This document shows, piece after piece, positions 1 to 64,000 of a DNA stretch of 64,000 bases. The position numbers were made by a program, and so were the translations under genes. How positions within the stretch are numbered: position 1 is the stretch's first letter; each line of letters opens with the position of its first letter. The stretch lies in sequence record OZ346205.1; one strand, given 5' to 3'. Under the pieces are notes generated by a model. It searched no databases. It saw only the letters and a list, made by a program, of their open reading frames with translations, and had not been told where the DNA came from. This DNA comes from a phage.

Positions 1-221
1 CGGGAACTACTGCCGCTGTAGCTCACAAGATGAAAAGACGTTGGATCTCCATCGAGATTGGTGATCATTGCCATACCCATATTATTCCGCGCTTGGAAAA
101 AGTGATCGATGGGGAAGATCAAGGTGGTATTTCTAAGTCTGTAAACTGGCAAGGTGGTGGTGGCTTCCGTTATTACAAACTTGCCCCGACCTTAATTGCG
201 AAAGATAAGTCTGATCAATAA
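1..221 (+). CDS. DNA methyltransferase, C-terminal fragment (5' end outside window)
   Basis: Frame open to window edge; tail KRRWISIEIGD...NWQGGGGFRYYKL resembles the segment after the FxGSGTT AdoMet motif of beta-class N6A/N4C MTases. Confidence 0.45.
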   Translation, partial: GTTAAVAHKMKRRWISIEIGDHCHTHIIPRLEKVIDGEDQGGISKSVNWQGGGGFRYYKLAPTLIAKDKSDQ

Positions 222-234
222 AGAGTACAATCAA

Positions 235-540
235 ATGATGAAACGTTATAAACCATACACTTTTGAAATCGATTTCGAACTTGACGATATGTTCACTGTA
301 GAAGCTCAGGCAGTTGTCCAGTTGCCAGACCCGGAGTGCCGTGATTCTGATGTTGACTATTACGGATTTAGACAGATCACTGATGTGCATGTTTACCACA
401 ACGGTGAAGAGGTGGACTTCCACCAACTGCCAAACGATATTCGCCACTCAATTTACAAACGTGCAGCCCGTGAACTAGAGTCCTATCTGGATGCAGCGAC
501 GACAGCAGCTGCATTTGCCGAAGAAGTGGGAGGTTTCTGA
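235..540 (+). CDS. hypothetical protein
   Basis: ORF 196..540; start moved to ATG 235 (AAGAG 9 nt upstream), clear of upstream gene. Confidence 0.5.
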   Translation: MMKRYKPYTFEIDFELDDMFTVEAQAVVQLPDPECRDSDVDYYGFRQITDVHVYHNGEEVDFHQLPNDIRHSIYKRAARELESYLDAATTAAAFAEEVGGF

Positions 541-938
541 TGATTACAGGTGTGAAGATTCTCCAATACCACTTAACCAAATTGGAAGATGCTGAAAAAG
601 AGCTTGCAGAAGTTCTGAATAGTGGATATACTTTGCTATCATGCGCCTGCTCAGACACCTACGTTGTGTGGACACTTATCCGGAAGGAAGAGCCTGCAGG
701 GATCTTGGTGCCAAACCCTAAGATTATTAGTGAGGTGGATGACTATTCCCAGGACGGCCTGCCAGAAGGCTGGGAAGTATGGGAAGGTGGTGAAAACCCT
801 GCACCAGGTAAGTGGGTAAAATATAAACTACGTAGTGGTGCACAGTACGCTGACTACTCTGATGACCTAGACTGGAGTCATTCTTCACCAGGATCGTCTG
901 CAAGTTCATATGATATCGTTGCTTTTCAGGAAGAATAA
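540..938 (+). CDS. hypothetical protein
   Basis: ATG overlaps upstream stop (TGATG); GGGAGG RBS. Confidence 0.55.
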   Translation: MITGVKILQYHLTKLEDAEKELAEVLNSGYTLLSCACSDTYVVWTLIRKEEPAGILVPNPKIISEVDDYSQDGLPEGWEVWEGGENPAPGKWVKYKLRSGAQYADYSDDLDWSHSSPGSSASSYDIVAFQEE

Positions 939-950
939 GGAGATAGTGTT

Positions 951-1433
951 ATGTCAGCTTTTATGTGGAAAGTAGGTTACGCAGCTCCTGAAATGTGTGA
1001 GGCTTGCTTTGTGAAAATAGGCCGCGAGGATATCGACAAAGTGATCCTTAAGTTTCGTGATGTGGCTGTGATCGGCAACCGAGTGCTTAAGCACTTAAAG
1101 AATTTGAAGCTCACCAAAAAGAAATTCTTCGGGCTTTTCGAAGAGAAAGTTGATGCTTGGACCCATTGCATTCAGGAAGCTAAATCTCACTACAGCGCTA
1201 TCGTTACCCCAGAACGGGTAGCCAAGATGGAAGGATTCATCAACAGCACAGAGTTTGAGTGCCTGAAAGCTGCACTTGATAGTTATCCGAAATGCCTCAA
1301 GCACTTGGACAAGTATGTAGAAAAGGATGGGGAAATGTACCTAACCCTGGACGCATATTATGAGATGCAAGAAATTTTAAATTTAGATTTGACATTGGTA
1401 TCCACCGAGTATACAATAGGTATCCGGGTTTAA
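951..1433 (+). CDS. hypothetical protein
   Basis: AAGGAGA RBS 7 nt before ATG; 160 aa ORF. Confidence 0.6.
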   Translation: MSAFMWKVGYAAPEMCEACFVKIGREDIDKVILKFRDVAVIGNRVLKHLKNLKLTKKKFFGLFEEKVDAWTHCIQEAKSHYSAIVTPERVAKMEGFINSTEFECLKAALDSYPKCLKHLDKYVEKDGEMYLTLDAYYEMQEILNLDLTLVSTEYTIGIRV

Positions 1434-1440
1434 CACTAGG

Positions 1441-1466
1441 CCCTGCCCGAAAGGGTGGGGCTTTTT
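1441..1466 (+). terminator. rho-independent terminator
   Basis: CCCTGCCC-GAAA-GGGTGGGG hairpin followed by CTTTTT; identical hairpin recurs at 11839. Confidence 0.6.
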
Positions 1467-1484
1467 GCATTAGGAGACAGCAAA

Positions 1485-2249
1485 TTGAAATTTATCTACA
1501 AAGAACACTACCACAAAGGTGTTGTGTGGAGCCTGTTTGACGGATCTGGTGGTGCAGTCATTGACTGGGCAAAAGCTGGGTATCTGTGCCTGTGCTTTAA
1601 TGCAGAAGGTGCTGATCACGGCAGTTATGCAGAGGTGATAACCGATCATCCCAACATTCACTATGTGGATTATTGGATTGACCCATGGTTCCCTCAGGAA
1701 ACTTTTTGCATGTACCCAGCTCCAGACTTTATTCTTGCATTTCCTCCGTGCACGCATTTAGCGGTATCAGGTGCTGCACATTTTAAGAAAAAGCTGGCTA
1801 AGGATCCTTTGATCCAAATTAATGCTGTAAAGGATGCTCGGGTTGCGGAAGAGTTGGGAGAGATTTACGATTGCCCGTGGCATGTAGAGAATCCTGTAGG
1901 GGTTATGTCCACACTGTGGCGAAAACCTGATTACCGTTTTCATCCTTCGGATTATGGTGGGTATTTACCGGAGGATGATGTAAACCCCTGGTTTCCTGAA
2001 TTTATAGCTCCACGTGATGCCTATCCAAAAATAACTTGCGGCTGGATAGGCAATGGATTTATAATCCCGGCCACAAAACCTGTCCCGCAAATAGTTGACG
2101 CGGTTAGCGGGTATTCCATGCAACACGCCAAGCTGGGTGGAAAGAGTGCAAGAACGAAGATGATCCGAAGCCTCACGCCACGTGGCTGGGCAAAAGCCGT
2201 ATTCTTAGCAAACGAGCCTGTAGTAAGGAGCAGAATTAATGGGAAGTAA
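1485..2249 (+). CDS. DNA (cytosine-5)-methyltransferase
   Basis: Motif I LFDGSGG, motif IV FPPC (catalytic Cys), motif VI HVENP; start placed at TTG 1485 after GGAGA because track start 1455 lies inside the terminator stem. Confidence 0.65.
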   Translation: MKFIYKEHYHKGVVWSLFDGSGGAVIDWAKAGYLCLCFNAEGADHGSYAEVITDHPNIHYVDYWIDPWFPQETFCMYPAPDFILAFPPCTHLAVSGAAHFKKKLAKDPLIQINAVKDARVAEELGEIYDCPWHVENPVGVMSTLWRKPDYRFHPSDYGGYLPEDDVNPWFPEFIAPRDAYPKITCGWIGNGFIIPATKPVPQIVDAVSGYSMQHAKLGGKSARTKMIRSLTPRGWAKAVFLANEPVVRSRINGK

Positions 2250-4317
2250 ATTTATGGCATCTGCATACAACCGTTTCGGTGAGCCAAACCCGAAAGCAAC
2301 TAAGTATAAAAGTGGGGGAAGTGTGAAACGAGACTATCGTGATGAAAAAGAGGTTGAAACTGTAGAGACTGTTTTAGAAAATACTAAAATCGTCCCTGTC
2401 CCACAACAAAATATCGGTCTGATGGCTGCACAATATTTTGGTGTGCGATCAGCATTATCCCAAGAAGATGGTGTGACAGTCACTGCAACATATTTCCCAT
2501 ATTACGACCGCTACGGAAATCTGTCCGGTTTCAAAAAGCGTGACTGGACGATTCCTAAAGAGCAAAGAGGCCATTTCTCCGTTGTTGGCATAGTAAAGGC
2601 TAACTCTCAGATGTTTGGTCAAAAGCTGTGTGCATCTTCCAACAACCGTAAGCAGATTAACGTTTGTGAGGGAGAAGGTGATGTTATTGCAGCATGGCAG
2701 GCTGCATATCAGATACAAGTAAAAGGGATTCTCACCAACGCTAAAGCCCCGGCAAAGGTGAAACAGTGGGCTAAAGAGGTCCAGGACGGGATCGATGCAG
2801 TTATCAACGGTGGCGATCTGGCAGGAAAACCATGCCTGCCTTTTGTTGGAATTAACTGTGGATGTGCAAACGCAGTAGATACTTTTGCAAACAATGAGAA
2901 GTTTATCCGTAGCTATGGAACAGTTGTGCTGGCAATGGATAACGATGCAGCTAACGAGGTAGAGAAGCAAAAACACGTCATTAAAGGTGTTGAGGCCACG
3001 CACAATATCGCAGCATTTTTGATGGCTGATAACGTTTACCACGTAGAATACCCTGGTGAAGTAAATGACCCTGACGGGGTAAAAGATATCCGTGACATGC
3101 TGAAGGCTAAAAAGCTGGAAGATATTGTCAACATGTTCCGGCACCCTGTTAAATATGTGCCTGATGCTGTGTCGGATTTAGAAGACTTCTCTATCGAGTC
3201 TTTGCGGAAAAAGACTTCCAACGGGGTAGATATCAGCGCAGAGTTCCCAAAACTGCAAAAAATGCTAAAAGGCTTGCACAAAGGGACACTCGTAATGCTT
3301 ACAGGGCCATCAGGGGGCGGTAAAACAACTGTAGCTAAAAAACTGGAACATTGTATTGCAAGATACCTAATGGACCCGACATGCCCGAAGGCTGATGACT
3401 ATGAAGAGGATGATCGTCTATGTATGATCCATCTTGAGGAGGACCCGGAGGAAGCAATTAACTCCTTGTATGCAAACCAGTTAGGGTTTGATGTTAAAGA
3501 GTTTGTTGAAGATCCTAGCCAGTTTTTAACTGATCAAGAACACGCAGAGATTCACCAATCATGGGCAAAAGCTGGAAAAATCAAAGTGTTCAAACATTTC
3601 GGATCTATTCCGGTGGACGAGTTGATTACCAAGCTTAAGCAAATGGTTTGCCTGTACCATTGCCGTTATATTGTGCTGGATCACCTGTCCATGGTAATTT
3701 CAGGGCTTAATGTTAAGGATGAGCGAAAAGAACTGGACATGGCTATGACTCAGCTGGCTGCGTTTTGTAAGCAGTTTAACGTGTTTATCTTAGTGATCGC
3801 TCACCTCAAACGTACAGAGATTGTGCCTCCTAAGGACAAGGATGGTAACCCGTTACCTTTCTGGTATCCTGTGCGAAAAGAGAATTTGCGAGGATCGGCG
3901 GGGCTTGAACAGTTGAGTTGGGTAGTCATAGGTGTCGAGGCCGAAGAAATGGTGGATCGTTCTCGTGGACGTGTCCGTCTGGTAGGTCTTAAAAACCGTC
4001 CAGCAAAAACTTTAGGTATTGCTGACACTTTGGTTATGGACCCGCACACAGGTAAGTTCCATGATGCCAGTAATTGGTACTGGGACAAAGAAATGCAAAT
4101 GTTTACAGACGGAGAAGGTGGGGAGGTTGTTTGGAGACCTCAGGCTATGTTTGAGGATCAGGAGCATGCAGTTGTAGAAACACCTATGGGCAAGGTTGTG
4201 GCTGATAAGGTTGTAACTCCTACTGTTAAGCCTGTTGACACGCAGGAAGACCTCCAGTACGATGATCCATCCTCTGACCCGGTCCCTGGTTTTGAGGATG
4301 ATGAAACGCCTTTTTAA
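2239..4317 (+). CDS. DNA primase-helicase (TOPRIM + DnaB/gp4-like helicase)
   Basis: TOPRIM-like CEGEGD and MDNDA; Walker A GPSGGGKTT; Walker B IVLDHLS; acidic tail ...EDDETPF. Confidence 0.75.
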   Translation: MGSKFMASAYNRFGEPNPKATKYKSGGSVKRDYRDEKEVETVETVLENTKIVPVPQQNIGLMAAQYFGVRSALSQEDGVTVTATYFPYYDRYGNLSGFKKRDWTIPKEQRGHFSVVGIVKANSQMFGQKLCASSNNRKQINVCEGEGDVIAAWQAAYQIQVKGILTNAKAPAKVKQWAKEVQDGIDAVINGGDLAGKPCLPFVGINCGCANAVDTFANNEKFIRSYGTVVLAMDNDAANEVEKQKHVIKGVEATHNIAAFLMADNVYHVEYPGEVNDPDGVKDIRDMLKAKKLEDIVNMFRHPVKYVPDAVSDLEDFSIESLRKKTSNGVDISAEFPKLQKMLKGLHKGTLVMLTGPSGGGKTTVAKKLEHCIARYLMDPTCPKADDYEEDDRLCMIHLEEDPEEAINSLYANQLGFDVKEFVEDPSQFLTDQEHAEIHQSWAKAGKIKVFKHFGSIPVDELITKLKQMVCLYHCRYIVLDHLSMVISGLNVKDERKELDMAMTQLAAFCKQFNVFILVIAHLKRTEIVPPKDKDGNPLPFWYPVRKENLRGSAGLEQLSWVVIGVEAEEMVDRSRGRVRLVGLKNRPAKTLGIADTLVMDPHTGKFHDASNWYWDKEMQMFTDGEGGEVVWRPQAMFEDQEHAVVETPMGKVVADKVVTPTVKPVDTQEDLQYDDPSSDPVPGFEDDETPF

Positions 4318-4375
4318 TGTTTAACAAAGAGTGGGAGGGGTAGTACAACCGCCTCCCCTTTAAGGAGAACTGTAT

Positions 4376-6799
4376 ATGAGTATGTGGTCTTTCGATTTTG
4401 AGTCATCCGGTTTGCTGGAAGACCCAGATCTTTATTATCACTGCGGTCTGTTTAAAGAGCTGAATAAGAACCGTTTTATGCTGTTCCTTCCTCTAAATGA
4501 CCGCACACACTACTCCGAGGAGGATATAGAAAAGGCTAAGAACTTCATTCTGTCAAAGAAAACTCTTTATAAAGATTTTGAAGTTCGCATAGCAGATTTT
4601 TCGGAGTTGGAAGGTTGGCTTACAGGCAATTCTGACTGGTCACCAACAGCTTTGAACTGCCATAACTGCTACAGTTATGACTTTATGCTAATGGAAAGAT
4701 TATCCGGTATTCATTTTGATATGTTCCGTGATCCTAAATGCATGGGGACTATCAACGACCACCAGGTTAACCTGTTTGATACGTTGGCTATGAGCCGAAT
4801 CTTGTGGCCTGATCGCCCTTTACCAAAAGGTTGTCCGGACGCTGTATTCAACCCGGTTACTAAGAAAATGCAACCTGTTGGTCCTCACGGCCTTATGGCA
4901 TGGGGCTACGCCCTTGGTAACCAGAAAGTTCAAATTGATGACTGGCGCGATCTTCCGTTGTGGAAGTATGTGGATCGTGTATTCGAGGACGTTATCATCC
5001 AGGAGCTGCTCTGGAAAGAGCTGGTAGCGGAATCAAAAGGTGTATTCTACGGCAAATCTGACATGCAGAACTTTATGTACGATCCAGCCAAAGAGAAGCC
5101 GAAAGGGTTCAAGAAGATCACCTGGAAGAACGCATTACGTCGAGGCATGCTGCAGCACTTCCTGATGGAGCTGCAGGCCCGTCAGGGTGTATACTTCGAC
5201 ATAGATGGAGCTATTGCTTTACGTGACCGTTGCGATGCGTGGATGAAAGAAATCGCTGATCGTGTTGAACCACAACTACCTTTAAAAGAGCTGTCAATGT
5301 CTCAGCGGCCCAAGTTCCCTGAAAAGCCGTTTAACCAAGACGGGACAATCTCTAATAATGGTTGGAAATGGTTAAAAGATAAGCTTGGCTATCCTGTAGA
5401 CATGAGTGCTTTAGAGTTCAAAGCCCCGCCTAAGCGAGCATTTACCTCTACAGGAGATGTCAGCAAGATGGGGATAAAATGGTGTGAAGAGATGGGCTGC
5501 AAAGACCCCGATAAGATGGCTGATTTCTTGAGAGGCTATATTAAGGGCACCTCCACACCACAACCCTTACCTAAAGAGCTGATGGATCAGGCAATAAGTG
5601 ATCTGCAGCAGAAGCGAATGCCTGACTGCAAGATACCTATGAAAATCAGCAATCAGGACGACATCAAGCGATACCTAATCAGTGCTGGTTGGCTCCCAAC
5701 AATGTGGAGAACTAAAGATGTAACTAAAGACAGCAAGAAGAAAGCTTTACCTGATGCAGATGTTGATGCACGAGTATATGCATATATGGACGAGCTTTTG
5801 GAGTCAGAGTATTGTGACCTAATTATCAACTTCTGGAACAAAACTGATGCTAAGTTCCAGACAACCGTGCACAAGTTCCGAAGCTTTCCTAACTCCGAAA
5901 GGATTAAAAAGGAAGTATTCGGGAAAATACGTAGAAAAGCCAGGGCACTTATTACTTCTCCGCAACTGAAAGATACGTTTGGACACCTATGCCCAAATCT
6001 TGAAAAATTGAACGGAGAGATGGCTAAAGATATCGTCTTGTGGTTATCATTGCGAAACCGCAGATCGGTCCTTGATCCAATCAAGGAGGATAAGGTTGAT
6101 ACTGGTCTTCTTAATCACCCACGTTTGAAGATTGACCATAAGCTTCCTGCTAAAAGCTCTGGATTAACAAACACTTCCAGACAGAAACACAGTATTTGTG
6201 CAAACATGCCTAAACCATCTCCTAAAGTGGTTATGGGTAAAGAGATGCGTAGTCTGTGGGGTGTTCCTCCGGGATACTTTGAGATCGGTATTGACGGGTC
6301 CAACTTAGAGCAGCTTATCGGGGCTTGGGGTGCCTTTGAGTTCGACAACGGCCTGTATTATGATGTTGTAAGTAACGGAGACGCACACCAAAACAATGCT
6401 GAGGCATATACAAAAGTGGCAGGCAGAGAGGTGTCCCGTAACGACGGTAAACCTATCACGTATGGGGTTATGTACGGGGCACAAAAAGATAAAGTTGCAG
6501 ATATGTTGGACATCTCCCCAGAGTTGGGACAAAGGGTAATCGATGCACTCTGGGATGCCAACCCAGGTCTTAAGGGGCGCAAAGAGGATCTGGAGAAATT
6601 CTGGGAAGCAACAGGTAAGAAGTTTATCTACTCTTTTGATGGTCATGCTATCTGGACCCGATCTAAACACTCTTTACTTAATGCATACCAACAAAATGGC
6701 GGTGCATCGTTGTGTGACTTAGTTGGAATACTCATGCACCACCAGATGGTGAAGCGTGGGTGGTACGATGAAGGTGTTCGTCGTATTATTTATTACCAT
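4376..6799 (+). CDS. DNA polymerase, family A (Pol I-like), exon 1
   Basis: 3'-5' exo motif FDFESSG; motif A IDGSNLEQ; motif B R..GKPITYGVMYG; frame ends ...RRIIYYH just before motif C. Confidence 0.8.
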
Positions 6800-7075
6800 A
6801 AATAACATTGTGGCTTCATAGAGTAATCTATGTCGAATAACCTCTTTAACTGCGGGAAGCCTAAACCTTATGGCAAGGTAATCCGCAACGAAGCGCTCAA
6901 AAGAGCGAACGCTCAGAGGCCATTCCGAAAGGAAGTAGACCAGCAAGTGCGGTCGAAATGGGAGGATTCCTGTGGTTGCTTATCATAGGAATATGAGATG
7001 GTCCGATCCTACGTGAAAACGTATGGCTATGCACGTAATGGTGCGGGGTAGCTTAACGACCTACCTGAACTATTG
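6800..7075 (+). mobile_element. group I intron (no ORF) splitting DNA polymerase motif C
   Basis: P-like ACTGCGGGAAGCC (6848), Q-like AATCCGCAACG (6880), S-like GAGATGGTCCG (6995); follows exonic U, ends in G; exon junction YYH|DE restores motif C. Confidence 0.65.
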
Positions 7076-7429
7076 GATGAGTACCAACTTCAAGTGCCTG
7101 ACACACCGAAGTATAAGACTGTGTACACCTTCGACACAATTGAAGAACTGGAAGCATTTAAGGCAGAGCAGGAAGCCAAACTTCATGTGTTCGACGGTCA
7201 TAAGTACAAAAAGGCACGCAAGGATGAGGACGGAAACGAAGTGGTTGACAGAGACGGAAACACGGTGTACGATCCTATCCTGAACGATGACGGAAAGCTT
7301 GAACTTATCTGGAGCCCTGTGGGTGAAATGGTGGTACATTGCTTCTGGCAAGCTTCTAAAATGATGGGAGTCCCGTTCCAGATCACAGGTGAATACTTGT
7401 GTGGTCGTAATTGGGGTGATTGTCACTAA
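7076..7429 (+). CDS. DNA polymerase, family A, exon 2 (C-terminus)
   Basis: Begins DEYQ (motif C completion); ends ...GRNWGDCH like Pol I ...GENWDQAH. Confidence 0.7.
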   Translation, partial: DEYQLQVPDTPKYKTVYTFDTIEELEAFKAEQEAKLHVFDGHKYKKARKDEDGNEVVDRDGNTVYDPILNDDGKLELIWSPVGEMVVHCFWQASKMMGVPFQITGEYLCGRNWGDCH

Positions 7430-7478
7430 TGTAAACTATCAACACATGGAAGTGTTGTTGAGCAAAGAGGAGACTTTT

Positions 7479-7763
7479 ATGGTAGTAGAACCAACAAAAA
7501 CATTTACATCCATGACTATCCCTGTTATTATGCAGGTGGAGTGTGTTCAGGTATCTCAAGTGTGGCCTGGCACCAAAATCCCAACAGGGCCTGATTTCTT
7601 TCAGGTTGGGAAAGTGTACAATGTCTGGAAGGCACCAGATTGTTACCCTTTCATTAAAGATGACCGTGGGATGCTGTGGTATCTTGGAAATGACTTGACA
7701 CTGCACCTTGGGAATGCTATTATTGCAGTATTCAGACTTAACAAGAAGGAGACCGATCAATGA
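7479..7763 (+). CDS. hypothetical protein
   Basis: ORF 7389..7763; start moved to ATG 7479 with AAAGAGGAGA RBS, clear of polymerase end. Confidence 0.5.
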   Translation: MVVEPTKTFTSMTIPVIMQVECVQVSQVWPGTKIPTGPDFFQVGKVYNVWKAPDCYPFIKDDRGMLWYLGNDLTLHLGNAIIAVFRLNKKETDQ

Positions 7764-7987
7764 CGACTTTGGTTAAAGCCACCTTTGTAGAAGAAAAGAT
7801 GACAGACATGTCATTCTTTAAAGAAGGAAAGACCTACGAGGTTTATTACGATAAAGCTCGTGCAAACAAAATGATTAAAGACGAGGAAGGGGTTGACTGG
7901 TATATCTCTCACCTGGCAAACGGTGAGTATCATATCTACGGAACCACTTTGCTTGCCAAGTTTGTAGTTGTTGAAGAGGACCTATGA
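7760..7987 (+). CDS. hypothetical protein
   Basis: ATG overlaps upstream stop; AAGAAGGAGA RBS. Confidence 0.55.
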   Translation: MTTLVKATFVEEKMTDMSFFKEGKTYEVYYDKARANKMIKDEEGVDWYISHLANGEYHIYGTTLLAKFVVVEEDL

Positions 7988-8178
7988 AAGTAAAGTATCT
8001 TGCTGAAGGTATGAATAGGTATTTTACCCTTGGTGAAGAATATTGGCCCTTTACAAACAACGGCGATGTCTACGTGAAAGATAATTTCGGCACGCCGTGG
8101 TTTCTGCACTCTAATGGGCTGGGATACTCCATTTACTGCGGTGCAGTGAACAACACAACTCTTGCAGAGTTCGTTTAG
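7984..8178 (+). CDS. hypothetical protein
   Basis: Coupled start; GAAGAGGA RBS. Confidence 0.5.
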   Translation: MKVKYLAEGMNRYFTLGEEYWPFTNNGDVYVKDNFGTPWFLHSNGLGYSIYCGAVNNTTLAEFV

Positions 8179-8188
8179 AGGAGGTAGG

Positions 8189-8560
8189 ATGTTAGTAAAA
8201 GGTACCCACACAGTCAAACAACGTATTGAAGTTGAGATTGATGATTGTGAGCTGAAGCATATTTTACGGTCATGCTCCAACGTTTTGCTCCTTAGTATTC
8301 TTCAGGAGCGAGCGGAGAACGAGTTCTTAAATGCATTGGCAGGCCGTCCCGGTGACTTCTGTGTGCGTAAGCGTGGTGACAACAAGTCGTGGTTGTGGGA
8401 GATCGATGCCGACTGGGATTACCACAAAAATGAGGGTATAGATGAGCCTATTCGTGAACTGACGGACAAAGAGATTCAGATGTACAATGAAGTTTGTCAT
8501 TGGGCAACACGCCAACAAATTTACCTAGACCCTGTGTGGCTGATTGAAAATAGTCGTTGA
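8189..8560 (+). CDS. hypothetical protein
   Basis: ATG 8189 preceded by AGAGGAGG; track start 8162 is TTG. Confidence 0.55.
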   Translation: MLVKGTHTVKQRIEVEIDDCELKHILRSCSNVLLLSILQERAENEFLNALAGRPGDFCVRKRGDNKSWLWEIDADWDYHKNEGIDEPIRELTDKEIQMYNEVCHWATRQQIYLDPVWLIENSR

Positions 8561-8585
8561 CAAGAAGTAAGGTTAGATGTAAGAT
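8557..8585 (+). promoter_or_regulatory. sigma70-like promoter
   Basis: TTGACA - 17 nt - TAAGAT. Confidence 0.45.
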
Positions 8586-8636
8586 ACTCCTCACAAACAG
8601 AGTATTGATTGTTAAATAATTAAGGAGACCTCTAAG

Positions 8637-8891
8637 ATGAAAATCATGTTGAAACCAGAATGCGTTGCAAACGACCGAGCTTTTAAAGATTGCACACTTG
8701 GCGCTACTTATGAAGCAGAGTTTTGTGAGAACCCTTTGGTAAAAGCCCTTTTGGAAGAAGGGGCCCCTCTATCACAAGAAGAGCTTGATGAGCTGGAAAA
8801 CTCAGCACAGTGCCTTACCTTTAAAGATGATGAAGGAGACTCTGTCTGGTGCACTGTTAACGAAGTAGTTTTTGTAAAAACTGAACATTAA
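8637..8891 (+). CDS. hypothetical protein (paralogue of 8955..9215)
   Basis: AAGGAGA RBS; shares AF(K/R)DCT ... GD.V.CT pattern with next gene. Confidence 0.55.
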   Translation: MKIMLKPECVANDRAFKDCTLGATYEAEFCENPLVKALLEEGAPLSQEELDELENSAQCLTFKDDEGDSVWCTVNEVVFVKTEH

Positions 8892-8894
8892 TAC

Positions 8895-8923
8895 TTGACA
8901 ACAGCGATAGGACCTAATACAAT
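8895..8923 (+). promoter_or_regulatory. sigma70-like promoter
   Basis: TTGACA - 17 nt - TACAAT. Confidence 0.5.
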
Positions 8924-8954
8924 GGTCCTATCAAAACGAAAGGGGACCACAGCA

Positions 8955-9215
8955 ATGACCAAACAATATCAACGAATTAAAGCCAAGGTTAAGCCAGACT
9001 ATCTAGAGAAGGACTCTGCTTTTCGGGACTGCACAGCTGACAAAGTTTACACAGGGGCCGTCCTGTTGAACGATAAACTTGAAGTAGATGTGCTGGGTAA
9101 AGAGGCCGTTATCGAGGATGACAACGGTGACTGTGTTTTCTGCACCACACGAGAGCTAGAAGTCTTAGAATATTTCGGTGAAATCTTCAACTCCTTAGAC
9201 GACGAGGAAGCGTGA
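8955..9215 (+). CDS. hypothetical protein (paralogue of 8637..8891)
   Basis: ORF 8895..9215; start moved to ATG 8955 downstream of the promoter -10, AAAGGGGA RBS. Confidence 0.5.
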   Translation: MTKQYQRIKAKVKPDYLEKDSAFRDCTADKVYTGAVLLNDKLEVDVLGKEAVIEDDNGDCVFCTTRELEVLEYFGEIFNSLDDEEA

Positions 9216-9604
9216 TGAAAAATATTTGGGATATCGATATCTTTGAAGCCTCTAAGCTTGACGGTGCTGATGGAGTGATTATGGTGTCTGATGGCAAGGC
9301 AACACTAACTTCCGGAGATATCATCTATGCCTTGGACGAGCTGGCGCTTCTGAAATCTACCGGTAACACTTTGGAGGAGCGTCTTCAAGGATTCGCTTTC
9401 AAAGAAGGTACAAATACAGCCATGATGTGCACCACACGGACAGTCCAGGTTGGTAACGGTGTCTATATGATTATTGCTGTGTGTCCTAAATTCAGCAACG
9501 TCAACAAAGATGATGCTGACGCGGTCAACGATGTGGTTGTTCTCTTCGTGGGTGACGCTATGGCAGATCTGATGAATGCAGGAGAAGCAGCAAATGAAGA
9601 CTGA
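9215..9604 (+). CDS. hypothetical protein
   Basis: GAGGAAG RBS; ATG 9215. Confidence 0.5.
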   Translation: MKNIWDIDIFEASKLDGADGVIMVSDGKATLTSGDIIYALDELALLKSTGNTLEERLQGFAFKEGTNTAMMCTTRTVQVGNGVYMIIAVCPKFSNVNKDDADAVNDVVVLFVGDAMADLMNAGEAANED

Positions 9605-9896
9605 AAACATCACCCCAGCAGGGTTCTTAAAAGTATACCGTGAACTGCTATATACTACAGAGGACAGTGTTCTAGAGTATCCAGAATATCTTTTGCTGTA
9701 TAAGTATCTGCAGGAGGCTGGTGAAAATCTGCCAGTTAGTGCAGAAGGTGGTCCAAACTGGATATACAGCGCATGGAGAAAGGTTGACATTCTCCCAAAC
9801 CCAGGTAAAGATATGGTAGTTTGGCAGCTTATCAACAACATCGGGATTCCAATCTTTGATGAAGCTGTTAAAATCTATTTTGAACTTGACGATTAA
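9594..9896 (+). CDS. hypothetical protein
   Basis: ORF 9576..9896; ATG 9594 with GGAGAAG RBS. Confidence 0.5.
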   Translation: MKTENITPAGFLKVYRELLYTTEDSVLEYPEYLLLYKYLQEAGENLPVSAEGGPNWIYSAWRKVDILPNPGKDMVVWQLINNIGIPIFDEAVKIYFELDD

Positions 9897-9913
9897 TATC
9901 AGGAGACCTTAAG

Positions 9914-10159
9914 ATGACTGAAGCAGTTGCTCGCGCAGGACAGAAAGTACGTTGTGTTGAAGTAGGTTTTGGTGGCAAAGGGTGTCAAAACTTGACTCAA
10001 GGCAAGGAATATGCTGTTATCTCTGGTGGTGGCGACGAAAGTATTGTGTTCGAGGGTCACATCCTGGATGCTGAAAACTTTGAAATCTTTGACGACGATG
10101 GGGATCCGATCACCTGCCTGCTGGACGGGAATTGGGGAACTTTCGAAGTGATTGGCTAA
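9914..10159 (+). CDS. hypothetical protein
   Basis: AGGAGA RBS. Confidence 0.55.
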   Translation: MTEAVARAGQKVRCVEVGFGGKGCQNLTQGKEYAVISGGGDESIVFEGHILDAENFEIFDDDGDPITCLLDGNWGTFEVIG

Positions 10160-10242
10160 CAAATACCTATTGTAATTTACAGAAGGGGATGCTAAAATAG
10201 TGTCTCCTTCTATGTTGTTCAAATAAAATCGGAGATTCCATA

Positions 10243-10611
10243 ATGGAACAAATGAACGATCAAGAGTCGGTTGCGATGAACGAGCAAGAACAACCTCAAG
10301 AATTTTTCTTAGGGTTAAGTAAAGATCAAGTGTCTCTTTTGCTAGTGCTTTCTTCTTTCATGGGAAGACTTCAGGAGCTCACACAACAACCGGAGGCTGA
10401 ACAATTATTTCAGGCTCTGCGTGAAGAAGAAAAATATCGTCGTTTGGACTATGCCTTAGGTTGGGTAGCTCAACAACGAGATATGCTGATGGCCCTCTCT
10501 GGGACCACAAGTTTTGCAATGGGCCTGTTGGCTCAAGTTCAGGACAAATTAATTCAAGCAGGGTTTGCACACACGGCAAACACTAACGAAGAACAAGGAG
10601 ACAAAGAATGA
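10243..10611 (+). CDS. hypothetical protein
   Basis: GGAGAT RBS; preceded by terminator-like hairpin at 10168-10215. Confidence 0.5.
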   Translation: MEQMNDQESVAMNEQEQPQEFFLGLSKDQVSLLLVLSSFMGRLQELTQQPEAEQLFQALREEEKYRRLDYALGWVAQQRDMLMALSGTTSFAMGLLAQVQDKLIQAGFAHTANTNEEQGDKE

Positions 10612-11822
10612 GCGTTATTCAACAATTCGCTAACCCGATGAATCCGCGTGAAACTGTTTTACTGGCTCACGGCATGATTAAACGCGTCAGCATCAAGCCT
10701 ATCAAAGGTGCTGATCCTACAACAGGTATTAAAACCACTGTGTGGCAAGGTAAGAAAATTGAATCCAGCCACACCATCTCTTTACTGATTTCTGAACTGG
10801 ATTCCTCTGATAACCTACTTCAAGGTGGTGAAGAAGTTTGGATCAGTATGGGCGATAAGCTGCTTAAACCGGGTCATCAAGACTCTGTCTCTGTTAAAAT
10901 TGATGACAAGTGGGAAACCGTAACGCCAGGATGGATCGTAAATATTCCTTTGAAGGCAAACGAGCATAACGGTAAGACCTATTACAAAGGCTCACTGGCT
11001 AAGATGGTTAAGCTGGGTGTAGGAGAGGCTCCAGCAGCGACTCAGCAGCAAAAACAGCAACAAGGTGTACAATCACAAGGCCAGAAGCAGAATGCCAATC
11101 AGGACGTTTTACGCATCTATGGCGATGTGACTCAGATTGTTGGCAACGTGGTTACTGTCAATGACCACAAGATTGGCGAAGGTGCTATGGTTGTCACCGA
11201 TGAGCAGCTTAAAGATCTGGTGGTAGGTGGTCGTGTTGCAGCCATTGTTGACAAAGACACCGGAAACATTATCAGTGGTTTCAAAGCCTACCCCCCTAAG
11301 GCAGAGAACGGCACTCAAGGCTCCGGTGGCAAGCGTAAATCCTCTTACGACCCTATCGGTGTGGAAACGGGGCATAGCATCAATGCGTTGCAGATCATCC
11401 TGGATCGCGGGTTTAAGGTAGACGACCCACTGGGCGTGGCTAAAACACTGCACGTAGTCACCATTGAGCTTAAGAAAGAGTATGCTCAGGCCACCAACCG
11501 AACTGAAGATGAAGTAGGTGCCAGTGTCGGTAATGCGGTGTTGAACGCTTGTCGCCGTATTGACAAGAAAACGAAAGTTGATGATTTTGCAGCGGCAATT
11601 ACTGCAGAAGCAAAAGATGTCTTGACTAATCTGGCTGAGCCGTTGTACGATTGGATCAAGAACGGTGCTGGGTCAACTGACCATCAAGAACCTCAGGCTA
11701 CCAAACAGGAAGCAGCTCCACAGCAAAACACTGTAGACGCTCCTCCTGTAAATGATGAGGAAGATGACCCAATGGATCAGAATCCAGCACAGTACTCCTT
11801 TGATGATGACATCCCTTTTTAA
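10608..11822 (+). CDS. SSB-like protein with canonical SSB C-terminal tail
   Basis: C-terminus ...FDDDIPF matches the E. coli SSB tail; Q-rich linker; AAGGAGA RBS; OB-fold not verifiable by eye. Confidence 0.5.
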   Translation: MSVIQQFANPMNPRETVLLAHGMIKRVSIKPIKGADPTTGIKTTVWQGKKIESSHTISLLISELDSSDNLLQGGEEVWISMGDKLLKPGHQDSVSVKIDDKWETVTPGWIVNIPLKANEHNGKTYYKGSLAKMVKLGVGEAPAATQQQKQQQGVQSQGQKQNANQDVLRIYGDVTQIVGNVVTVNDHKIGEGAMVVTDEQLKDLVVGGRVAAIVDKDTGNIISGFKAYPPKAENGTQGSGGKRKSSYDPIGVETGHSINALQIILDRGFKVDDPLGVAKTLHVVTIELKKEYAQATNRTEDEVGASVGNAVLNACRRIDKKTKVDDFAAAITAEAKDVLTNLAEPLYDWIKNGAGSTDHQEPQATKQEAAPQQNTVDAPPVNDEEDDPMDQNPAQYSFDDDIPF

Positions 11823-11838
11823 CAATTAGTTAACATAG

Positions 11839-11866
11839 CCCTGCCCGAAAGGGTGGGGCATTTTTA
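11839..11866 (+). terminator. rho-independent terminator
   Basis: CCCTGCCC-GAAA-GGGTGGGG then CATTTTT; same hairpin as at 1441. Confidence 0.6.
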
Positions 11867-11884
11867 TATAAGGAGATCTGAAAA

Positions 11885-12301
11885 ATGACATTAGAAGATA
11901 TCATTGTTAAACCTGAGAACTATGACCAATACAACCTGTCAACTCAATCTGTAGACCTTGGATGCGCCACGGTCAGTGCGTGGCCGGTTAACGGAAAAGA
12001 GCTAGATAAATGCTTAGAAGCTCACATGTCTATTAACAAGTTTCTGGATGAAAATACTCACTGGCTTGAGGGTGCAGGAGTATATGCTTCATGGTTGGAG
12101 AGTATGGGATTCGACTACCAATCTGAAGAAGGGTGGTGGAGCTATTTAGCTATCTGTCCAGAGACGCTACAATGCTTCATGAAATACTCTGAAGATTTAG
12201 AGTACCGGGCGGTGGTTGATAGTGCTATTGCCCGTTATAGCCGTAAACCTTTTTCCCACGACATTAAAACTGTGGAAGAGTTTGTTGAAGTTTTCTGTTG
12301 A
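11885..12301 (+). CDS. hypothetical protein
   Basis: AAGGAGA RBS. Confidence 0.55.
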   Translation: MTLEDIIVKPENYDQYNLSTQSVDLGCATVSAWPVNGKELDKCLEAHMSINKFLDENTHWLEGAGVYASWLESMGFDYQSEEGWWSYLAICPETLQCFMKYSEDLEYRAVVDSAIARYSRKPFSHDIKTVEEFVEVFC

Positions 12302-12397
12302 CACAGGTTGAAAGGTGTGCAATTATAACTTCATATGACTGGAGGACGTGATGAACGAAGAAAACTGGGATGTATAACTAACAGGAGGCCACTGCCC

Positions 12398-12595
12398 ATG
12401 ATTTATCGAATCCGTGTAAGAGAAGATGCACCAGGCTGTTACTTTGACTGGCGTGGGTGGTGGTTTCTCCACCCAATGGATGGACTCACAGATAGAATGC
12501 TGGATGCTGCCCTTTATACAGATACCGACATAGAGTATAATCTCTATCTGAAGGACGGTATAGATAACGGCCTGTTTGAAGCAATTCCTGTGTAA
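12398..12595 (+). CDS. hypothetical protein
   Basis: ORF 12335..12595; start moved to ATG 12398 after AGGAGG. Confidence 0.45.
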   Translation: MIYRIRVREDAPGCYFDWRGWWFLHPMDGLTDRMLDAALYTDTDIEYNLYLKDGIDNGLFEAIPV

Positions 12596-12663
12596 GAGAC
12601 TGTGATAGCTATGTTTTATGATCTTCCTGTAGCGCCACCACCTGTTGAACCCGGAGAACTAAG

Positions 12664-13089
12664 ATGATCTATGAAATGCCAAAACTGATTCGTGACGATG
12701 CCCAAAACGCTCACACCATTATTATGGGCAAACGCATGGATATTATTTGTCATAAAGATTTCTGGGAAGGAAGTTACTTCACAGAGTATTTTGGTAAACT
12801 GGATAATGGTCTGCTGATCCAGTTCTACACCGATGCGGAAAACAACATTCCCTGGGAGTTCGAAACTGAAGATATTCATAAACTTTTCACCTTCCTCGAT
12901 ATTAAGGTTAAGGCCAAGTTTGAAGAGGGTGAGTGCGACGATTGTGGATTTTATGAGGTAACAGATTTCTATCTTCCAAGTGGTAAGAACCTTTACTATG
13001 AAAGCCACTTCGGTAACTCAAATATGCCACAGTGCTGGACTGAGTTTTTTGAAATTGTGGAAGAGGAGCTGGCATATCGTGATTATTGA
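12664..13089 (+). CDS. hypothetical protein
   Basis: GGAGA RBS. Confidence 0.5.
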   Translation: MIYEMPKLIRDDAQNAHTIIMGKRMDIICHKDFWEGSYFTEYFGKLDNGLLIQFYTDAENNIPWEFETEDIHKLFTFLDIKVKAKFEEGECDDCGFYEVTDFYLPSGKNLYYESHFGNSNMPQCWTEFFEIVEEELAYRDY

Positions 13090-13537
13090 TACTGTAGAGG
13101 GAGATTTAATCTCCCTTTTTAAGAGCGGTGCTGGTCACCTGATCCACGGTTGTAACTGCTTCCACACAATGGGTAAGGGTGTAGCAAAACAGATTGCCCG
13201 TGAGTTCCCTCAAGCATTGGAAGCTGATAAAATGACTATGCACGGTTGCCTAAGTAAACTGGGCGCGTTCTCCCGCTGGGAGCACTTATCTCCGAGAGGT
13301 ATTGTCTACGGAATAAATCTGTATACTCAGTTCTACCCAGGGCCTAATGCTGAATATTTCTCAATACTGAAAGGCTTTGAGCGAGTCAATGAAGTATTTG
13401 AGGGGTCGATTTTACCATTCTACATCCCTAAGATCGGGTGCGGCATAGGTGGTTTGAAGTGGGAACATGTAGAGGACATTATTAACCTTGCCACTTTTGA
13501 TATAGATATTATCGTGGTGGAGTACAAAGAGTGTTGA
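13079..13537 (+). CDS. macro-domain protein (ADP-ribose / Appr-1''-p processing family)
   Basis: IIDTVEGDLISL...HLIHGCNCFHTMGKGVAKQI resembles macro-domain N-terminus (GDIT...NAAN..GGGV..AI); GTG start after GAGGAG. Confidence 0.5.
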   Translation: MIIDTVEGDLISLFKSGAGHLIHGCNCFHTMGKGVAKQIAREFPQALEADKMTMHGCLSKLGAFSRWEHLSPRGIVYGINLYTQFYPGPNAEYFSILKGFERVNEVFEGSILPFYIPKIGCGIGGLKWEHVEDIINLATFDIDIIVVEYKEC

Positions 13538-13591
13538 CAGCTATATTTTAAGATGGTATAGTCGCCACAACGATTAAGACAGAGGAGCACT

Positions 13592-13786
13592 ATGGAGACT
13601 AAAATCTTAATTCTAGCTGTGATAGATACAACAGAAGGAGCCATGTTTGAATCTGCAGGAGGGTATTTCTACCTGCCCTATGGAAAAAGAACTTCCGAGC
13701 CGAGTAAAGATTCAATCCTTAAAGTGTTCCCGTGTGCTTTCTGGCTGGAGATCTTGGTAGAAGATTGCAGAGGACTAGGGAGATAA
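13592..13786 (+). CDS. hypothetical protein
   Basis: GAGGAG RBS; promoter TTGACA-N17-TATAGT at 13537-13565. Confidence 0.5.
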   Translation: METKILILAVIDTTEGAMFESAGGYFYLPYGKRTSEPSKDSILKVFPCAFWLEILVEDCRGLGR

Positions 13787-13788
13787 TT

Positions 13789-13983
13789 ATGAGAAACAAG
13801 AAAGAGCTTTACTCTGGTGAGTGGATAAACGATCAACAGGTAGGAGAGGTAACCTGCTTCCGGTGCTTTACTAGGTACAATCTTAAAACTGCACCAAAAA
13901 GTGTTCCAAAGACTGACGGTTATTACATAAAAGAACCTCATTGCCCAAAATGCAAATGCCGATTATACTGGAGTAACCTGTAA
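13789..13983 (+). CDS. zinc-ribbon protein
   Basis: ATG 13789 after GGGAGA; CFRC ... CPKCKC cysteine pairs. Confidence 0.5.
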   Translation: MRNKKELYSGEWINDQQVGEVTCFRCFTRYNLKTAPKSVPKTDGYYIKEPHCPKCKCRLYWSNL

Positions 13984-13987
13984 AAGA

Positions 13988-14015
13988 TTGACATCTGAAA
14001 ACTGCGGTGTATAAT
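13988..14015 (+). promoter_or_regulatory. sigma70-like promoter
   Basis: TTGACA - 16 nt - TATAAT. Confidence 0.55.
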
Positions 14016-14046
14016 ATAAACATAAACTAGCAGAGAGTGATATATT

Positions 14047-14238
14047 ATGGTAATTTTTAATCGAGACGGTATCATAGTTAGACAGCACCCATTCCTTGAA
14101 TACTATCAAATTGAGCAATGGTGCTACGGGGATTGCAGTCACTCCTATGGGCAAAGTTGGGGATATCGCACAGTTTTTGAATCAACAGATCTTGATAAGG
14201 TAAGACAGAAAGTTTTAGAACTTATTAACAACAAGTGA
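14047..14238 (+). CDS. hypothetical protein
   Basis: ORF with GAGAGTGA upstream. Confidence 0.45.
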   Translation: MVIFNRDGIIVRQHPFLEYYQIEQWCYGDCSHSYGQSWGYRTVFESTDLDKVRQKVLELINNK

Positions 14239-14245
14239 GTATGAT

Positions 14246-14581
14246 ATGGTAACATTAGAAAGACGTAAAGCTATCGCCGCCACACTGGCAGACATCTTTT
14301 GGGAGTGCAATTTAAAAGATACCCGATATTGTGGCGCATCTGTAGATGCATTATTCCCACGGCCCACTATTGTTGCAATGGGAAACCTGTCAAACGTGGT
14401 GTATGGAGCATGGGACAAAGAAGGTGGATTTTATATCTGGCAACCTGACTACGGGACCTGGAAAGAGGTAAGGGGTGCGGATGACTTTGGGCCTGCAGTT
14501 GCCAAAACGATGGATGGCTGGAAAATCTATGTCGGTAACGACATGAAGCTGAAAGGCGAGATTGTTTACTGGTTACCTTAA
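14246..14581 (+). CDS. hypothetical protein
   Basis: ORF track; weak RBS. Confidence 0.45.
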   Translation: MVTLERRKAIAATLADIFWECNLKDTRYCGASVDALFPRPTIVAMGNLSNVVYGAWDKEGGFYIWQPDYGTWKEVRGADDFGPAVAKTMDGWKIYVGNDMKLKGEIVYWLP

Positions 14582-14602
14582 TAAAACGCAGGAGATAAAG
14601 TT

Positions 14603-14848
14603 ATGAACAAAGGGTGGACATTTGTAGACGGCGTTAAAAACATGCCTCTAGGAAAGTATATTGTAGCCATGGCAGATGAGAATGGCAAGGTGGATTTCGG
14701 AGTTTGCGAGGTTGTTCTTGCAGGATCTGGTGACTATGCTCACAAAACTGGGATAATTAACGGTCATTTCTACTTTGATTACAACCCTGTTGTGGCGTAT
14801 ATGGCTATGCCAGAGTTCGAGCTCCCAAAGGAGGGTGCGGATGTTTAA
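14603..14848 (+). CDS. hypothetical protein
   Basis: AGGAGA RBS. Confidence 0.5.
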   Translation: MNKGWTFVDGVKNMPLGKYIVAMADENGKVDFGVCEVVLAGSGDYAHKTGIINGHFYFDYNPVVAYMAMPEFELPKEGADV

Positions 14849-15038
14849 GCTTAAATCTGCATGGAACATCGCTGTGGGGGACGAGATCCGCATCCCAGGT
14901 GGAAAGACCATTATGAAGATATCTCGTATCGAGTACGAAGGTGATCGTGTATTTCATATCTTTGCAGAAGATGGTCGAGAAATTTATATACAGGCAGGCT
15001 CTCACATCTATATTCGTAAGAAAGGGGACGACAAATGA
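14841..15038 (+). CDS. hypothetical protein
   Basis: ORF 14775..15038; ATG 14841 after AAGGAGGG. Confidence 0.5.
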   Translation: MFKLKSAWNIAVGDEIRIPGGKTIMKISRIEYEGDRVFHIFAEDGREIYIQAGSHIYIRKKGDDK

Positions 15039-15364
15039 CAGAGATCATCATTTCAACTGCAGGGTATGTGTTCCTGACAATCATTGCACTGACCATTCTG
15101 GTGGTGGTATATGGAATTGTTATTCTCCCTATTCTTGAGACAATTAGTTTGTGTCGGTGTTGGAGAAAGGCTTACGGTCCACAGCCGTGGAAGGACTGGC
15201 CCCACCTGGTGCACATAGCGTTCTCTTATGCTTATGATCACGCCAGCAGTGCATGCATAACCGGGTATCACGCCCACAACTGGAGCTGGGAAGGGTTGAG
15301 GAAATGGAATGTTACAAAGACCATACCTCTGCGCATGTACAAACCTAAAAACAAAGACAGCTGA
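15035..15364 (+). CDS. membrane protein
   Basis: AAAGGGGA RBS; N-terminal hydrophobic helix. Confidence 0.55.
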   Translation: MTEIIISTAGYVFLTIIALTILVVVYGIVILPILETISLCRCWRKAYGPQPWKDWPHLVHIAFSYAYDHASSACITGYHAHNWSWEGLRKWNVTKTIPLRMYKPKNKDS

Positions 15365-15395
15365 TACTTGAAAATCCCTGGCATATCAAGTGTAA

Positions 15396-15433
15396 GGAGG
15401 ATTTCTAAAATGGATTTCCTCCTTTTGATATTT
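15396..15433 (+). terminator. rho-independent terminator
   Basis: GGAGGA ... TCCTCC stem followed by TTTTGATATTT. Confidence 0.5.
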
Positions 15434-15677
15434 CACCGGGCCAGATATTTTAAAATTCTTAGAAAATCAGAAAATGGATCGAAAACTAAAATGGATTTTT
15501 CAAGACAGGCACGATAAGATGTGCTGCTCATTCTATCGTTCGCACCGTACTTTAAGTCACTATTCCAGATTTTTCCGCACATACTCTCACCCTTCTACCA
15601 GAACTTTCCCAGCTTACCTCTGACCTTTTATAACAATAAGTCCATTATTATCAGAAAGTTTCGGCACATCTCTTTCG

Positions 15678-15872
15678 GTACTCGATCTGTTTTTCATTTC
15701 AAAGACCTGATTTTCTGAAAATTTTTCTCGATAAATTTCTTAGTACTCGATCTGTTTTTCATTTCAAAGACCTGATTTTCTGAAAATTTTTCTCGATAAA
15801 TTTCTTAGTACTCGATCTGTTTTTCGTTTTCTGAATCGGATTTTCTGGAAATCGTTCCAGCTCTCGACCTGA
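15678..15872. repeat. tandem direct repeat, 65-bp unit x3 (third copy divergent)
   Basis: GTACTCGATCTGTTTTTCATTTCAAAGACCTGATTTTCTGAAAATTTTTCTCGATAAATTTCTTA repeated at 15678, 15743, 15808. Confidence 0.8.
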
Positions 15873-16030
15873 AATTTTTGGGGACGAAATCGATTTTTCG
15901 TTTTCAGAAATGGATTTTTAAAATTTCTATATGGGAATATTTTATGGGATACTGTTTTATAGGAAATTGTTACGGAGGGTAATTAGCATGCTAATTAAAT
16001 TTATTAAATGCGAGGAGTTCTCATTTAGAA

Positions 16031-16260
16031 TTTTGAATGATAATCATTCTCGTTTGCAGAATAACGGGCAGGCCCGGTGATTGTCTCCCGGCCCCTACTG
16101 CCCCGGCTTGTTATTATAGTATCACACAGGACAAAGAAAGCAAGGATTTTTTGCATAAATTTTTAAATGATAATGATAACCGTTCTCATTTTATGCAGCG
16201 CCCATCCCCGGTGGTTGTCTCCCCCGTCACCGGTGCCTGCCGTCCTTTCGATAGGTATAT
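16031..16260. repeat. twin GC-rich hairpin elements with conserved loop
   Basis: Two copies (about 16031-16110 and 16160-16260) share AATGATAAT ... GCAG ... CCGGTG(A/G)TTGTCTCCC ... CTGCC, each a long GC stem. Confidence 0.5.
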
Positions 16261-16446
16261 CGTGCCACCTGGCGGGGCCGCTGTCAACACTTTTCAAAAA
16301 ATTTTTCTAACCTGATGCGCTAACCGCTGCAACCTGGCGGGGTCAGCCTGGCAGGACCTAACTGACCGGGTAGGAGAGAATGAAGGCTTGTAAACCTGGT
16401 GGGCCTATGCTACAGGATAGGTAACAATTGAAGAGGAGGTACAAAA

Positions 16447-16614
16447 ATGAAAGGTAATATGATCCCCCTAGAAAATGTAGCTATTAATGACGCTGAGGCT
16501 ATCGCCCTGGTTGAAAAGGCTATGGCGGGAGCGTTGGAACATAAAGAAGAGTACGAAAAATGGTGGTTAACCTGGCGGGGGCGGCAGGTGGATTCTATCA
16601 TAAAAATAATTTAA
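16447..16614 (+). CDS. small protein (55 aa)
   Basis: Below the 60-aa track cut-off; GAGGAGG 7 nt before ATG. Confidence 0.45.
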   Translation: MKGNMIPLENVAINDAEAIALVEKAMAGALEHKEEYEKWWLTWRGRQVDSIIKII

Positions 16615-16700
16615 AATAGTCGTTGACAACAAGGTTAATCATGGTATTATTACCCTACAAGGTGAACAACACCGCACTAACCAGTAAAGAGGATAAATTT

Positions 16701-16898
16701 ATGAACGCATACGGGATCAAAGTACGTCGCAACACTCGCCAGGTGGTCACCAATCAAGTGATTTGCCGGGTGGATGTAACCATCAACAACGGGCAAGGCC
16801 TTTATAAATTTCGTCGCGGTCATAGCTATACCCTGCAACAGCTTAATCGTTGCGCCCTGACAAAAGGTCAGATCAACCATTGGTTTAATAAAAAATAA
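16701..16898 (+). CDS. hypothetical protein
   Basis: ORF 16623..16898; ATG 16701 after AAAGAGGA; upstream promoter TTGACA/TATTAT. Confidence 0.5.
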   Translation: MNAYGIKVRRNTRQVVTNQVICRVDVTINNGQGLYKFRRGHSYTLQQLNRCALTKGQINHWFNKK

Positions 16899-16962
16899 GT
16901 ATTGACATACAGTCCGACACCAAATACACTAAAAGCACAAAAGACACTAAGAGGATAAAATC

Positions 16963-17361
16963 ATGAAAACCACTACCTTTAATTTTGATAATGCAGACTT
17001 TTCTTTTTCTGATGTCAAGAACTGCCGCCGTGATCGTGGATTTTACAAGGCTTATAATCTGGTGGGCCTGGACGATGACAATAATTTGCACGAAGTAGCT
17101 GAGATCCGGTATTATGCCGCCGCCAGCGGTAACACTAACTACTGCGTTTTTTGGATACACGACAACAAGAACAATAAGTACGGTTATACTGGTGGCAAGG
17201 CGAGCGGTCACGGTTACGATAAAGCTAATGCAGCACTTGAGAGCGCATTAAATGCTATGGGGATCACTGCCAACGGCTGGATCTATGAAGAAGAGTTTTT
17301 GTCGGCACTTGCTGACCACCTGGGCTATAAAAAGCACATTGTAACATGCGCCCACGAATAA
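16963..17361 (+). CDS. hypothetical protein
   Basis: AAGAGGA RBS; promoter TTGACA-N17-TACACT upstream. Confidence 0.55.
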   Translation: MKTTTFNFDNADFSFSDVKNCRRDRGFYKAYNLVGLDDDNNLHEVAEIRYYAAASGNTNYCVFWIHDNKNNKYGYTGGKASGHGYDKANAALESALNAMGITANGWIYEEEFLSALADHLGYKKHIVTCAHE

Positions 17362-17367
17362 AAATTG

Positions 17368-17395
17368 TTGACACGCTGCAAAATTCAAGTAAACT
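17368..17395 (+). promoter_or_regulatory. sigma70-like promoter
   Basis: TTGACA - 16 nt - TAAACT. Confidence 0.5.
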
Positions 17396-17405
17396 AGTCA
17401 CAAAA

Positions 17406-17424
17406 GGCGGGAATGTTTCCCGCC
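17406..17424 (+). promoter_or_regulatory. 5' leader hairpin (conserved leader architecture)
   Basis: GGCGGGAA-TGT-TTCCCGCC just after predicted TSS, then AACACAAAGGAAAAAGATC-ATG. Confidence 0.45.
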
Positions 17425-17443
17425 AACACAAAGGAAAAAGATC

Positions 17444-17848
17444 ATGAATAAGAACGTACGCCGCATCATGAACGAACTGGCAAACGATGAAAAAATTATT
17501 GACATGCATTTGATCAACATTTGCCGCCGTTGTGTAACATACAACAACCGCGCCGCAAAAGCGCGTGAGATGAACGCAAAAGGCACCTTAAAGCCATTCC
17601 AGGTGGTGGTAAAGGCCATTAAAGATGTAACTAATACGGCAAACCAGGTACAGGGGAACACCAACGAGAGTACCAATATTGATCCGGCTTACATCATGAA
17701 ACGGATCCGGACCTGCAAGAACAAAGAGCAAGTGTATAATGTCATAGACTGGTTGGATTCTATGGGCGATGTGGTGTACAATAGATTCTCGGCAGCTATT
17801 GAGATCCAGCTTGACAGGTTAGACGGTAAAGTACTTAAAACTTACTAA
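17444..17848 (+). CDS. hypothetical protein
   Basis: AAAGGA RBS. Confidence 0.55.
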   Translation: MNKNVRRIMNELANDEKIIDMHLINICRRCVTYNNRAAKAREMNAKGTLKPFQVVVKAIKDVTNTANQVQGNTNESTNIDPAYIMKRIRTCKNKEQVYNVIDWLDSMGDVVYNRFSAAIEIQLDRLDGKVLKTY

Positions 17849-17859
17849 ATTTATTTTTA

Positions 17860-17883
17860 GATGGCCTTGACTCCAGGGCCATC
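17860..17883. repeat. palindromic element GATGGCC-N10-GGCCATC (copy 1)
   Basis: Directly after stop codon; loop holds TTGACT; followed by AATAAAGTAAAT. Confidence 0.6.
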
Positions 17884-17928
17884 AATAAAGTAAATTAATC
17901 TCAGCTAAGCGAAAAAGGGGGCTTTAAG

Positions 17929-18048
17929 ATGAGCACTACACGCCAATACACAAAGGTAACTATTATCGCCTGCGTTGTCGGTTACATCCTGGCGCAAATG
18001 TTAATGAGTAGCGCTAACAGTTTTGCAAAATTTTTCTTAAATTTTTAA
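17929..18048 (+). CDS. small hydrophobic protein (39 aa)
   Basis: AAAAGGGGG RBS 7 nt before ATG; predicted single TM segment. Confidence 0.4.
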   Translation: MSTTRQYTKVTIIACVVGYILAQMLMSSANSFAKFFLNF

Positions 18049-18076
18049 TTGACAAGCTAACTTAGATTGATATACT
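18049..18076 (+). promoter_or_regulatory. sigma70-like promoter
   Basis: TTGACA - 16 nt - TATACT. Confidence 0.55.
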
Positions 18077-18127
18077 TAAACACGTAAACGGGAAAACTTC
18101 CCAGAACACACAAAAGGAGAAAACACC

Positions 18128-18469
18128 ATGACTACTATGGCCGCCGCAGAAAAAGCTATTCAGATCGCCGCACTGAAAAAACAGATCGCAGACCTTGAGA
18201 ACAAGATCGATAACTTTGAAATCGACGAGGACAAGTACGACGAAAACTATGATGAATGGTTAGACGAGATCTACGGCGAAATTATGATCGGAAACATTTC
18301 TTTTCTTCCGTCGCGTATCCTCAAGGAGCTAGATCCTATCGCTTACCGCTGCGGATTTAGCGACTACATCGACAGCCTGGATATTGAGGACGATGAAGAA
18401 TACCAGGAATTACAGACAGAGTTAGAAGAAGCAAAAGAAGAGCTTGCAGAACTGGAAGAAAACGAGTAA
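18128..18469 (+). CDS. hypothetical acidic protein
   Basis: AAAGGAGA RBS; leader hairpin GGGAA-AAC-TTCCC at 18090. Confidence 0.55.
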   Translation: MTTMAAAEKAIQIAALKKQIADLENKIDNFEIDEDKYDENYDEWLDEIYGEIMIGNISFLPSRILKELDPIAYRCGFSDYIDSLDIEDDEEYQELQTELEEAKEELAELEENE

Positions 18470-18480
18470 GATTATTTTTA

Positions 18481-18504
18481 GATGGCCTTGACTCCAGGGC
18501 CATC
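18481..18504. repeat. palindromic element GATGGCC-N10-GGCCATC (copy 2)
   Basis: Same sequence as copy 1, directly after stop of 18128..18469. Confidence 0.6.
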
Positions 18505-18558
18505 AATAAAGTAAACTTTATACTGTTAACACTGAACTAATGCATAGGAGTTAAAACC

Positions 18559-18804
18559 ATGGCAGCACTAATCACCAAATATTATGCCCCTACCAACACC
18601 AAAAGCGCCCGTATCATGGTAAAAGGCTTCGGACGTAAAAAGGTGTACACCTGGGATTATGCCTTAGACACGGAAGACAACTACACCAACGCGATGACCG
18701 ATTTTATTAATGATCTGAACACGCGGATCTTGACAAATTATAAAATTACCGATATTGCCTATATAGGGGAAGGCGGGATCTGTTTTGTCGGTATCGTCAA
18801 ATAA
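18559..18804 (+). CDS. hypothetical protein
   Basis: TAGGAG RBS. Confidence 0.5.
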   Translation: MAALITKYYAPTNTKSARIMVKGFGRKKVYTWDYALDTEDNYTNAMTDFINDLNTRILTNYKITDIAYIGEGGICFVGIVK

Positions 18805-18879
18805 GCTGTTTTTTCGGTGGTCCTGGTAGCAGGGCCATCTATAAAGATAGTTTATCAATACAATGAAAGGAGAAAGTAC

Positions 18880-19233
18880 ATGATCAGCGGGGCAAGTTTT
18901 ATTATTGGCGCTATTGCTACGGCTTTAATTGTAAACAAGATCCAATCTAAAAACGAAAAAGATAGCAACGCCCTTACAGAATACCCGTTTTGGGTATTCA
19001 ACGACAATGAAGACTATATTATCAAGTACAAGAATGAGAAGGGCGACCAGGTAACACCGCGACCGATCCCGGCTTACAAGATGCAAGAAACACTATACCG
19101 CCTAAAGGCTGGAGGCGCAAAAATCGTAGACTTTTGGGGATACGATCACACAGATCAGGAAGTTATAAAGCGCCGTATCCGGGCTATTCAGGCCAATATT
19201 GAAGTTAGCAAGGGGGGAATATATGAAGATTAA
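18880..19233 (+). CDS. membrane-anchored protein
   Basis: ORF 18817..19233; ATG 18880 after AAAGGAGAAAG; N-terminal TM helix. Confidence 0.5.
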   Translation: MISGASFIIGAIATALIVNKIQSKNEKDSNALTEYPFWVFNDNEDYIIKYKNEKGDQVTPRPIPAYKMQETLYRLKAGGAKIVDFWGYDHTDQEVIKRRIRAIQANIEVSKGGIYED

Positions 19234-19420
19234 TTTTGAGAAGATTGTAAAGCGATCTCATGCTTCCGAAGAGCTGCCGGAACGCCGCCAGCGCAACAAT
19301 AAACTGAATAAGCCAAAAAGATTTGGGAAGATCTGGCGGAATCATTATGATCGCAAATTACCGGGCCTGCTTTTGGAACGTGAACGACAGGCGGAACGAT
19401 ACCGCCACAAAGGCAAATAA
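19223..19420 (+). CDS. hypothetical basic protein
   Basis: ORF 19199..19420; ATG 19223 after AAGGGGGG. Confidence 0.45.
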   Translation: MKINFEKIVKRSHASEELPERRQRNNKLNKPKRFGKIWRNHYDRKLPGLLLERERQAERYRHKGK

Positions 19421-19428
19421 CAACCAAC

Positions 19429-19456
19429 GCCCCGCCATTGTGCGGGGCTTTTTATT
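19429..19456 (+). terminator. rho-independent terminator
   Basis: GCCCCGC-CATTGT-GCGGGGC followed by TTTTTATTT. Confidence 0.65.
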
Positions 19457-19601
19457 TCTATCCTACGAATAGCGCCCCTGGTTGGCCCTGTAAGCGCCAA
19501 AAAGGCCCCACCTATGCAATCGCCCACCTTTAACCTGAAAACATCGCTTAGGGCCGTTTTATGGCGTTAAAAATATCATTGACAGTGATTTTATTTAAAG
19601 C

Positions 19602-19629
19602 TTGACATCTTAAACAGGTTAGCTATACT
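19602..19629 (+). promoter_or_regulatory. sigma70-like promoter
   Basis: TTGACA - 16 nt - TATACT. Confidence 0.5.
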
Positions 19630-19663
19630 AACCACATCAAAGAGAGAGAAAGGAGTAAACGCC

Positions 19664-19924
19664 ATGCGTAAATTAAAAAATTTTGATAAAGTTGATGTTG
19701 TCCTGAATAATTTTTACTACTGCAACAACAAGGCCATTTGGTGGCGTGATAGTTCCACCGATAAAGTCAAGGCGCGCTTTCTCCAGGGGCACTGGCAAGG
19801 CCGCCCAGTGATTAAAATCATGGGGCAATTGGTAGCGTTTAAAAATTGCCGCCGTGTTGATGACGTTGAAGAGATCTTGAATATTTTACGCCACAATAAT
19901 TTAAAAAATAGTGTTGACAAGTAA
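19664..19924 (+). CDS. hypothetical protein
   Basis: AAAGGAG RBS. Confidence 0.55.
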   Translation: MRKLKNFDKVDVVLNNFYYCNNKAIWWRDSSTDKVKARFLQGHWQGRPVIKIMGQLVAFKNCRRVDDVEEILNILRHNNLKNSVDK

Positions 19925-19941
19925 ATCTCAATAAGTATACT
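19914..19941 (+). promoter_or_regulatory. sigma70-like promoter
   Basis: TTGACA - 16 nt - TATACT, overlapping 3' end of upstream gene. Confidence 0.5.
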
Positions 19942-19951
19942 TAAGCACACA

Positions 19952-19970
19952 GGCGGGAAGTTTTCCCGCC
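19952..19970 (+). promoter_or_regulatory. 5' leader hairpin
   Basis: GGCGGGAA-GTT-TTCCCGCC (same arms as 17406) then ACTAACAAAGAAAATAGGAG. Confidence 0.45.
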
Positions 19971-19998
19971 ACTAACAAAGAAAATAGGAGAAAATATC

Positions 19999-20622
19999 AT
20001 GACCACCGTTAACATTACCACAGGTTGCAATTTATCTTTCGACGTGCTGACCGACGAACAAAAAGAAAAAGCTGTTGAAATGGTCCGCGAAAGAGAAGAA
20101 CACAGCGGGGATAACTTTTTTGCAGAAAGTGTAATTGAATACTATAAAGAATATGTTTTTCCAGAGTACGGGCTTGAAGATACCAAGGTACAGTGGTCCG
20201 GCTTTTGGTGTCAAGGCGACGGCGCATCAATTAGCGCTGAAAATGTAAACTTAGAAAAATTCTTGCGTAAGGTTAAAGCGCTTACAAAATTTCGCTCAAT
20301 TAGACACTTGTTCGGCACAATGCACGATGGCGAACTATCAGCCAGCGTTGAACGTATCCCGTTTAGCCATTATCATCACGAAAACACAATAGGCGGGTGC
20401 ATCGATACCAACTGGCTAGACCTGACCACCAAGCAAGAGGATAAAATTGAAGAGCTGGAAGAGCTGATCACCGAGACGGTACGGGAGCTATCCCGCAAGG
20501 TTTACGTAGACCTGGAGCAGGCCTATCTTGAACAATTCACTACCGAAAACCTGATCGGCCTTATCGAGGCCAATGATTGGCGGTTTGATGTGGATGAGTA
20601 TGGCGAGATGACTTTTTCATAA
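19999..20622 (+). CDS. hypothetical acidic protein
   Basis: TAGGAGA RBS; 207 aa. Confidence 0.55.
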   Translation: MTTVNITTGCNLSFDVLTDEQKEKAVEMVREREEHSGDNFFAESVIEYYKEYVFPEYGLEDTKVQWSGFWCQGDGASISAENVNLEKFLRKVKALTKFRSIRHLFGTMHDGELSASVERIPFSHYHHENTIGGCIDTNWLDLTTKQEDKIEELEELITETVRELSRKVYVDLEQAYLEQFTTENLIGLIEANDWRFDVDEYGEMTFS

Positions 20623-20630
20623 ATAAAGTG

Positions 20631-20658
20631 TTGCAATAACCTAAAAACCTGCTATATT
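20631..20658 (+). promoter_or_regulatory. sigma70-like promoter
   Basis: TTGCAA - 16 nt - TATATT; leader hairpin GGGGCAA...TTGCCCC at 20668. Confidence 0.45.
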
Positions 20659-20711
20659 AAAACTCAAGGGGCAAGACGTTTGCCCCCACACAAAACAAAG
20701 AGGAAAACATC

Positions 20712-21092
20712 ATGAAAAACACTACTAAAGCTATTGACACCGTTATGTTTAACCTGGTTACCTTTCGCGAGGATATGAAAGATCTTCCACGTGAAACAGT
20801 GTGCGATCACATTGAAAACTATCGCAAACTAATCAAAGAGTTGCCTTTAAAACGTGACCAGTATGCGGCTAACGCCATGCTTAATGCCATGATCAAAAAG
20901 ATGATTCAGTGTGATTTAACTCTGGCCTATGACTATGCGGGTGGTCGTTTTGCAGTATACAATCAGCCCGTGCCCGGTATGGGCACCACCGAAGAATTGC
21001 ACGCGCTCAATCTAAAACAAGACGTATGGGATAACATGCCCCGCGTGGTGGTGTGGGCAGAAAGCGGAAAGATTTACGGCGATAATTTTTAA
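20712..21092 (+). CDS. hypothetical protein
   Basis: AAAGAGGA RBS. Confidence 0.55.
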   Translation: MKNTTKAIDTVMFNLVTFREDMKDLPRETVCDHIENYRKLIKELPLKRDQYAANAMLNAMIKKMIQCDLTLAYDYAGGRFAVYNQPVPGMGTTEELHALNLKQDVWDNMPRVVVWAESGKIYGDNF

Positions 21093-21156
21093 TCAGGTAA
21101 CAGGCGGCATATTTGCCGCCTTATTGTTAAACAGAGTTGCAAAAGAGGTACATAGA

Positions 21157-21528
21157 ATGGAATTTATTATTTTGGCTGTAGTAGTTGCCTTGTTCAACGC
21201 CTGGATCGCTGGCAAGATGGGTAGATCCGCCTTTTTATGGTTTATTATATCTATTTTCCTGGGGGTGGTTGCAACTATTGTACTTGTTATCCTTGCAATT
21301 GTTGACAAGGGGAATAATAGAAAGGGTAAAGTATTTTCAGACCTGTACGACGCTCAAACGTTTGTCAACGCCTATTATAGTGATCTTCCAGTCTCCCTAC
21401 GCTGCAGCCTGGCACAACAAGTTTTCGATGAGGCTAAAACCAGAGATCAAGCCCATGAGATATGTTTAACTGAGGCGGATCGCCTATTTGAGAGGAATAG
21501 AAAATATGTGGGCCAACCGTTTAAATAA
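21157..21528 (+). CDS. membrane protein (2 predicted TM helices)
   Basis: ORF 21124..21528; ATG 21157 after AAAGAGG. Confidence 0.5.
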   Translation: MEFIILAVVVALFNAWIAGKMGRSAFLWFIISIFLGVVATIVLVILAIVDKGNNRKGKVFSDLYDAQTFVNAYYSDLPVSLRCSLAQQVFDEAKTRDQAHEICLTEADRLFERNRKYVGQPFK

Positions 21529-21751
21529 TGCCACGTTAATTAATCCCTTTAGTGAAGATTTGAAGCCAGCCGCCTGGCGTGATGGATTCAATAACGAACG
21601 CTTTATTTTCAAGCCTGATCTTGAGGAATTTTATAACAATGGATCGAACAACAGCGGAGATAATTTTTCTTGGGATGTGCGTGGTGATGGTACTCCTGGG
21701 GGCCATTGTAAACCACGTCACTACTACCAGGAGGAAAGAGGGAGACGATGA
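21506..21751 (+). CDS. hypothetical protein
   Basis: ORF 21488..21751; ATG 21506 after GAGAGGAA. Confidence 0.45.
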   Translation: MWANRLNNATLINPFSEDLKPAAWRDGFNNERFIFKPDLEEFYNNGSNNSGDNFSWDVRGDGTPGGHCKPRHYYQEERGRR

Positions 21752-21867
21752 CAACCAAGGATAAGCCCCGTACCGATAAGGCGCGCCGGGTTATGGTATG
21801 GCTTGAGATCATCGCCCTTGAAATATTGCTAGGCGTAGGGATGTACTTTATCGCTGTAAGTAACTAA
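21748..21867 (+). CDS. small membrane protein (39 aa)
   Basis: AGGAGGAAAGAGGGAG RBS; ATGA overlap with upstream stop; hydrophobic C-terminal half. Confidence 0.45.
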   Translation: MTTKDKPRTDKARRVMVWLEIIALEILLGVGMYFIAVSN

Positions 21868-21871
21868 GAGC

Positions 21872-21902
21872 GGCCCCCGATCATGGGGGCCTATCTTTTA
21901 AA
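21872..21902 (+). terminator. rho-independent terminator
   Basis: GGCCCCC-GATCAT-GGGGGCC then TATCTTTTAAAAAATTTTT. Confidence 0.6.
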
Positions 21903-22005
21903 AAATTTTTCTTCCGGGGTGTTGCAATCCGGTCCGGAATGTGGATAATAACAATCAACGGGGAGCTAATCCCCACCACCACAAAAACCAGAAAGGAGAA
22001 ACAAA

Positions 22006-22206
22006 ATGAGCAACAATATCCGCGTTATTAACTTCAAAAAAGAAGAAAAAATTGCCGTGCTGATTGACGGTCAAGAAATCTTCAAGGGCGACTATGAAGA
22101 TCATCAAACGGCGATTAGTATCACTCGCGTGATTGGTTATCATAATTTCTACCCCCAAGGCGCTGAGGCAGCAGTTAAACGAATCAAAGAGATTGTAGGC
22201 CTGTAA
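22006..22206 (+). CDS. hypothetical protein
   Basis: AAAGGAGA RBS; leader hairpin GGGGA-GCTAA-TCCCC at 21960. Confidence 0.55.
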   Translation: MSNNIRVINFKKEEKIAVLIDGQEIFKGDYEDHQTAISITRVIGYHNFYPQGAEAAVKRIKEIVGL

Positions 22207-22218
22207 AATTTATTTTTA

Positions 22219-22242
22219 GATGGCCTTGACTTCAGGGCCATC
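22219..22242. repeat. palindromic element GATGGCC-N10-GGCCATC (copy 3)
   Basis: After stop of 22006..22206; loop TTGACTTCAG. Confidence 0.6.
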
Positions 22243-22299
22243 GATAAAGTAAATTTAAACCCTGTTAAAATACCACGCAGTTAACAAGGAGTGATAGAC

Positions 22300-22599
22300 A
22301 TGTTTATCCAGGCTAATAATCTTTATTTCTTTGATGGTCAGATCGTAGATGGTGTGGAAGTGGAGATCACCGGGTGCCCTGGCGGTCAGGCTATGACTTT
22401 TCGGAATAATGCCTTTGATGATTCTCATATCGTTATGAGAATGGAAGTTACGAAGCTGGACGACAAGAAAACACTTATTGACTATTCTGTGAAAGATCAT
22501 CCAGACTACCGCATGATCCATGGTGATTTGTGCATTGTTGACCGTGACAAGGTGGGCGGCATTGTGATCGCTATTGTGAACGATGTTTTCTCAAACTAA
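22300..22599 (+). CDS. hypothetical protein
   Basis: ATG 22300 after AAGGAG. Confidence 0.5.
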   Translation: MFIQANNLYFFDGQIVDGVEVEITGCPGGQAMTFRNNAFDDSHIVMRMEVTKLDDKKTLIDYSVKDHPDYRMIHGDLCIVDRDKVGGIVIAIVNDVFSN

Positions 22600-22616
22600 T
22601 TTCAGCAGGCGATTTT

Positions 22617-22967
22617 ATGAAAGTCAAACTATATTACCTTAATGAGCTTAACCCCCTTGCCCAGGTCCGCGCCCTAGCTAATACCTTGATTTGTGAGAAA
22701 TCTGTATATTGTGTTGAGCTTAACGCCATGCGTGAACGTCTCAAAGGTGGTTACTTTGACATCCATGCTGCAATCAACGGCCTGAATATGGAATTTATAC
22801 GCTTACGTAACAGCCGCCGGAATCTGGCAAGAATGGAACAAGATCCGGCCCACCTTCGTAAGCTGGTTATTGAAAATCATCTGATGTTTAATGCCGAGGG
22901 TGATTATTACCATTTTCACCGCAAACGCTGGTACCGTGGCGGCAATACAGGCAAGAATGCAAAATAA
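22617..22967 (+). CDS. hypothetical protein
   Basis: ORF track; coupled to upstream gene. Confidence 0.5.
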   Translation: MKVKLYYLNELNPLAQVRALANTLICEKSVYCVELNAMRERLKGGYFDIHAAINGLNMEFIRLRNSRRNLARMEQDPAHLRKLVIENHLMFNAEGDYYHFHRKRWYRGGNTGKNAK

Positions 22968-23005
22968 GGCCCCTAGCAGGGCCTGCAGCAATATAATCAC
23001 ATAAA

Positions 23006-23036
23006 GGCCATGCGGTTGCATGGCCTTTATTATTTT
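23006..23036 (+). terminator. rho-independent terminator
   Basis: GGCCATGC-GGTT-GCATGGCC followed by TTTATTATTTT. Confidence 0.65.
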
Positions 23037-23169
23037 GGCGTTACAACGGCATACGGGGCGCTTAAAAAATTTTTAAAGAAGTACTTGCATCATTCCCGAC
23101 AATATGGATAATAAGAGTTGTCGAGGGGGAGGCCCCCAATCGTTGACCAGATAGATAGGAGTTAAAATC

Positions 23170-23454
23170 ATGGCTATTGTTACCGCTGGCGATGTAGTAG
23201 AAATGGAAGCAAAATACTTAAAAGCGGGTATGCACATCCTACGGAATGATCAAGAGCTATTATTAACGATGGTTGACTATAATCACGGCCAGGATTATCC
23301 AAGCATCGACTACTTTTTTGAGTATGTTGATGAAGAGTTGAAAGAGGATGAGGCCTATTGCGGTGAGTTCTGCAACTTCTTTTGTCCTGATGAGGTTGTA
23401 AAGGTTATTTATCAACCTGGCGTAGCTTTCCCGCTGCACGCTATCAATAAATAA
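23170..23454 (+). CDS. hypothetical protein
   Basis: TAGGAG RBS; upstream TTGCAT/TAATAA promoter-like pair. Confidence 0.5.
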   Translation: MAIVTAGDVVEMEAKYLKAGMHILRNDQELLLTMVDYNHGQDYPSIDYFFEYVDEELKEDEAYCGEFCNFFCPDEVVKVIYQPGVAFPLHAINK

Positions 23455-23509
23455 ACCTGGCGGGGCCGAAAAGGCCCCCAATTATGAAAATAAAGAGAGG
23501 CAAATCATC

Positions 23510-23743
23510 ATGATGGAACAAATTAAACGCGCCGAGGCTATTAATGGCAACGTGATCTATTTTGTCAGCAAAAACGAAAAAGGCGTACCATATGCGGCAG
23601 TAATAGTACAACCTGACGGCGATTATTGGTTTACTGTGTACGGCGCTTATTCTTTTGGGCGTCCAGTGCATGATAAAATTTTGAAAGTAGCGAACCCTAC
23701 CGGGAAGAATATCACAGCAGAAAAATTTTTTGAAAATAGTTGA
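23510..23743 (+). CDS. hypothetical protein
   Basis: AAGAGAGG RBS. Confidence 0.5.
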   Translation: MMEQIKRAEAINGNVIYFVSKNEKGVPYAAVIVQPDGDYWFTVYGAYSFGRPVHDKILKVANPTGKNITAEKFFENS

Positions 23744-23767
23744 CATGACCATATAAGACTGTAATAT
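23740..23767 (+). promoter_or_regulatory. sigma70-like promoter
   Basis: TTGACA - 16 nt - TAATAT; leader hairpin at 23778-23793. Confidence 0.5.
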
Positions 23768-23818
23768 ATAAATCAAAGGGGGCAACGAACCCCACCAACT
23801 ACAAAGAGGATAAAAATC

Positions 23819-23998
23819 ATGGCTATTATTGCAAAGACTGAGATCATAGGCTTAGATTCTATTCTCCTCGCATATGAGGAAGCTATAGAAATGTATGTGG
23901 TTTCCTATGGTGAGTATATCCGTGAATATAAATCTATTGATCTGGCTTTTGAATGTTATATCCGCCAGGTTAATAAAGCGTACGATGATTATCGTTAA
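23819..23998 (+). CDS. small protein (59 aa)
   Basis: Below track cut-off; AAAGAGGA RBS; own promoter and leader hairpin. Confidence 0.5.
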   Translation: MAIIAKTEIIGLDSILLAYEEAIEMYVVSYGEYIREYKSIDLAFECYIRQVNKAYDDYR

Positions 23999-24004
23999 AA
24001 TAGT

Positions 24005-24033
24005 TTGACAACAGCCATCTTACAAAGCATAAT
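24005..24033 (+). promoter_or_regulatory. sigma70-like promoter
   Basis: TTGACA - 17 nt - CATAAT; leader hairpin GGCGG...CCGCC at 24040-24058. Confidence 0.45.
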
Positions 24034-24085
24034 ACATAAGGCGGTGGAATGGTCCGCCACCTGGAACAAAGAAGAGGTAAACACC

Positions 24086-24331
24086 ATGAAAAGCAATAAA
24101 GGTTATAACGGTTACAAAAACAAAACTCATTGGAATGTAAGCCTTTGGATTAATAACGATGAGTCATTGTACCGGTTGGCCCAAGGCTTTATTAACGCCA
24201 ATGCTAATCGTAATGATGCGGCGCGGGATATGATGCTTTTTCTGGAGCTAACCGGACAAGATAAGACCCTGGACGGCTTCAAGTACAGCACTACGGCGAT
24301 CCGTGCCGCGATGGTTGGAATGAAACACTAA
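24086..24331 (+). CDS. hypothetical protein
   Basis: ORF 24005..24331; ATG 24086 after AAGAAGAGG. Confidence 0.5.
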   Translation: MKSNKGYNGYKNKTHWNVSLWINNDESLYRLAQGFINANANRNDAARDMMLFLELTGQDKTLDGFKYSTTAIRAAMVGMKH

Positions 24332-24386
24332 AAGCACATAGCTGCCTTACCCTGGGGCTGTGGTAGCGGCCCCATGAATAAGGTTA

Positions 24387-24869
24387 CTAACAGAAGAGAA
24401 TAAACACCATGAAACAGAAATTAATCGATGCAGTGATCTTGGTTATTGCCCTGGGTATTGGCCTGATTGCAACCATGTCTAATATGATCTTGTCTTCCAA
24501 CGGTATCGGGTGAGGTTGGCAAATGATCACTAACAAAACAGGCAAAACGGAATTTTTACGCAACTTACAGATCGGCAAGCCTGAGATCTGGTACTGCACT
24601 AAAACACCGCGTGACGAAATGGCTTCAAAAGGGGTCATGAACGAATAAACGGCATCATCATCTGCTTCAGGGAATGCTCCCAAAGACTTCATGTCTGAGC
24701 CCTTGACAAATACAAGGTTTTGATCAAAAGCTTCTTGGGGATCAATCCGATACATATTTCGTAGAATATCGCTTACCTCCTCATCAAGAGGTGAGTATGC
24801 TGTGCACGTTTTTCCGATCAAGCTTTGAGAATCAGGGTATCCACCTGAAGTTTTAAAATAAACAATCAT
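24387..24869 (-). CDS. hypothetical protein (extent uncertain)
   Basis: 160-aa ORF with GAGGTGA RBS; N-terminal 70 aa look protein-like, C-terminal part overlaps candidate + strand small ORFs. Confidence 0.35.
   Translation of the reverse strand: MIVYFKTSGGYPDSQSLIGKTCTAYSPLDEEVSDILRNMYRIDPQEAFDQNLVFVKGSDMKSLGAFPEADDDAVYSFMTPFEAISSRGVLVQYQISGLPICKLRKNSVLPVLLVIICQPHPIPLEDKIILDMVAIRPIPRAITKITASINFCFMVFILFC
24409..24513 (+). CDS. small hydrophobic peptide (34 aa), candidate
   Basis: Leader-type hairpin at 24354-24373 and AACACC-ATG context; conflicts with antisense ORF 24387..24869. Confidence 0.3.
   Translation: MKQKLIDAVILVIALGIGLIATMSNMILSSNGIG
24523..24648 (+). CDS. small protein (41 aa), candidate
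   Basis: GGGTGAGG 7 nt before ATG; conflicts with antisense ORF 24387..24869. Confidence 0.25.
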   Translation: MITNKTGKTEFLRNLQIGKPEIWYCTKTPRDEMASKGVMNE

Positions 24870-24904
24870 ATAGTATCACCTCTGGTAAGAGATGGGATTC
24901 CTTT

Positions 24905-24940
24905 CCCACAAATAATTACAAACCTTCCTTATCGAGGAAG
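24905..24940 (-). terminator. rho-independent terminator ending the minus-strand block
   Basis: On - strand: CTTCCT-CGATA-AGGAAGG followed by TTTGTAATTATTTG. Confidence 0.5.
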
Positions 24941-24959
24941 TATGCTAATCCAAGCAGGA

Positions 24960-25229
24960 TTATTCCTCTACAATCTCATACACATCAGGAGTTACAATCA
25001 ACTCTTCTCCGTTACCCGGTGCAATAAACACCACCAAACCTTCAGGTGTGTGCTTTTTAGCCATCTCGATAACATCTTCCCGCAGGGCTGGCTCCATCAG
25101 ATCAAAACCTTCACCCAGGGCATCACGAACCACCTTCATATAGTCCACTGGTTGTGCTTCAACAATCATGCCTTCAACCAGACCACAATTTTTGTCTGCC
25201 AGCTCAGTTTTGAATAATTTAATTTTCAT
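24960..25229 (-). CDS. hypothetical protein (MKxK..L paralogue family, divergent member)
   Basis: GAGGAGA RBS; N-term MKIKLFK, C-term IVEE as in paralogues at 26486, 26730, 30387. Confidence 0.5.
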   Translation of the reverse strand: MKIKLFKTELADKNCGLVEGMIVEAQPVDYMKVVRDALGEGFDLMEPALREDVIEMAKKHTPEGLVVFIAPGNGEELIVTPDVYEIVEE

Positions 25230-25255
25230 TTAGAGGTCTCCTCAATTATTTGATA

Positions 25256-25357
25256 TTAATAGCCGTAACCTAACACATTAACTACAACTGCGATTGCAAA
25301 CATAATTTCAAAGCATGCAATCTCTACATTTGGGACTAATTTCTTGATCACACCCAT
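25256..25357 (-). CDS. small hydrophobic peptide (33 aa), candidate
   Basis: GAGGTG RBS; fills gap between HPF and next gene. Confidence 0.3.
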   Translation of the reverse strand: MGVIKKLVPNVEIACFEIMFAIAVVVNVLGYGY

Positions 25358-25366
25358 TGTAGCACC

Positions 25367-25684
25367 TCATTCTCTAAAGTCAATCTTTACTTTGCCTTTC
25401 CCCTTACCTTTCTTTCCACCGCATTTAGCCAGTTGACGTGCTGCAACATCTACCATACGGTCAGTTGCCTCGTAAGCATCACTGCCTTTAGCTTTGGCAA
25501 TAACTTCTTTTCCAGAATTGTCAAAAATGAACGCCATAACTTCCTGGTGATCATTTTCAACTTTTACACTCACACGTGCATAGTTGGCAGAGGGATGCAA
25601 ACGCTCCAGCTTAGACATTTTGTGGGAAATGAAAGACACCATACCTTCAGGGATTTCTACGTTGCCAGTGATTTCAATTTGCAT
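25367..25684 (-). CDS. hpf: ribosome hibernation promoting factor / RaiA (YfiA) family protein
   Basis: MQIEITGNVEIPEG...KLERL...VSVKVEND...AKAKGSDAYEATD...ARQLAK aligns along its length with bacterial HPF/YfiA. Confidence 0.75.
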   Translation of the reverse strand: MQIEITGNVEIPEGMVSFISHKMSKLERLHPSANYARVSVKVENDHQEVMAFIFDNSGKEVIAKAKGSDAYEATDRMVDVAARQLAKCGGKKGKGKGKVKIDFRE

Positions 25685-25703
25685 AACGTGTTCCTTTTAA
25701 AGA

Positions 25704-25722
25704 AGAGGGAACCAAACCCTCT
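25704..25722 (-). promoter_or_regulatory. leader hairpin / bidirectional terminator-like stem
   Basis: AGAGGG-AACCAAA-CCCTCT between promoter and HPF RBS. Confidence 0.4.
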
Positions 25723-25731
25723 TTGAAAACA

Positions 25732-25760
25732 ATGATACTAAATCTGAAGCGTTGTGTCAA
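25732..25760 (-). promoter_or_regulatory. sigma70-like promoter for hpf
   Basis: - strand TTGACA - 17 nt - TATCAT. Confidence 0.55.
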
Positions 25761-25766
25761 CAGTTT

Positions 25767-26057
25767 TTACAGATTGTTGTCGATAGTTTTTAAAATATCC
25801 ACAGCAAGATCTGCCATTTTTCGAACATACTCTGCAAACTCAACAGGATCCTTGATCAAAGAATTCACAGGGTCGTACCCTAGAGCGTTCAAAATGGCTG
25901 CAGCATCTACAACCTTCTCATCATTTGCGAAGATCTCTCCATCAAACTTGTAGGTCCATTTTGAGTCAATCTTGGCAGGGAATGATTGGTCAACGCTTGT
26001 TACACCATCCTTTTTAAACGCTCCGGTGTTATCAGTGTCTAGAACTAAATCCATCAT
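25767..26057 (-). CDS. hypothetical protein
   Basis: ORF track; RBS GGTGAGG. Confidence 0.5.
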   Translation of the reverse strand: MMDLVLDTDNTGAFKKDGVTSVDQSFPAKIDSKWTYKFDGEIFANDEKVVDAAAILNALGYDPVNSLIKDPVEFAEYVRKMADLAVDILKTIDNNL

Positions 26058-26074
26058 GTTAGTACCTCACCGTT

Positions 26075-26473
26075 TCAGTTTAGCTTTTCTTCAACAACCC
26101 CATAGCTCGGGACAGAGTCAAGAGCTTTCTGGTTTAAAAGTGGTGTAGCAGAATCTGCAAACGGTGTCCAAGTTTTTGTTCTGGCGTTCCAGTAATGCTT
26201 CACTCTGGAATCTGGATGCACTATAACAAAAACTTTTTCACTTGTCAACACATTAATTTCTTCCACACCCCTGCTGATAATTTCTCCGTCATATCCCCCG
26301 GTCTGGTATCCTTCGTACCAGGTTCTTGCATAGGCATAGCCAGCCTGCCAGCATGCAGCCTCCTCCGAGGTGGAGACTACGTAGAAGTCTTTCTCAAATT
26401 CTGGGATACGCCCTTGCTTTACGCTCCAAGCTCCGCGAATTTTCATTGTAACTTTGAATAGTTTATTTTTCAC
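26075..26473 (-). CDS. hypothetical protein
   Basis: ORF track, 132 aa. Confidence 0.5.
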   Translation of the reverse strand: MKNKLFKVTMKIRGAWSVKQGRIPEFEKDFYVVSTSEEAACWQAGYAYARTWYEGYQTGGYDGEIISRGVEEINVLTSEKVFVIVHPDSRVKHYWNARTKTWTPFADSATPLLNQKALDSVPSYGVVEEKLN

Positions 26474-26485
26474 AACGGTTACCCA

Positions 26486-26740
26486 TCACAGTTCTACAAT
26501 ATCTGCATCTGACCCTGCCCCAAAGGCATAATAGGACTCTTCCCCGAAATAATATTCCGGTGCACCAGCAGCGATCAGGTCTGATCCCAAAATGAATACC
26601 ACGTTGTGGCCTACATAGCTGTGATTTTGCCGCACAGGATCATCCCACGGCAACCCTTCGAAGTATACCGCAGGGACGACCTTTCCTTTCAGGAAGGATT
26701 GCCCCAAGTAGACGTTAGAATCAAGAATTTTAACCTTCAT
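26486..26740 (-). CDS. hypothetical protein (MKVK..L paralogue)
   Basis: MKVKILDS...DLIAAGA...IVEL. Confidence 0.5.
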   Translation of the reverse strand: MKVKILDSNVYLGQSFLKGKVVPAVYFEGLPWDDPVRQNHSYVGHNVVFILGSDLIAAGAPEYYFGEESYYAFGAGSDADIVEL

Positions 26741-26957
26741 GATCGTCCTCCACTATCTCTACATCCTCACCTAGGGCAAAGTTGTAGGTCCACTGACTGT
26801 CAAAGCATTCCTGAGATGCACCAGCGGCAATAAGATCTGCCCCTTTTATTTTTAAAAGGTCAGGGTAATCTTCGTTAGGGACAGCAGTAAACACTTTCCC
26901 TACTAAAGGCTCCTGACCAATATAGAAGCTTGAATCTAAAACTTTAACTTTCATCAA
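26730..26957 (-). CDS. hypothetical protein (MKVK..L paralogue)
   Basis: MMKVKVLDS...DLIAAGA...IVEDD. Confidence 0.5.
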   Translation of the reverse strand: MMKVKVLDSSFYIGQEPLVGKVFTAVPNEDYPDLLKIKGADLIAAGASQECFDSQWTYNFALGEDVEIVEDDHEG

Positions 26958-27241
26958 CGGTCTCCATCAGGTGGTTGTGGGACGTAAACACTGTTACGAA
27001 TATCGTCCGCAGTATAGTAATAAGTGTCTCCAACCCTATCTCTGGCTGCAATGTACTCTGCTATACCAATAAGTGCCATTGATTTGGTGGCGTATCTTCC
27101 CCACTCGTTAGCTCCCCAGTAGAATTTAGACCAGTAGGGAATAATACCGAACAAATATACCTTTTGACGAACTTCCCAGTAAGTGCCTTTTCCGACAAGT
27201 TTAAACTCTACTTCACTACTGTTAATCTTTTTCATTATCAA
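26954..27241 (-). CDS. hypothetical protein
   Basis: ORF track; coupled stop/start. Confidence 0.5.
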   Translation of the reverse strand: MIMKKINSSEVEFKLVGKGTYWEVRQKVYLFGIIPYWSKFYWGANEWGRYATKSMALIGIAEYIAARDRVGDTYYYTADDIRNSVYVPQPPDGDR

Positions 27242-27534
27242 TCTCCCTCTACCGTGGTCGGATTGTCAGTAAGAAATTGAGCATTGGCTGGAGGCACGCC
27301 TGACATTTTCCACACAACCATAAGTTTGTAACCAGGAACTCTATTAAGTGCAGATCGAGTAGAGTTTGTGCACGTATACTTTCGCTTTCCAAACCCGTTC
27401 TCCATCATAATCCAGTACCCAGTATCTTTGTCACCAGGTATCGGTAGACCACCTTCATCAACCCACTGAATGGACCACGGCACGATGGCTACAGCTTTAT
27501 ATTTAAACTTTTTAAACCACTCAAAAAGTTTCAT
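27238..27534 (-). CDS. hypothetical protein
   Basis: ORF track; GAGGCTGA RBS. Confidence 0.5.
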   Translation of the reverse strand: MKLFEWFKKFKYKAVAIVPWSIQWVDEGGLPIPGDKDTGYWIMMENGFGKRKYTCTNSTRSALNRVPGYKLMVVWKMSGVPPANAQFLTDNPTTVEGD

Positions 27535-27537
27535 AAT

Positions 27538-27627
27538 TCAGCCTCGCATAGACATAATCACTATAAACAGGCAAACAATGAATCCGAATGCCACGCCACC
27601 CATAAACGTTAATATTGATGCAATCAT
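27538..27627 (-). CDS. small hydrophobic peptide (29 aa), candidate
   Basis: GAGGCTGA RBS identical to the neighbour's; fills inter-ORF gap. Confidence 0.3.
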   Translation of the reverse strand: MIASILTFMGGVAFGFIVCLFIVIMSMRG

Positions 27628-27629
27628 AG

Positions 27630-27827
27630 TCAATCAGCCTCGCTTGGCAACTCTTCTACCTTAACATGCCGAAAAGTGTTACCGTAATGGTTGATCCATG
27701 ACATCAGCTCGCTTTCTTGCTCTTCCTCTGGGATGAACTCTCGAATGCTGACAAGTTTTAAGAAAACCCAATCACAATCTGCACCCATTCTACCAGACAG
27801 GCAATAGTGCTTCATAAAACCCCCCAC
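27630..27827 (-). CDS. hypothetical protein
   Basis: ORF track. Confidence 0.45.
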   Translation of the reverse strand: MGGFMKHYCLSGRMGADCDWVFLKLVSIREFIPEEEQESELMSWINHYGNTFRHVKVEELPSEAD

Positions 27828-27832
27828 CTGGT

Positions 27833-28027
27833 TTAGAATATTGCTTCTTCCATTGCACCTGAGAGCAACAAAGAGGTGATCTGGCTAACATTCATCTCAG
27901 ACTCTACTTCCTCCCCTTTGAAAGGTTCGCGGCAGAATAGGACTGTTTCAGGACTTTTACTTCGAACAATATAATACAAATCATTCAATGTGTTGTAGTA
28001 ATAAGTGTTAAAACGTAAGTTTTTCAT
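27833..28027 (-). CDS. hypothetical protein
   Basis: ORF track. Confidence 0.45.
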   Translation of the reverse strand: MKNLRFNTYYYNTLNDLYYIVRSKSPETVLFCREPFKGEEVESEMNVSQITSLLLSGAMEEAIF

Positions 28028-28311
28028 TTTCTAGTCCCCTTCTTAGATTTTTGTGTAGAAACGCTTTCTGCAATACGAGACAAACGTTCTTCTGAAGCCT
28101 TGCCTATTCCAGGTTTTTTGAGTGGGTTATCTTTATGACCACAATCCAATTGGATATTGGATACCTCTCCAACCTTGTAAGTCAATTCTAGCAAAAGGTT
28201 GTCGTCCTTGTCAAATGTTCTTACGATAAATTTTTTATCGTTCTCCTGAACTTCGTATCGGGTACCCGCAGTATACAGCATGGTGCCATCCGCATAGGAT
28301 ATCCAGATCAT
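28024..28311 (-). CDS. hypothetical protein
   Basis: ORF track; coupled to upstream gene. Confidence 0.5.
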   Translation of the reverse strand: MIWISYADGTMLYTAGTRYEVQENDKKFIVRTFDKDDNLLLELTYKVGEVSNIQLDCGHKDNPLKKPGIGKASEERLSRIAESVSTQKSKKGTRK

Positions 28312-28655
28312 TGAACCTCCTTCTGCTGCAACAGCATTAACTCTTTGTTGGAGATTTTTACTGCTGTTTTTATTGTTCCATCTTCACGAAACCACGACCA
28401 GAACTCTACAGTGTCACCACTATCAAGTAAAGCATGCCCATGGTAAAAATCTTTGTCCTTAGACAGTTTCTCATCTATATCTGCATCAACACATTCGTGA
28501 TCCATAGCATTTTGCCTGAACGCATCGGTTATGCCAATGCACGCCTTGCTCTCAAGACTGGTATATCCGATATCTTTTAATTCAGTTTCCCAAGTCCAGT
28601 ACCCTATAAAAGCTAAAACAGCTACCCACAGTAATAACGTTTTAATCTTTGGCAT
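28308..28655 (-). CDS. secreted or membrane-anchored protein
   Basis: N-terminal hydrophobic segment LLLWVAVLAFIGYWTW. Confidence 0.5.
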   Translation of the reverse strand: MPKIKTLLLWVAVLAFIGYWTWETELKDIGYTSLESKACIGITDAFRQNAMDHECVDADIDEKLSKDKDFYHGHALLDSGDTVEFWSWFREDGTIKTAVKISNKELMLLQQKEVQ

Positions 28656-28717
28656 TCTCTCTACCTCTTTCTTAGTTTATTTCACTATGGCACATCCTTT
28701 GTGCCATATCTCAACTA

Positions 28718-29188
28718 CTACTTAAATAGTAGTTCAAAATAGTGCAAAATTAACAGAAGTTGAACTACACCTAGTGCAACGGCGAGTATGTTAATCTTAG
28801 AATCGAAAAACTTCTTAACTTTTACTCTAAAAGGTTCCTTAATGTCCTTTACGATCCTATCTATAGATGACCTCATATCTCTGATTACCATCCTGAACAT
28901 TAAAGACGGATGCTCCCCCATCTCTGTAACGGAATCAAAAACATACTCTCTTCGGTCATAAGGGCCGCCAGCTCTGCGTATTAACCTCTCCACAGAGACT
29001 TCGAACGTCACACCTGTAACGTAATCATCTATAACAAGTCGTGACGGGTCTTTACCTTTACTATCAAGAGGTATCAAAGTTATCTTTCCAGATTTTGTTA
29101 AAATTTCCCCTTTTTCAAGCAAGGTGTACCAATGCTCTCTGCCAAGACTGTTGAGGCACGTTTTTACATATTTAACAAACATCGTCAC
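28718..29188 (-). CDS. hypothetical protein with C-terminal TM segment
   Basis: ORF track; hydrophobic C-terminus; two perfect palindromes in the downstream gap 28660-28715. Confidence 0.5.
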   Translation of the reverse strand: MTMFVKYVKTCLNSLGREHWYTLLEKGEILTKSGKITLIPLDSKGKDPSRLVIDDYVTGVTFEVSVERLIRRAGGPYDRREYVFDSVTEMGEHPSLMFRMVIRDMRSSIDRIVKDIKEPFRVKVKKFFDSKINILAVALGVVQLLLILHYFELLFK

Positions 29189-29370
29189 CCCTCATCGCAC
29201 GTCTGATATAACCACTCTATAAAATCTTGATACCATTCGCCCTCTGAGCGCTCCGTAGGCCAATAATCTTCACCCTCTCGTGCATTAAAATCTGAGTATT
29301 CAACTTTCCACTCCTTTACCAGCTCGTGGAGAAGGTTTTCAGCCTGCTCTAAAGATTTATTTTTTACCAT
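29185..29370 (-). CDS. hypothetical protein
   Basis: ORF 29185..29388; start moved to second ATG after AAAAAGGAGA. Confidence 0.45.
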   Translation of the reverse strand: MVKNKSLEQAENLLHELVKEWKVEYSDFNAREGEDYWPTERSEGEWYQDFIEWLYQTCDEG

Positions 29371-29589
29371 TGCTGTCTCCTTTTTCAAGATAGTTATACA
29401 TCAGAACTGCACCACCTAAGATGGCTACCAGTAACAATACCCCAGATAGCATCTCAATAAACATGGCTTGAAACACTGGAAGGCCTCCCTAAATTAACGC
29501 ACCATTTTAAATACATGCTCTTTTCCCATAAAGGTGCCTGGCTAAGATCTGCGTAGAACGCAATCTCTTTAAGAACAGTATAAACAGTT

Positions 29590-29826
29590 TTAGGTGCGGT
29601 CTCCATCCCTACCCTCCTTTTTCTCCTTCCTGATATTCTTGTAGTAATCAACTAGGCACATTATTACGATGAAGATAACAACAGGCCAAAAAGGTGCAGC
29701 AGTGATGATGGTGATAAAATCATCAAACTTCACCCTTCGTCTGGACACGATGCATACACCTGTCAAGAATACCGCTGTTATAACGGACATTACCAGGTAA
29801 CCTATTAGCACAACATTTATACTCAT
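29590..29826 (-). CDS. small membrane protein (2 TM, charged C-terminus; holin-like topology)
   Basis: Two hydrophobic helices then KNIRKEKKEGRDGDRT. Confidence 0.45.
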   Translation of the reverse strand: MSINVVLIGYLVMSVITAVFLTGVCIVSRRRVKFDDFITIITAAPFWPVVIFIVIMCLVDYYKNIRKEKKEGRDGDRT

Positions 29827-29856
29827 TGGTCCTCCCTTTGTAGGTTAAATTGTATA

Positions 29857-30390
29857 CTACAAATGGTCGCTGAGGGTGTCAAGAAAATTATCCCGTTCTT
29901 TCTCAGAGTTTTCATGTGTGTAGCTGAAAAACATATCGAGAATAACCTTATTGATATATTCCAGCTCCTCTGTGTTCAGATGCTTAGCAGGATCTACAAT
30001 GACATCCCAAATATCATACAGACCACACTCATGATACCCATAACGCCACTCAATTGTCAAGCTGAGCGGCAAATCTTTACCTTCACAAACAACCTTCCAT
30101 CTACATATGTTGGTATCTGGTCGTACCTGTGCACGGTACACCTGCACAAAATCCAATTTGAATTTGAGGTACTCGTCATACAATTTAAGCACAAAGCTCT
30201 CGATTTGTGGAGACACTTTTGCAGCAAACTGTGCGTATTTGTACTTGCACTGGATGATCTTTCTGCGTTTTGCAGTTAAATTTTTTGCCGCCAGTTGTTC
30301 TTCAGTGTATCTCCACCTACGATCAACAAACGCAACAGGGTCTTTGTCCCCATAGAGGTCTTCCCAGTTAATCAGAAGCATACCTGTCAC
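29857..30390 (-). CDS. hypothetical protein
   Basis: ORF track, 177 aa. Confidence 0.5.
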   Translation of the reverse strand: MTGMLLINWEDLYGDKDPVAFVDRRWRYTEEQLAAKNLTAKRRKIIQCKYKYAQFAAKVSPQIESFVLKLYDEYLKFKLDFVQVYRAQVRPDTNICRWKVVCEGKDLPLSLTIEWRYGYHECGLYDIWDVIVDPAKHLNTEELEYINKVILDMFFSYTHENSEKERDNFLDTLSDHL

Positions 30391-30620
30391 TCCTCCACAA
30401 CTTCAAGGCCTTTACCGCCTCGCTCTGGCAGATTACTTAAAGATAGGTAATACATATAATCAGGAGAGATCCTGCCAGACTCTGCACCTGCAGCTAGTAA
30501 ATCCTTCCCTTTAACCAGGACAACATTCTCGTTTGCAGATAGCCGTTTTGCTTCCACAATTTTACCAACACAGTCAACCAAGGAAGGGTACCCTAAATCT
30601 GTAAGAAATTTAACTTTCAT
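30387..30620 (-). CDS. hypothetical protein (MKVK..L paralogue)
   Basis: MKVKFLTD...DLLAAGA...VVEE. Confidence 0.5.
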   Translation of the reverse strand: MKVKFLTDLGYPSLVDCVGKIVEAKRLSANENVVLVKGKDLLAAGAESGRISPDYMYYLSLSNLPERGGKGLEVVEE

Positions 30621-30657
30621 GCTACCTCCTACCTACCGTCCCTGGTAAGATAAATTA

Positions 30658-31056
30658 TTACTGAACAGAGCGCGGTGCTGGGAAGGATAACTCTTCTAAA
30701 GAGAAGATTTCATTTCCTACCACCCAAGTTGCTGGGTCATCTGGATCAACAGGTTGGATAATCATTACCTCATCCGCCTCGCACACACGTTTCCCACCCA
30801 TAGTAGCGTCAGCCACTAACATACGCGGCTCTTCAGAAATGCACAGGTAGCCACCTCGGCCCACTGTTCCTTCCACGGGATCCTGCCCTTTGACCACAAT
30901 GAATACCTTCTCTCCTGTGGAGATATTACTTTTCACACTAACAGTTTGACCAACTTTAGATGTACCGATCTTGGTGGCTTCAAACATTAAATCCCGAATT
31001 ACTGTTGCATAGTTGCCGGACACTTTCTTACCTTCTTTAGTAATCTCAATCTTCAT
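30658..31056 (-). CDS. hypothetical protein
   Basis: ORF track. Confidence 0.5.
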   Translation of the reverse strand: MKIEITKEGKKVSGNYATVIRDLMFEATKIGTSKVGQTVSVKSNISTGEKVFIVVKGQDPVEGTVGRGGYLCISEEPRMLVADATMGGKRVCEADEVMIIQPVDPDDPATWVVGNEIFSLEELSFPAPRSVQ

Positions 31057-31328
31057 AATCTAGGCTCCTTAAATGAATCTATGTAATCAATTAAATCCCA
31101 AGCATCGCGATGGGCTGTCAGAGGGTATACTTCTCCGAGAGGGATCATAGCAATAAGTCTATCAAAAACCCAGTCTGGACGCAACATTTTATGGTGATAT
31201 TCCCACTCACCTTCCACAGATTTTTTCTGAGTGATCAGGATCTCTGTGTAGTGTTTCGCCTGTCTTGAGTAGATTGAAAATGACTTGTACATAAATGACC
31301 CCCTCTTGTTGAAAACAACAATACACAA
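31053..31328 (-). CDS. hypothetical protein
   Basis: ORF track. Confidence 0.5.
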   Translation of the reverse strand: MCIVVFNKRGSFMYKSFSIYSRQAKHYTEILITQKKSVEGEWEYHHKMLRPDWVFDRLIAMIPLGEVYPLTAHRDAWDLIDYIDSFKEPRL

Positions 31329-31613
31329 CTACCAGGTTACTGTCAAGTAGGCAACCGTATTATTTTTCTCTGGGGAGATGCCAACAACATCTACCTGCAG
31401 ACCTCCTGCCCTTAAATCTCCAACAATGTGCGGGAAGTAATCTGAGAGATGCGAGGGTAGATTTATCGAAAATCCGCACCCCAGAAAGCCTGCTAACGCT
31501 TTATTTTGTATCTCCCCTACAATCGCATCATAAATGGAGTTAAGCTCGTCAGGGAGTGTTACAGGGCGTTTTAGCGCTAGCTGGTGTAATTTGTCCTTAG
31601 CACTCATTTTCAT
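31329..31613 (-). CDS. hypothetical protein
   Basis: ORF 31329..31643; start moved to ATG 31613 (ATGA overlap with upstream stop, GAGGT RBS). Confidence 0.45.
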   Translation of the reverse strand: MKMSAKDKLHQLALKRPVTLPDELNSIYDAIVGEIQNKALAGFLGCGFSINLPSHLSDYFPHIVGDLRAGGLQVDVVGISPEKNNTVAYLTVTW

Positions 31614-32143
31614 TTCAGGTCTACCTCTGGGGGTGCCAACCACATAAACGGCGGCAAGTCTAAACGGTTTTTCTTATCCCACACAAAATATGCATATGCT
31701 TGCCCGTCAGTTCTGCCGTTTGATTGAAATGATGGACGCTTAGATATTGTGATCACAGTAGTAGGTGCATTATCAAGCCACCATTCAAATCTGGCTTTGC
31801 TTTCCAGAAAATTAAGACGCAAAAGCATAATAACTACGTCAGCATCTTTCAACGCCTTGTCTACAAACTCACGAGCCAGGCTGTATGGTGGGTTGGTGAT
31901 AATACAGTCAACATGGTTGTATTCTGTATTCAGATAGTCAACACCTTCTTGTATTTCTCCCCATGCAGATCCTAACGGCATACGGGAGTAGAACACACCT
32001 GAGGCACTATTCCTGCAAGGCTCTAAGTAGGTCCAGTCTTCTGGGAACGGAATAAGGTCATACAGCCCTTCTGCACACCACTCCGGTGTCACATACTCAT
32101 CGTAGGCGTTACGTTGTTCATCAGGTTTTCTAGCACAAGTCAT
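31610..32143 (-). CDS. DNA methyltransferase, small phage Dam-like (NPPY)
   Basis: DCIITNPPY catalytic motif in a 177-aa protein. Confidence 0.5.
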   Translation of the reverse strand: MTCARKPDEQRNAYDEYVTPEWCAEGLYDLIPFPEDWTYLEPCRNSASGVFYSRMPLGSAWGEIQEGVDYLNTEYNHVDCIITNPPYSLAREFVDKALKDADVVIMLLRLNFLESKARFEWWLDNAPTTVITISKRPSFQSNGRTDGQAYAYFVWDKKNRLDLPPFMWLAPPEVDLK

Positions 32144-32194
32144 GCAAATCTCCAGATCATAAAAGCCCTCCGAAGAGGGCTTTAGAATTAATGT

Positions 32195-33244
32195 TTAAGC
32201 TTCTTCGACAATTCCTGCACCCAGGATTTTTTCATTGAGCTCTTTTGCTGTTTTAATAATATTGTCCACCAGACGCTTGCGAGTCTTATCTTTCACCTTA
32301 ACCTCTTCACCGCCGTTCAGAGTAGTCTTCAATTGAGACAGAATATCCTGAAGTTCAACGACAGAGAATCTCTGCAGATCTTCTGAAGTAATCTCACTCA
32401 GGGCAATTCTGACGGTCTCGCCACTTTCCATCTGCAGATTCAGGAACACAGTGTGAACATCACCTTTCGAACCACCCGCTTTTGCAGATTCAACAGCATG
32501 AACTAACTCATCTAAAGATGTGCACTGGTGAATCTCCGGAAGACCTGCTTCACCTAACACGCCTTCTTCATCACCTTTTGCCAGAAGCTTTTTCGGTTTT
32601 TGTCCGTTCTGGATGCGTTGTATGTTGCCTTCATCCAGAATAATAGCTCCAGTGCGTGCTGCCAGCTCTTCTCCGTCCAACCACACTTCGCCACCAGCTG
32701 TGATGGATGCGATCTCATCTTCTGTCAGCACCCCACCGTAGTATTTTTCGATCAGGCGTTCAAAACGTTTTTTCCAGTAGCTGACCTGAGTATTCATGTT
32801 CACACCGTTACCATAAGTGCCACCTTGATAGTAGTGGAACATAAACTCTGTGTCCGGAGCCACAGTACGTTCTTTACAACCAAGCCATAAGATTGTTCCA
32901 GCAGAGCAGCACATCCCTTCAGCATGTGCAACAACGCTTGCCTGAGACTCTCGGAATGCCTGCAGATAAGCCATTGCAATGTGCACGCAACCCCCAGGGC
33001 TATTGATGATCACCCGAATGCTTTCTTCCGGCTGAGCCATACGGATCGTCTGCAGACGAGACATATGATCTTGTAAGTCTTCCAAATCGTCGATATAAAG
33101 AACGTGGTCAACAACAGGTGTTGGGTAGCTGTATGTTTCCATGATACCGCCCGGCATACCAAACATTTTATTACTCATAGGTTCGAAACCGTTCTGTTTT
33201 TCTTTCATGCCGTGCACCATGGTTCTGCGAGGTGTTAAATTCAT
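32195..33244 (-). CDS. ClpP-like serine peptidase (S14 family) with C-terminal extension
   Basis: INSPGG and GMCCSAG (Ser) motifs, FHYYQGG His region. Confidence 0.6.
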   Translation of the reverse strand: MNLTPRRTMVHGMKEKQNGFEPMSNKMFGMPGGIMETYSYPTPVVDHVLYIDDLEDLQDHMSRLQTIRMAQPEESIRVIINSPGGCVHIAMAYLQAFRESQASVVAHAEGMCCSAGTILWLGCKERTVAPDTEFMFHYYQGGTYGNGVNMNTQVSYWKKRFERLIEKYYGGVLTEDEIASITAGGEVWLDGEELAARTGAIILDEGNIQRIQNGQKPKKLLAKGDEEGVLGEAGLPEIHQCTSLDELVHAVESAKAGGSKGDVHTVFLNLQMESGETVRIALSEITSEDLQRFSVVELQDILSQLKTTLNGGEEVKVKDKTRKRLVDNIIKTAKELNEKILGAGIVEEA

Positions 33245-33304
33245 GAGAAATCCTTAATATTGGAAGTTGAAAGCTATTTATTTAAACCTGATTCACATTT
33301 ACCT

Positions 33305-33616
33305 TTATTTAGCAATCACTATGGAATACTTACGATTGTCAGAAGCATCACAACTCAATGATTGCCAGTCTACCACATACCACGTATCATTGTCAACAAT
33401 TACTTTATCGCCTGTTCTGTAGCAAGTGCTGCTTTCAATAATTCGAGACTCGATAAAGAATCTGTGTCGGCGCTCACGTAGCAACGCTAAGTTAATTATA
33501 TTACCACCGCTGTCCTTGGTCCACACATTCTTGGATCCCTTATTTGCCAAAATTGTCTCGCCGTTATAGACAAACAGGCAGTATATTTTATTCAGTTTCT
33601 CTTGTATTGTAGCCAT
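33305..33616 (-). CDS. hypothetical protein
   Basis: ORF track. Confidence 0.5.
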   Translation of the reverse strand: MATIQEKLNKIYCLFVYNGETILANKGSKNVWTKDSGGNIINLALLRERRHRFFIESRIIESSTCYRTGDKVIVDNDTWYVVDWQSLSCDASDNRKYSIVIAK

Positions 33617-33717
33617 ACTGTCCTTCTCTCTGTTTTGTCCGATAATAATATCTAAAGCTTACCTATTTGTCAACAACTGTTTTAGATATTTAAGGGTGGA
33701 ATAACCACCCTTCTGTA

Positions 33718-34506
33718 TTACTCGGAAACAGGGGTCCAAATATGATTTGCACGATCCTCAATAAGATTGAGTGCGATCTGACGACCCAACCCAGAACGAA
33801 CGACATCGTCTGGACTATCAAAGCTGATCATTCCAACCTCAGGATCTGGATGACGAGTAAAGAAATCCGTCACCCATGCAAGGCCAGATTTACCAGGGAT
33901 GTCACGTTGGCTATTATCACCCATAATTACAAGGGTGGCTTGATCAGAGATCCTTGTGATAATTGACAACATTTCTTCAGGGTTAGTTTGCTGTGCCTCG
34001 TCAATCAGGACAAAGCATCGCTCATCGAAACTACGACCACGAATGCTTTCAACTTCACAAATCTCGATACGGCTGTTCTGACCGTCTCCCAGCATTGCGG
34101 CAAAAGCACCTTTGCCAACACGACGACAAATCGTGTCCATCATGCTTCGAAGATAGGGCCACAGTTTCTGCATTGCATTTCCAGGTTTAAATCCTGAAGT
34201 CTTTCCTGTCTGAACGTAAGGACGTGCAACAATAATCTTATCAATCTCGTTCTTACGCAGAAGATCACCTGCATATGCAGATGCCATGAATGTCTTACCG
34301 GATCCAAACACACCGTTTACAATAATAATCTTACGTGACCCTAGATAATCAAGATACTTTTGCTGCTTCTTATTCATTGGTCGGAGAGCTGGAGCGGTGT
34401 GCTCTCTTTCGTCAGCAAATTTCTCAGCAGCCTTACGCAGGCGATCAGATTTGCGAGCCTCTCTAGCTTCATCACGCATGCGTTTTGTTTCTTTAGCTCG
34501 ACCCAT
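33718..34506 (-). CDS. phoH: PhoH-like ATPase
   Basis: Walker A GVFGSGKT; Walker B FVLIDEAQ; PhoH-type architecture. Confidence 0.75.
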   Translation of the reverse strand: MGRAKETKRMRDEAREARKSDRLRKAAEKFADEREHTAPALRPMNKKQQKYLDYLGSRKIIIVNGVFGSGKTFMASAYAGDLLRKNEIDKIIVARPYVQTGKTSGFKPGNAMQKLWPYLRSMMDTICRRVGKGAFAAMLGDGQNSRIEICEVESIRGRSFDERCFVLIDEAQQTNPEEMLSIITRISDQATLVIMGDNSQRDIPGKSGLAWVTDFFTRHPDPEVGMISFDSPDDVVRSGLGRQIALNLIEDRANHIWTPVSE

Positions 34507-34544
34507 GTTGGGACTCCTTTCAGATTGAGATGTGCCAAGTACTT

Positions 34545-34895
34545 TTACTGCAACAGTTTTTCAATAGCCGCTTCCATGCTGCTTGCAACAGCCTGAACTC
34601 GGATATTCATCTCTTCTTGGTGGATCAGCTCCTTAAGCTCTTTAATGGTAAATTCTTTAGAGAAACCTTCCACCATAATCTTGTGCAAGGCTTCTTGCGT
34701 GTCTACTTGCAAGAACTTTTCCAGTTTGTTGGCAGAGGCTTCTAAATCAGCCCGAATACGAGGGTCATCTGTGCGATTCAGCATTAGGCGTAAGCCATCA
34801 AGATTAGTAGAAATAGCATCTGCATGTTGAGTAACTAACCGTGGCAAAATGAGATCTACAAACTTATTAGCCAAATCGATACGTTCTTGTGTCAC
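34545..34895 (-). CDS. hypothetical protein
   Basis: GTG start overlapping upstream small ORF stop. Confidence 0.5.
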   Translation of the reverse strand: MTQERIDLANKFVDLILPRLVTQHADAISTNLDGLRLMLNRTDDPRIRADLEASANKLEKFLQVDTQEALHKIMVEGFSKEFTIKELKELIHQEEMNIRVQAVASSMEAAIEKLLQ

Positions 34896-35005
34896 TGTTG
34901 CACCCCCTCTTCATCTTCATGATGTTTCTTTTCACGCTTGTGTTTTTTCTTAAGCTCAAGCGCAATCTCTTTCTTGTACGCCTTCTTCAAGGCTTTTTTA
35001 GCCAT
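34892..35005 (-). CDS. small lysine-rich protein (37 aa), candidate
   Basis: GAGGAGGTG RBS; own promoter; GTGA overlap with next gene. Confidence 0.4.
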   Translation of the reverse strand: MAKKALKKAYKKEIALELKKKHKREKKHHEDEEGVQQ

Positions 35006-35034
35006 TTGGCACCTCCTCTGCTTTCATTACGGCA

Positions 35035-35064
35035 ATTATAACCAACTCAACAAAGCTTTGTCAA
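35035..35064 (-). promoter_or_regulatory. sigma70-like promoter
   Basis: - strand TTGACA - 18 nt - TATAAT. Confidence 0.5.
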
Positions 35065-35067
35065 CAA

Positions 35068-35541
35068 CTAGTCTACCTGAACCCAACCGCCTGATACTTT
35101 TTTAAACATTCTTTGGTTATCACTGCCTCGGAACGGTTTCTTGGTTGGTAAATCTTTTACATACTTACCGTCAATGATGATATCAGCCAGTTTAAGAACA
35201 TCACTAGAGATATGGTCAAATGTGAACCCAGTATATACAAGAATAGTTTTCTTGTCACCAAATTTTTCCTTAATTTTCTCCATCAGGCTAATAATATCTG
35301 GCTCATTATAGTATGCTAAGGGTTCTCCACCCAGTAGAGAGATACCGCACACAGACGGGTTATCTAAATCTGACAAGATTTTTTGCAAGTCTTCTTCAGT
35401 GAACTTCCTCCCCTTATCTTTTGACCAAAATGCCTGATTAAAGCAACCAGGGCAATCGTGTGGGCACCCAGATACCCACAAGGCAGTTCTAATACCTGGT
35501 CCTTCGGTGTAAGATATTTCTGTGTATCCAGCAATGTTCAT
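35068..35541 (-). CDS. nrdG: anaerobic ribonucleotide reductase activating protein (radical SAM)
   Basis: CPHDCPGC radical-SAM cluster motif; adjacent to nrdD. Confidence 0.8.
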   Translation of the reverse strand: MNIAGYTEISYTEGPGIRTALWVSGCPHDCPGCFNQAFWSKDKGRKFTEEDLQKILSDLDNPSVCGISLLGGEPLAYYNEPDIISLMEKIKEKFGDKKTILVYTGFTFDHISSDVLKLADIIIDGKYVKDLPTKKPFRGSDNQRMFKKVSGGWVQVD

Positions 35542-35654
35542 AGATACTCCGCATCACATTTAGGGCAATGCCAAATAAAATCGTCTAGTGCCTTGCACCA
35601 ACGAAGATTACAACTACAGCCGCACTTGCAAATTTTATAAATACCTGATGACAT
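35538..35654 (-). CDS. small cysteine-rich protein (38 aa, 8 Cys), candidate
   Basis: AGGAGGTG RBS; ATGA overlap with nrdG start; CKCGCSC ... CPKC. Confidence 0.45.
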   Translation of the reverse strand: MSSGIYKICKCGCSCNLRWCKALDDFIWHCPKCDAEYL

Positions 35655-35717
35655 ACTGCACCTCCTAGCTCACTGTGTGTCAATAATATGCCACATCCTT
35701 GTGGCTTTTGTCAAGAA

Positions 35718-37841
35718 TCAGCAACCACAACTTCCGTAGTGCTTAACTCGCTCGATAACTTCCGCTTGCTTACCTTTATTGTAAGGACGGGAGTTAGGAC
35801 TGGAAAGGTATCCAGACACACGTCGAATTACACTGATCGTTCCCTCTTCATGGTTTCCACACTCTGGGCATACAAAGCCTTTAGCTGTTGCACTGAACTC
35901 ACCAGAGAAACCACACTTGAGACATTTATCCACAGGTTGGTTAATACCAAAATACATAATGTGTTTATACCCGAAGTCAACAAGAGCCTCTAAAGCATCC
36001 AGGTTGTTTTTCAGGTTAGGTGTTTCTACGTATCCGATGTTGCCACCAGAGGAGATCATAGCAAAACCTTCCTCATACTCCCACTTATCAAAAGGAGAGC
36101 TATTTATCCATACTGGCTGATGGAAACTGTTGGTGAGATATTCATGCTCGTGCTTCAACACTTCCGGATATTCACGATCCAGACAGGTTGCAGCTTTATA
36201 GCATAGACTCTCAGAAGGAGTGCCGTACAAGCTAAATGCTAGTCTACTTTCCTTCTTGTATCGCTCACAAGCATCTCTCATGTGCTGAAGGATTCCAAGA
36301 GCTAAAGCCTTGTCACCCTCTCTGCCCAAAATCTGACAGGTTTCATACACACCGATATACCCAATACTGATGGAAGCGTACCCGTCATAGAAGAGTTTAT
36401 CAATACTCTCTTCAGGATCCAGGCGAGCAAGAGCGCCTTCACACCACATGATGGGGTTCTGCCCTGCCTTTGTTCCTTTTAGACGATTAACCCTTACAAG
36501 GTGAGCCTCGTATGCAAGATCCAAGTATTCGTCAAGAACTGCAAAGAAATCAACACCTTCCGTCTTAGCTTTTGCCGCAATCATTGGCAGGTTAAGGCTA
36601 ACAACGCCTAAGTTAAATCTGCCAAGGTATTTCTCCTCGCCTGTTTCCAAGTCATTGTATTTGCTAAGAAAACTCCTGCAACCCATGCTAGTTACTTTGC
36701 CATCTGTCGAGCCTGTCACTTTTCTATTTAGTGGTACAGATACGAAGTCAGGATAGATACGTTCTGCACAGCATTCCAGAGCTAATCGTTTCAAATCATA
36801 GTTAGGATCCCCAGGGTTCATGTTGACACCCTCTTCCAGGAAGAACAGCACTTTAGGGAACACAGGTGTGATACGTTCTTCACCAAGACCCATTTTGTGG
36901 ACTTTCAGGTAGTTTTTGGTAATCATTCTACCAAAGACCGAGGTATCCAGTCCTAAACTCAATGTGATGAATGGAGTTTGCCCGTTGACAGAAGTTAACG
37001 TGTTGATTTGATAGAGCAAAGTCTGCATGCTGTCAAATACGTCTTTATCTGTCATTTGCATTGCAACAGTTTCAGCATCCGGCAACCAATGTTCCTGGCA
37101 AAATTTAAGGTTCTTCTCATAGGTTGCTTCAGCATACTGTGCCAGATAATGATCAATATGGCTCATAGTCTGACCACCATATTGAGCACTAGCTACCGCA
37201 CTAGAGATTTGGCTAAGGATTGTTGTTGCAACCCCTATTGACTTCGGCTTACTGACATGGGCGTTACCAATGTTGAATCCGTTTTCCAACATATCTGGAT
37301 AATTTACCAAACAACAGTTTGTTAACGGACTGATCAAGTAGTCAAGATCATGCACATGGATGAATCCTTTATTGTGCTCTTCGGAGACACGGTCTGGCAG
37401 GATCTGTGTTGATGCAAGGTGTTTGCTAAGAATACCTGCAAGCAGGTCGCGATGAGTGTGTACATGATTAGTAGGCTTATTTGCGTTTTCTTTTGTAAAT
37501 TCATCACAAGTTCGATCCAAGAAGCCACTAATATCTGCAAGCAGTTTTCCACCTGCCTCTCTGTTATTATCTCTTGTCTGTCTATACTGGATGTATTCTC
37601 TGGCTGCACATTTTAAACCCATATCCATAAGAGCATCTTCAACAAGGATATGGATATTTTTTACAGAGATCGTGCACTGGTCGGTTGGTAGATTGTTAGC
37701 AACAACTTCATTAACCGCGCAGGCGATCCGGTAAGCTTCTTCTTCAGTATGTCCAGACTCAAGTAAGGCGGACTCTGCCGCCTTGATCACCTTAATTCCG
37801 TTATAGAACTCTTCTCTACCGTCCCGTTTTACAACTTTCAC
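35718..37841 (-). CDS. nrdD: anaerobic ribonucleoside-triphosphate reductase (class III)
   Basis: C-terminal Zn site CLKCGF...CPECG and glycyl-radical motif RRVSGY; 707 aa. Confidence 0.9.
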   Translation of the reverse strand: MKVVKRDGREEFYNGIKVIKAAESALLESGHTEEEAYRIACAVNEVVANNLPTDQCTISVKNIHILVEDALMDMGLKCAAREYIQYRQTRDNNREAGGKLLADISGFLDRTCDEFTKENANKPTNHVHTHRDLLAGILSKHLASTQILPDRVSEEHNKGFIHVHDLDYLISPLTNCCLVNYPDMLENGFNIGNAHVSKPKSIGVATTILSQISSAVASAQYGGQTMSHIDHYLAQYAEATYEKNLKFCQEHWLPDAETVAMQMTDKDVFDSMQTLLYQINTLTSVNGQTPFITLSLGLDTSVFGRMITKNYLKVHKMGLGEERITPVFPKVLFFLEEGVNMNPGDPNYDLKRLALECCAERIYPDFVSVPLNRKVTGSTDGKVTSMGCRSFLSKYNDLETGEEKYLGRFNLGVVSLNLPMIAAKAKTEGVDFFAVLDEYLDLAYEAHLVRVNRLKGTKAGQNPIMWCEGALARLDPEESIDKLFYDGYASISIGYIGVYETCQILGREGDKALALGILQHMRDACERYKKESRLAFSLYGTPSESLCYKAATCLDREYPEVLKHEHEYLTNSFHQPVWINSSPFDKWEYEEGFAMISSGGNIGYVETPNLKNNLDALEALVDFGYKHIMYFGINQPVDKCLKCGFSGEFSATAKGFVCPECGNHEEGTISVIRRVSGYLSSPNSRPYNKGKQAEVIERVKHYGSCGC

Positions 37842-38116
37842 TTTTTCTCTCCAAAACCATTCTTAACAAAAGAGATGAAATCGTCGGCACCGCCTATATG
37901 GACACTGTCAAGATCGCTTTCTAAGAAGATCTGTGGCAACGTTCTGGGGACAATTGGACTGCACTTCTCAATAAGCTCTTCTTTTGTGTAGCCCTCGCCA
38001 AGTGTCTTATATACAAAAGGCAGACCTTTGCTGATTGCAAATTCTTTTGCTCTGACACAATGTGGGCAGTTATCCTTACCGTAAATGATGATGAAAAAAG
38101 ATTTTTCGCAGCTCAT
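37838..38116 (-). CDS. glutaredoxin / NrdH-like redoxin
   Basis: CPHC active site in a 92-aa thioredoxin-fold-sized protein between nrdD and nrdB. Confidence 0.7.
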   Translation of the reverse strand: MSCEKSFFIIIYGKDNCPHCVRAKEFAISKGLPFVYKTLGEGYTKEELIEKCSPIVPRTLPQIFLESDLDSVHIGGADDFISFVKNGFGEKK

Positions 38117-38119
38117 ATA

Positions 38120-39208
38120 TTAAAACTCCCAAATTTCTTCTTCAGCGTCGTTAACAGTTGTGTTGACGCGGTAGTCAGTGTTCGACATTTCTTGGTTCGC
38201 CGTCTGTTGTAATGAAGGTTTCATCCACACCTGCATAAACGGTAGCGGGTCCTTTGTTGGCGGCACAAAGTCTTTGTCGATGTCGTAGTAATCATAAATC
38301 GGTGAGCAGTTATAGTCAACCCACTCTTTAAGCAACGGTGAGTTAAGACCTATAATCGCTCTTCCTTCGCTGAAAATATAGTCACTCCAACCGTACTCTT
38401 TGGTTCGTACTTCATCAAGAATCTCTTTTAACTCCCCCTTTATCTCAAGGAAGCTTTTCTCCCATGCGGGATCATTAAGCAAGATATCAATGATGGCAAA
38501 ATCACCTTTCGAATGTAGCATTTCGTCAAGCATGATTTTTTGAACAAGCTGCGCCACCTGAACAAAGATACCCTGTTCAGCTACTGCGAAAGTGCATGCA
38601 AAACTTGCAATAAACTCAATACTTTCCAGAGCTAAAAGCGCAAAAAGCGCTCTAAGAATGCATTTCCGCACAATATCTTCTTCAACACTAGAAGGATCCA
38701 GGCGGTATTTTGCACCAATAACCTCAAGCTCTTGCATGTATTTGACAATAACGCCGGATCTGCTCAGAACGTTTTGGTTTTCCTGAATCTCTTCTATAAT
38801 CTCACGGGCATTGGGGAGGCATTGTCTAACAATCTCTGAGTAAGTTAGTGCGTGAAGAACTTCAATCTCTGACTGTTTCATCAATAGAGTGAAAAGCTCA
38901 CTATTAGTGATGAATGGTGAAAAGAGGCAGATGATCGATCTTGCCGCAACGCTATCAGCCTCCCATTGCCACATCAAGGTCTGCACCATCACGTCATAAG
39001 TTGACTTTGAGCATGTTACAAAATCTGAAATAGATTGCGACAAATCCACTTCATCCTCTGCCCAATCTTGCTCTTTTTGTTTTTTGTATAGTTCAAACAG
39101 TTGTGGATATTTTTTGTTGATAGAGTCGTACATACCCATTTGCTGTCCCAGAAACAGCGGATAGTCACCAGTTTTATGAGCGGTGTTCTCAGCATTAAAT
39201 ACAGCCAT
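38120..39208 (-). CDS. nrdB: ribonucleotide reductase class Ia small subunit
   Basis: Di-iron/tyrosyl radical protein length and C-terminal ...EEEIWEF tail; start moved to ATG 39208 after AGAGGTAG. Confidence 0.85.
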   Translation of the reverse strand: MAVFNAENTAHKTGDYPLFLGQQMGMYDSINKKYPQLFELYKKQKEQDWAEDEVDLSQSISDFVTCSKSTYDVMVQTLMWQWEADSVAARSIICLFSPFITNSELFTLLMKQSEIEVLHALTYSEIVRQCLPNAREIIEEIQENQNVLSRSGVIVKYMQELEVIGAKYRLDPSSVEEDIVRKCILRALFALLALESIEFIASFACTFAVAEQGIFVQVAQLVQKIMLDEMLHSKGDFAIIDILLNDPAWEKSFLEIKGELKEILDEVRTKEYGWSDYIFSEGRAIIGLNSPLLKEWVDYNCSPIYDYYDIDKDFVPPTKDPLPFMQVWMKPSLQQTANQEMSNTDYRVNTTVNDAEEEIWEF

Positions 39209-39246
39209 TATTCTACCTCTAAAATGGGGCCGAAGCCCCTTTAAAA

Positions 39247-41562
39247 TTATAGTGCACAGCTTTCGCAATACGGATCTTCAACTGAACTATCTGCAATCAA
39301 AGGATAGTTCTTTCTGGTTTCATCTTCAGCCTGTTTCTTGGCATGAAGTTCCTCTGCCAAGGAGTCACCAGCACCAACCCTAGAGTTTAAATAATACCAT
39401 GTCTTCATCCCGAATTTAGTGGCACGGATAAGGTACCCTAACTGCTCCTTCATTGAAATTTTACCATCTTTCAACTTGGTGTAGTCTATGTATAAATCCG
39501 CGCTGATTGCCTGACCTGTGAATTTTTGAATCACGGCATACATATCGATCATGTCGTTAGTATCAACGTCCCAAGCCGAGGTGTAATACTCTTTCAACTC
39601 ATCATAGTCAGGAACGATAAACAGCACCTGCCCTTGTGGCGACTTTTTAAAGATAATGTGCTCACGGACAGGATAAACCCCGTTAGTGGTGTTTGTTGCC
39701 AGCGAAGAGCTTTCATTAGGCATATATGCTTCAAGAACGCTATTACGTAGCCCACCATTCTCAATGATTTCTTTACGTAACCCTTCCCAATCCTGTTTAA
39801 GAGAAGGATCTTTCACCACGCTATCGACCTCTTTGTTATAGGTGTCGATTGGTAACCAACCTTCTGGATATTTTGTTTTATGCATCCACTCGCAGACACC
39901 ACGCTCTTTTGCCAACCGTAAACTTGCCTTATGCAAGCTGTAGCTGTGAAGTTCTGCAAGATCGTGAACGAGCTGTTTACTTTCAGGAGACCCGTAAGTA
40001 ACCTTGTGGCTGGCAATAAAATGTGCAACATTGGTAAGGCCAACCCCGATGGATCTGCGTTTTTTAACTGTGCTTTCCATATTTTCATACGGATATGTCA
40101 TGATTTCCATAACATTGTCAATCATAAGCACCGTATAGTATGCAACATCCTCATACTCCTCTGGAGTAACCCTCCCAGCTACAAGAGATGACAGGAAGCA
40201 CAATGCAACCTCTCCATCATCAGCATCGTACTTGAAGATATTACGCATATCTGAATAGCCTTTTGTCGGGAGGGCTATTTCTGCACACAGGTTGCTTGAA
40301 TAGATCACATCTTTAAAAGGTGTATGTCTATTCATCTCATCTGTCCAGTATACGTACAGCCTTCCCACCTCAGTGCGCTGCGTGATCAGTTCAACAGCAA
40401 GATCTCTAGCTCGGATCCATGTTTTAGGAATACTGTCATCTTTAGCAATACGATCAACCTCTGCATCAAACTCCTCCATAGACATGGTGAAGATACCCTC
40501 ATGCAGTTGAGGCGCGTGCTTATAAGAAACAAGCATCCAATCTAAATTCTTAGCCACACGGTTGATAAACGACCTATTAATACCGATGGAGTAGTCCATG
40601 GTGTTGATTCTTTTTGAAGCAACAGTCATAGGGTTTCTCAAACGGATTAGCTCATCAATCTGCGGGTCCAGTGCAAGGAATGATACTGTTGCAGAACCAC
40701 CACGTGATTGTTGTCTGTTCTCCTTAACCCCAGCATCAATACCTCGATAATATGGAATCTTACCCATATGTTTAATAGTGTTACCACGAACACCATCGCC
40801 TGCAGATCTTGAGGATAAGTAGTAGCCGATACCTGCTTGGTTAACCGTCATTGTGTACGCAACTTCACGTGCCACACCAATAGATTTTGCTGTATCGTCA
40901 GCTTTTATTACACAACAAGATGCATACCCTGTCTTACCTGTGCGCAGCCCGTTTAAGTACGGTGTTGGGGCATTGATCTTTAAGTCGGACAGATAAGTGT
41001 ATAATTTTACAACATCGTTGATACGACGTTCTTTCGGCATATTCTTCATGACAGCCATTGCTATCCCCATAAACATCATCTGGGGAGATTCAAACAAGGT
41101 GTCTTTAAGAGTATCCTTGATCCCGTATTTGTCGCGAAACTGTTTAAGGACTGCATAGCCATAACCGAGATCTTTACTGTGGTCAATAACAGCGTCTAAA
41201 GTGTTTAGCTCGGTAAAGCTATAACCCATATCCTCCCAATAACCTTTCTCAACCATGTCATTGTAAAATGATGGTAAGGAAGGGATCTTTGTAAACCCTC
41301 CAAAAGCCTCTTTATAGATCTGACCAATAAGAACACGACCAGCCATACGGGAATGTGCTTCGTCTTTACGGCTAACACAAGAGTCTATAATAGCTTGGTT
41401 AACTTCTTTGGTTGTACATCCATCATACAACCGCTTGTAGGCATCCAGTGCAATATGTGACCAATTGCCGTTACCATCGTCACCGAAAATAGCTGCCTTA
41501 TTTAAACGTTCTGGATCGAATGCCACTTCACATCCGTTGCTTTTAATTACCTTGGTGATCAA
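39247..41562 (-). CDS. nrdA: ribonucleotide reductase class Ia large subunit
   Basis: N-terminal ATP-cone (VIKSNGCEVAFDPERL); 771 aa. Confidence 0.9.
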   Translation of the reverse strand: MITKVIKSNGCEVAFDPERLNKAAIFGDDGNGNWSHIALDAYKRLYDGCTTKEVNQAIIDSCVSRKDEAHSRMAGRVLIGQIYKEAFGGFTKIPSLPSFYNDMVEKGYWEDMGYSFTELNTLDAVIDHSKDLGYGYAVLKQFRDKYGIKDTLKDTLFESPQMMFMGIAMAVMKNMPKERRINDVVKLYTYLSDLKINAPTPYLNGLRTGKTGYASCCVIKADDTAKSIGVAREVAYTMTVNQAGIGYYLSSRSAGDGVRGNTIKHMGKIPYYRGIDAGVKENRQQSRGGSATVSFLALDPQIDELIRLRNPMTVASKRINTMDYSIGINRSFINRVAKNLDWMLVSYKHAPQLHEGIFTMSMEEFDAEVDRIAKDDSIPKTWIRARDLAVELITQRTEVGRLYVYWTDEMNRHTPFKDVIYSSNLCAEIALPTKGYSDMRNIFKYDADDGEVALCFLSSLVAGRVTPEEYEDVAYYTVLMIDNVMEIMTYPYENMESTVKKRRSIGVGLTNVAHFIASHKVTYGSPESKQLVHDLAELHSYSLHKASLRLAKERGVCEWMHKTKYPEGWLPIDTYNKEVDSVVKDPSLKQDWEGLRKEIIENGGLRNSVLEAYMPNESSSLATNTTNGVYPVREHIIFKKSPQGQVLFIVPDYDELKEYYTSAWDVDTNDMIDMYAVIQKFTGQAISADLYIDYTKLKDGKISMKEQLGYLIRATKFGMKTWYYLNSRVGAGDSLAEELHAKKQAEDETRKNYPLIADSSVEDPYCESCAL

Positions 41563-41789
41563 TTTGCTTCCTCCACTTCACTAACGTATTTATCAAGGCA
41601 GGTATCAGTATCTTGCTGGATAAAAGTATCCTCTTCTACAGAGATATTTATAATTTTACCTGTATACTCGTCATAATAGACATCATCATACATTTTAATA
41701 TCGTTTGTCAGGCCATTGAACCAAAGCCAACCAACATACTCTGCCCGACTTGCAAAACCAAGATCCTTCCACTTGGAGTTATGACTCAT
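41559..41789 (-). CDS. hypothetical protein
   Basis: ORF 41559..41867; start moved to ATG 41789 after AAGGTGGTG. Confidence 0.45.
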   Translation of the reverse strand: MSHNSKWKDLGFASRAEYVGWLWFNGLTNDIKMYDDVYYDEYTGKIINISVEEDTFIQQDTDTCLDKYVSEVEEAN

Positions 41790-41799
41790 CTTCACCACC

Positions 41800-42300
41800 T
41801 TAGCTTTCAATACCGAATAATTTTTCCAGGCGATGCAGATCTTCAAAATTGAAAGGTTCATCAACAATATGAATATCTTCAGCCTTTTCAGATTGTTTTG
41901 TATACTTTCTTACATTAACACGATCCTCTACGGGGATATCATACGGGAGATCTTGAACAAGCATTGCCTCACCAGGTGCTTTATCTACATCTAAAATATC
42001 TACACCGTTATACATTTGTGGGTATCTAAAGTCTGCACGCATGACACCAGCAAATACATCTGCCTTTCGATAATGTGTTGGCTTATTTTTGCATCGAACG
42101 TTTTTTCCACGAAGAACATCAATACTTTTTAAATCAAACCCTACGGCAAAGAGTGCAGCTCGGAGACCGTTTCGTGTGCGAACGTTAAACCCGGGGACGG
42201 TAGATAGAAAATCTAAAGTAACTGAAATAAATGTCTTTTTAGGAATCATAACATTACTCATATCTGTCTCCATTTCTGGCTCACCAACAAAGTGAGCCAT
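41800..42300 (-). CDS. hypothetical protein
   Basis: ORF track, 166 aa. Confidence 0.5.
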   Translation of the reverse strand: MAHFVGEPEMETDMSNVMIPKKTFISVTLDFLSTVPGFNVRTRNGLRAALFAVGFDLKSIDVLRGKNVRCKNKPTHYRKADVFAGVMRADFRYPQMYNGVDILDVDKAPGEAMLVQDLPYDIPVEDRVNVRKYTKQSEKAEDIHIVDEPFNFEDLHRLEKLFGIES

Positions 42301-42359
42301 TATTATAGATTATCTAATACTATTAGTCAACACAAAAGTTACCTATCGCTGTGATAGGA

Positions 42360-43343
42360 TTAACCTTTCACGAAGTGGTTATTAAGCAGTTGTCTGTGCT
42401 GAACCCACCCACAAAAGTTGGCAGACCAGAATTTACCATCACGGTCTTGATGGGTTACACCTTCCTGCCAAGTACTGATGTCTTGTGTGATTTCACATGA
42501 AGACAGGTAGTAGTTTAAACGTTCCATTGCGTTATCGTGATCCATAGGTGTTGCCTGGTGCTCGTAAGGGCTTGCATGAATACGATCCCCACCAATCAAT
42601 TTTTTAGCCACACTATCTGCCTTTTCAAACGTGCTGTCAATATTTCGATAAGATACTTGTGCACAGCAACTAGCACTGATAGACAGAGCTTCTTTAGTAT
42701 CGAGAATGCAGAGCTTTCCTTCTGTGTCACGTACAGCGTAGTTAAACTCTCCGTCCAAATAAACGTGCTCTACATATGGGGTGTGCCATTGACCCGGTTT
42801 AAGGATTTCAGGAGTGCTATTCTCAAGAGCCTCCCACATACAATTAGCTAACATCTGAATCGTAGGATCCGCATCGTGCCAGCAACGGAGGTGGAAAAAA
42901 TTATTCCACTCGGTGCTTGTTACAACTGTTTTCATGCGCTGGAACGGCTCCACTAAGCGGTTACATACTTGCTTATGGTAACCAGCAAGGGCGAACTTCT
43001 CTGCATGCCAAGCGGCGTTTTTTGCAGCTTCTTTCCAAAACTCTTCAGGAGTTAGCTCCATGTCAGTGTACTCTACACGGATCTTTTGATCGTGTTCCCC
43101 ACCATCTTCCATTCCTCGCTTATTTACACCGAAGCGAACTGGCATTGCCGGATTCTCCACAATCTGTTGCAGCATCTTGCCGACAGGTACTGCACGGGAA
43201 GACATGGCGTTTCGGCTGAACACTCGGTGCGTCATAAGCTCTGAGTGAATAATTCGAGGATACTCTAGTTCAAAAGTGGTGATACGCTTACCTTTCTCGG
43301 AAATGCTGTCAGCAATAATCTTTGCAGTGCACAGTTTTAGCAT
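42360..43343 (-). CDS. thyX: flavin-dependent thymidylate synthase
   Basis: ThyX motif ELMTHRVFSRNAMSSRAV. Confidence 0.8.
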   Translation of the reverse strand: MLKLCTAKIIADSISEKGKRITTFELEYPRIIHSELMTHRVFSRNAMSSRAVPVGKMLQQIVENPAMPVRFGVNKRGMEDGGEHDQKIRVEYTDMELTPEEFWKEAAKNAAWHAEKFALAGYHKQVCNRLVEPFQRMKTVVTSTEWNNFFHLRCWHDADPTIQMLANCMWEALENSTPEILKPGQWHTPYVEHVYLDGEFNYAVRDTEGKLCILDTKEALSISASCCAQVSYRNIDSTFEKADSVAKKLIGGDRIHASPYEHQATPMDHDNAMERLNYYLSSCEITQDISTWQEGVTHQDRDGKFWSANFCGWVQHRQLLNNHFVKG

Positions 43344-43543
43344 TATTTAGCTCTCCTTGTTTTAATTTTGGAAATTTCGTCTGGGTTTATGTTGGCCTTA
43401 AATGCAAGGTATCTGTTGAACATGTCAGAGCACATATCTTGGGTGATCCTAGAGGCATACACTAGCTTACCTCCTAGATCATACACCTCTAGCCAGTCAC
43501 CGTATCTGACTACAGGATCGCCACCTTTAGAACATCTGCCCAT
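43343..43543 (-). CDS. hypothetical protein
   Basis: ORF track. Confidence 0.45.
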   Translation of the reverse strand: MGRCSKGGDPVVRYGDWLEVYDLGGKLVYASRITQDMCSDMFNRYLAFKANINPDEISKIKTRRAK

Positions 43544-43544
43544 T

Positions 43545-44138
43545 TCAAATACCTTCTAAAAATTTTCCTATTTTATACCAGCTATTAGCGGTATAGTCAA
43601 CACTGACCTTTAACTCCTCGAATTGCTCATAAGGCGTATCTTTTAGGATTTTAATAACTTCAGGTCGTGAAGCGAATTGGTTCAGGTATTCATGCCTGTC
43701 GTCAATTATAACATCTACAGCCACATTCCCTTTGAAATGTGTGGCGTAGAAGCCGTGGCCCTGGGTGTGATCGTCCAGATCCATAAAATCACTGGTCCAA
43801 CGCTTTAAGAACCTTGATTTAGATGCAAGGTGACCTTTCTTGCATACCGAGATAAATGCAAGCTTGTGACCACGAGCCACCAAATCTTTCATAACCTCAA
43901 TAGCCCCCTCTTCAGGCTTAAGGAAGTCGTAGAGGAACGGATCACTCCAGAAATCAAAAGGTCCTATGATGTTTTCTTTGGGACGATCAGGCCAATACTT
44001 TGACAGATCGTAATACATTAGCCCATTAGAAGGTTTAGCTACTGTCTTACTGGCTGGACCATACAAACGCTCCAACCACTCCCACCATGCTGTTCCTGAA
44101 TCTACCAGTGTCAAATCTACATCAATTCCGATTAACAT
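43545..44138 (-). CDS. HAD-family phosphatase (possible 5'-deoxyribonucleotidase)
   Basis: N-terminal IGIDVDLTL (DxDxT) motif. Confidence 0.5.
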   Translation of the reverse strand: MLIGIDVDLTLVDSGTAWWEWLERLYGPASKTVAKPSNGLMYYDLSKYWPDRPKENIIGPFDFWSDPFLYDFLKPEEGAIEVMKDLVARGHKLAFISVCKKGHLASKSRFLKRWTSDFMDLDDHTQGHGFYATHFKGNVAVDVIIDDRHEYLNQFASRPEVIKILKDTPYEQFEELKVSVDYTANSWYKIGKFLEGI

Positions 44139-44749
44139 TCTTCTTGGGCCTCTTTAGCATCAATATACTTGAACACAATCTCCGATGCACACTCCCAAGG
44201 TGCACCTTCAGGGTTTACAACATCAAACTCAACCCCTTTTATTCCGTTCTTTTCCAGACTTAGATAGGTTCTGGAATCATTTCCCCAGTCATATCCTACA
44301 CGGTGAATACGGAACAACAACAGATCTCCACCTGTGCTGTATGCGTACTCGCTAAGGCATGCCAGCTCCTCTTTGAATCCACCATCGGAGTAAACAACAG
44401 CCCCTTTACCTTCAGGGAAATCTTTCTTCAAAGATGCGACTGCGGCTTTACCGAAAGCATCTTCACCAAAGATAGGTTTAATCAGATTTTCACTACAATG
44501 GATCATCCATTCTCGCGGAGAAACATGCTTGCCGTCTATCATTAAGAAAGGGCAAGGCTCTTCTTTGTAGTGGCGGTCATAAAGTGCATTCCAGAGTTGA
44601 GGAGTTACACCAGCTGCCTTAATTGCCACACTGAAGAGCATCTCCTTAACCTCACGGTGGTGTGAGTTAGGAATAGCTTCCAACAAGAGATCTGCAATGT
44701 GATCCTTACCACTGCTAGGTGGGGCGTTAAGAACAATAATATCCATCAA
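44132..44749 (-). CDS. P-loop nucleotide kinase (possible dNMP kinase)
   Basis: N-terminal LNAPPSSGKD P-loop like T4 gp1 ...SGKD. Confidence 0.45.
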   Translation of the reverse strand: MMDIIVLNAPPSSGKDHIADLLLEAIPNSHHREVKEMLFSVAIKAAGVTPQLWNALYDRHYKEEPCPFLMIDGKHVSPREWMIHCSENLIKPIFGEDAFGKAAVASLKKDFPEGKGAVVYSDGGFKEELACLSEYAYSTGGDLLLFRIHRVGYDWGNDSRTYLSLEKNGIKGVEFDVVNPEGAPWECASEIVFKYIDAKEAQEEC

Positions 44750-44949
44750 AAACCTCCGTGGTATTCTTCAACTGCATCAATAATACTTTTACACTTATCT
44801 ACCAGCTCGTTAGCCACTACAGCATCGTCTTCCCAAACAGCTTCCTCAATCTGATCAAGCAATGATCGCATCTTACCCATCATTTCTGGGATAAAGTTTT
44901 CTGAAAAGCTGTCTGGAATTGTTAACTTTAGTGTCATTGTGGTCTCCAA
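44746..44949 (-). CDS. hypothetical protein
   Basis: ORF track. Confidence 0.45.
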   Translation of the reverse strand: METTMTLKLTIPDSFSENFIPEMMGKMRSLLDQIEEAVWEDDAVVANELVDKCKSIIDAVEEYHGGF

Positions 44950-44964
44950 TCATACTATGCGTTA

Positions 44965-45423
44965 TTAGAAGTTTGTTTTTACACGTCCCTTCTCATCAAC
45001 CTCGTTGTTAGCTAAAAGCGTTACAAAGTCTGTGAAACGAACATGAAGAACCCTTTTCTTATCAAGGTATCCTAAAGCCACCCCTGAGAAATTTAGCATC
45101 AAAGGGGCTAAAGAAGCTCTGGCACTGAAATGCTGTTGTTCTACCCTTCCAACACCCTTAGTGTAGGATGGGTTAAGATTGTAAGTTCTGAATCCCAGTT
45201 TTGTTGGAGCTTTAGAATTAAAAACGACTTTATAGCGTTTCTTACTCAACTTATGCTCCAGGATAAGCATTCCCTTATCACCTTTGATAAGTTGAAAATC
45301 TGTAAAGTGCTCTTTTAAGACGAAAGGTAGTGCCAGTCCCATCGCCTGTCCTCTTTGTACCGCTGTCTCACCAAAAGCTTTTGCATCAGTAAGTTCTTTG
45401 GTCAAGTCTATGCTTTTGATCAT
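44965..45423 (-). CDS. hypothetical protein
   Basis: ORF track. Confidence 0.5.
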   Translation of the reverse strand: MIKSIDLTKELTDAKAFGETAVQRGQAMGLALPFVLKEHFTDFQLIKGDKGMLILEHKLSKKRYKVVFNSKAPTKLGFRTYNLNPSYTKGVGRVEQQHFSARASLAPLMLNFSGVALGYLDKKRVLHVRFTDFVTLLANNEVDEKGRVKTNF

Positions 45424-46234
45424 ACCTGGTCTCCAAAATGTATTGTAGTTCTTTCTTACCTATACTCTTCATTCCAGCAGTCTTACCTGCTTCTTCTTGA
45501 AAAGAAGAATAGCATTCAGCAAACACTCTGTCAACACCGTTAACTAAAGATTTTATGAAATATGTTGATTCTTCAGATTTTGGGTCATCATCCCCCAATA
45601 CTTTTCCAGCATTATACCCAACACGTCTTACACAGAAGTCGTAGTCATCTGGTGTGCTAAAAGAAAATAACTTATTCTCTCCAATCTCTACAGGATCCCT
45701 ATTGCACGCCTTTTTCTCCCAAATTTGGAAAACACATGGCACGTCATAAGGTTTGCCATTAAGTAAAAACGAATTCTTAGGGCACCTTTCGCTGTAGACA
45801 AGGTGCATCGACATGTCCAGTTTGTTTGCAAAAAATATTTTTTCAAATGTCCGTGGCAAGATGAAGGCTATAGCCCCTCCAAGCTCTAGCAATGATGCAC
45901 AATGGTTAAAGAATTTGCAAGCTAAGGATGAATTCTTGCCAAATGGTGGGTTACCTATGAAGACATCTGCCTTGGGATGCACCTCCAAGAAGTTTGCCTG
46001 AATGCACGGTGTTGGTCCTTCAAATTCAGGATCTGGTACTAAATCGTACGACAGTATCTCTGAAAATAGTTTTGAAAAAGAACCCCTTCCAGCAGAAGGC
46101 TCAACGTATGCACAATTCCCATACTTATCTTTTACTTTACCAACAAGATATTCTGCATACTCAGGGTTTGTGTAGTATTTGTCGTTGGACTCTTTCTTGC
46201 TCAAAGTGCCTCCAAAAGGAAAAGGGAGGCGCAA
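45386..46234 (-). CDS. DNA N6-adenine methyltransferase
   Basis: Motif I VEPSAGRGSF, motif IV FIGNPPFG. Confidence 0.6.
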   Translation of the reverse strand: MRLPFPFGGTLSKKESNDKYYTNPEYAEYLVGKVKDKYGNCAYVEPSAGRGSFSKLFSEILSYDLVPDPEFEGPTPCIQANFLEVHPKADVFIGNPPFGKNSSLACKFFNHCASLLELGGAIAFILPRTFEKIFFANKLDMSMHLVYSERCPKNSFLLNGKPYDVPCVFQIWEKKACNRDPVEIGENKLFSFSTPDDYDFCVRRVGYNAGKVLGDDDPKSEESTYFIKSLVNGVDRVFAECYSSFQEEAGKTAGMKSIGKKELQYILETRYDQKHRLDQRTY

Positions 46235-46249
46235 GCCTCCCTATAATTG

Positions 46250-47233
46250 TTAGATTATCTGAATCAGGGTATTTTTCATTTCTTCTCTGGTGCGGATGTT
46301 GTTACGGTCACGAACAACAGATCCACAACCTTCGCAGCGGTATGTTTTAAATGCACTCAGTTGAGTATACGCCAAAGCTTCTTCCTCGTGAAGGTGTTCT
46401 CCACCACAGCGTGGGCAACGAACTTTTGGCTCCTCATCCTGGTAGTACAATGACATGTTGGGGTGCTGCTTAGCAAACGGGCGAGCCAGCAAATACAGGC
46501 CTTCCAGAGATAGGATATCGCCAACATTGTACTCCCGCATCTGTTTAAACGCCTCAAGATCACCGTGAACACACTTGATCCACATTTCAAATGTGTGGTC
46601 AATCAGTTTCTGTCGGGCAAGTTGGAAGTATTTGCATGCATACTCCAAAGTGTTTGCATTCAAACGGAATGCCTTCTTGATCATTTTAAGGGTGTCAACC
46701 TCTTTGTAGGGGCTTGTTGGAGGCAATCCGTGAAATGCAAATCGTTGGTTGGCCCACCCACAGTCAAAACCTGAATTGTGGGCTACTGCGACATCACATT
46801 TATCCAGATAATACCACAAATCCTGAATCAATTCGAGATCATTGTGAATATCCTCATCCCACATTTTGTAATCAGGAAGAGCGCAGTCAACCACACTAGG
46901 ACTGTCTAACCACTTACCTGCGAAAGTTAGCATGTAGGGCATAATTTCAATACCGCAGGTTTGAATGTTGGTCTTATAGTGCCCAAAGAACCAGCCGTTT
47001 GTTGGAGATGTCTCTGTATCATACACCCAAACTTTAGCACCTTTGTGCTCTTCAAGGAAGCGCTCCGTTGCTTCTCCTACAATCTCTGACATATTCTCTT
47101 GTGCACGTTTAAGCTGTAGTCGGATCCAGCTCTCACGTGACTCACGGCCTAAAAATTCACGAGCAATTTGTCTATTAGTGTATCCCTGTTGCTTTAGTGT
47201 TAAAATTTGCTCAAGAGTTAACTTTGTCATCAT
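46250..47233 (-). CDS. DEDD-family 3'-5' exonuclease with N-terminal HTH and C-terminal Zn ribbon
   Basis: Exo I VYDTETSP, Exo II AHNSGFD, Exo III H....D; CPRCGG...CEGCG. Confidence 0.6.
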   Translation of the reverse strand: MMTKLTLEQILTLKQQGYTNRQIAREFLGRESRESWIRLQLKRAQENMSEIVGEATERFLEEHKGAKVWVYDTETSPTNGWFFGHYKTNIQTCGIEIMPYMLTFAGKWLDSPSVVDCALPDYKMWDEDIHNDLELIQDLWYYLDKCDVAVAHNSGFDCGWANQRFAFHGLPPTSPYKEVDTLKMIKKAFRLNANTLEYACKYFQLARQKLIDHTFEMWIKCVHGDLEAFKQMREYNVGDILSLEGLYLLARPFAKQHPNMSLYYQDEEPKVRCPRCGGEHLHEEEALAYTQLSAFKTYRCEGCGSVVRDRNNIRTREEMKNTLIQII

Positions 47234-47245
47234 CGTTAAGATTCC

Positions 47246-47467
47246 TTAGTAAAACTGAAGAATGTCTTTTAAAGCGAAGTCACGATATTCGCCCTTGTCT
47301 ACATCGAAGGCACGCATCAACCACTGCTCTTCTTTATGATACTCTGTAGAGCCAAACCATAAATTAGGCTCAGTAACGCAGCGATCTGCAACAACACCTT
47401 TCCAGTTACGGTATTTCATCCTGATCAGAACTGAATCGCAAGGATTGAATACCTTTTTCATCCCCAT
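47246..47467 (-). CDS. hypothetical protein
   Basis: ORF track. Confidence 0.45.
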   Translation of the reverse strand: MGMKKVFNPCDSVLIRMKYRNWKGVVADRCVTEPNLWFGSTEYHKEEQWLMRAFDVDKGEYRDFALKDILQFY

Positions 47468-48011
47468 AGAAATCTCTCTCCTCAGTTTTCTTTATAAACT
47501 CCTGCATGTAGAACTCAATAGCCTCATGCTTGGTGCACTCCGGATTAATGACAAGATTGAGATCTGATTCTGCTCGTGCAATGATCGTAGCTTTAGAGCA
47601 TCTCCTCAAGAACTTTGTCATATCATCTCTGTAGTTTTTGTGGAGCGGGAAGTCGCTGTAGTCTTTCTCCAAATAGTCAGCCATCCGGCGCAACGCCTCT
47701 GATAAACTGCAATCTGTATACTCGTTACAGTATTTCATCCAGTATTTAAGCACATACCCCTCAAAGGTATTAGTGCATTGGGACAAAACACCCCTGCAAC
47801 GACCAGTCAGATGGTCATGATCCAAACAAGGCTTACGAAGTGGCTCGCACAAGATAGGATCAAGACCATCCTGCTCCTCTGACAATTCTTTTCGAAAGTT
47901 GGCTATGTCCTTAGAATCTTTTAACCACCCGTTATGAACGGGGGCTTTGACAGCTTTCTTTCTTATTTTACGCTTTGCGATAATCCCTCCAGATGCGCCC
48001 TGCCTATCCAA
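47406..48011 (-). CDS. endonuclease VII-family (HNH-like) nuclease
   Basis: C..C...DHDHLTGRCRGVL..C motif as in T4 endo VII; true start may lie downstream of 48011. Confidence 0.55.
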   Translation of the reverse strand: MDRQGASGGIIAKRKIRKKAVKAPVHNGWLKDSKDIANFRKELSEEQDGLDPILCEPLRKPCLDHDHLTGRCRGVLSQCTNTFEGYVLKYWMKYCNEYTDCSLSEALRRMADYLEKDYSDFPLHKNYRDDMTKFLRRCSKATIIARAESDLNLVINPECTKHEAIEFYMQEFIKKTEERDFYGDEKGIQSLRFSSDQDEIP

Positions 48012-48592
48012 TAAGCATCTGCGAGATCGGCCTTACCTTGTACCAAATTGATCCCATCTAGGAACCCAGGTTCAGATACTTCGCAGGCCTTAACCATCAA
48101 CTTTTTATCCATCGTAACAGGTTTCTTCACAGTATGCTCTTTACCTGTCTTTTTGTCAAGCTTTTTCTTCTCCTCGAAAGCAAGTTCCTCAGGAAGATGA
48201 CCACGAGCAAACTTTTTGGCAGTTGTTGGTGTCACTGTGTGGACCTTAAACAGGCCGTCATTTTCACAATCCGCTAAGGCATCCCAAAGCATAACTTCAA
48301 GACCGTAAAACAACCCAGCCAGTTCACGTGTGGCATCCCCGCGTGATCCAAAGGAAAGCCCTTCCATAACTACAGTGTCAACGCCGTGCGTGTGGATATA
48401 ATATCTGACCTGTTTGCAGATCCAGTCAATACGCTCAGCAGCTGTTGCAAAAGAAACCGTCCCTGGTTTCTTCTCTTTTGCAGATGAGCTTTGAGTTCGT
48501 AACACAACCTTATGAACAGGCTTTCCATCGTCCCATACAACGCAAGCTGTGTGTGTCAACGACTGGTCTATGGATAATAGACGCTCTCTCAT
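47963..48592 (-). CDS. RuvC-like Holliday junction resolvase
   Basis: N-terminal LLSIDQSLTHTACVV, MEGLSFG, ADAYWIG resemble RuvC catalytic segments. Confidence 0.5.
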   Translation of the reverse strand: MRERLLSIDQSLTHTACVVWDDGKPVHKVVLRTQSSSAKEKKPGTVSFATAAERIDWICKQVRYYIHTHGVDTVVMEGLSFGSRGDATRELAGLFYGLEVMLWDALADCENDGLFKVHTVTPTTAKKFARGHLPEELAFEEKKKLDKKTGKEHTVKKPVTMDKKLMVKACEVSEPGFLDGINLVQGKADLADAYWIGRAHLEGLSQSVK

Positions 48593-48924
48593 GCTTCCTC
48601 ATCCTCCTCTCCTTCATCAGGAGCATAAGCCTTATCTTTGAACAATACGAGAGAGCAAAGCTTAACATCTGTTTCCACACTGGTGAACATGCATAACCGC
48701 TCGCCCTCAATCAGCTCACAATCCTCTTTTAAAACAGCAGACCATACACGGTCATCTGCGTAATCATCCGTGTACAGGATGTATGAAATGGTGTCATCTT
48801 CATACAACCGCCACATACCTGTGGCAACAACGAATGTATTTTTTGTTTTAAGTGTCCCTGTTGTGTGATCATCCTCAAAAACAGCTTCCATAATTGCGTT
48901 ATCTACAGAATTTTTAGTCATCAA
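48589..48924 (-). CDS. hypothetical protein
   Basis: ORF track; acidic C-terminus. Confidence 0.45.
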   Translation of the reverse strand: MMTKNSVDNAIMEAVFEDDHTTGTLKTKNTFVVATGMWRLYEDDTISYILYTDDYADDRVWSAVLKEDCELIEGERLCMFTSVETDVKLCSLVLFKDKAYAPDEGEEDEEA

Positions 48925-50060
48925 ATTGCTCCAACATTTCTAAGAACGTTAACAAGTTTTGTTTGATCATTGAATGTTCGCTTCATATACAAACAGTCAA
49001 AAATTATACTCATCCATTGACCTACGGAGATTCTACGATCAATACCATTGAAGTCAGTATACTTAACAACACCTTTCGGGAACCACTTCTTGTACTGATC
49101 AATAATAGCCACCCACATCTCCTTTGGAGTGCTGCACTGAGACAGTAGGTAGAATGCTGAGGCATCTCCGAACTTACCCTTACCGATAAGTCCTTGATAC
49201 GGCTTGATGTTGTCAGCAGAGTCACCACACAGCATTTGGTATCCGAAGAACAGCATTCCGTAACCACCAACCTCTCCATTAGGCTTCATGAAGATGTTCC
49301 CCATACCGTTATCGATCAGCATAGGGGTTTCCCTTACAAAATCTCCCTTATCGTTTCGCATGGGATCGAACACAAGCCCCGGTAGTGTTCTTTGGTCCTT
49401 ATCAATAGAGATAATAAACTTGTTGAACTTACCTGTTTTTTGGTAGTGGTTCCAACCTTCAAATTGCTGGATAGCTAACCAGTCATCAGCCTCGATACCG
49501 TTGATCACTTGAGCATTATACTGCTTTTGGAGATACTGTCTTGCATCTCCAAGCAGCAGTGGTCGAAGAGTATTGTTACGGTTGGCTTTGTATCTTTCCG
49601 GCATTGGAAGATCTAGTCTGAAGTTACCTGTGCCTCCCAACACCCCGACACATCGCTCTTCCGGAATACCAAGATAGTTAAGAACTGCATTTGCCTTACA
49701 TTTTATTGTGTGCAAGCAGTTCTCTACAGGGTCAGGTGTTTGGATATCCAAGACATCAAAATCTTCACGTGTCCACGGAATAAACTCCTTACCAGACTTT
49801 TTACATGCGGCTTCACGGTTGGTATTCTCAGCTTTTAGCCAACCACCAACGGTGTTCTTCTGCCGCCCCCAGAACTCTGTTCGTGTTTTAAACATCTTCT
49901 TACGTCCGGAGGCTTTGTGTGTTACCTCAATTGTCCTTTTTTCACAACTTGCTGCAGCTTGATATGCAACCTGATCGAAGTCATAATAAACTATAGCGTC
50001 AGGTTCAAGAAGATCAGCCAGACAATCTATGGACTCAATAAGTGGATATTCTCTACTCAA
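48921..50060 (-). CDS. 5'-3' exonuclease / flap endonuclease (FEN, RNase H-like)
   Basis: GIEADDWLA and ISIDKDQ motifs typical of T5 D15 / T4 RNase H family. Confidence 0.55.
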   Translation of the reverse strand: MSREYPLIESIDCLADLLEPDAIVYYDFDQVAYQAAASCEKRTIEVTHKASGRKKMFKTRTEFWGRQKNTVGGWLKAENTNREAACKKSGKEFIPWTREDFDVLDIQTPDPVENCLHTIKCKANAVLNYLGIPEERCVGVLGGTGNFRLDLPMPERYKANRNNTLRPLLLGDARQYLQKQYNAQVINGIEADDWLAIQQFEGWNHYQKTGKFNKFIISIDKDQRTLPGLVFDPMRNDKGDFVRETPMLIDNGMGNIFMKPNGEVGGYGMLFFGYQMLCGDSADNIKPYQGLIGKGKFGDASAFYLLSQCSTPKEMWVAIIDQYKKWFPKGVVKYTDFNGIDRRISVGQWMSIIFDCLYMKRTFNDQTKLVNVLRNVGAI

Positions 50061-50361
50061 AGACCCTCCTGTTAGTTATTCTGCAAGATGGTTGGATGCT
50101 GTAATGGAATGCATCATCACTCTCTGCAATAAGTGACTCAACATCCCAATACTTTTCAAAAAGGAACGGATTAGACCCCCAGTGGTGGGTTATTTTCATC
50201 AAGGAGTCTGGTATCATATAACCACAGATCTTAATTACATCGCCAGGTTGAATTGTGTTTTCATGAAGGTTGCTTGCCTTCTTCAGAATCATACCTTTAT
50301 GATTCTCGTTTGCATACAACTGGACAATATCTTTATCTTCAACAATAAAAATTTTAAGCAT
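50053..50361 (-). CDS. hypothetical protein
   Basis: AGGAG RBS; own promoter. Confidence 0.5.
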   Translation of the reverse strand: MLKIFIVEDKDIVQLYANENHKGMILKKASNLHENTIQPGDVIKICGYMIPDSLMKITHHWGSNPFLFEKYWDVESLIAESDDAFHYSIQPSCRITNRRVFE

Positions 50362-50394
50362 ACCTAGTTCTCCTAGTTTATAGATATCTGACCG

Positions 50395-50424
50395 ATAATA
50401 TCAGATTAATAACACTTTTGTCAA
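50395..50424 (-). promoter_or_regulatory. sigma70-like promoter
   Basis: - strand TTGACA - 18 nt - TATTAT. Confidence 0.5.
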
Positions 50425-50714
50425 GACTTTTTAGTCTTTCTTGGAGAGCTTTTTGTTGATCTTTTCCTTTTGTGGTAGATTCCAAGTGCAGCGTTTTCTT
50501 GGGCGCACGTTTTAACAGTTCTCAGACAAGAGCTTTCAGCTTTAGGCAGGTTTAACTCCCACCAACCAAGCCAGTAAAGTTCTGATTCAGACAACTGCTC
50601 AGATTCAGCCTTCCGATACAAGGCTTGCATACCCCTGATGATATCGTCCAGAGGTGTATCGAATACAAAAGCTGTCTTATCGAATTTCTCTTTTACAGAT
50701 CTCTTAGCCATCAA
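50421..50714 (-). CDS. hypothetical basic protein
   Basis: ORF track. Confidence 0.45.
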   Translation of the reverse strand: MMAKRSVKEKFDKTAFVFDTPLDDIIRGMQALYRKAESEQLSESELYWLGWWELNLPKAESSCLRTVKTCAQENAALGIYHKRKRSTKSSPRKTKKS

Positions 50715-51168
50715 GGTAACCCTCTATCCACGAAAAGTCAGTCTTCCATTCTGGAACTTTACTAAGCTCGCGCCACTCTGCAAAGCAGTCTCGGTAATAC
50801 GCCTCTGCCATACCTCTGGTGATCTTATTCACCTTAGCCAACTGATTAACTGCCTGAGCATACTTTCCACGGATATTTGCTAATCCAGGATGTACCGATG
50901 TGTGACAATCTGGGCACAACGCTATCAGTCCGACAAGCCGGATCACTCCCTCTTCGAAAGTGTAAAGTTCATGACACTCCACTGGATGTTTGCTGCCTTT
51001 ACCGCCGCACACCTCGCAAGTGTAGTTTGCCTCTCTGTAGCACTTCTTACGGATCTTATCCCACTCACTCTTCTTCACAGCGTTTCGGAGGTTATTATAC
51101 CAAGCTGTTTCTGGGATCAGTTGCACAATAAGCCTGCGTTCAGACCTCATTAAACGTCCGTCTTCCAC
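50704..51168 (-). CDS. HNH-type endonuclease (putative free-standing homing endonuclease)
   Basis: CEVCGG...HPVECHE...CPDCH Zn-knuckle/His pattern. Confidence 0.4.
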   Translation of the reverse strand: MEDGRLMRSERRLIVQLIPETAWYNNLRNAVKKSEWDKIRKKCYREANYTCEVCGGKGSKHPVECHELYTFEEGVIRLVGLIALCPDCHTSVHPGLANIRGKYAQAVNQLAKVNKITRGMAEAYYRDCFAEWRELSKVPEWKTDFSWIEGYLDG

Positions 51169-51177
51169 GTATCCCCC

Positions 51178-51384
51178 TTATTCAAAGAAATGGGTGCGAG
51201 GGCAGGAACCTGCCTCGCCTTGTTTCACAAGCTCGTAGAGCTCACCTTGGCTTGTCTCATAAAGGCAAATACGTTTACCATTGTCCCGATACACATCGAC
51301 AAGATACGCTGTTTCACCTGCAAACACGACACCACAGGCCAGACATGCTGCCATGAACAAAATTGCCAACAGAAAATCTTTCAT
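51178..51384 (-). CDS. small lipoprotein-like secreted protein
   Basis: ORF 51178..51399; start at MKDF; signal peptide with Cys near cleavage region (AACLAC). Confidence 0.45.
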   Translation of the reverse strand: MKDFLLAILFMAACLACGVVFAGETAYLVDVYRDNGKRICLYETSQGELYELVKQGEAGSCPRTHFFE

Positions 51385-51447
51385 GGTTAAACACTCCATA
51401 ACATTTTATGAGGTAACAATACCACGTCCGTGTGGTTATGTCAATGA

Positions 51448-51918
51448 TCAATCCAGGACAATGCCGCCTGCCTTTTTAAACACCTCGATCAACTTCTCGA
51501 TCTTCTGTTCATGCTGACCATATCCAGCGCCGGGTAACGAAGCCCAGCGGGAACGGCATTTGCGGATAGCTTCGTGGATACGCCCTTCGTCAATGTCGGC
51601 GAGAGCCTTGCACTCACGGATCAGTTGCAACGCAATCTTGTCCTGACTGGCAGGGCCAAAATCTGGTAATCCTAGCTGTTTCATGTAGTGTTTAGCAAAC
51701 TTCTCCAAAACCTGGTAACGACCAGCAGCGGAGGAGGTAAGTTTAGCATTTAGCTTAACGTAAACACCTGGATGCTTGCTGTAATCGCTGAACAGCTTGC
51801 CGCCGACTATGACATCGTACCCCCGATCCTTGGTAGGTTGTCTACCATTATCTGTTCCTTCCGAATATGCGATCATATCCAAGAAAGCTTTTCGTTGAAC
51901 ATTTTTATCAAGTTTCAT
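51448..51918 (-). CDS. endolysin, lambda R-type lysozyme (lytic transglycosylase)
   Basis: QRKAFLDM..SEGTDNGRQ...GYDVIVGG...AGRYQ...WASLPGAGYGQ matches phage lambda R along its length; start moved to ATG 51918 (GGAGAG RBS). Confidence 0.85.
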   Translation of the reverse strand: MKLDKNVQRKAFLDMIAYSEGTDNGRQPTKDRGYDVIVGGKLFSDYSKHPGVYVKLNAKLTSSAAGRYQVLEKFAKHYMKQLGLPDFGPASQDKIALQLIRECKALADIDEGRIHEAIRKCRSRWASLPGAGYGQHEQKIEKLIEVFKKAGGIVLD

Positions 51919-52041
51919 TTTCATACTCTCCAGTTTGCTCATAACTAACCCGATCAACAACACTGCATAGTGTGGTTATGTAGGTGCCAATTGAAAAACC
52001 ATCATTCAATTGGCTACCGTTACCTACTAAACCATCCTACA

Positions 52042-53325
52042 TCATTCCAGAACCTCCCAAGTATCTGGGTTAACATTTCGGACGCAGATACCGACAGGGA
52101 ATTGGTAGTTGTTGTCTTCTGTCCTTGCTTGATATTTGAAGGTGACAAACTTGCCGATCATTTCCTGCATCCTGTCATAGCTACGCTCCTCGTGCGTGCC
52201 TTTCATCTTCATTTTAACAACAACACCTTCCTTGTCAACACAGATAAGAACACCTTCATCATTCTTATCTTTCTCAACGTCAATAACTTTCACCTCTGCG
52301 TCGTTGAACTTTTTCCATTTCAATGCTTCAGATGTTCGCTGACCATACTCATATTTACCACAGAAGTTACGCATAATGGTACCTTCATATCCTTCAGACA
52401 TAAATATACCAACAGACTCTTCGCACCGATCAACCGTATATGCAAGCTCTGCATCAACAACCTTAATATGATCAAGCATCAAAGAAGTAATAGCACCGTT
52501 TGCCTCCATAAGATCCTTACAGCGACCAGACTCTGTTTCAGGATCCCACCACACCTTATCGCTAGGAATATCGAAAATATGATACTCTAAGTCGTAGCTG
52601 CAGTACCCTTCGTAACGCAAATCATCACGAACAGGCTCAACATCAACAGGAATGTCCACCTTGTTGAAGTTTTTGTATGTTGCTAAACCTGCTTTAATCG
52701 CAGCCTGACGGCGTTTTTTATCTGCCTTGTAGTCTTTATCGATCTCGGCCTGAATTTCTTCCTGTGTGCGCCACCGTTTAGCAAGAGACACTATTTTCTG
52801 CAGAGGTAGACCATGAATATAGAGCTCTCCGTCGAGCTGTTTAATCCCGGTGGTTAGGTGGAAAGAGCGAAGTTGCTCCAGAAGCTTTCCTTGAATAGGG
52901 TAGGACTTATTACCACGGGAAATAAATTTAGGCTCACCATTCTGGAAAACAACAAGTAGACGAAGGCCATCTAACTTACGCAAGATCCAGCAAGGTAATT
53001 TAAGTGCCTTGCCACGCTTCAGGTAGTCATGCACCAACATGGGTAAAAGATCAACACCTTGCTCACAATCTTCCATACTCTCCACGTACCCGAGTCGGAC
53101 CTGTTTTTCCCACTTACTGATCGCTTCCAGCTCGGCCTGTTGCTCAGCTGTAGTTTCATTGGCGCGACCCACGTTCTTAGGTGTGCAGATCGTCTCTTTG
53201 TATTGCAGTTTACCATCAAGCTTGCCAAACTCTACGATAACCTTATCACCATCCGTGAATACTTTCCACTGTTGGTAGCTGCCATCTTTGTTCAGTGCGT
53301 ACAGTGTTGTTTTGATTTGATGCAT
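52042..53325 (-). CDS. ATP-dependent DNA ligase
   Basis: Motif I KLDGLR, motif IV SEGYEGTIMR, motif V ALKWKK. Confidence 0.7.
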   Translation of the reverse strand: MHQIKTTLYALNKDGSYQQWKVFTDGDKVIVEFGKLDGKLQYKETICTPKNVGRANETTAEQQAELEAISKWEKQVRLGYVESMEDCEQGVDLLPMLVHDYLKRGKALKLPCWILRKLDGLRLLVVFQNGEPKFISRGNKSYPIQGKLLEQLRSFHLTTGIKQLDGELYIHGLPLQKIVSLAKRWRTQEEIQAEIDKDYKADKKRRQAAIKAGLATYKNFNKVDIPVDVEPVRDDLRYEGYCSYDLEYHIFDIPSDKVWWDPETESGRCKDLMEANGAITSLMLDHIKVVDAELAYTVDRCEESVGIFMSEGYEGTIMRNFCGKYEYGQRTSEALKWKKFNDAEVKVIDVEKDKNDEGVLICVDKEGVVVKMKMKGTHEERSYDRMQEMIGKFVTFKYQARTEDNNYQFPVGICVRNVNPDTWEVLE

Positions 53326-53594
53326 TACTCGGCCTCTTCCTTAAAAATTTTAAACATCTCTTCTTTACTCATTACCAACCAGTCCCCCATAAAATCAACA
53401 AGCCAATCACCCTGGTACAAGACTAGGTTACCAAACGGCTCTACAAGCTCACACATGCGACGAAGATCTCTGGTCCGAACAGGTGACGATGTAAACACAC
53501 CTGTATCAATCCACCGTTGCAGATCAGATACTGATGAAGAGCTTCCGTCAAACTGGTGTGCTTCTACAGGTTTAGCAAGATTAAATAACGGCAT
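53325..53594 (-). CDS. hypothetical protein
   Basis: AAGGAGG RBS. Confidence 0.5.
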   Translation of the reverse strand: MPLFNLAKPVEAHQFDGSSSSVSDLQRWIDTGVFTSSPVRTRDLRRMCELVEPFGNLVLYQGDWLVDFMGDWLVMSKEEMFKIFKEEAE

Positions 53595-53889
53595 TGCAGT
53601 CCTCCTTATCTAATAGATCTTTTATTGGGTAAACAAGCAGGTGTGGATCGTAATAATTTATAGTTTTATTCTGCCACACTATGAACTTAATTACAACTAA
53701 ATTTACCACATCTTTATCTCCATGTAGTCCAACACACAGATTTGTCCATATTTTGTGGTTGAATACTTTGCTGTCGATGTAGATCTTAGTGTCAAACTTA
53801 TCCTCTATCCTGCCTATAAGTTTAACCAACTCTTTCATCTGATCCCCAAACACAGCATCGTTTTCAAGATCTCTAGAGTGCTTGTACAT
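53581..53889 (-). CDS. hypothetical protein
   Basis: ORF 53581..53919 (GTG); ATG 53889 after GTGAGG preferred. Confidence 0.45.
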   Translation of the reverse strand: MYKHSRDLENDAVFGDQMKELVKLIGRIEDKFDTKIYIDSKVFNHKIWTNLCVGLHGDKDVVNLVVIKFIVWQNKTINYYDPHLLVYPIKDLLDKEDCNAVI

Positions 53890-53952
53890 AACTATCTGCC
53901 TCACTTGCATACTTTCCACAACAAGTAAAGCCGGGTAATCCCGGCCATGTTG

Positions 53953-54666
53953 TTAAATATACTCTGCTACATCCTTGAAGCTCGAAGGCTTCATGATCTT
54001 ACCTTTACTGTCAAGGAATATGATAACTTTATTACCGTTGTAGAATTCTTCCTTAGCAACAAAACCTTCATATCGACCATCAAAGCGTCGCTCAAGATCT
54101 TTAATCTCCAACTCTATGAGTTGTTCAGCAGGCATATCTGCACTGGCACCGTGTGAATACCGTAGATGGTTGACCCGTGCAAACTTGCTGTCATTCGATT
54201 TGAGAACCTTACGCATCATCCCGCACACATCGCCGCGAAGCTGGAACAGCAAAGCTGTTGACAACTCCGCTAAACGGTAAGCTGACGCTCTTTGCTTGGA
54301 TGTGTTTTTCGCAGCGATCAGTGTGTCATAGAACTCACCGATCTTGAACTTAAGACCTCGTGGATTATCAAACAGGTTTGACCACTTTTCGTGATTGTCA
54401 TTAACAAGATAAGCTGCATAACTTGTGACAACGTGAAGATCGCAGGCCTCCTTTAGCAGGTGATCTCCACCATCACCTTTCTCCAGCTCTTCCAAAACTT
54501 CATTGAACTCTTCCTCAATGAAGCTAAGCTGTAATTCGAATGGTGTGTATGATTTTTTCACTTTAGCTGCCACACGGTTCCAGTTTTCCACCCAGTTGGC
54601 AGACCAAAGGTAGTTTTCAGGTTGGGATAGTTTTTCCAGGTTGTCAATTAATTTAGTATTCAGCAT
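53953..54666 (-). CDS. MazG-like NTP pyrophosphohydrolase domain protein
   Basis: EEEFNEVLEELEKGDGGDHLLKEACDL resembles the MazG E..E..E...E.GD...E metal-binding helix. Confidence 0.4.
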   Translation of the reverse strand: MLNTKLIDNLEKLSQPENYLWSANWVENWNRVAAKVKKSYTPFELQLSFIEEEFNEVLEELEKGDGGDHLLKEACDLHVVTSYAAYLVNDNHEKWSNLFDNPRGLKFKIGEFYDTLIAAKNTSKQRASAYRLAELSTALLFQLRGDVCGMMRKVLKSNDSKFARVNHLRYSHGASADMPAEQLIELEIKDLERRFDGRYEGFVAKEEFYNGNKVIIFLDSKGKIMKPSSFKDVAEYI

Positions 54667-54679
54667 TAAAGGTCTCCTT

Positions 54680-55441
54680 TTAAAGTTCCATAAAGTTTTC
54701 TACAGTCTCAATGAATGTTTTATCAGAGAAGGCATCAACCGCACCGTTAAACCAAACTGGGATGCCACGATCCTCATACTGGTAAATATCACTACGTGAA
54801 ATGCCATTCTCCTCTAGATGCTGTGAGTCGTATTTATTAACGATCAGTAGTTTGGTTCCCTTATTGCAGGCAGGGAATAGCTCCCAGTTAAAATTGATAA
54901 CTGTGTTGGAGCACCCTACAAGGATAACCATATCATTGCTCGTAAGAGAAGTCAACAGGTCATACATGTCTGTATACTTCGGAGCTACTTCTCCGAAGAA
55001 CACCACATTAGGCTTAACCCAGGTATACTTTCCTGCGTCTACCTCAGAGTATCCAATGTCCTTAATGACGTCACTTCCTTCATCGTCCTCATAGACTATT
55101 TCTGGCAAATACCCGTGGACATGTAAAATATCTTCATGTTTTACACCAGCACGCTCCAGCAAATCATCTACATTGGTGGTAAGGTTGATCACACGACCAG
55201 ACCAGCGGGAATACCACTCAGCGATCCGAAGATGTGCAAGGTTAGGCTCAACACTGCCTAAAGCTACACGACGTGCATTGTAAAAGTCATGCACCTTATA
55301 GTAGTTCTTGGCAAAGGTGTGGATGTTGCACACCTCATCGATGCTGAAATTCTCCCACATTGCAGTGCTACCAGATCGGAAAGTGGGAATACCAGATTCA
55401 GCGCTCAAACCAGCACCGGAGATAATAATCAGTCGTCGCAT
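54680..55441 (-). CDS. Sir2-family NAD-dependent protein (sirtuin-like)
   Basis: GAGLSAESGIPTFR, TTNVDDL, catalytic HG (LHVHGY), FFGE; no Zn-ribbon cysteines. Confidence 0.7.
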   Translation of the reverse strand: MRRLIIISGAGLSAESGIPTFRSGSTAMWENFSIDEVCNIHTFAKNYYKVHDFYNARRVALGSVEPNLAHLRIAEWYSRWSGRVINLTTNVDDLLERAGVKHEDILHVHGYLPEIVYEDDEGSDVIKDIGYSEVDAGKYTWVKPNVVFFGEVAPKYTDMYDLLTSLTSNDMVILVGCSNTVINFNWELFPACNKGTKLLIVNKYDSQHLEENGISRSDIYQYEDRGIPVWFNGAVDAFSDKTFIETVENFMEL

Positions 55442-55449
55442 AAGTGTCC

Positions 55450-55800
55450 TCAGTAGATGTTTTGTTTAATCTCTATTCCAAACTTTTTAAACGAGTCAGC
55501 TGCAAGCATGAATTTACGAGCCGCTGATGGGTTAGAAGTATGCACGAAAATCTTCACGTTGTCAACTACAGGAGGCTTACCAAATACAAATTTTTCCTCC
55601 AACATAGATAGGCAATCGTACCCTTCGAATACCTCTCCAAGGTCGTTGTCCATATGCCACTCAGAAACGCGTCTGTAGAGCTTTCTATTATCGTTAATAA
55701 AATCTATAAACTCGGAGGAATTCTTTAGCCAAACAGCGTCTTGGAGCCCGTACTTTGACGGATCTCTCAAGTCATCTAGCCACACAATCAACTTCTTCAT
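55450..55800 (-). CDS. hypothetical protein
   Basis: ORF track, 116 aa; coupled to flanking genes, no recognisable motif. Confidence 0.5.
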   Translation of the reverse strand: MKKLIVWLDDLRDPSKYGLQDAVWLKNSSEFIDFINDNRKLYRRVSEWHMDNDLGEVFEGYDCLSMLEEKFVFGKPPVVDNVKIFVHTSNPSAARKFMLAADSFKKFGIEIKQNIY

Positions 55801-56732
55801 TGCATATAGTTCTCGTTGTGGAAATAGTAATCGAGTATCTCACGGCGTTCCTGCTCCAGGAGGCAGTTCCATACATCCTCTGTGTAGTTGTTACGAATGA
55901 AGTTTACCATGCCGTAAAACTCTTCGTCAACACGTTTAAAGATATCATCATCCCAAATCTTCCAAGCTTTACCCCTCATTACGGCCTTCCGTGCCAGATA
56001 GTATGGAGACTTAATCTTCAGCTGCAGATCATAAGGGTAGTAAGGCTTACGAATCATATACCCTTCACCTCTTGTTTCTGCAGCTAATTCTTTTGCATAA
56101 CTGAACGGAATTTCACGCACAGTGTGAGGACGTTTTGCACCAAGGTATTTGGCAATCCCATCTAAAGCTGCTTCTGGTAGCATTATTCCAGAATCATTAT
56201 ATCTGCAACCTATCAAATATGCGCCACGATCTTCCTGAACAATATGCGGATCTGAGGGGTGACAAATTTCAAACATGAATGTCATATTTTCATTGCCCAT
56301 AACCTTCTTGATAAGATCTAAATTACCACATTGCTCCTGGATGGTTTCCTTTGCAAGGTTACAATATGGAGAATCAAGAGACCCGGTTGTTGAGAACAAT
56401 AGTTCACCTTTATGAGATGACACCACACCAAGGAATCCGTTCTTTTTCTCTACCGCCGTCACAAGCTTATTGTCAGGCAGGTTGGTGGAGTTTTCTCCCA
56501 AGTTAAACACTTTTGTAAAGGGCCATGCCACAACATTTCCTTCATTACCGACAACAATGCCTCGGCACTCCAGTAATCGAGGAGACAAATGCCATAAGTT
56601 GTTGTAGAATACTTTTCTGGCATATTTATAGATCTTTAACCCAAGGTCTGGGTGATATCTGCTGGTTACAAGACCTTTGTCAACTAGGTCGTCTGCATTA
56701 AAATACTTCATCATACGTTCCTCATTTGTCAT
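55797..56732 (-). CDS. RNA ligase (nucleotidyltransferase; Rnl-like)
   Basis: Motif I EKKNG, motif IV GEGYMIRK, motif V LQLKIK; a separate DNA ligase exists; flanked by kinase/phosphatase genes. Confidence 0.55.
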   Translation of the reverse strand: MTNEERMMKYFNADDLVDKGLVTSRYHPDLGLKIYKYARKVFYNNLWHLSPRLLECRGIVVGNEGNVVAWPFTKVFNLGENSTNLPDNKLVTAVEKKNGFLGVVSSHKGELLFSTTGSLDSPYCNLAKETIQEQCGNLDLIKKVMGNENMTFMFEICHPSDPHIVQEDRGAYLIGCRYNDSGIMLPEAALDGIAKYLGAKRPHTVREIPFSYAKELAAETRGEGYMIRKPYYPYDLQLKIKSPYYLARKAVMRGKAWKIWDDDIFKRVDEEFYGMVNFIRNNYTEDVWNCLLEQERREILDYYFHNENYMQ

Positions 56733-56775
56733 TTTGTCAGTCTATCCTGCCACACAAATAACCTAGTGTCAACAC

Positions 56776-56804
56776 TTGAAATTAACAAAACAGTTAGGTA
56801 TACT
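56776..56804 (+). promoter_or_regulatory. sigma70-like promoter in divergent region
   Basis: TTGAAA - 17 nt - TATACT. Confidence 0.5.
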
Positions 56805-56832
56805 ATCGTTGAAATTAAAACGGAGGATTACT

Positions 56833-57243
56833 ATGTCTAAAATGCTATATATCGTGCGTGGTCTACCAGGGTCTGGCAAATCAACACTGGCAAGTGCGCT
56901 ATCTTTAGAAGGTCTGTATCCACATTTTGAGAACGACATGTTCTGGTACGACGATGATGGAAATTACAACTGGGATGCAAGTAAAGTAACACTTGCAGCA
57001 AAATGGTGCAAAGATAACGTAGAAGATATGATGCGTATGGGATACGACCGTATCGTGGTAAGTAATACATTTACAAAAGAAAAATATGTGCAAGAATATA
57101 TTGACATGGCGATCAGTCATGGGTATAGTTATACCGTAATCGTGGTTGAAAACCGCCATGGTAGTAAAAGCATTCATGATGTTCCAGACAGGGTTGTGGA
57201 TCGTATGGAACGCCAGCTTAAAAACTGCATTAAACTTAAATGA
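56833..57243 (+). CDS. polynucleotide 5'-kinase (P-loop, Pnk-like)
   Basis: ORF 56776..57243; ATG 56833 after ACGGAGG; P-loop GLPGSGKST. Confidence 0.6.
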   Translation: MSKMLYIVRGLPGSGKSTLASALSLEGLYPHFENDMFWYDDDGNYNWDASKVTLAAKWCKDNVEDMMRMGYDRIVVSNTFTKEKYVQEYIDMAISHGYSYTVIVVENRHGSKSIHDVPDRVVDRMERQLKNCIKLK

Positions 57244-57250
57244 GGAATGT

Positions 57251-57805
57251 ATGAAATACTTTGTAACAAGCGACACACACTTTCTCCACCAGCGGGTCAT
57301 GGAGTTTGACTCATGTCAAAAACACAGATCTCAGTATGATCACAATCTTGACAGTATGAATGCGGGGATCATCACCAAGTGGAACTCTGTTGTGTCACCT
57401 GCAGACACTGTGTTTCACTTAGGAGATATTGCGTGCACTAATGATAAGAATATTAACAAATTGCTCCCAGATGTTCTAAATATGTTGAACGGACATATTA
57501 TTCTTGTTCGTGGTAACCATGACACAAGGACGACTGTCAGAATTATGAAAGAGTTCGGTCATGAGGTTGTAGATTATTACGAGCTTCGCCACAACAAGAA
57601 TTTGATCTGTATGAGCCATTACCAGTTTGCAAAGTGGAACAGAAAGCCTCACGGATCGGTCCAACTGTTCGGTCATGCTCACGGAACCACACAGCAGTTG
57701 TTTGGCAGGCAGTTTGATGTCGGTTGGGATGTGTGGGGGAGACTCTTACCATTAGAAGAGGCATACCGTATTGCAATGAGTCTTGCTATTGACAGCGTGG
57801 AGTAA
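57251..57805 (+). CDS. calcineurin-like metallophosphoesterase
   Basis: ORF 57146..57805; ATG 57251 after GAGGAA; motifs DTHF, GDIA, GNHD, GHAH. Confidence 0.65.
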   Translation: MKYFVTSDTHFLHQRVMEFDSCQKHRSQYDHNLDSMNAGIITKWNSVVSPADTVFHLGDIACTNDKNINKLLPDVLNMLNGHIILVRGNHDTRTTVRIMKEFGHEVVDYYELRHNKNLICMSHYQFAKWNRKPHGSVQLFGHAHGTTQQLFGRQFDVGWDVWGRLLPLEEAYRIAMSLAIDSVE

Positions 57806-57852
57806 TCCCTGCTATTTTAAAGAAAATTGCCACACAAGGAGAATCAGGAGAT

Positions 57853-58203
57853 ATGAAAGATGGGGATAAGCTGCTATATCTTAAAGTCCCCCTTGAAATA
57901 CTGTCTATGTCAAAAGTTTTGAATGACACAACTGGTGAGGTTGTTGTTCTTGACTTATATGACAAGATCGTATACTGCTACCTGCACAACTGGTATAAGC
58001 TTGGAGGAAATTCACGCTTCACGCCCAGCACAAGGAAAATTGCAGCAGATATTGGGATAAAGAAAACAAAAGCAGCAGCGTGCGTTAAAACTTTAGAATG
58101 TGCAGGAGTGGTTGAAATATCCACGCAAGGGAGAGGTAAAAGATGCACATTTTCCAAAGTTTTGCCACCAGAAGAAGTTATTCGAATGTCAACAACTGGT
58201 TAG
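57853..58203 (+). CDS. putative winged-helix DNA-binding protein
   Basis: HTH-like STRKIAADIGIKKTKAAACVKTLE; immediately upstream of a palindromic iteron array. Confidence 0.4.
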   Translation: MKDGDKLLYLKVPLEILSMSKVLNDTTGEVVVLDLYDKIVYCYLHNWYKLGGNSRFTPSTRKIAADIGIKKTKAAACVKTLECAGVVEISTQGRGKRCTFSKVLPPEEVIRMSTTG

Positions 58204-58277
58204 ACCAGTAAAAACTTAAATATCTGTACTATAAGGATTCGTATGTTTTATGTTCACTCTGGAACAGAGGTTAGTAA

Positions 58278-58360
58278 CTGTCCGTGATACGGACACTACT
58301 GTCCGTCACGCGGACACATCTGTCCGTAATACGGACACTAACTGTCCGTGATACGGACAC
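58278..58360. repeat. iteron array: 4 tandem palindromes TGTCCGT-N5-ACGGACA
   Basis: Copies start at 58278, 58299, 58320, 58342 (21-22 bp period); followed by an A/T-rich stretch and further inverted repeats to about 58470. Confidence 0.8.
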
Positions 58361-58499
58361 ATAAAGAATATAACTAAAATAACTAAATAATAAAAAAAAT
58401 AAAAGATCTAGTACTTATGGTACTAAGTACATATACTTAACTTATGTAGAATATACTAGATCCTAAGTACCATGTTTTAAATTTATTACTTACTATAGG

Positions 58500-58790
58500 T
58501 AGTGTCGGCCCTTCATTGGCACTCGCCTACGAGGGGGCGAGATGCCGGGCCTCCTTGGTGCACACAATAACAGAAGTGCATACATGAAGGTCTGTTAACA
58601 TGTGTGGGAGCGAAGCGATAGCGCAGGCCAAAGGCCGAGCACTGATGTGGACCACCGACGAAAGCTTGCCAGCGCCGTAAGGAGTCGGTTGAGAGTCTCC
58701 CGCGCGAGCTTGGATGAAGTTTATGTGTGGAAACGGACAAGAAGGCCCCTAAATCGCTCCACAGCTATATAAACTATACCAGGTAAGGCA
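58500..58790 (+). other. GC-rich structured non-coding island (candidate ncRNA or leader)
   Basis: No credible ORF; nested inverted repeats, e.g. CCTTCAT/ATGAAGG, GGCACTCGCC/GGCGAGATGCC, GGGAGCGA/TCGCTCC. Confidence 0.3.
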
Positions 58791-58866
58791 ATCGCACCAG
58801 TTTGATAGAAAAGCTCGTTACAAAGCGATACAGTGAGTTTTTCTATAACTTGAAGAGGAGGCAGCT

Positions 58867-59445
58867 ATGAGTCCACGCAAAGATGACCGTGAAAAGATTG
58901 CAAAACGTTATCAGAATGAAGAACAGATGGAGAAAACTTTCAAGTGGAAGCCAGGTTTCCAGCGTAATCATTCTAACGCTCGTGATCGTAAGCATCCGGA
59001 TAAGTGGTTAACACCGCCAAATGATGGCATGCAGGTTGGGGATGAGAAGGAGCTGTCACCTGGAAAAGATGGCAACTACATTCGCACTAAGGAAGCAGGT
59101 CCAAAGGATGACAGCTATCTTGTAGATAAGGTTCTTGACGGTGTTGATGTAGGTGTTGACACTGTACGAAACCTTTTTCTTGGTTGGTATCGCACAGGGT
59201 TTTTCGACATCAAGGCTATTCGTCGTGTTTGTGATATTAAAAAGTCTGCCTACGATGATGATTCCCTACATCGCACTCTGAGACAATACTCAGAGAGGTA
59301 CGGTCATCCAGTTATCACTCTTGACGATATTAACGAAGTTATGTATCATGTAGAGGTTGTTGCAGGTAGGTTCGGTGATGCATATCTCGGTATTCTTTCT
59401 GCAAAGGATGAGGTAATGTTAAATAAGATTTACTATGAACGCTGA
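58867..59445 (+). CDS. hypothetical protein
   Basis: GAGGAGG RBS; 192 aa. Confidence 0.55.
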   Translation: MSPRKDDREKIAKRYQNEEQMEKTFKWKPGFQRNHSNARDRKHPDKWLTPPNDGMQVGDEKELSPGKDGNYIRTKEAGPKDDSYLVDKVLDGVDVGVDTVRNLFLGWYRTGFFDIKAIRRVCDIKKSAYDDDSLHRTLRQYSERYGHPVITLDDINEVMYHVEVVAGRFGDAYLGILSAKDEVMLNKIYYER

Positions 59446-59455
59446 GGGGCGATTA

Positions 59456-59644
59456 ATGAACAATCCGGTAGCAAAGAACTGTAATAAATTCAACAAGTCT
59501 GCGATTCACACTGACAGGAAAAAGAGTTGGTTTCCTGACATTGACGAGGAGCTTGAGAGTTACTTTGAAGATTTAGTCACCAATGCAGATGAGGTTGCGA
59601 TTAAAGAATACGCAGACAGGAGGGATAAGGCCGGAATCTGTTGA
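59456..59644 (+). CDS. hypothetical protein
   Basis: ORF 59435..59644; ATG 59456 after GAGGGG. Confidence 0.45.
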   Translation: MNNPVAKNCNKFNKSAIHTDRKKSWFPDIDEELESYFEDLVTNADEVAIKEYADRRDKAGIC

Positions 59645-59720
59645 CAAAAATAATGTTACCTGATAAGATCTGCAATATGATGTGATACAATTTTAACTTA
59701 CGAGGTCTACAGGTAATGCT

Positions 59721-59963
59721 ATGTTTAAGGTTAAGCTCGTTTTTCGTTCCATGAATGAGGATTATTTAGAAGATGAAGGTGAATTTCGTGCACTGGATGA
59801 TGCAATAGATTTTGCCAACGACTTAGCTTGTATGAATACGGGTTATGGGCTATGCTGTTGGGATGGTGGTGTTCAGATCGGTGATAGCAAGATCTTCTAC
59901 TTCTACCCTGAGCCTGATAACAAACAAATTAAGTATGTTTTATTTATTTGTGCTTTACAATGA
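59721..59963 (+). CDS. hypothetical protein
   Basis: ORF track; promoter-like TTGACA/TGATAA pair upstream. Confidence 0.5.
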   Translation: MFKVKLVFRSMNEDYLEDEGEFRALDDAIDFANDLACMNTGYGLCCWDGGVQIGDSKIFYFYPEPDNKQIKYVLFICALQ

Positions 59964-59989
59964 GGTTGTTTTCGTGTATCATGATGAAT

Positions 59990-60250
59990 ATCCAATTTAA
60001 AGATGAATTTGATGGCTTTATCTCCGGATGCTTTGAAACAGGGTTCGGAGAAGGCTGAGTTCCCCTTAGAGGGCTTGATAGTGCACCACACTTAAAATGG
60101 TAGGGGCAGCCAGCACATGACGATGTGACCCCAGCCAACCTGTAATAAGGTCGAGCCAAAGTGCGGTAATGGGCTCTGGTAACCCACTTGTTGGGTCTTG
60201 CTGGTCCAGGACGCTGGACAAGTCGCAGGGAATACCACCCTGCGGCGAAC
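59990..60250 (+). other. GC-rich non-coding island (candidate ncRNA or leader)
   Basis: About 340 nt without credible ORF between two genes; GC-rich relative to surroundings. Confidence 0.25.
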
Positions 60251-60279
60251 TTGACAATCAGTATTTGCTATGATAAAAT
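60251..60279 (+). promoter_or_regulatory. sigma70-like promoter
   Basis: TTGACA - 17 nt - TAAAAT. Confidence 0.55.
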
Positions 60280-60307
60280 CCACCTATCACGTGATAATGG
60301 AGGAAAC

Positions 60308-60646
60308 ATGGCGGATACAACTAAAAAGCGTCGCCGTAGAGGCAGACCTCTGAAAGAGGAGTCCAACGCCATTCAGCTAGAGAAGAACATCCTTGATATG
60401 AAGGAATCTTTTATAGCGATGGTTCCAGAAGCTCACAAAGTTTTAAGAGAGCTGATGTTGGACCCGAAAACCAAACAAAATATTCGTCAAAGCATTGCAG
60501 AGTATGTTCTTGATAAGGCAGACCGAATGCAGGAAGAATATGATGAGATGTTTGGTGAAGAGGAAGAGGTGGTAGTGGAAGAGGCTGAAAAACCAGCACC
60601 TTTTATGCCATTTACTACAGAAATACAGCCTGTTAGCAATAGCTAA
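60308..60646 (+). CDS. hypothetical protein with basic N-terminus (possible DNA-binding; terminase small subunit candidate)
   Basis: ORF 60188..60646; ATG 60308 after GGAGGAA; KKRRRRGRP N-terminus; position upstream of terminase large subunit. Confidence 0.45.
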   Translation: MADTTKKRRRRGRPLKEESNAIQLEKNILDMKESFIAMVPEAHKVLRELMLDPKTKQNIRQSIAEYVLDKADRMQEEYDEMFGEEEEVVVEEAEKPAPFMPFTTEIQPVSNS

Positions 60647-60655
60647 AATATTTTC

Positions 60656-60684
60656 TTGACAAACTTTGCTTAACAGTGTAATAT
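60656..60684 (+). promoter_or_regulatory. sigma70-like promoter for tRNA cluster
   Basis: TTGACA - 17 nt - TAATAT. Confidence 0.55.
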
Positions 60685-60742
60685 TGTAAACATGGTCTCC
60701 CACCTTTTCTGGCGGCTAAGGTGTAAAAGAAAGCCACCCAGT

Positions 60743-60817
60743 GCCCTGTTAGCTTAGTGGATAAAGCAGCGGCCTTCTAAGCCGTTGACACTGGTTCGAG
60801 TCCAGTACGGGGTGCCA
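60743..60817 (+). tRNA. tRNA-Arg (anticodon UCU)
   Basis: Cloverleaf by eye: acceptor GCCCTGT/ACGGGGT, anticodon loop CTTCTAA, T-loop TTCGAGT, encoded CCA. Confidence 0.8.
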
Positions 60818-60821
60818 AATT

Positions 60822-60908
60822 GGGGAGTTATCCCGTAGAGGTAGCGGTGTAGACTGTAAATCTATTGTCATTGCGACTCGGGTGGTTCGACTCCACCACT
60901 CCCCACCA
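60822..60908 (+). tRNA. tRNA-Tyr (anticodon GUA)
   Basis: Acceptor GGGGAGT/ACTCCCC, anticodon loop CTGTAAA, long variable arm, T-loop TTCGACT, CCA. Confidence 0.75.
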
Positions 60909-61022
60909 AATTTATATTTTTAGATGCATAAATAATACAGATAATGGCATTGATATTTATCGTCGTTTATACTAGTCACTAACTGCTCGAAAATCAGTGT
61001 CATTATCAGTATAATTTATAAA

Positions 61023-61113
61023 GGAGGGTAGGGAGCAATGGTGCTCAAGCGGTATTGAAAACCGTCCCGTTGAGGATGACTCGATGATGGTTCGATTCCA
61101 TTACTCTCCGCCA
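61023..61113 (+). tRNA. tRNA-Ser (anticodon UGA)
   Basis: Acceptor GGAGGGT/ACTCTCC, anticodon loop ATTGAAA, long variable arm, T-loop TTCGATT, CCA. Confidence 0.65.
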
Positions 61114-61211
61114 CATTGTTGACCTTGTAATTAAGCGAAAGCCGGAAGCAGAACCGGATTATCAAATGTTACAGTCGTCATCGCCGACTAGCAACATGGT
61201 CAACATACTGA

Positions 61212-61310
61212 GCTAGGTAAGCCCTTTGGCAAGGGCGAGGATTTTTAATCCTGAAAATAGACGAGGTAGTCGTTGAATACATAGGTGGTTCGATTCCATC
61301 ACCTAGCACC
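61212..61310 (+). tRNA. atypical tRNA-like gene (99 nt; anticodon loop TTTTTAA, UUU?)
   Basis: Acceptor GCTAGGT/ACCTAGC, D-arm GCCC...GGGC, T-arm GGTGG-TTCGATT-CCATC, but 30-nt extra region and imperfect anticodon stem. Confidence 0.4.
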
Positions 61311-61315
61311 TTTTT

Positions 61316-61391
61316 GCTGATGTAGCACAATCGGTAGTGCAATTGATTTGTAATCAATAGGTTGTAGGTTCAAGTCCTGCCATCAGCACCA
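61316..61391 (+). tRNA. tRNA-Thr (anticodon UGU)
   Basis: Acceptor GCTGATG/CATCAGC, anticodon arm ATTGA-TTTGTAA-TCAAT, CCA. Confidence 0.8.
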
Positions 61392-61392
61392 A

Positions 61393-61467
61393 GGCCCTGT
61401 AGCTGGAAGGTTCAAGCAAGCGACTCATAATCGCCAGACGGTGGTTCAATTCCACCCAGGGCCACCA
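61393..61467 (+). tRNA. tRNA-Met (anticodon CAU; could be Ile-lysidine type)
   Basis: Acceptor GGCCCTG/CAGGGCC, anticodon loop CTCATAA, T-loop TTCAATT, CCA. Confidence 0.75.
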
Positions 61468-61478
61468 AATAGTAAATA

Positions 61479-61555
61479 CTCCGCGTAGCTCAGCTTGGTA
61501 GAGCGCCTGATTTGGGATCAGGAGGTCGAGTGTTCGAATCACTCCGTGGAGACCA
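61479..61555 (+). tRNA. tRNA-Pro (anticodon UGG)
   Basis: Acceptor CTCCGCG/CGTGGAG, D-arm GCTC...GAGC, anticodon arm CCTGA-TTTGGGA-TCAGG, T-loop TTCGAAT, CCA. Confidence 0.8.
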
Positions 61556-61601
61556 CTTTCAGTTATACTTTAAACATATATAAACAAAAGGAACCTTTAA
61601 A

Positions 61602-61871
61602 ATGTATACACTTAAAATTGTAGAGCGTGTAAATCCAACTCATACCGTAGATTTTCGTGACGATTTCAATCCTCTGGCTGTAAATCTTCGAGAGTCATAT
61701 CATGAACTCAGCTGCGATGCAGTGGTGGTCTTTTTTGAAGACAACTCTGAAGGGGCGGTAGCTTGTGTTGTTGATAGTGAGCAGAAGTTTTATATTTACA
61801 GAGATGTAGATGCATACTTGATGAATGAAAATGCAGTTACTGTTAGAATCATCCACCGAGTGCCTCGATAA
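61602..61871 (+). CDS. hypothetical protein
   Basis: AAAGGAAC RBS; 89 aa. Confidence 0.5.
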   Translation: MYTLKIVERVNPTHTVDFRDDFNPLAVNLRESYHELSCDAVVVFFEDNSEGAVACVVDSEQKFYIYRDVDAYLMNENAVTVRIIHRVPR

Positions 61872-61923
61872 GTATTAGTCTCCTTTTAGTTAGTTTCGAT
61901 CTATTTAGGTTACTCAATTTTAA

Positions 61924-61958
61924 CCCGCCCCGTTAGCTGTATAGCTGCGGGGTTTTTT
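61924..61958 (+). terminator. rho-independent terminator
   Basis: CCCGCCCCG ... CGGGG stem followed by TTTTTTCG. Confidence 0.65.
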
Positions 61959-61976
61959 CGTTTCTGGAGCCTTAAA

Positions 61977-62375
61977 ATGATTTCAGTTTTAACATGGCTG
62001 AGCAGGTATAAAGGGATCATAAAAGGTTTAGTTTTTGCAGCTGCGATAGGTACAGCTTATCTTGGGGCCGTGTATTGGTTTAACTCTAAGCTTAATGATG
62101 CCTACCAAGAAGGTGTGTCAGCAACAGAGTTAAAGTGGGAACGGATCCTTGATCAGCAACAAAAGCAGGCCGACAAAATTAAAATGGGCCACGCAGAGGA
62201 GGTTAAAAACCTTGAAAAATCCCTTTCTGATCTGCAGGATAAATTAAATATAGCTGAGAAGGCAGGTAAAGAAAAGCAGATTATCTACCTCCAGTCACCT
62301 GAAGGCAAGAAGTCAACACTTCCTGATCAGCTTATAGATATTTATAATGAGAGTATCAATCAGGAGGATCAATGA
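61977..62375 (+). CDS. i-spanin-like protein (Rz-like)
   Basis: N-terminal TM helix then coiled-coil-rich periplasmic region; directly followed by lipoprotein gene. Confidence 0.5.
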   Translation: MISVLTWLSRYKGIIKGLVFAAAIGTAYLGAVYWFNSKLNDAYQEGVSATELKWERILDQQQKQADKIKMGHAEEVKNLEKSLSDLQDKLNIAEKAGKEKQIIYLQSPEGKKSTLPDQLIDIYNESINQEDQ

Positions 62376-62659
62376 GAGTTGCTACACTGTTTATTGTGTG
62401 CTTGTTATTATGTGGGTGTGCAACCAGCGTTGAGAGAGAATACAAGATTGACCCTCCTGATGTAGGAAGGTTGATTGTTAAACCCCCGGAAGGTGCCATG
62501 AAACCACCTGCTAAAGCTATGCCTTTGAAGAAAGGTGCGCCAGATGCAGTGAATTCTGGCATTATGAGGGATAATAATCTGTCTTGTAGCAATGATAGAG
62601 CTAAATTGATCATTTTGCAAGACTATATTAGAACACTTTTTCCAAAGGAGAGAGGTTAA
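62372..62659 (+). CDS. o-spanin-like outer-membrane lipoprotein (Rz1-like)
   Basis: Signal peptide with lipobox LLCGC, Pro-rich mature part; AGGAGG RBS. Confidence 0.55.
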   Translation: MRVATLFIVCLLLCGCATSVEREYKIDPPDVGRLIVKPPEGAMKPPAKAMPLKKGAPDAVNSGIMRDNNLSCSNDRAKLIILQDYIRTLFPKERG

Positions 62660-63084
62660 TGTCTAAGATTTACGGACCGTGTTCTGAAAAGCAGAAGATG
62701 ATCCTAGAAAACGATGCAGATATTTTGGTAATCGGCGGTGCCGCAGGGTCTGGCAAGTCGTTCCTCTTGCAATTGATGCCACTTAAAATTATTGATGACC
62801 CCCACAGCTCTGTGGTTATGTTCCGAAGAACAACCCCACAGTTGGAAGGTGAGGGTGGATTATGGCCTAAAGCAGTAGCTATTTATAGTGATCTGCCTGA
62901 AAACATTAAGCCAAAGTTTAGAGAGAAGGATCATAAGTTCATTTTTCCACGGTTTGATCCGAACACTGGCAAGTGGGATAGAAGCAAAAAGGGAGCTGTT
63001 GTAAAATACTGCCACATGGAGTATGTACAAGATAAGCTTAACCATCAGGGGCTTGAGTACACCATGGTTTGCTTCGATGAGGGT
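62659..63084 (+). CDS. terminase large subunit, exon 1 (ATPase N-terminus)
   Basis: Walker A VIGGAAGSGKSF; Walker B-like MVCFDEG at the exon end; frame interrupted by intron. Confidence 0.5.
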
Positions 63085-64000
63085 TAATTTGTAGCTCTCG
63101 TAAAACCTCCCTAATTGCGGGGAAATCTTTATTATTGACACCACCAACCTGTCATGGTAACATGACAGAGGCTTCGAAGAGAGATCGAAGGTATGGTAAC
63201 AGTGTGTTAATTTAGATAATCCGCAGCGAAGCATCCGAGAGGATGAACGTTCAACGACTAGTCGAAAGACGTAGAATCAAGCGATTCGAAACGGGAGGGT
63301 GAATGTGTAATACTAAGAAATGTATGGATTGCCAAAGAGTTCTACCTATTGATGATTTCTTTTTATCATCTAAGAGCAAGGATGGATACTCAGGTACATG
63401 CAAGGAATGCTATATGTACTACAGGAAGGGTGGATCTCGTAAAAACAAAAATATGGTTAAGAGAGATGATGCAGCATTGTTTATTCAAGACTTGCTGAAG
63501 AAAGGTGAACTTTTTGAATGCAAATCTTGTCATGAAAGTATGCTCGCTGATAGTTTTTACACAAAACGTGACTATGGTAAAGTATATCTGGTTACGAACA
63601 GGTGTAAGATGTGTGAAAAGTTTTATCAGATTGAGAAGAAATTTCACATAACAAAAGATGAATACTATCGTCTACTCTCAGATCAAGATCATAAGTGTGC
63701 CATTTGTAGAATATCCCTTGATGAGTATAGGACGCAAGGGTATAGAGATTTCTTTTGTGTTGATCATGACCATAAAACTGGTGCTGTAAGAGGGTTGCTT
63801 TGTGATAAATGCAACAGAGCTTTAGGTTTCTTCCAAGAGGATGAGGAAACTATTCTTAGAGCGGCAGAGTATTTACACATTCATAAGATATAGTCTGGTC
63901 TGCATGGAGACATGCAGCTGCCTGAAAATGGCGGGGCAAGACTAGCGACCTTGCCCGAACATAAACGACACAATTCGAATGGGAGCAGATAGACTACCTG
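63085..64000 (+). mobile_element. group I intron with homing-endonuclease ORF in terminase gene (3' end beyond window)
   Basis: P AATTGCGGGGAAATC (63113), Q AATCCGCAGCG (63228), R GTTCAACGACTAGTCG (63249), S AAGATATAGTCTGG (63884); ORF 63303..63893 lies between R and S. Confidence 0.65.
63303..63893 (+). CDS. intron-encoded endonuclease VII / HNH-family homing endonuclease
   Basis: CAIC...DHDHKTGAVRGLLCDKCN motif; N-terminal CxxC zinc-ribbon repeats; GGGAGGG RBS. Confidence 0.6.
   Translation: MCNTKKCMDCQRVLPIDDFFLSSKSKDGYSGTCKECYMYYRKGGSRKNKNMVKRDDAALFIQDLLKKGELFECKSCHESMLADSFYTKRDYGKVYLVTNRCKMCEKFYQIEKKFHITKDEYYRLLSDQDHKCAICRISLDEYRTQGYRDFFCVDHDHKTGAVRGLLCDKCNRALGFFQEDEETILRAAEYLHIHKI

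Follow-up and report, generated by a model that had tools for sequence, protein, structure and literature searches.

The replication module of a Vequintavirus (rV5-like) phage of E. coli encodes two proteins, a T7 gp4-family primase-helicase and a 404-aa protein resembling proteins that bind single-stranded DNA (SSBs), that both end in a flexible acidic tail closed by Pro-Phe. These tails most likely serve as docking peptides for the phage PolA polymerase, as their counterparts do in T7, and for the partner proteins of host SSB. Taken as a whole, the explanation we favour, with moderate confidence, is that the phage makes an ssDNA-binding protein of its own, the 404-aa protein, from a non-canonical family whose folds are predicted by structure modelling, and that the helicase tip docks on the polymerase and the tip of the 404-aa protein on both the polymerase and host partners. 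The acidic Pro-Phe tails described here are a variation on known T7 and bacterial SSB themes.

Two acidic Pro-Phe tails in one replication module

We analysed a window of 64,000 nucleotides from sequence record OZ346205.1. Its replication module comprises the primase-helicase and PolA genes, with the gene of the SSB-like protein in last position, and is flanked by identical terminators on both sides. At the upstream edge (1389..1461, + strand), a promoter-like site (TTGACA-17-TACAAT, 11/12 match to consensus) is accompanied by a terminator hairpin, the promoter and terminator roles being suggested by the consensus matches only. Its twin was found by a terminator scan immediately 3' of the SSB-like gene (11838..11866, + strand), as an intrinsic terminator with seven GC pairs in a 9-bp stem followed by ATTTTTAT. 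The 22-nt hairpin of this terminator matches 1440..1461 exactly, and GCCCTGCCCGAAAGGGTGGGGC occurs in exactly two copies in the window and in none of 100 shuffles. The synteny of the module is also found in slur16, SPLA5a, VLCpiM5b and CR3.

The first-pass annotation had named the 692-aa product of 2239..4317 (+ strand) a primase-helicase, and homology searches agree. Residues 18-678 match PHROG 239 ('DNA primase/helicase', E 6.4e-160), Pfam matches include DnaB_C (residues 332-589, E 1.9e-13) and AAA_25 (E 2.1e-15), and tblastn identities are 100% to slur16, 54% to Salmonella phage SPLA5a, 48% to Vibrio phage ICP1 and roughly 27% to T7-group gp4 (27.4% over residues 306-605 for T7 itself). 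Together, the PHROG, DnaB_C and tblastn matches place a hexameric DnaB/gp4d-type helicase domain and an N-terminal primase region in this protein. Beyond the DnaB_C match, it continues into a flexible acidic linker of 75 residues (residues 618-692; 4090..4314, + strand; pI 4.05, 19 Asp and Glu versus 4 Lys and Arg) that, as in gp4, ends in Phe. The reading frame closes with ...DPVPGFEDDETPF, confirming the GFEDDETPF end noted at first pass, and its tip EDDETPF lies at 4294..4314 (+ strand). An acidic Pro-Phe tail on the primase-helicase, matching that of the SSB-like protein, had not been reported before.

The SSB-like protein (10608..11822, + strand) ends in ...NPAQYSFDDDIPF. As had also been recognized, its last seven residues, FDDDIPF (11799..11819, + strand), are the same as those of E. 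coli SSB, which ends in ...EPPMDFDDDIPF (alignment to PDB 1eqq_A). They close a disordered tail (residues 352-404; 11661..11819, + strand; pLDDT <50) with a pI of 4.05 and 13 Asp and Glu versus a single basic residue.

Architecture of the SSB-like protein

At first pass this protein had been described as SSB-like and unusually long for an SSB. Structure prediction bears out the first point, with OB folds of SSB type, so that the idea does not fail for want of an OB fold, and accounts for the second by two added domains and two long linkers. OB fold 1 (residues 1-138; 10608..11021, + strand) is followed by a Gln-rich disordered linker (residues 139-166; 11022..11105, + strand; pLDDT <50 for residues 141-165), in which Q, P, G, A, S and T make up 75% of residues and whose length differs between strains by a 4-aa indel relative to Bas52 and slur16. 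OB fold 2 (residues 167-228; 11106..11291, + strand) is predicted as a compact barrel of five strands and is missing in the commoner two-domain members of the family. Then comes a four-helix bundle (residues 249-351; 11352..11660, + strand; pLDDT >90), with predicted helices at 249-266, 274-295, 300-317 and 324-351. No other part of the family is as well conserved, with G251, G255, H256, N259, G304 and G308 of the bundle invariant or nearly so, and neither structure nor sequence searches returned a convincing relative of it. The bundle probably mediates self-association.

Like E. coli SSB, the protein combines an OB-fold module, a long disordered stretch (residues 355-400 with pLDDT <50) and an acidic tip, but it has 404 rather than 178 residues, adds the second OB barrel and the helical bundle, and its body has no sequence homology to that of the host protein. 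E. coli SSB tetramerises via its OB domain. Pfam returned no family at E <= 0.01 for the 404-aa protein and none at E <= 1 for its phi92, CR3 and metagenomic relatives, and a search of the family profile against the PDB matched only the tip of E. coli SSB, not its OB domain. We thus do not place the protein among canonical SSBs (PF00436) by sequence, as there is no profile match to the SSB OB domain. Its own OB domain is basic and carries conserved Lys, Trp and Tyr positions, which hints at ssDNA binding, and we infer that the protein has this activity.

Look-alikes of E. coli SSB, gp2.5 and ICP1 ORF68 were sought among the ORFs of the window and of 76 kb of the related phage slur16, and none was found; the gene list of the rV5 genome paper has no SSB either (PMC3606486). 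That no other SSB candidate was found supports the reading of the 404-aa protein as the SSB of the phage.

Both tips are conserved while the linkers vary

The window holds 120 non-overlapping ORFs, of which no others close with an acidic stretch followed by Pro-Phe, and no additional tail of this kind was found in a further 76 kb of slur16. By rough composition estimates for 120 ORFs, the chance of an exact FDDDIPF end is around 1e-7 and that of an end with at least three acidic residues of five, any residue and then PF around 3e-3. Conservation is the stronger argument that the tails are real.

P403 and F404 are invariant in homologues of the SSB-like protein down to 30% identity. An xPF end is present in 113 of 150 family representatives ([ILV]PF in 106 of the 113), with a mean of 4.3 acidic and 0.03 basic residues among the last ten, and the tip consensus is D-F-D-D-D-[ILV]-P-F. 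In some members the match to the host SSB end extends to as many as 13 residues (NEPPMDFDDDIPF in P0121), and several others carry PPMDFDDDIPF. Homologues of the primase-helicase, with identities as low as 42%, behave likewise: 112 of 120 end in PF and retain the tip pattern D-[DN]-[DE]-[TSE]-P-F, whereas the preceding linker is unconserved. The tails are not due to chance, since PF is kept in homologues of both proteins while the linkers vary, and these alignments indicate strong purifying selection on both. The two tails are not obligatorily paired, as phi92 has the SSB-like protein with its tip, yet a primase-helicase that ends in ...NISAGSY.

Proposed docking on the phage polymerase

We infer every protein–protein contact of both tails. 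In the mechanism we propose, acidic residues would steer each tip to a basic surface, where the terminal Pro-Phe would plug a hydrophobic pocket. The helicase tip would tether the T7-like family-A polymerase of the phage, as the gp4 tail does in T7, and the tip of the SSB-like protein would deliver ssDNA-bound SSB to that same polymerase.

The T7 tails invoked by the first-pass annotation are as it described: gp4 ends in ...SNDTDF and gp2.5 in ...DEDGDF, and both dock on basic patches of the gp5 polymerase. This phage has in common with T7 a homologous primase-helicase and family-A polymerase, and flexible acidic tails ending in Phe on both helicase and SSB, although its tips end in Pro-Phe and those of T7 in Asp-Phe. 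T7-type docking is supported by the fact that helicase and polymerase are both homologous to those of T7, and by helicase-family tips such as DNDTPF, which resemble the SNDTDF of gp4 (NDT-PF versus NDT-DF). The candidate receptor of the tails, encoded in two exons (exon 1, 4376..6799, + strand, PHROG 17 E 1e-90; exon 2, 7076..7429, + strand, PHROG 8888 positions 185-295, E 1.3e-58), aligns with T7 gp5 and shares its ...CH end, including the C-terminal His. At the site of the thioredoxin-binding domain of gp5 it has a Lys-rich thumb insertion that is not homologous to that domain.

In T7, both tails bind the front basic patch of the polymerase (PMC12339929). This patch comprises K587, K589, R590 and R591, and basic loops of the thioredoxin-binding domain also belong to the receptor surface. 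When the phage enzyme is aligned with T7 gp5 by MAFFT, only a KK pair lines up with R590/R591, the K587/K589 loop is absent, and the positions of R599/K600, basic in SPLA5a, ICP1 and phi92, are not basic here. Only part of the front basic patch is thus kept, a point against docking in the T7 manner. On profile comparison, we also rejected the SSB-like protein as a gp2.5 (DUF2815) homologue: hhalign of the 404-aa family alignment against T7 gp2.5 gave a probability of 0.3% (E 0.21) in a non-OB region, and Foldseek gave a weak match to the DUF2815 structure 4klk (E 0.056).

Possible docking on host SSB partners

The tip of E. coli SSB is a hub for ExoI, chi, PriA, RecQ, RecO, DnaG and others. 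With a free C-terminal Phe, Pro at -2 and an acidic run, the tip of the SSB-like protein is compatible in sequence with the known host pockets and, as a copy of the host tip, would also engage proteins of the host that interact with SSB, exonuclease I among them, on phage ssDNA. In the helicase tip, Thr stands at -3 in place of the host Ile, and the fit of this tip to these pockets is uncertain. Docking on the polymerase and use or mimicry of the host tip are not exclusive, and sequence cannot separate them.

The SSB-like protein and its C-terminal tip have been partly described already in a 2026 preprint, in the orthologue Bas52_0087 of Escherichia phage RudolfGeigy (BASEL Bas52), which is the same protein (402/404 residues identical, plus the 4-aa linker indel, and an FDDDIPF end). 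Bas52_0087, predicted to be SSB-like with two OB folds and a disordered C-terminus, is the trigger of the DRT10 reverse-transcriptase defence, and the preprint notes both that its end resembles the C-tip of E. coli SSB and that there is a link with ExoI (bioRxiv 10.64898/2026.04.29.721553). ExoI restrains DRT10, ExoI overexpression weakens DRT10 restriction of Bas52, and competition with SbcB/ExoI was proposed; expressed alone, Bas52_0087 leaves E. coli unharmed (bioRxiv 10.64898/2026.04.29.721553). The host-partner reading gains indirect support from this work, as the protein triggers a defence restrained by ExoI, which is itself a partner of the SSB tip, whereas the harmlessness of Bas52_0087 alone is an argument against a massive titration of SSB partners in the host. 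The escape substitutions D252V and Y351C, which the preprint assigns to a 'putative oligomerisation interface' (bioRxiv 10.64898/2026.04.29.721553), correspond to D248, just before helix 1, and Y347, in helix 4, of the protein in the window; here, both map to the four-helix bundle, which is separate, highly conserved and the defining part of the family. The preprint reports neither an ssDNA-binding assay, a tail mutant, a family survey nor the primase-helicase tail (bioRxiv 10.64898/2026.04.29.721553). A Pro-Phe end also matters in phage HK620, whose SSB, a distant canonical SSB homologue, needs its last six residues, NDYPPF, to recruit the phage-encoded Sak4 annealase to SSB-coated ssDNA (PMC5928155).

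The tails could instead work purely within the phage, each docking on the phage polymerase or on the protein that bears the other tail, with the identity to the host tip arising by convergence on a generally effective acidic-aromatic plug and with no part for host partners. T7 works this way, its helicase and polymerase are homologous to those of this phage, helicase tips resemble the NDTDF of gp4, and the Bas52 orthologue alone does no harm to E. coli. We regard this as unlikely, as family members copy far more of the host end than a generic acidic-Phe plug needs, T7 makes do with DGDF and DTDF rather than IPF, and the dosage link between DRT10 and ExoI points to host ssDNA-processing proteins.

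It is also rather improbable that the 404-aa protein serves mainly as a decoy rather than as a coat for ssDNA at the replication fork, in which case it would sequester or redirect proteins that interact with host SSB (by blocking ExoI or RecQ at phage DNA ends, for instance) while host SSB serves phage replication. The exact copy of the host tip, the competition proposed in the preprint and a size far above that of an SSB, with an extra conserved helical domain, would suit such a role, but the two OB folds, the basic N-terminal domain and a gene position that closes the replication operon suit an SSB, for which the searches above found no other phage candidate. Overexpression alone is non-toxic, and the DRT10 escape substitutions fall in the helical bundle rather than in the tip.

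A combination of OB fold and helical bundle also recalls RecO, and the protein could act in recombination, as a mediator or in annealing, with the tail bringing it to other factors. We hold this to be very improbable: the RecO matches stem from the OB domain alone (aligned length of 82 with the full model versus 68-71 residues), SSBs and PriB outrank RecO when the OB domain is searched in isolation, searches turned up neither a zinc motif nor a sequence signal of RecO, and RecO reads SSB tips rather than bearing one.

A similar tip on a non-homologous ICP1 protein

ICP1 has a replication module with a homologous primase-helicase (48% identity), ending in DGDEPF, and PolA. In the genomic position of the SSB-like gene it carries ORF68 (PHROG 2544, 388 aa), which ends in DLDDSIPF and whose homology to the SSB-like protein is undetectable outside the last 15 residues. 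ORF68 is apparently a non-orthologous replacement in which the tip was retained, and we read the tip as portable since a non-homologous protein in the same position bears it. Acidic tails with an aromatic end do occur elsewhere, as in the NrdB-like protein at 38120..39268 (EEEIWEF), but the reading of both tails as functionless compositional accidents of acidic, low-complexity C-termini is refuted: in two unrelated proteins, hundreds of diverged homologues keep PF invariant while their linkers drift, and the syntenic ICP1 protein bears the same tip.

In many phages, the PF tip is followed by a previously undescribed 15-aa extension, A-P-[IVM]-G-L-[QP]-[YF]-x-x-x-x-[IL]-[YH]-x-[LI], which we found in at least 213 phage records, on three of the four protein types listed below. 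The free Phe carboxylate is, therefore, not always present. More speculatively, and with low confidence, D-D-x-x-P-F may be a portable docking module on unrelated replisome proteins that share a common set of receptors, the appendix acting as a regulatory cap or second docking motif. If so, canonical SSBs, the OB-OB-helical SSB family, the ICP1-type protein and gp4-type primase-helicases would all compete for the same receptors, and the cap could hide the Phe carboxylate, be it from host partners or from sensors by which defence systems detect phage SSB tips.

The polymerase gene carries a group I intron

The polymerase gene is interrupted by a group I intron of 276 nt without an ORF (6800..7075, + strand), recognized by Rfam RF00028 (64.7 bits, E 4e-14, at 6790..7025). 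The slur16 gene has no such interruption, and comparison with it places the end of exon 1 and gives the exact intron borders, with the 5' exon ending in T and the intron in G, and exon 2 is collinear with the C-terminus of the slur16 polymerase. The intron splits polymerase motif C (YHDE) between its His and its Asp.

Two proteins of the replication module end in acidic PF tails

Both tailed proteins are encoded within the replication module of the window. The first (ORF 2239..4317, +; 692 aa) is a gp4-family primase-helicase, as supported by PHROG 239 (E = 6e-160) and by DnaB_C and AAA_25 matches, with about 27% identity to gp4 of the T7 group; its residues 618-692 form an acidic linker with a pI of 4.05, and it ends ...DPVPGFEDDETPF. 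The second, an SSB-like protein of 404 aa (ORF 10608..11822, +), ends ...AQYSFDDDIPF. As many Vequintavirus (rV5-like) coliphages encode proteins with 97-98% identity to the latter and the primase-helicase is 100% identical to its counterpart in slur16, the window belongs to an rV5-like E. coli myovirus.

The first-pass annotation had assigned acidic tails with a C-terminal Phe to these two proteins, which the ORF ends and their conservation in homologues confirm. It had also equated the 404-aa tip with the E. coli SSB tail and compared the pair with T7, and both comparisons hold: the last seven residues are the same as those of E. coli SSB (...PPMDFDDDIPF), and T7 gp4 and gp2.5 have acidic tails ending in Phe (SNDTDF and DEDGDF, respectively). 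Only these two among 120 non-overlapping ORFs of the window combine an acidic run with a PF end, and we found no further acidic PF tails in another 76 kb of slur16. A third acidic tail with a terminal Phe in the window (NDAEEEIWEF) belongs to an NrdB-like protein (38120..39268, -), a class Ia ribonucleotide reductase small subunit (PHROG 86). We take this acidic-aromatic docking tail to be the ordinary R1-binding tail of that subunit, and it bears no relation to the replisome pair.

The SSB-like gene closes a block that opens with a strong promoter-like site and comprises a methyltransferase-like gene, the primase-helicase, a family-A polymerase and small ORFs. The sigma-70-like promoter-like site (1389..1417, +) matches 11 of 12 consensus positions and lies just upstream of the first of two terminator hairpins with an identical 22-nt sequence (GCCCTGCCCGAAAGGGTGGGGC; 1440..1461 and 11838..11859, both +), the sole two copies in the window, which flank the block from the methyltransferase-like to the SSB-like gene. 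The order of primase-helicase, polymerase, small genes, SSB-like gene and converging tail genes is shared by slur16, CR3, SPLA5a and VLCpiM5b. No other ORF in the window or in 76 kb of slur16 resembles a known SSB, and the rV5 genome paper names none (PMC3606486).

In slur16, an endonuclease VII/HNH-like gene (L001:21374..21952) lies directly 3' of the SSB-like gene, a site that in the window holds a 62-nt spacer with the terminator only (11823..11884). The window carries endonuclease VII-like ORFs elsewhere (47406..48011, -; 63303..63893, +), consistent with free-standing homing endonucleases that move around rV5-like genomes.

An SSB-like family of OB folds, a helical bundle and a tail

The 404-aa protein belongs to PHROG 4477, annotated as of 'unknown function', and matches no family in a Pfam search, while sequence searches of the PDB, with the protein itself and with a 101-sequence family profile, returned nothing beyond the tip of E. 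coli SSB. An AlphaFold2 model built with a 24-sequence alignment predicts an all-beta domain (residues 1-138), a Gln-rich disordered linker (between residues 138 and 167), a small barrel (167-228), a second linker (between residues 228 and 249), a four-helix bundle (249-351, pLDDT above 90) and a disordered tail (355-404). When the full model is the query of a fold search, OB domains from RPA (3e0e), AspRS (5gro), an OBody and SSBb (5gqo) align over 63-64 residues at 1.8-2.0 Å, and the same chains align differently when the N-domain alone is used; Foldseek in turn gives IF1-type matches over 65-68 columns with a probability of up to 0.99. On the strength of these matches to the predicted model, we assign the middle barrel as a second OB fold of minimal form. 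Structure prediction over 10608..11822, which the first-pass annotation had suggested as a check, thus places OB folds in the protein. The N-domain is basic (pI 9.1), with conserved Lys and aromatic positions. Homology to T7 gp2.5 was rejected (hhalign probability 0.3%).

A hidden Markov model search of 1.8 billion representatives yielded 228 clusters (50% identity, metagenomes), the best 150 of which were inspected. The middle barrel is missing from 86 of these 150, which are 250-300 aa long, and the family core runs from an OB fold through a four-helix bundle to an acidic tail. The bundle is the best-conserved part, with the motifs D-x-x-G-x-E-x-G-H-x-x-N and G-A-S-V-G-x-A-V-L-N-A, and is all that tblastn picks up in phi92 and phAPEC8-type phages; our search for a structural relative of the bundle found none. 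Among isolated phages, the family is restricted to Vequintavirinae and relatives (rV5, phi92, phAPEC8, Mydo-, Seuna- and Certreviruses), which are common therapeutic and model coliphages. Given that Pfam holds no family for it and PHROG 4477 carries no function, recognizing this family supplies these phages with a probable SSB, one that had never been annotated.

In the phi92 and CR3 proteins, the match to PHROG 18154 (SSB) is confined to roughly the final 50 residues. A few GenBank records bear the label 'SSB', probably because of the tail, and we left these labels out as evidence for the protein body. Proteins about 97% identical to the 404-aa protein also occur in 21 INPHARED records named 'Campylobacter phage' (for example, MG065635, MG065659 and MG065644); these records probably represent Vequintavirus genomes whose host was assigned wrongly or that came from mixed preparations.

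The tips are conserved beyond the sequences that carry them

P403 and F404 are invariant among homologues of the 404-aa protein down to 30% identity, and the roughly 50 residues before the tip cannot be aligned. An xPF end is present in 113 of the 150 best family representatives ([ILV]PF in 106), those without it being mostly fragments or extension-bearing, and the consensus is D-F-D-D-D-[ILV]-P-F, with some members matching up to 13 terminal residues of E. coli SSB. Primase-helicase homologues, Vibrio phages included, keep the PF end in 112 of 120 cases down to 42% identity, with the consensus D-[DN]-[DE]-[TSE]-P-F (for example, DFDNDTPF, DLDSDSPF and DGDEPF). The position of Ile, Leu or Val in SSB-like tips is consistently a polar residue in helicase tips, some of which, such as NDTPF, resemble the NDTDF of T7 gp4.

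In Vibrio phage ICP1, the helicase (48% identity) and the polymerase are homologous to those of the window, and the position of the SSB-like gene is held by ORF68 (L005:17882..19048), a 388-aa protein of PHROG 2544 ('unknown function') that ends DLDDSIPF. Distant homology to the 404-aa protein was rejected, as the alignment is limited to the tip; judged by sequence, ORF68 looks like a non-orthologous swap of the SSB body in which the tip was kept.

A 15-residue appendix follows both kinds of tip

In some homologues of both proteins, ...DDD[IT]PF is followed by a 15-aa appendix, A-P-[IVM]-G-L-[QP]-[YF]-x-x-x-x-[IL]-[YH]-x-[LI], which is absent from the two proteins of the window. By tblastn, at least 213 phage records contain it, on proteins of three kinds that are unrelated to one another: gp4-type primase-helicases, the SSB-like family of rV5 and phi92, and canonical SSBs of PF00436 from Vibrio phage V039C, coliphage mEp013 and Cronobacter phage JK004. 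Examples are found in phi92 (L002:12433..12468), in the homologues P0215, P0224, P0044 and P0019, and at L008:538..2601, L012:577..1125, L013:1117..1581 and L014:1042..1581; VLCpiM5b carries it on the helicase and not on the SSB. We rejected an origin by read-through into a downstream homing-endonuclease gene on the basis of the phi92 locus, where the appendix continues the reading frame, shows conservation of its protein sequence and has a terminator behind it. A literature search found no match to the motif, and a database search with a 47-aa appendix peptide gave no candidates. As the same appendix follows both, helicase and SSB tips show themselves, at the sequence level, to be treated as equivalent modules.

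Candidate docking partners of the two tips

We favour, with some reserve, the reading that the 404-aa protein is the replicative SSB of the phage and that both tips are docking peptides. The first-pass annotation had offered T7-like coupling to the polymerase and mimicry of the host SSB tip, and its interpretation is borne out in part: the OB fold is present and the tips go beyond chance, while the choice of mechanism stays between two readings that are both alive and mutually compatible. The tails of T7 gp4 and gp2.5 bind to the polymerase at its front basic patch (K587/K589/R590/R591) and at the thioredoxin-binding domain (PMC12339929). The polymerase of the window (exons 4376..6799 and 7076..7429, +) is a T7-type PolA that shares the C-terminal His with T7 and bears a Lys-rich insertion where T7 has the thioredoxin-binding domain; compared with the T7 front basic patch, only two basic residues align.

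For host partners, the SSB-like tip copies that of the host and should, on sequence grounds, be accepted by the pockets of host SSB-interacting proteins. A preprint dated 30 April 2026 described Bas52 mutants that escape DRT10 defence, both in Bas52_0087 (D252V and Y351C), noted its FDDDIPF motif and tied it to ExoI/SbcB, whose overexpression weakens DRT10; Bas52_0087 expressed alone is non-toxic, and the preprint contains no DNA-binding assay, tail mutant or mention of the primase-helicase (bioRxiv 10.64898/2026.04.29.721553). Bas52_0087 is orthologous to the 404-aa protein: 402 of 404 residues agree, and the linker has an indel of 4 aa. In the 404-aa protein, the escape substitutions fall on D248, which is nearly invariant, and on Y347; both sit within the four-helix bundle or at its margin, outside the OB folds and the tip. 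Engagement of host SSB partners by the SSB-like tip would be in keeping with the ExoI-DRT10 genetics. Two points speak against a strict pairing of helicase and SSB tails: the phi92 helicase lacks the acidic PF tail that the phi92 SSB-like protein has, and many phages append an extension after PF.

That preprint had already pointed out the SSB-like identity and the tip. New here are the matched, equally conserved tip on a gp4-type helicase, the definition of an OB/(OB)/four-helix-bundle/tip family and the portable tip with its cap. The feature is a variation on the bacterial SSB-tip hub and on tail docking as in T7. Since textbooks already describe tails of both kinds in T7 and E. coli, the step forward is an incremental one. 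The tip pair provides a simple, testable handle on T7-like replisome wiring in large myoviruses, and equally on the question of whether the SSBs of phages connect to the SSB interactome of the host. The family definition gives a structural frame for the reported role of the 404-aa protein as a DRT10 trigger.

An intron in the polymerase gene and other features of the window

The DNA polymerase gene is interrupted by an ORF-less group I intron of 276 nt (6800..7075, +; Rfam RF00028, 64.7 bits), which sits exactly between the His and Asp of the catalytic YHDE motif C, with T at the end of the 5' exon and G at the end of the intron. The slur16 gene is uninterrupted. Since the polymerase is 775 aa long in the rV5 paper, which mentions introns in the terminase gene only (PMC3606486), the polymerase intron may have gone unannotated in relatives. 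The VLCpiM5b polymerase (L008:2958..5715) is annotated as two CDSs 287 nt apart, which suggests an intron like that of the window. The phi92 polymerase gp159 (L002:7017..10331) is enlarged by some 250 aa in the palm/fingers region, an insertion absent from all others and possibly an intein.

Elsewhere in the window, a Macro-domain protein (PF01661; 12980..13537, +) is encoded three genes beyond the SSB-like gene. The opposite strand carries a separate homologue of a 'DNA polymerase exonuclease subunit' (PHROG 403; 46250..47233, -), and six tRNA genes form a cluster (60743..61552, +).

Follow-up and report, generated by a model that had tools for sequence, protein, structure and literature searches.

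The stretch of phage DNA analysed here (64,000 nt of record OZ346205.1, hereafter the window) is rV5-like Vequintavirus DNA. Its polymerase region (4376-7429) is 99.0% identical to those of Escherichia coli O157 typing phage 5 and rV5, and 96-98% identical to those of many other rV5-like phages. A primase/helicase gene with DnaB_C and AAA_25 domains (2239-4317) lies upstream of the polymerase gene, which is encoded on the plus strand in two pieces. Exon 1 (4376-6799) comprises 808 codons of a family-A (T7-like) DNA polymerase according to the ORF list, Pfam DNA_pol_A and an alignment with T7 gp5; its ATG is preceded by the Shine-Dalgarno sequence AAGGAG, and its last codon is CAU, encoding the His of motif C. 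The open reading frame itself continues to 6805 and ends ...RRIIYYHK*. Exon 2 (7076-7429, plus strand) comprises 117 codons and a stop, begins with GAU GAG for the Asp-Glu of motif C, and reads DEYQLQ... from 7076 to ...GRNWGDCH* at 7429. Inspection of the sequence before the TTG at 7073 revealed no Shine-Dalgarno sequence upstream of exon 2. Between the exons lies a 276-nt group I intron (6800-7075, plus strand) of the IA2 type, without an endonuclease gene; it begins with AAAUAA and ends with ...CUAUUG. Position 6799 is the U of the His codon CAU, and position 7075 is a G. An in-frame UAA stop (6803-6805, plus strand) is located two codons into the intron, and translation of unspliced mRNA would end after His-Lys. 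The preliminary description of this DNA placed the stop of the polymerase frame at 6805, the start of the next ORF at 7076 and a 276-nt spacer ending in G between the two, and all of these coordinates are confirmed by the sequence and the ORF list.

With 6800-7075 removed in silico, the gene measures 2778 nt and has 925 codons. In slur12, a close relative, the polymerase gene is uninterrupted and likewise 2778 nt long; it shares 96.9% nucleotide identity with the spliced gene of the window, with one amino-acid difference. Across the insertion point, slur12 reads ...TATTACCAT|GACGAA..., and this comparison fixes the junction at CAT|GAT. The intron boundaries are unambiguous because a one-base shift in either direction fails to reproduce the slur12 junction. 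The predicted junction in spliced cDNA is ...UAUUACCAU|GAUGAGUAC..., in a product 276 nt shorter than the genomic DNA, and the predicted junction peptide of the spliced polymerase is IIYYHDEYQLQVPDTPK (...IIYYHDEYQLQ...). In a phmmer search of the PDB with the spliced protein, T7 DNA polymerase (gp5, PDB 6n7w) aligned without interruption over the junction (E = 9e-16), with YYHDEYQL opposite WVHDEIQV (rriiyyHDEyql/aymawvHDEiqv). Exon 1 therefore encodes the motif C His, and exon 2 the pair of catalytic carboxylates. Joining 6799 to 7076 had been proposed to recreate the H-D-E of motif C, and both the length match with slur12 and the T7 gp5 alignment agree with this. Coverage of the Pfam DNA_pol_A profile extends from 137-261 in the unspliced form to 137-348 in the spliced form. 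The spliced polymerase scores 31.8 bits, a little short of the curated cutoff of 34.3, owing to its divergence. Judged by its sequence, the host gene is a family-A (T7-like) DNA polymerase with the motif C H-D-E.

A scan with the Rfam group I intron model, which had been put forward earlier as a check, matched RF00028 (Intron_gpI) at 6790-7025 on the plus strand over the entire model (1-253 of 253). The match scored 64.7 bits, above the gathering score of 50, with an E-value of 4e-14, and is therefore real and far from chance. The structure model was derived from the Rfam alignment, an unconstrained minimum free energy (MFE) fold and comparison with relatives; the MFE fold yielded the same helices (z = -2.47 against shuffles). 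All elements described below are on the plus strand. P1 (6796-6813), taken from the Rfam alignment, is a 6-bp helix in which CCAU|AA (6796-6801) pairs with UUGUGG (6808-6813). It holds the U6799·G6810 wobble of the 5' splice site, and the internal guide sequence spans 6806-6813. P2 (6817-6832) is the hairpin CAUAGA GUAA UCUAUG, and P3 is formed by CCUCUU (6841-6846) and GGGAGG (6960-6965). P4 (6851-6856/6882-6887), identified by the Rfam alignment, the pair counts and the MFE fold, encloses the short P5 (6859-6862/6876-6879), which is weak compared with the extended P5a/P5b of relatives. The P4/P5 segment (6851-6887) corresponds to the classical P and Q elements. P6/P6a (6889-6911; CGCUC AAAA GAGCG) was placed by alignment with the introns of APECc02 and SSE121 and by pair counts. 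P7 consists of GGCCA (6918-6922), which is part of element R, and UGGUC (6999-7003), which is element S, and forms a pseudoknot with P3.

Two hairpins follow the 5' strand of P7. P7.1 (6923-6934; UUCC GAAA GGAA) is connected by a GUA linker to P7.2 (6938-6954; GACCAGC AAGU GCGGUC), and the whole stretch at 6923-6954, UUCCGAAAGGAA-GUA-GACCAGCAAGUGCGGUC, is an IA2 signature. Subgroup IA2 is distinguished by two additional helices, P7.1 and P7.2, which are joined by G-U-A and lie between P7 and P3' (PMC3428280), and by this criterion the modelled structure is typical of IA2. P8 (6967-6991) is a 10-bp hairpin identified by the pair list, covariation and the MFE fold, and P9 (7010-7023) reads UACGU GAAA ACGUA. 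P9.1 (7031-7044; GCAC/GUGC) and P9.2 (7047-7065; GGUAG/CUACC with a conserved UUAACGA loop) lie beyond the Rfam model. The last nucleotide of the intron, G7075, is the omega-G. The first four nucleotides of exon 2 form a 4-bp P10 with the internal guide sequence (G7076·U6809, A7077-U6808, U7078-A6807 and G7079-C6806).

The helices are also maintained by covariation. In an alignment of only eight related sequences, with ORF loops trimmed and the structure derived from the window sequence itself, 94.5% of the cells are paired and 34 of the 74 pairs have changed on both sides. None of 500 shuffles reached the observed value, and sliding the pairing partners by 1-3 columns left 2-10 such pairs. 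Most of the unpaired cells, in helices 5-9, stem from a MAFFT misalignment of the trimmed R7 sequence around P6/P7, which was left untuned. The individually supported helices are P2 (5/6 pairs changed on both sides, 100% paired), P3 (3/6, 100% paired), P7.2 (3/6, 100% paired), P8, P9 (4/5) and P9.2 (3/5, 100% paired). In P9.1, one of four pairs has changed on both sides, and in P7, C-G is replaced by U-A and G·U by A-U. P1 is invariant and thus uninformative in this respect. The U·G pair, the terminal G and a P10 of 3-4 bp are present in all 15 family members (15/15). Together with the Rfam match and the covariation, these features establish the spacer as the ORF-less group I intron that the preliminary description had recognised.

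The longest ORF inside the intron encodes 52 aa (6830-6988). Its start codon is missing in 7 of the 15 family members, and read-through from that position extends for 7-52 aa. No ORF inside or overlapping the intron had a Pfam match, as expected from the earlier account of a compact intron without an endonuclease gene. A tblastn search of the 64-kb window with six endonuclease sequences from related introns did not find any homologue. The homing endonuclease gene by which a mobile group I intron is recognised is absent from the intron of the window, so on its own the intron is an immobile passenger: it is a ribozyme akin to mobile siblings, and is itself no composite mobile intron. In the rV5 RefSeq record (NC_011041), the polymerase is split into two "DNA polymerase" CDSs (gp223 and gp220), and two hypothetical proteins are annotated between them. 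The ORF of gp222 (3956-4114, corresponding to window 6830-6988) lies inside the intron, and that of gp221 (4149-4409, corresponding to window 7023-7283; 86 aa) crosses the 3' splice site. The two hypothetical proteins and the two-CDS polymerase are annotation artefacts. The rV5 reference annotation is wrong at the polymerase locus, and the correct product is one spliced enzyme of 925 aa.

Database annotations and a genome announcement already document the intron, and a member of its family has been verified experimentally. The 2013 study of rV5 described a 775-aa polymerase and mentioned introns only for the terminase gene (PMC3606486). A predicted intron interrupting the polymerase gene was noted in the announcement of the LL12 genome (PMC6658697). 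The LL12 record (MH491969) gives the polymerase CDS as a join of two pieces, labelled "intron-interrupted gene". The polymerase of RudolfGeigy (MZ501102), a member of the BASEL collection, is likewise annotated as a join, and the paper on that collection set intron boundaries by comparative genomics. The introns of LL12 and RudolfGeigy are 276 nt long, 100% identical to that of the window and inserted at the same site of the same gene. They do not differ from it in anything of substance, and the splice sites given in their records are homology-based predictions only. For the polymerase intron of Pectobacterium phage CB7 (Certrevirus, Vequintavirinae), splicing was demonstrated by RT-PCR and Sanger sequencing (PMC7344957). 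This intron lies between CB7_51 (...IIYYH) and CB7_49 (DEYQLEV...) and carries the HNH gene CB7_50. It shares with the intron of the window the insertion point ...IIYYH|DEYQL... and the conserved 5' end AAGUAACAUUGUGGCUU, and is approximately 75% identical to it in the P7.2-P9.2 region. In contrast to the intron of the window, in which the P6a loop has only 4 nt and no ORF, the CB7 intron is 687 nt long and contains an HNH_3 gene (Pfam E = 3.8e-8) that precedes the 5' strand of P7 and lies in the peripheral P5/P6 region. By homology to this spliced family member, the intron of the window is probably catalytic as well.

The best explanation for these data, with a probability of roughly 0.93, is that 6800-7075 is a group I intron of subgroup IA2 in the T7-like family-A DNA polymerase gene of an rV5-like coliphage, with splicing predicted. 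The polymerase gene would be transcribed as a single pre-mRNA, in which the intron would fold into the P1-P9.2 ribozyme. An external guanosine would attack after U6799, which the U·G pair of P1 keeps in place. The freed 3'-OH of exon 1, aligned by P10, would then attack after the terminal G7075, and CAU would be joined to GAU GAG, giving a 925-aa polymerase with an intact motif C H-D-E. On RNA that remained unspliced, translation would stop at the UAA at 6803-6805, giving a product devoid of the catalytic Asp and Glu. The intron must be removed for a functional polymerase to be made. The locus does not change the current understanding of phage group I introns.

Residue 881 in the standard Klenow numbering is the His of motif C (H881-D882-E883) and hence the position of the insertion in the window. 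The polymerase introns of the T7-like phages ΦI and W31 belong to group IA2, carry an HNH ORF in P6a and have been reported from "site 881", numbered after E. coli Pol I (PMC3428280). They resemble the intron of the window in their T7-type family-A polymerase host and in being IA2 introns with P7.1/P7.2, and the location of their HNH ORF in P6a is shared with the APECc02 and SSE121 siblings. They differ from the intron of the window in the presence of an endonuclease gene and in their hosts, which are podoviruses, whereas the phage of the window is a 137-kb myovirus. ΦI and W31 (AY769989/AY769990) were likened to the intron of the window by site and description, and the likeness may reflect either homology or convergence. 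The polymerase introns of SPO1, SP82, Bastille and Pf-WMP3 lie elsewhere, at site 674 (E. coli numbering) within the fingers subdomain, and have nicking HNH endonucleases (PMC3428280).

The members of the family to which the intron of the window belongs share the insertion point, the 5' end AA[A/G/C]...AUUGUGGCUU and the 3' end ...AACGA...AAC..G|GAUGA. ORF-less relatives of 254-329 nt are present in JLBYU08, HMD-6, Avunavirus 18-1-2, Vibrio phage K470 and an IMG/VR contig. Relatives of 687-846 nt in APECc02, SSE121, Csp-D17, phiTE and CB7 carry an HNH gene, which in APECc02 and SSE121 is located in the P6 loop. Those of Salmonella phage R7 and an IMG/VR contig (919 nt) carry a LAGLIDADG gene after the 5' strand of P7, in the P7.1 region. 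A further member is found in Pseudomonas Pakpunavirus SPA01. The APECc02 intron escaped Rfam at the gathering score, probably on account of its 500-nt P6 ORF, and was recognised by alignment instead. The locus offers a natural series in which one ribozyme at one motif C site occurs without cargo, with HNH cargo in P6 or with LAGLIDADG cargo in the P7.1 region. This series spans phages of Escherichia, Salmonella, Cronobacter, Pectobacterium, Vibrio and Pseudomonas, and could be useful for studying the gain and loss of endonuclease genes by introns.

The 276-nt form itself occurs at an identity of at least 97.5% in 24 records, 19 of which are at 100%. A search with a 40-aa junction peptide, which at E <= 1e-8 can be matched by an uninterrupted gene only, identified 58 phage records with an uninterrupted junction at an identity of at least 99%. 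The flanking 172 aa are encoded at an identity of at least 95% in approximately 117 records, and therefore roughly half of the close relatives have no intron. The introns of RudolfGeigy, navn, LL12 and C5 are identical to that of the window in 276 of 276 positions, while their polymerase exons differ from those of the window by 2.2-4.0%. Had the intron diverged as fast as the exons, it should show 6-11 differences instead of none (P = 2e-3 to 1e-5). Next to the intron, no more than about 55 nt of exon 1 and 17-70 nt of exon 2 are free of mismatches.

This pattern raises the question of whether an intron that splices is also non-neutral for the phage. It may be retained because its presence disrupts the site that the HNH or LAGLIDADG endonucleases of its siblings recognise and so confers immunity in mixed infections, and it may move in trans by means of these or of free-standing endonucleases, a process called collaborative homing, which has been documented for ORF-less phage introns (PMC3984707). 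The identity of the intron amid diverged exons, the short mismatch-free tract, the polymorphism of the site for intron presence and the existence of endonuclease-bearing siblings at the same site all speak in favour of such a role, which we regard as a tentative extension of the splicing model. Strong purifying selection on a compact ribozyme could equally keep the intron invariant, and the window contains no homologue of the sibling endonucleases. The exon flanks also count against it. The first four codons of exon 2 (window 7076-7087) occur in two silent-site haplotypes, GAT GAG TAC CAA and GAC GAA TAT CAG, which do not segregate with intron presence among Vequintaviruses. The sole exception is the T at +3, a partner in P10, which is found in all intron-containing alleles. 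The exon-flank haplotype was accordingly rejected as a co-conversion signature of homing. Since intron-less alleles such as those of Murica and JohannBauhin have the same exon flanks as intron-containing ones, the flanks do not mark a clear co-conversion history. The sequence identity of the introns appears to fit recent lateral spread with short co-conversion tracts and strong ribozyme constraint alike. It is conceivable, if rather doubtful, that the 276-nt ribozyme is spreading or has recently spread horizontally among Vequintavirus genomes by homing in trans, and that it is perhaps kept as a shield of the polymerase gene.

Far less probable is a decayed relic that no longer splices, with a polymerase made as two polypeptides (809 aa and approximately 117 aa) that assemble after translation in the manner reported for NrdA of Aeromonas phage Aeh1, which is split. 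Phage genes interrupted by inserts that do not splice are indeed known, as in Aeh1 NrdA and CB7_245 (cited in PMC7344957), the TTG at 7073 is a formally possible start for exon 2, and the rV5 RefSeq record lists two separate polymerase CDSs. Against decay stand the full ribozyme core scoring above the Rfam cutoff, the helices kept by compensatory changes, the intact P1, P10 and omega-G in all members, and the 276/276 identity across diverged genomes, which is not expected of a decaying relic. Whereas the true start of the polymerase has AAGGAG, no Shine-Dalgarno sequence precedes 7073; this argues against a two-polypeptide enzyme, and independent translation of exon 2 was rejected on this ground. 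Two polypeptides would also part the His from the catalytic Asp-Glu inside a single motif. An intein at 6800-7075 was rejected because of the in-frame stop at its second codon and the match to an RNA fold. A chance resemblance or assembly artefact, with the two frames belonging to unrelated genes, has nothing in its favour and a negligible probability, as it is refuted by the Rfam match (E = 4e-14), the recurrence of the same insert in more than 20 independent genome records, the slur12 gene and the contiguity of exon 2 with exon 1 in 58 other records.

Several records of related polymerase genes have features of their own. Approximately 16 records of "Campylobacter phage" (MG065635-MG065690; A142, C5, D1 and others) contain a polymerase 96-98% identical to those of E. 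coli rV5-like phages and an identical intron. These Campylobacter jejuni phage records are marked UNVERIFIED and look mislabelled or contaminated. In Escherichia phage 241Ecol014PP (186-3584), exon 1 of the polymerase is 3399 nt long compared with 2430 nt, with approximately 969 nt of additional in-frame sequence, and is followed by the same 276-nt intron; this segment probably represents an intein or some other insertion that keeps the frame. Further group I introns or endonuclease genes are present at a second, upstream site of the polymerase gene in SSE121 (858-1499), 18-1-2 (approximately 437-1155) and CB7 (2458-3170), in coordinates of the sequences compared. The polymerase gene of the window has the motif C intron only.

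A second group I intron is present in the window in the gene for the terminase large subunit (approximately 63086-63917 within 63075-63917, plus strand; 48.7 bits against a cutoff of 50, E = 2.5e-9). It follows a fragment with the Terminase_6N domain (ORF 62659-63087) and runs to the edge of the window, with the 3' exon out of view. It is the terminase intron reported for rV5 (PMC3606486). The terminase and polymerase introns have a related group I core; the terminase intron differs in its host gene and in containing an ORF for a 196-aa protein of the Endonuclease VII type (63303-63893). Within it, a 37-nt stretch covering P4'-P6-J6/7 (63216-63252), UAAUCCGCAGCGAAGCAUCCGAGAGGAUGAACGUUCA (TAATCCGCAGCGAAGCATCCGAGAGGATGAACGTTCA), is identical to the polymerase-intron variants of JLBYU08 and HMD-6, suggesting that introns of different host genes may have exchanged modules.

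A cluster of seven tRNA genes is also located in the window (60743-61555, plus strand). Six of these are Arg-TCT, Tyr-GTA, Ser-TGA, Thr-TGT, Met-CAT and Pro-TGG. The seventh (61212-61310, 99 nt) is unusual: it scored only 35.5 bits with the Rfam tRNA model and was called "tRNA-???" by ARAGORN, with a 4-base anticodon.

What the first reader, a model, noticed from the sequence alone, without database searches (positions are those of the whole stretch)
13079..13537. Macro-domain protein in the early region, possible partner of the Sir2/RNA-repair genes
Macro domains bind or hydrolyse ADP-ribose derivatives, including Appr-1''-p made by NAD-dependent 2'-phosphotransferase in tRNA ligation, and commonly pair with sirtuin-like ADP-ribosyltransferases. 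The same genome encodes a Sir2-like protein and an RNA ligase/kinase/phosphatase set 40 kb away. Together they suggest an ADP-ribose-centred pathway, either RNA repair or reversal of host ADP-ribosylation defence.
Basis: inference. Interest (0 to 1): 0.5.

Follow-up and report, generated by a model that had tools for sequence, protein, structure and literature searches.

The report
Phage macrodomain, likely anti-DarT2 DNA de-ADP-ribosylase
This is a real, conserved 152-residue macrodomain gene of an rV5-like E. coli phage, a homologue of phage T4 Tk.4 (AdfM), so it most likely strips ADP-ribose off phage DNA to defeat the bacterial DarTG2 defence rather than working with the phage's Sir2/RNA-repair genes.

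Summary
Window 13079-13537(+) encodes a 152-aa macrodomain protein with a conserved GTG start and an AGGAG Shine-Dalgarno. It passes the Pfam Macro threshold, folds confidently (pLDDT 95.5) and is under purifying selection (dN/dS about 0.21). Several related rV5-like phage records (genus Vequintavirus) already annotate it as a macro domain protein or phosphatase.

The protein belongs to the ALC1/TARG1-like macrodomain class. It is 41% identical over its full length to T4 Tk.4. A November 2025 preprint found tk.4 to be the T4 gene needed to grow on DarTG2 hosts and named it AdfM.

The family carries an Asn26/Gln84 active site, with Gln in 244 of 248 members and never Lys. This matches Streptomyces SCO6735, a proven thymidine-ADP-ribose DNA hydrolase, and differs from the Lys of DarG, TARG1 and PhiKZ AdfM.

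The proposed Sir2/RNA-repair partnership is not supported:
- The Sir2, MazG, RNA ligase, kinase and phosphoesterase module is real but lies 40 kb away on the other strand.
- About 85% of phage records with this macro gene lack the Sir2.
- About 60% of Sir2 carriers lack the macro gene.

This is a new member of a known kind, of modest interest.

The parts
13079..13537 (+). Macrodomain CDS, 152 aa, GTG start and TGA stop. Tk.4/AdfM-type ALC1-like macrodomain.
13062..13068 (+). Shine-Dalgarno AGAGGAG, 10 nt before the GTG, lying inside the end of the upstream ORF.
   Evidence: Sequence read. GAGGAG and the GTG are conserved in HdK5 and APECc02.
13145..13186 (+). Loop 1 (H23-A36: HGCNCFHTMGKGVA), with Asn26 encoded at 13154-13156. 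It is the equivalent of DarG N22 and SCO6735 N27.
   Evidence: Alignments. N26 is present in 246 of 248 family members.
13316..13345 (+). NLYTQFYPGP motif, with Gln84 encoded at 13328-13330. Gln84 sits at the position of the catalytic Lys80 (DarG) and Lys84 (TARG1) and of Gln85 in SCO6735.
   Evidence: Gln in 244 of 248 members and never Lys. The role of Gln85 in SCO6735 is described in PMC9411070.
13427..13453 (+). Loop 2 (P117-G125: PKIGCGIGG), the diphosphate-binding glycine-rich loop.
12664..13089 (+). Upstream ORF of 141 aa and unknown function. Its stop overlaps the macro start by 11 nt, so the two are probably translationally coupled and co-transcribed.
   Evidence: PHROG 8157, function unknown.
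12298..12326 (+). Sigma70-like promoter (TTGACA, 17-nt spacer, AATTAT, with TG). It lies downstream of the terminator-like hairpin at 11838-11859 and is the probable start of the unit that contains the macro gene.
   Evidence: consensus match only.
13534..13562 (+). Sigma70-like promoter (TTGACA, 17-nt spacer, TATAGT, with TG). Its -35 hexamer contains the macro stop codon, and it would drive the next small ORF (13592-13786).
   Evidence: consensus match only.

Best explanation
The gene encodes a stand-alone ALC1/TARG1-like macrodomain enzyme, the rV5-like-phage counterpart of T4 Tk.4 (AdfM). It is probably made early from host-type promoters. It binds ADP-ribose attached to thymidine in single-stranded phage DNA, the mark laid down by the bacterial DarT2 toxin of DarTG2 systems, and hydrolyses the ribose-base bond. 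This releases free ADP-ribose and restores DNA that can be replicated and packaged, so the phage escapes DarTG2 abortive defence.

The chemistry is most likely the SCO6735 type. Asn26 holds Gln84 in place, Gln84 positions the distal ribose, and an activated water does the work. This differs from the Lys-based mechanism of DarG and TARG1.

Shown here: the gene, its fold, its class, its homology to Tk.4 and its Asn/Gln motif. Inferred: the substrate, the anti-DarTG2 role in this phage and the timing of expression.
For: 1. Full-length homology to T4 Tk.4: 41% identity, E=7e-43, with the same HGCNCFHTMG, NLYTQFxPGPN and IGxGIG motifs (T4 annotation).
2. In a T4 transposon screen on a DarTG2 host, tk.4 was the single significant hit, and a clean knockout sensitised T4 to DarTG2. 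The gene was named adfM (bioRxiv 10.1101/2025.11.20.689424).
4. Thymidine-ADPr removal from DNA has been shown for DarG, TARG1 and SCO6735, and the authors propose it as a unifying function of this class (PMC9411070).
5. Gln84 and Asn26 align with SCO6735 Gln85 and Asn27. Mutating either abolishes or nearly abolishes dT-ADPr hydrolysis (PMC9411070). Both residues are nearly invariant in 248 family members.
6. A second, unrelated phage macrodomain, PhiKZ gp104, removes DarT2 marks in vitro and protects against DarTG2 (PMC13309987). The strategy is therefore established in phages.
7. Promoter-like sites are twice as frequent as expected in 10-17 kb (27 against 13.6), and several near-consensus sites on the + strand flank the gene. 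This fits early expression.
8. dN/dS of about 0.21.
Against: - No experiment exists on this protein or on any rV5-like phage. The Bas54 (Vequintavirinae) transposon library in the same preprint was not reported on DarTG2.
- The T4 result is genetic, comes from a preprint, and has no biochemistry for a Tk.4-type enzyme.
- At 41% identity the substrate range could differ. Enzymes of this class are promiscuous: TARG1 and SCO6735 also act on Glu/Asp-linked protein ADP-ribose.
- The family lacks the five-residue longer 'mobile loop' of the SCO6735/BT1257 subclass, so it is not simply an SCO6735 copy.
- Bacterial members of the family are not next to DarT. In 45 loci, no DarT appeared among conserved neighbours or among 91 neighbouring proteins scanned with PADLOC. 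Genomic context therefore gives no independent support.
Confidence: 0.65

Rival explanations
1. It is a broader or different ADP-ribose eraser. It would remove ADP-ribose from proteins (Glu/Asp-linked) or from RNA, countering other ADP-ribosylating defences such as an mRNA-modifying toxin or other host transferases, or it would tune a phage-encoded transferase. DarT2-modified DNA would be at most one substrate among several.
For: TARG1 and SCO6735, the closest characterised relatives, act on both DNA and protein substrates (PMC9411070). The family is very widespread: 2,742 of 50,697 phage records and 1,129 clusters at E<=1e-30. This includes hosts where DarTG2 prevalence is unknown. Johannesman et al. 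raise the possibility that such erasers also counter other DNA or RNA ADP-ribosylating defences.
Against: In the T4 screen tk.4 was the single significant hit on DarTG2. SCO6735 clearly prefers DNA over protein substrate in competition. No ADP-ribosyltransferase domain was detected among the 49 ORFs scanned in 7-35.5 kb.
Confidence: 0.2
2. The macrodomain would process a small ADP-ribose by-product, either ADP-ribose-1''-phosphate or its cyclic precursor, or O-acyl-ADP-ribose. The by-product would come from the phage Sir2 acting like KptA/Tpt1 within the Sir2, MazG, RNA ligase, kinase and phosphoesterase RNA-repair module.
Against: The loci are 40 kb apart on opposite strands. About 85% of macro carriers lack the Sir2, and about 60% of Sir2 carriers lack the macro gene. 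In the 60 records sampled, the T4-like phages had the macro gene alone and the T5-like phages the Sir2 alone. The excess co-occurrence can be explained by a few large-phage clades. [quoted passage not shown] T4-type ligation produces no 2'-phosphate (established knowledge).
Confidence: 0.08
3. It acts mainly without catalysis, either by binding and blocking DarT2 directly or by sequestering an ADP-ribose-derived immune signal.
For: Catalytically dead SCO6735 (Q85A), DarG (K80A) and TARG1 (K84A) still inhibit DarT in vitro, with SCO6735 the strongest (PMC9411070).
Against: Near-invariance of the catalytic-site Asn and Gln across 248 members argues that chemistry is under selection. The protein lacks the C-terminal DarT-binding domain of DarG: it is 152 aa and matches only positions 3-143 of the 338-position DarG model.
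Confidence: 0.05

Closest known systems
T4 Tk.4 = AdfM (anti-DarT factor macrodomain; bioRxiv 10.1101/2025.11.20.689424)
   Same: Stand-alone protein of about 150 aa. 41% identity over the full length, E=7e-43. Identical HGCNCFHTMG, NLYTQFxPGPN and IGxGIG motifs including Asn and Gln. Carried by a large virulent E. coli phage among small non-structural genes.
   Different: Different phage family (Straboviridae against Vequintavirinae) and different neighbours: vs and tk.3 in T4, against a Vequintavirus-specific ORF here. Loop 2 reads GAGIGKG in T4 and GCGIGGL here. The anti-DarTG2 phenotype is shown only for T4.
Streptomyces coelicolor SCO6735 and Bacteroides BT1257 (Gln-type ALC1-like macrodomains; PDB 5E3B, 2FG1/2AFC)
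   Different: Only 26-27% identity. The phage family lacks the five-residue longer mobile loop that defines that subclass. It has its own YTQFxPGP motif.
DarG antitoxin macrodomain of DarTG2 (PDB 5M3I, 5M3E, 7OMU)
   Different: Lys80 is replaced by Gln. There is no C-terminal DarT-binding domain. It is not encoded next to a DarT. It scores 47 bits against the 250-bit cut-off of the DarG model.
PhiKZ gp104 = AdfM of nucleus-forming phages (Cell Rep 2026, PMC13309987)
   Same: A phage-encoded stand-alone macrodomain of the same class, with the same proposed job of removing DarT2 marks from phage DNA.
   Different: Only 24% identity (E=2e-5 pairwise). It has the DarG-type Asn23/Lys78 site ('FPTKD'). 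It is a separate lineage that shares the name AdfM.
Yeast Poa1p (ADP-ribose-1''-phosphate phosphatase; PDB 6LFQ) and human TARG1/OARD1
   Different: TARG1 uses Lys84 and Asp125, which here are Gln84 and Gly124. The Poa1p substrate arises from Tpt1-dependent tRNA splicing, for which no enzyme was found in the window.

Membership tests
Macro domain superfamily (Pfam PF01661) | HMM match above the curated gathering score | tested here: met
   32 bits against a cut-off of 22, E=1.3e-7, model positions 1-118 of 118.
Macro domain superfamily (Pfam PF01661) | Three-layer alpha/beta/alpha macro fold with the two ADP-ribose-binding loops | tested here: met
ALC1/TARG1-like macrodomain class | Closest structural and sequence relatives are DarG, TARG1, SCO6735/BT1257 and Poa1p, not MacroD-type or viral-type domains | tested here: met
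T4 Tk.4 / AdfM family | Full-length sequence homology with shared motifs | tested here: met
   41% identity, E=7e-43, residues 1-150 against 1-152. tblastn hits fall on annotated tk.4 genes in several T4-like phages.
T4 Tk.4 / AdfM family | Required for growth on DarTG2-carrying hosts | not testable with these tools
   Shown only for T4. The Bas54 Vequintavirinae library was not reported on DarTG2.
DarG antitoxin (NCBIfam NF048014) | Equivalog score cut-off, and two-domain architecture with a C-terminal DarT-binding domain | tested here: not met
   47 bits against 250. Only model positions 3-143 of 338 are matched, and the protein is 152 aa.
DarG antitoxin (NCBIfam NF048014) | Catalytic Lys80 | tested here: not met
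   Gln84 occupies this column. No Lys in 248 family members.
DarG antitoxin (NCBIfam NF048014) | Encoded next to a DarT toxin gene | tested here: not met
   The phage neighbours are small ORFs of unknown function. Bacterial homologues also lack a DarT neighbour.
SCO6735/BT1257 subclass | Asn27 and Gln85 active-site pair | tested here: met
   N26 and Q84 align with them.
SCO6735/BT1257 subclass | Mobile loop five residues longer than in DarG and TARG1 | tested here: not met
   Alignment A3 shows a five-residue gap in the window protein and in T4 Tk.4 after the Gln. The feature is defined in PMC9411070.
SCO6735/BT1257 subclass | Hydrolysis of thymidine-linked ADP-ribose on ssDNA | not testable with these tools
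   Needs an enzyme assay.
Sirtuin-macrodomain (SirTM-type) gene pairs | Sirtuin and macro genes adjacent in one operon | tested here: not met
   The macro gene is at 13.1-13.5 kb (+) and the Sir2 at 54.7-55.4 kb (-). PMC9503650 notes no adjacent macro gene for this sirtuin clade.
Poa1p-type Appr-1''-p phosphatase pathway | A source of Appr>p or Appr-1''-p (KptA/Tpt1 with a 2H cyclic phosphodiesterase) in the same genome | tested here: inconclusive
   No PTS_2-RNA, 2H, Nudix or NADAR Pfam hit among the 49 ORFs of 7-35.5 kb, and none named in the 44-64 kb annotation of a relative. The rest of the phage genome was not scanned domain by domain. The Sir2 is only predicted to act like KptA.
Poa1p-type Appr-1''-p phosphatase pathway | Phosphatase activity on ADP-ribose-1''-phosphate | not testable with these tools
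   Needs an enzyme assay.

The most novel reading that the evidence does not exclude
The Tk.4/Vequintavirus macrodomains would form a third mechanistic subtype of ALC1-like enzymes, with an Asn/Gln site and a short loop carrying an invariant YTQFxPGP motif. Their substrate range would go beyond DarT2-marked DNA. Examples would be ADP-ribosylated RNA, or ADP-ribose by-products of the phage's own sirtuin-based RNA repair. In Vequintaviruses they would act together with the translationally coupled, lineage-specific upstream ORF (12664-13089) as a two-protein anti-defence unit.
Probability: 0.12. Interest if true: 0.55.

Novelty: new member of a known kind. Interest (0 to 1): 0.27.

Why it matters
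It assigns a likely counter-defence function to a gene that most rV5-like phage records list as 'hypothetical protein' or 'phosphatase'. Those phages are candidates for phage therapy and biocontrol, so knowing they probably carry an anti-DarTG2 factor helps predict host range.

The analysis also adds two points I did not find stated in the two AdfM papers as far as I searched them:
- The T4-type AdfM family uses the SCO6735-like Asn/Gln site, not the DarG Lys.
- The two proteins named AdfM (T4 Tk.4 and PhiKZ gp104) are separate lineages with different active sites.

Finally, it removes a tempting but unsupported link between the macro gene and the phage Sir2/RNA-ligase module.

Tried and rejected
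- Bacterial context. I searched 45 genomic loci encoding family members for a conserved DarT partner. Conserved neighbours are housekeeping genes: a class I aminoacyl-tRNA synthetase in 10 loci, lspA, and sigma70. A PADLOC scan of 91 neighbouring proteins found no DarT. Context therefore gives no independent support.
- Other ADP-ribose or NAD genes in the window. I scanned 49 ORFs of 7-35.5 kb for NADAR, ART, KptA, Nudix, 2H and Nampt and found none. The RefSeq annotation of relative APECc02 is mostly 'hypothetical protein' there and did not help.
- The upstream overlapping ORF as a possible partner. It has only four homologous clusters, too few for a useful structure prediction, so I dropped it.
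- A direct check that DarTG2-sensitive T5 lacks the macro gene. I fetched only the first 50 kb of T5 and stopped. I rely instead on the T5-like records sampled, which show the Sir2 hit only.
- LeRoux 2022 (PMC9250638) is not held, and my search did not find the Poa1p structure paper. The catalytic residues of Poa1p could not be compared, and statements about DarTG2 come from later papers.
- Literature searches for 'macrodomain' plus 'Vequintavirus' found nothing, and a search with 'macro domain', 'rV5', 'phage' and 'ADP-ribose' found no paper mentioning rV5.
- I rejected calling it a DarG (score, architecture, Lys and context all fail) or an SCO6735-subclass member (it lacks the long mobile loop).

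Full report
**What the window is.** The 5 kb around the finding matches about 120 phage records at 90-95% identity, nearly all rV5-like E. coli phages of the genus Vequintavirus. The 44-64 kb part matches the same group at up to 98.9%. The window is therefore part of an rV5-like myovirus genome of roughly 135-140 kb.

**The observation.**
- An ORF runs in frame through 13079-13537 on the + strand. Read from GTG 13079 it gives 152 residues beginning MIIDTVEGDL.
- The GTG and a GAGGAG ten bases upstream are identical in phages HdK5 and APECc02. HdK5 annotates exactly this 459-nt CDS as 'macro domain protein'. Every homologue starts at the same residue.
- The start overlaps the stop of the preceding 141-aa ORF (12664-13089) by 11 nt, so the two are probably co-transcribed and translationally coupled.
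- The protein passes the Pfam Macro threshold over the whole model (E=1.3e-7, 32 bits against 22) and matches PHROG 335 at 1e-60.
- An AlphaFold2 model built on 44 homologues has mean pLDDT 95.5.
- Against HdK5 and APECc02, dN/dS is about 0.21, and none of the 12-13 amino-acid differences touches the conserved loops.

**Which kind of macrodomain.**
- A single-sequence search of the PDB finds the M. tuberculosis DarG macrodomain first, followed by yeast Poa1p, Bacteroides BT1257 and Streptomyces SCO6735.
- A profile of the family hits DarG, SCO6735, TARG1, BT1257 and Poa1p about equally, at E of 1e-14 to 1e-17.
- NCBIfam and PADLOC both give DarG as the only hit. It covers only the macro half and scores far below the DarG cut-off, 47 bits against 250.
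- The protein therefore belongs to the ALC1/TARG1-like class.

**The active site.**
- In an alignment with reference proteins (consistent), Asn26 aligns with DarG Asn22 and SCO6735 Asn27.
- Gln84, in the motif NLYTQF, aligns with the catalytic Lys80 of DarG ('FPTKK'), Lys84 of TARG1 ('ITKK') and Lys78 of PhiKZ gp104 ('FPTKD'). It also aligns with Gln85 of SCO6735 and the equivalent Gln of BT1257 ('NMIGQH').
- In 248 family members gathered from two database searches, Asn26 is present in 246. Position 84 is Gln in 244 and never Lys.
- For SCO6735, Gln85Ala abolishes hydrolysis of thymidine-linked ADP-ribose on DNA and Asn27Ser nearly abolishes it. A water-mediated mechanism has been proposed (PMC9411070).
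- The phage family lacks the five-residue longer 'mobile loop' that defines the SCO6735/BT1257 subclass. It is a distinct Gln-type subgroup with its own YTQFxPGP motif.

**The key homologue.**
- A translated search of 50,697 phage records finds the family in 2,742. Many of these are T4-like phages, where the hit falls on gene tk.4 next to vs.
- The window protein is 41% identical to T4 Tk.4 over the full length (E=7e-43), with the same motifs including Asn and Gln.
- A November 2025 preprint used a genome-wide T4 transposon library on a DarTG2-expressing host. It found tk.4 as the single significant conditionally essential gene, confirmed that a clean knockout becomes DarTG2-sensitive, and named the gene adfM (bioRxiv 10.1101/2025.11.20.689424).
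- Earlier work had shown that T4 lacking its other anti-DarT factors was still DarTG2-resistant (PMC11825919).
- Independently, the macrodomain gp104 of PhiKZ, also named AdfM, removes DarT2 marks from DNA in vitro and protects nucleus-forming phages (PMC13309987). That protein is only 24% identical to ours and is Lys-type. The two AdfM proteins are separate lineages.
- My term searches of the T4 preprint found no mention of catalytic residues.
- No test of a Vequintavirus macro gene against DarTG2 turned up. The Bas54 library in the same preprint was used on other hosts.

**Most likely mechanism.**
- DarT2 ADP-ribosylates thymidines in single-stranded DNA and blocks phage replication. The cognate DarG macrodomain removes the mark.
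- I propose that the window protein is made early and does the same on phage DNA, using the Asn26/Gln84 water-mediated chemistry.
- Early expression is suggested but not shown. The 10-17 kb stretch holds 27 sigma70-like promoter matches against 13.6 expected. These include near-consensus + strand sites at 12298, 13534 (overlapping the macro stop codon) and 13988 (a perfect consensus). A terminator-like hairpin lies at 11838.
- Confidence is 0.65, because the function rests on homology to one genetically tested protein and to one biochemically tested relative.

**The Sir2/RNA-repair idea.**
- The gene at 53953-54666, which several relatives call 'Sir2-like', is a MazG-like nucleotide pyrophosphohydrolase (PHROG 671).
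- Iyer and colleagues described this neighbourhood in phage V5 as a predicted sirtuin-based RNA-repair system. They noted that the sirtuin gene there is not coupled to an adjacent macro gene (PMC9503650).
- The module is 40 kb from the macro gene, on the other strand.
- For co-occurrence I searched with each protein alone and with the two concatenated. The macro gene is in 2,742 records, the Sir2 in 1,011, and either in 3,336. That gives about 375-415 records with both.
- This exceeds the roughly 55 expected by chance, but the excess can be explained by a few large-phage clades, rV5-like phages and their relatives. About 85% of macro carriers lack the Sir2, and about 60% of Sir2 carriers lack the macro gene. 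In the records sampled, T4-like phages had the macro gene alone and T5-like phages the Sir2 alone.
- No NADAR, ADP-ribosyltransferase, KptA, 2H or Nudix domain was found among the 49 ORFs of 7-35.5 kb.
- I give this rival 0.08. A broader or different ADP-ribose-erasing role on protein or RNA substrates gets 0.2, since this enzyme class is promiscuous. A mainly non-catalytic role gets 0.05.

**Independent context check.** 45 bacterial loci encode family members at 34-57% identity. They lie in ordinary chromosomal settings, ten of them directly downstream of a class I aminoacyl-tRNA synthetase. There is no DarT among conserved neighbours or among the 91 neighbouring proteins scanned. This neither supports nor contradicts the proposal. 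It shows that the family consists of orphan macrodomains, like SCO6735.

**Family size.** A profile search of 1.84 billion representatives finds 1,129 clusters at E<=1e-30 and 10,196 at E<=1e-10. Nearly all of the best hits are stand-alone proteins of about 150-170 residues.

**Verdict.** Several relatives already annotate the gene as a macrodomain protein, and its T4 homologue now has an assigned function. It is a new member of a known kind, of modest interest. The useful additions are the Gln-type active site shared with T4 AdfM and the recognition that two unrelated lineages carry the name AdfM.

Noticed in passing
window 6790-7025 (+): A group I intron (Rfam RF00028, 64.7 bits against a gathering score of 50) lies between the DNA polymerase ORF 4376-6805 and a 118-aa ORF at 7073-7429, which is probably the polymerase C-terminal exon. 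In relative APECc02 the polymerase is split at the same place and an HNH endonuclease gene sits there. The window copy appears to lack that endonuclease gene.
   Followed up: partly
window 61212-61310 (+), within the tRNA cluster 60743-61555: There are seven tRNA genes: Arg-TCT, Tyr-GTA, Ser-TGA, Thr-TGT, Met-CAT, Pro-TGG and one odd 99-nt tRNA-like gene. ARAGORN reads the odd one with a four-base anticodon 'atcc', and it scores only 35.5 bits in Rfam. A relative annotates it as tRNA-OTHER.
   Followed up: no
window 53953-54666 (-): Several related records annotate this gene as 'putative Sir2-like protein'. It has no Sir2 Pfam match and hits PHROG 671, a MazG-like nucleotide pyrophosphohydrolase, at 5e-22. 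The true Sir2 is the next gene, 54680-55441.
   Followed up: yes
window 12664-13089 (+): This 141-aa ORF of unknown function (PHROG 8157) has a stop that overlaps the macro start by 11 nt. Only four homologous clusters exist among 5.8 billion proteins, apparently all from close rV5-like relatives. It could be a lineage-specific partner of the macrodomain, or simply a neighbour.
   Followed up: partly
window 10000-17000, mainly + strand: Sigma70-like promoter matches are dense here, 27 against 13.6 expected. They include a perfect TTGACA-16-TATAAT at 13988-14015 and one at 13534-13562 whose -35 hexamer contains the macro stop codon. This suggests many short host-polymerase-driven units.
   Followed up: partly
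window 7000-35500: Pfam hits among otherwise unannotated ORFs include a ribosome hibernation factor domain (Ribosomal_S30AE, 9e-12), PhoH, a ClpP-like protease and a radical-SAM/4Fe-4S protein. The last is probably an anaerobic ribonucleotide reductase activase. The batch scan does not say which ORF carries which domain.
   Followed up: no
loci L006-L050 (bacterial homologues of the macro family); T4 locus L003: In 10 of 45 bacterial loci the macro gene lies about 70 nt downstream of a class I aminoacyl-tRNA synthetase gene (IleRS-like), and lspA is nearby in some. In T4 the homologue tk.4 lies next to vs, the valyl-tRNA synthetase modifier. This may be coincidence.
   Followed up: partly
window 13079-13537 compared with relatives: This early region is only about 94% identical in DNA to the best relatives, while 44-64 kb is up to 98.9% identical. 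Macro alleles closest to the window's (60% identity or more) spread from about 60% to over 99% protein identity across phage records. The locus seems to evolve or recombine faster than the replication and structural genes.
   Followed up: no
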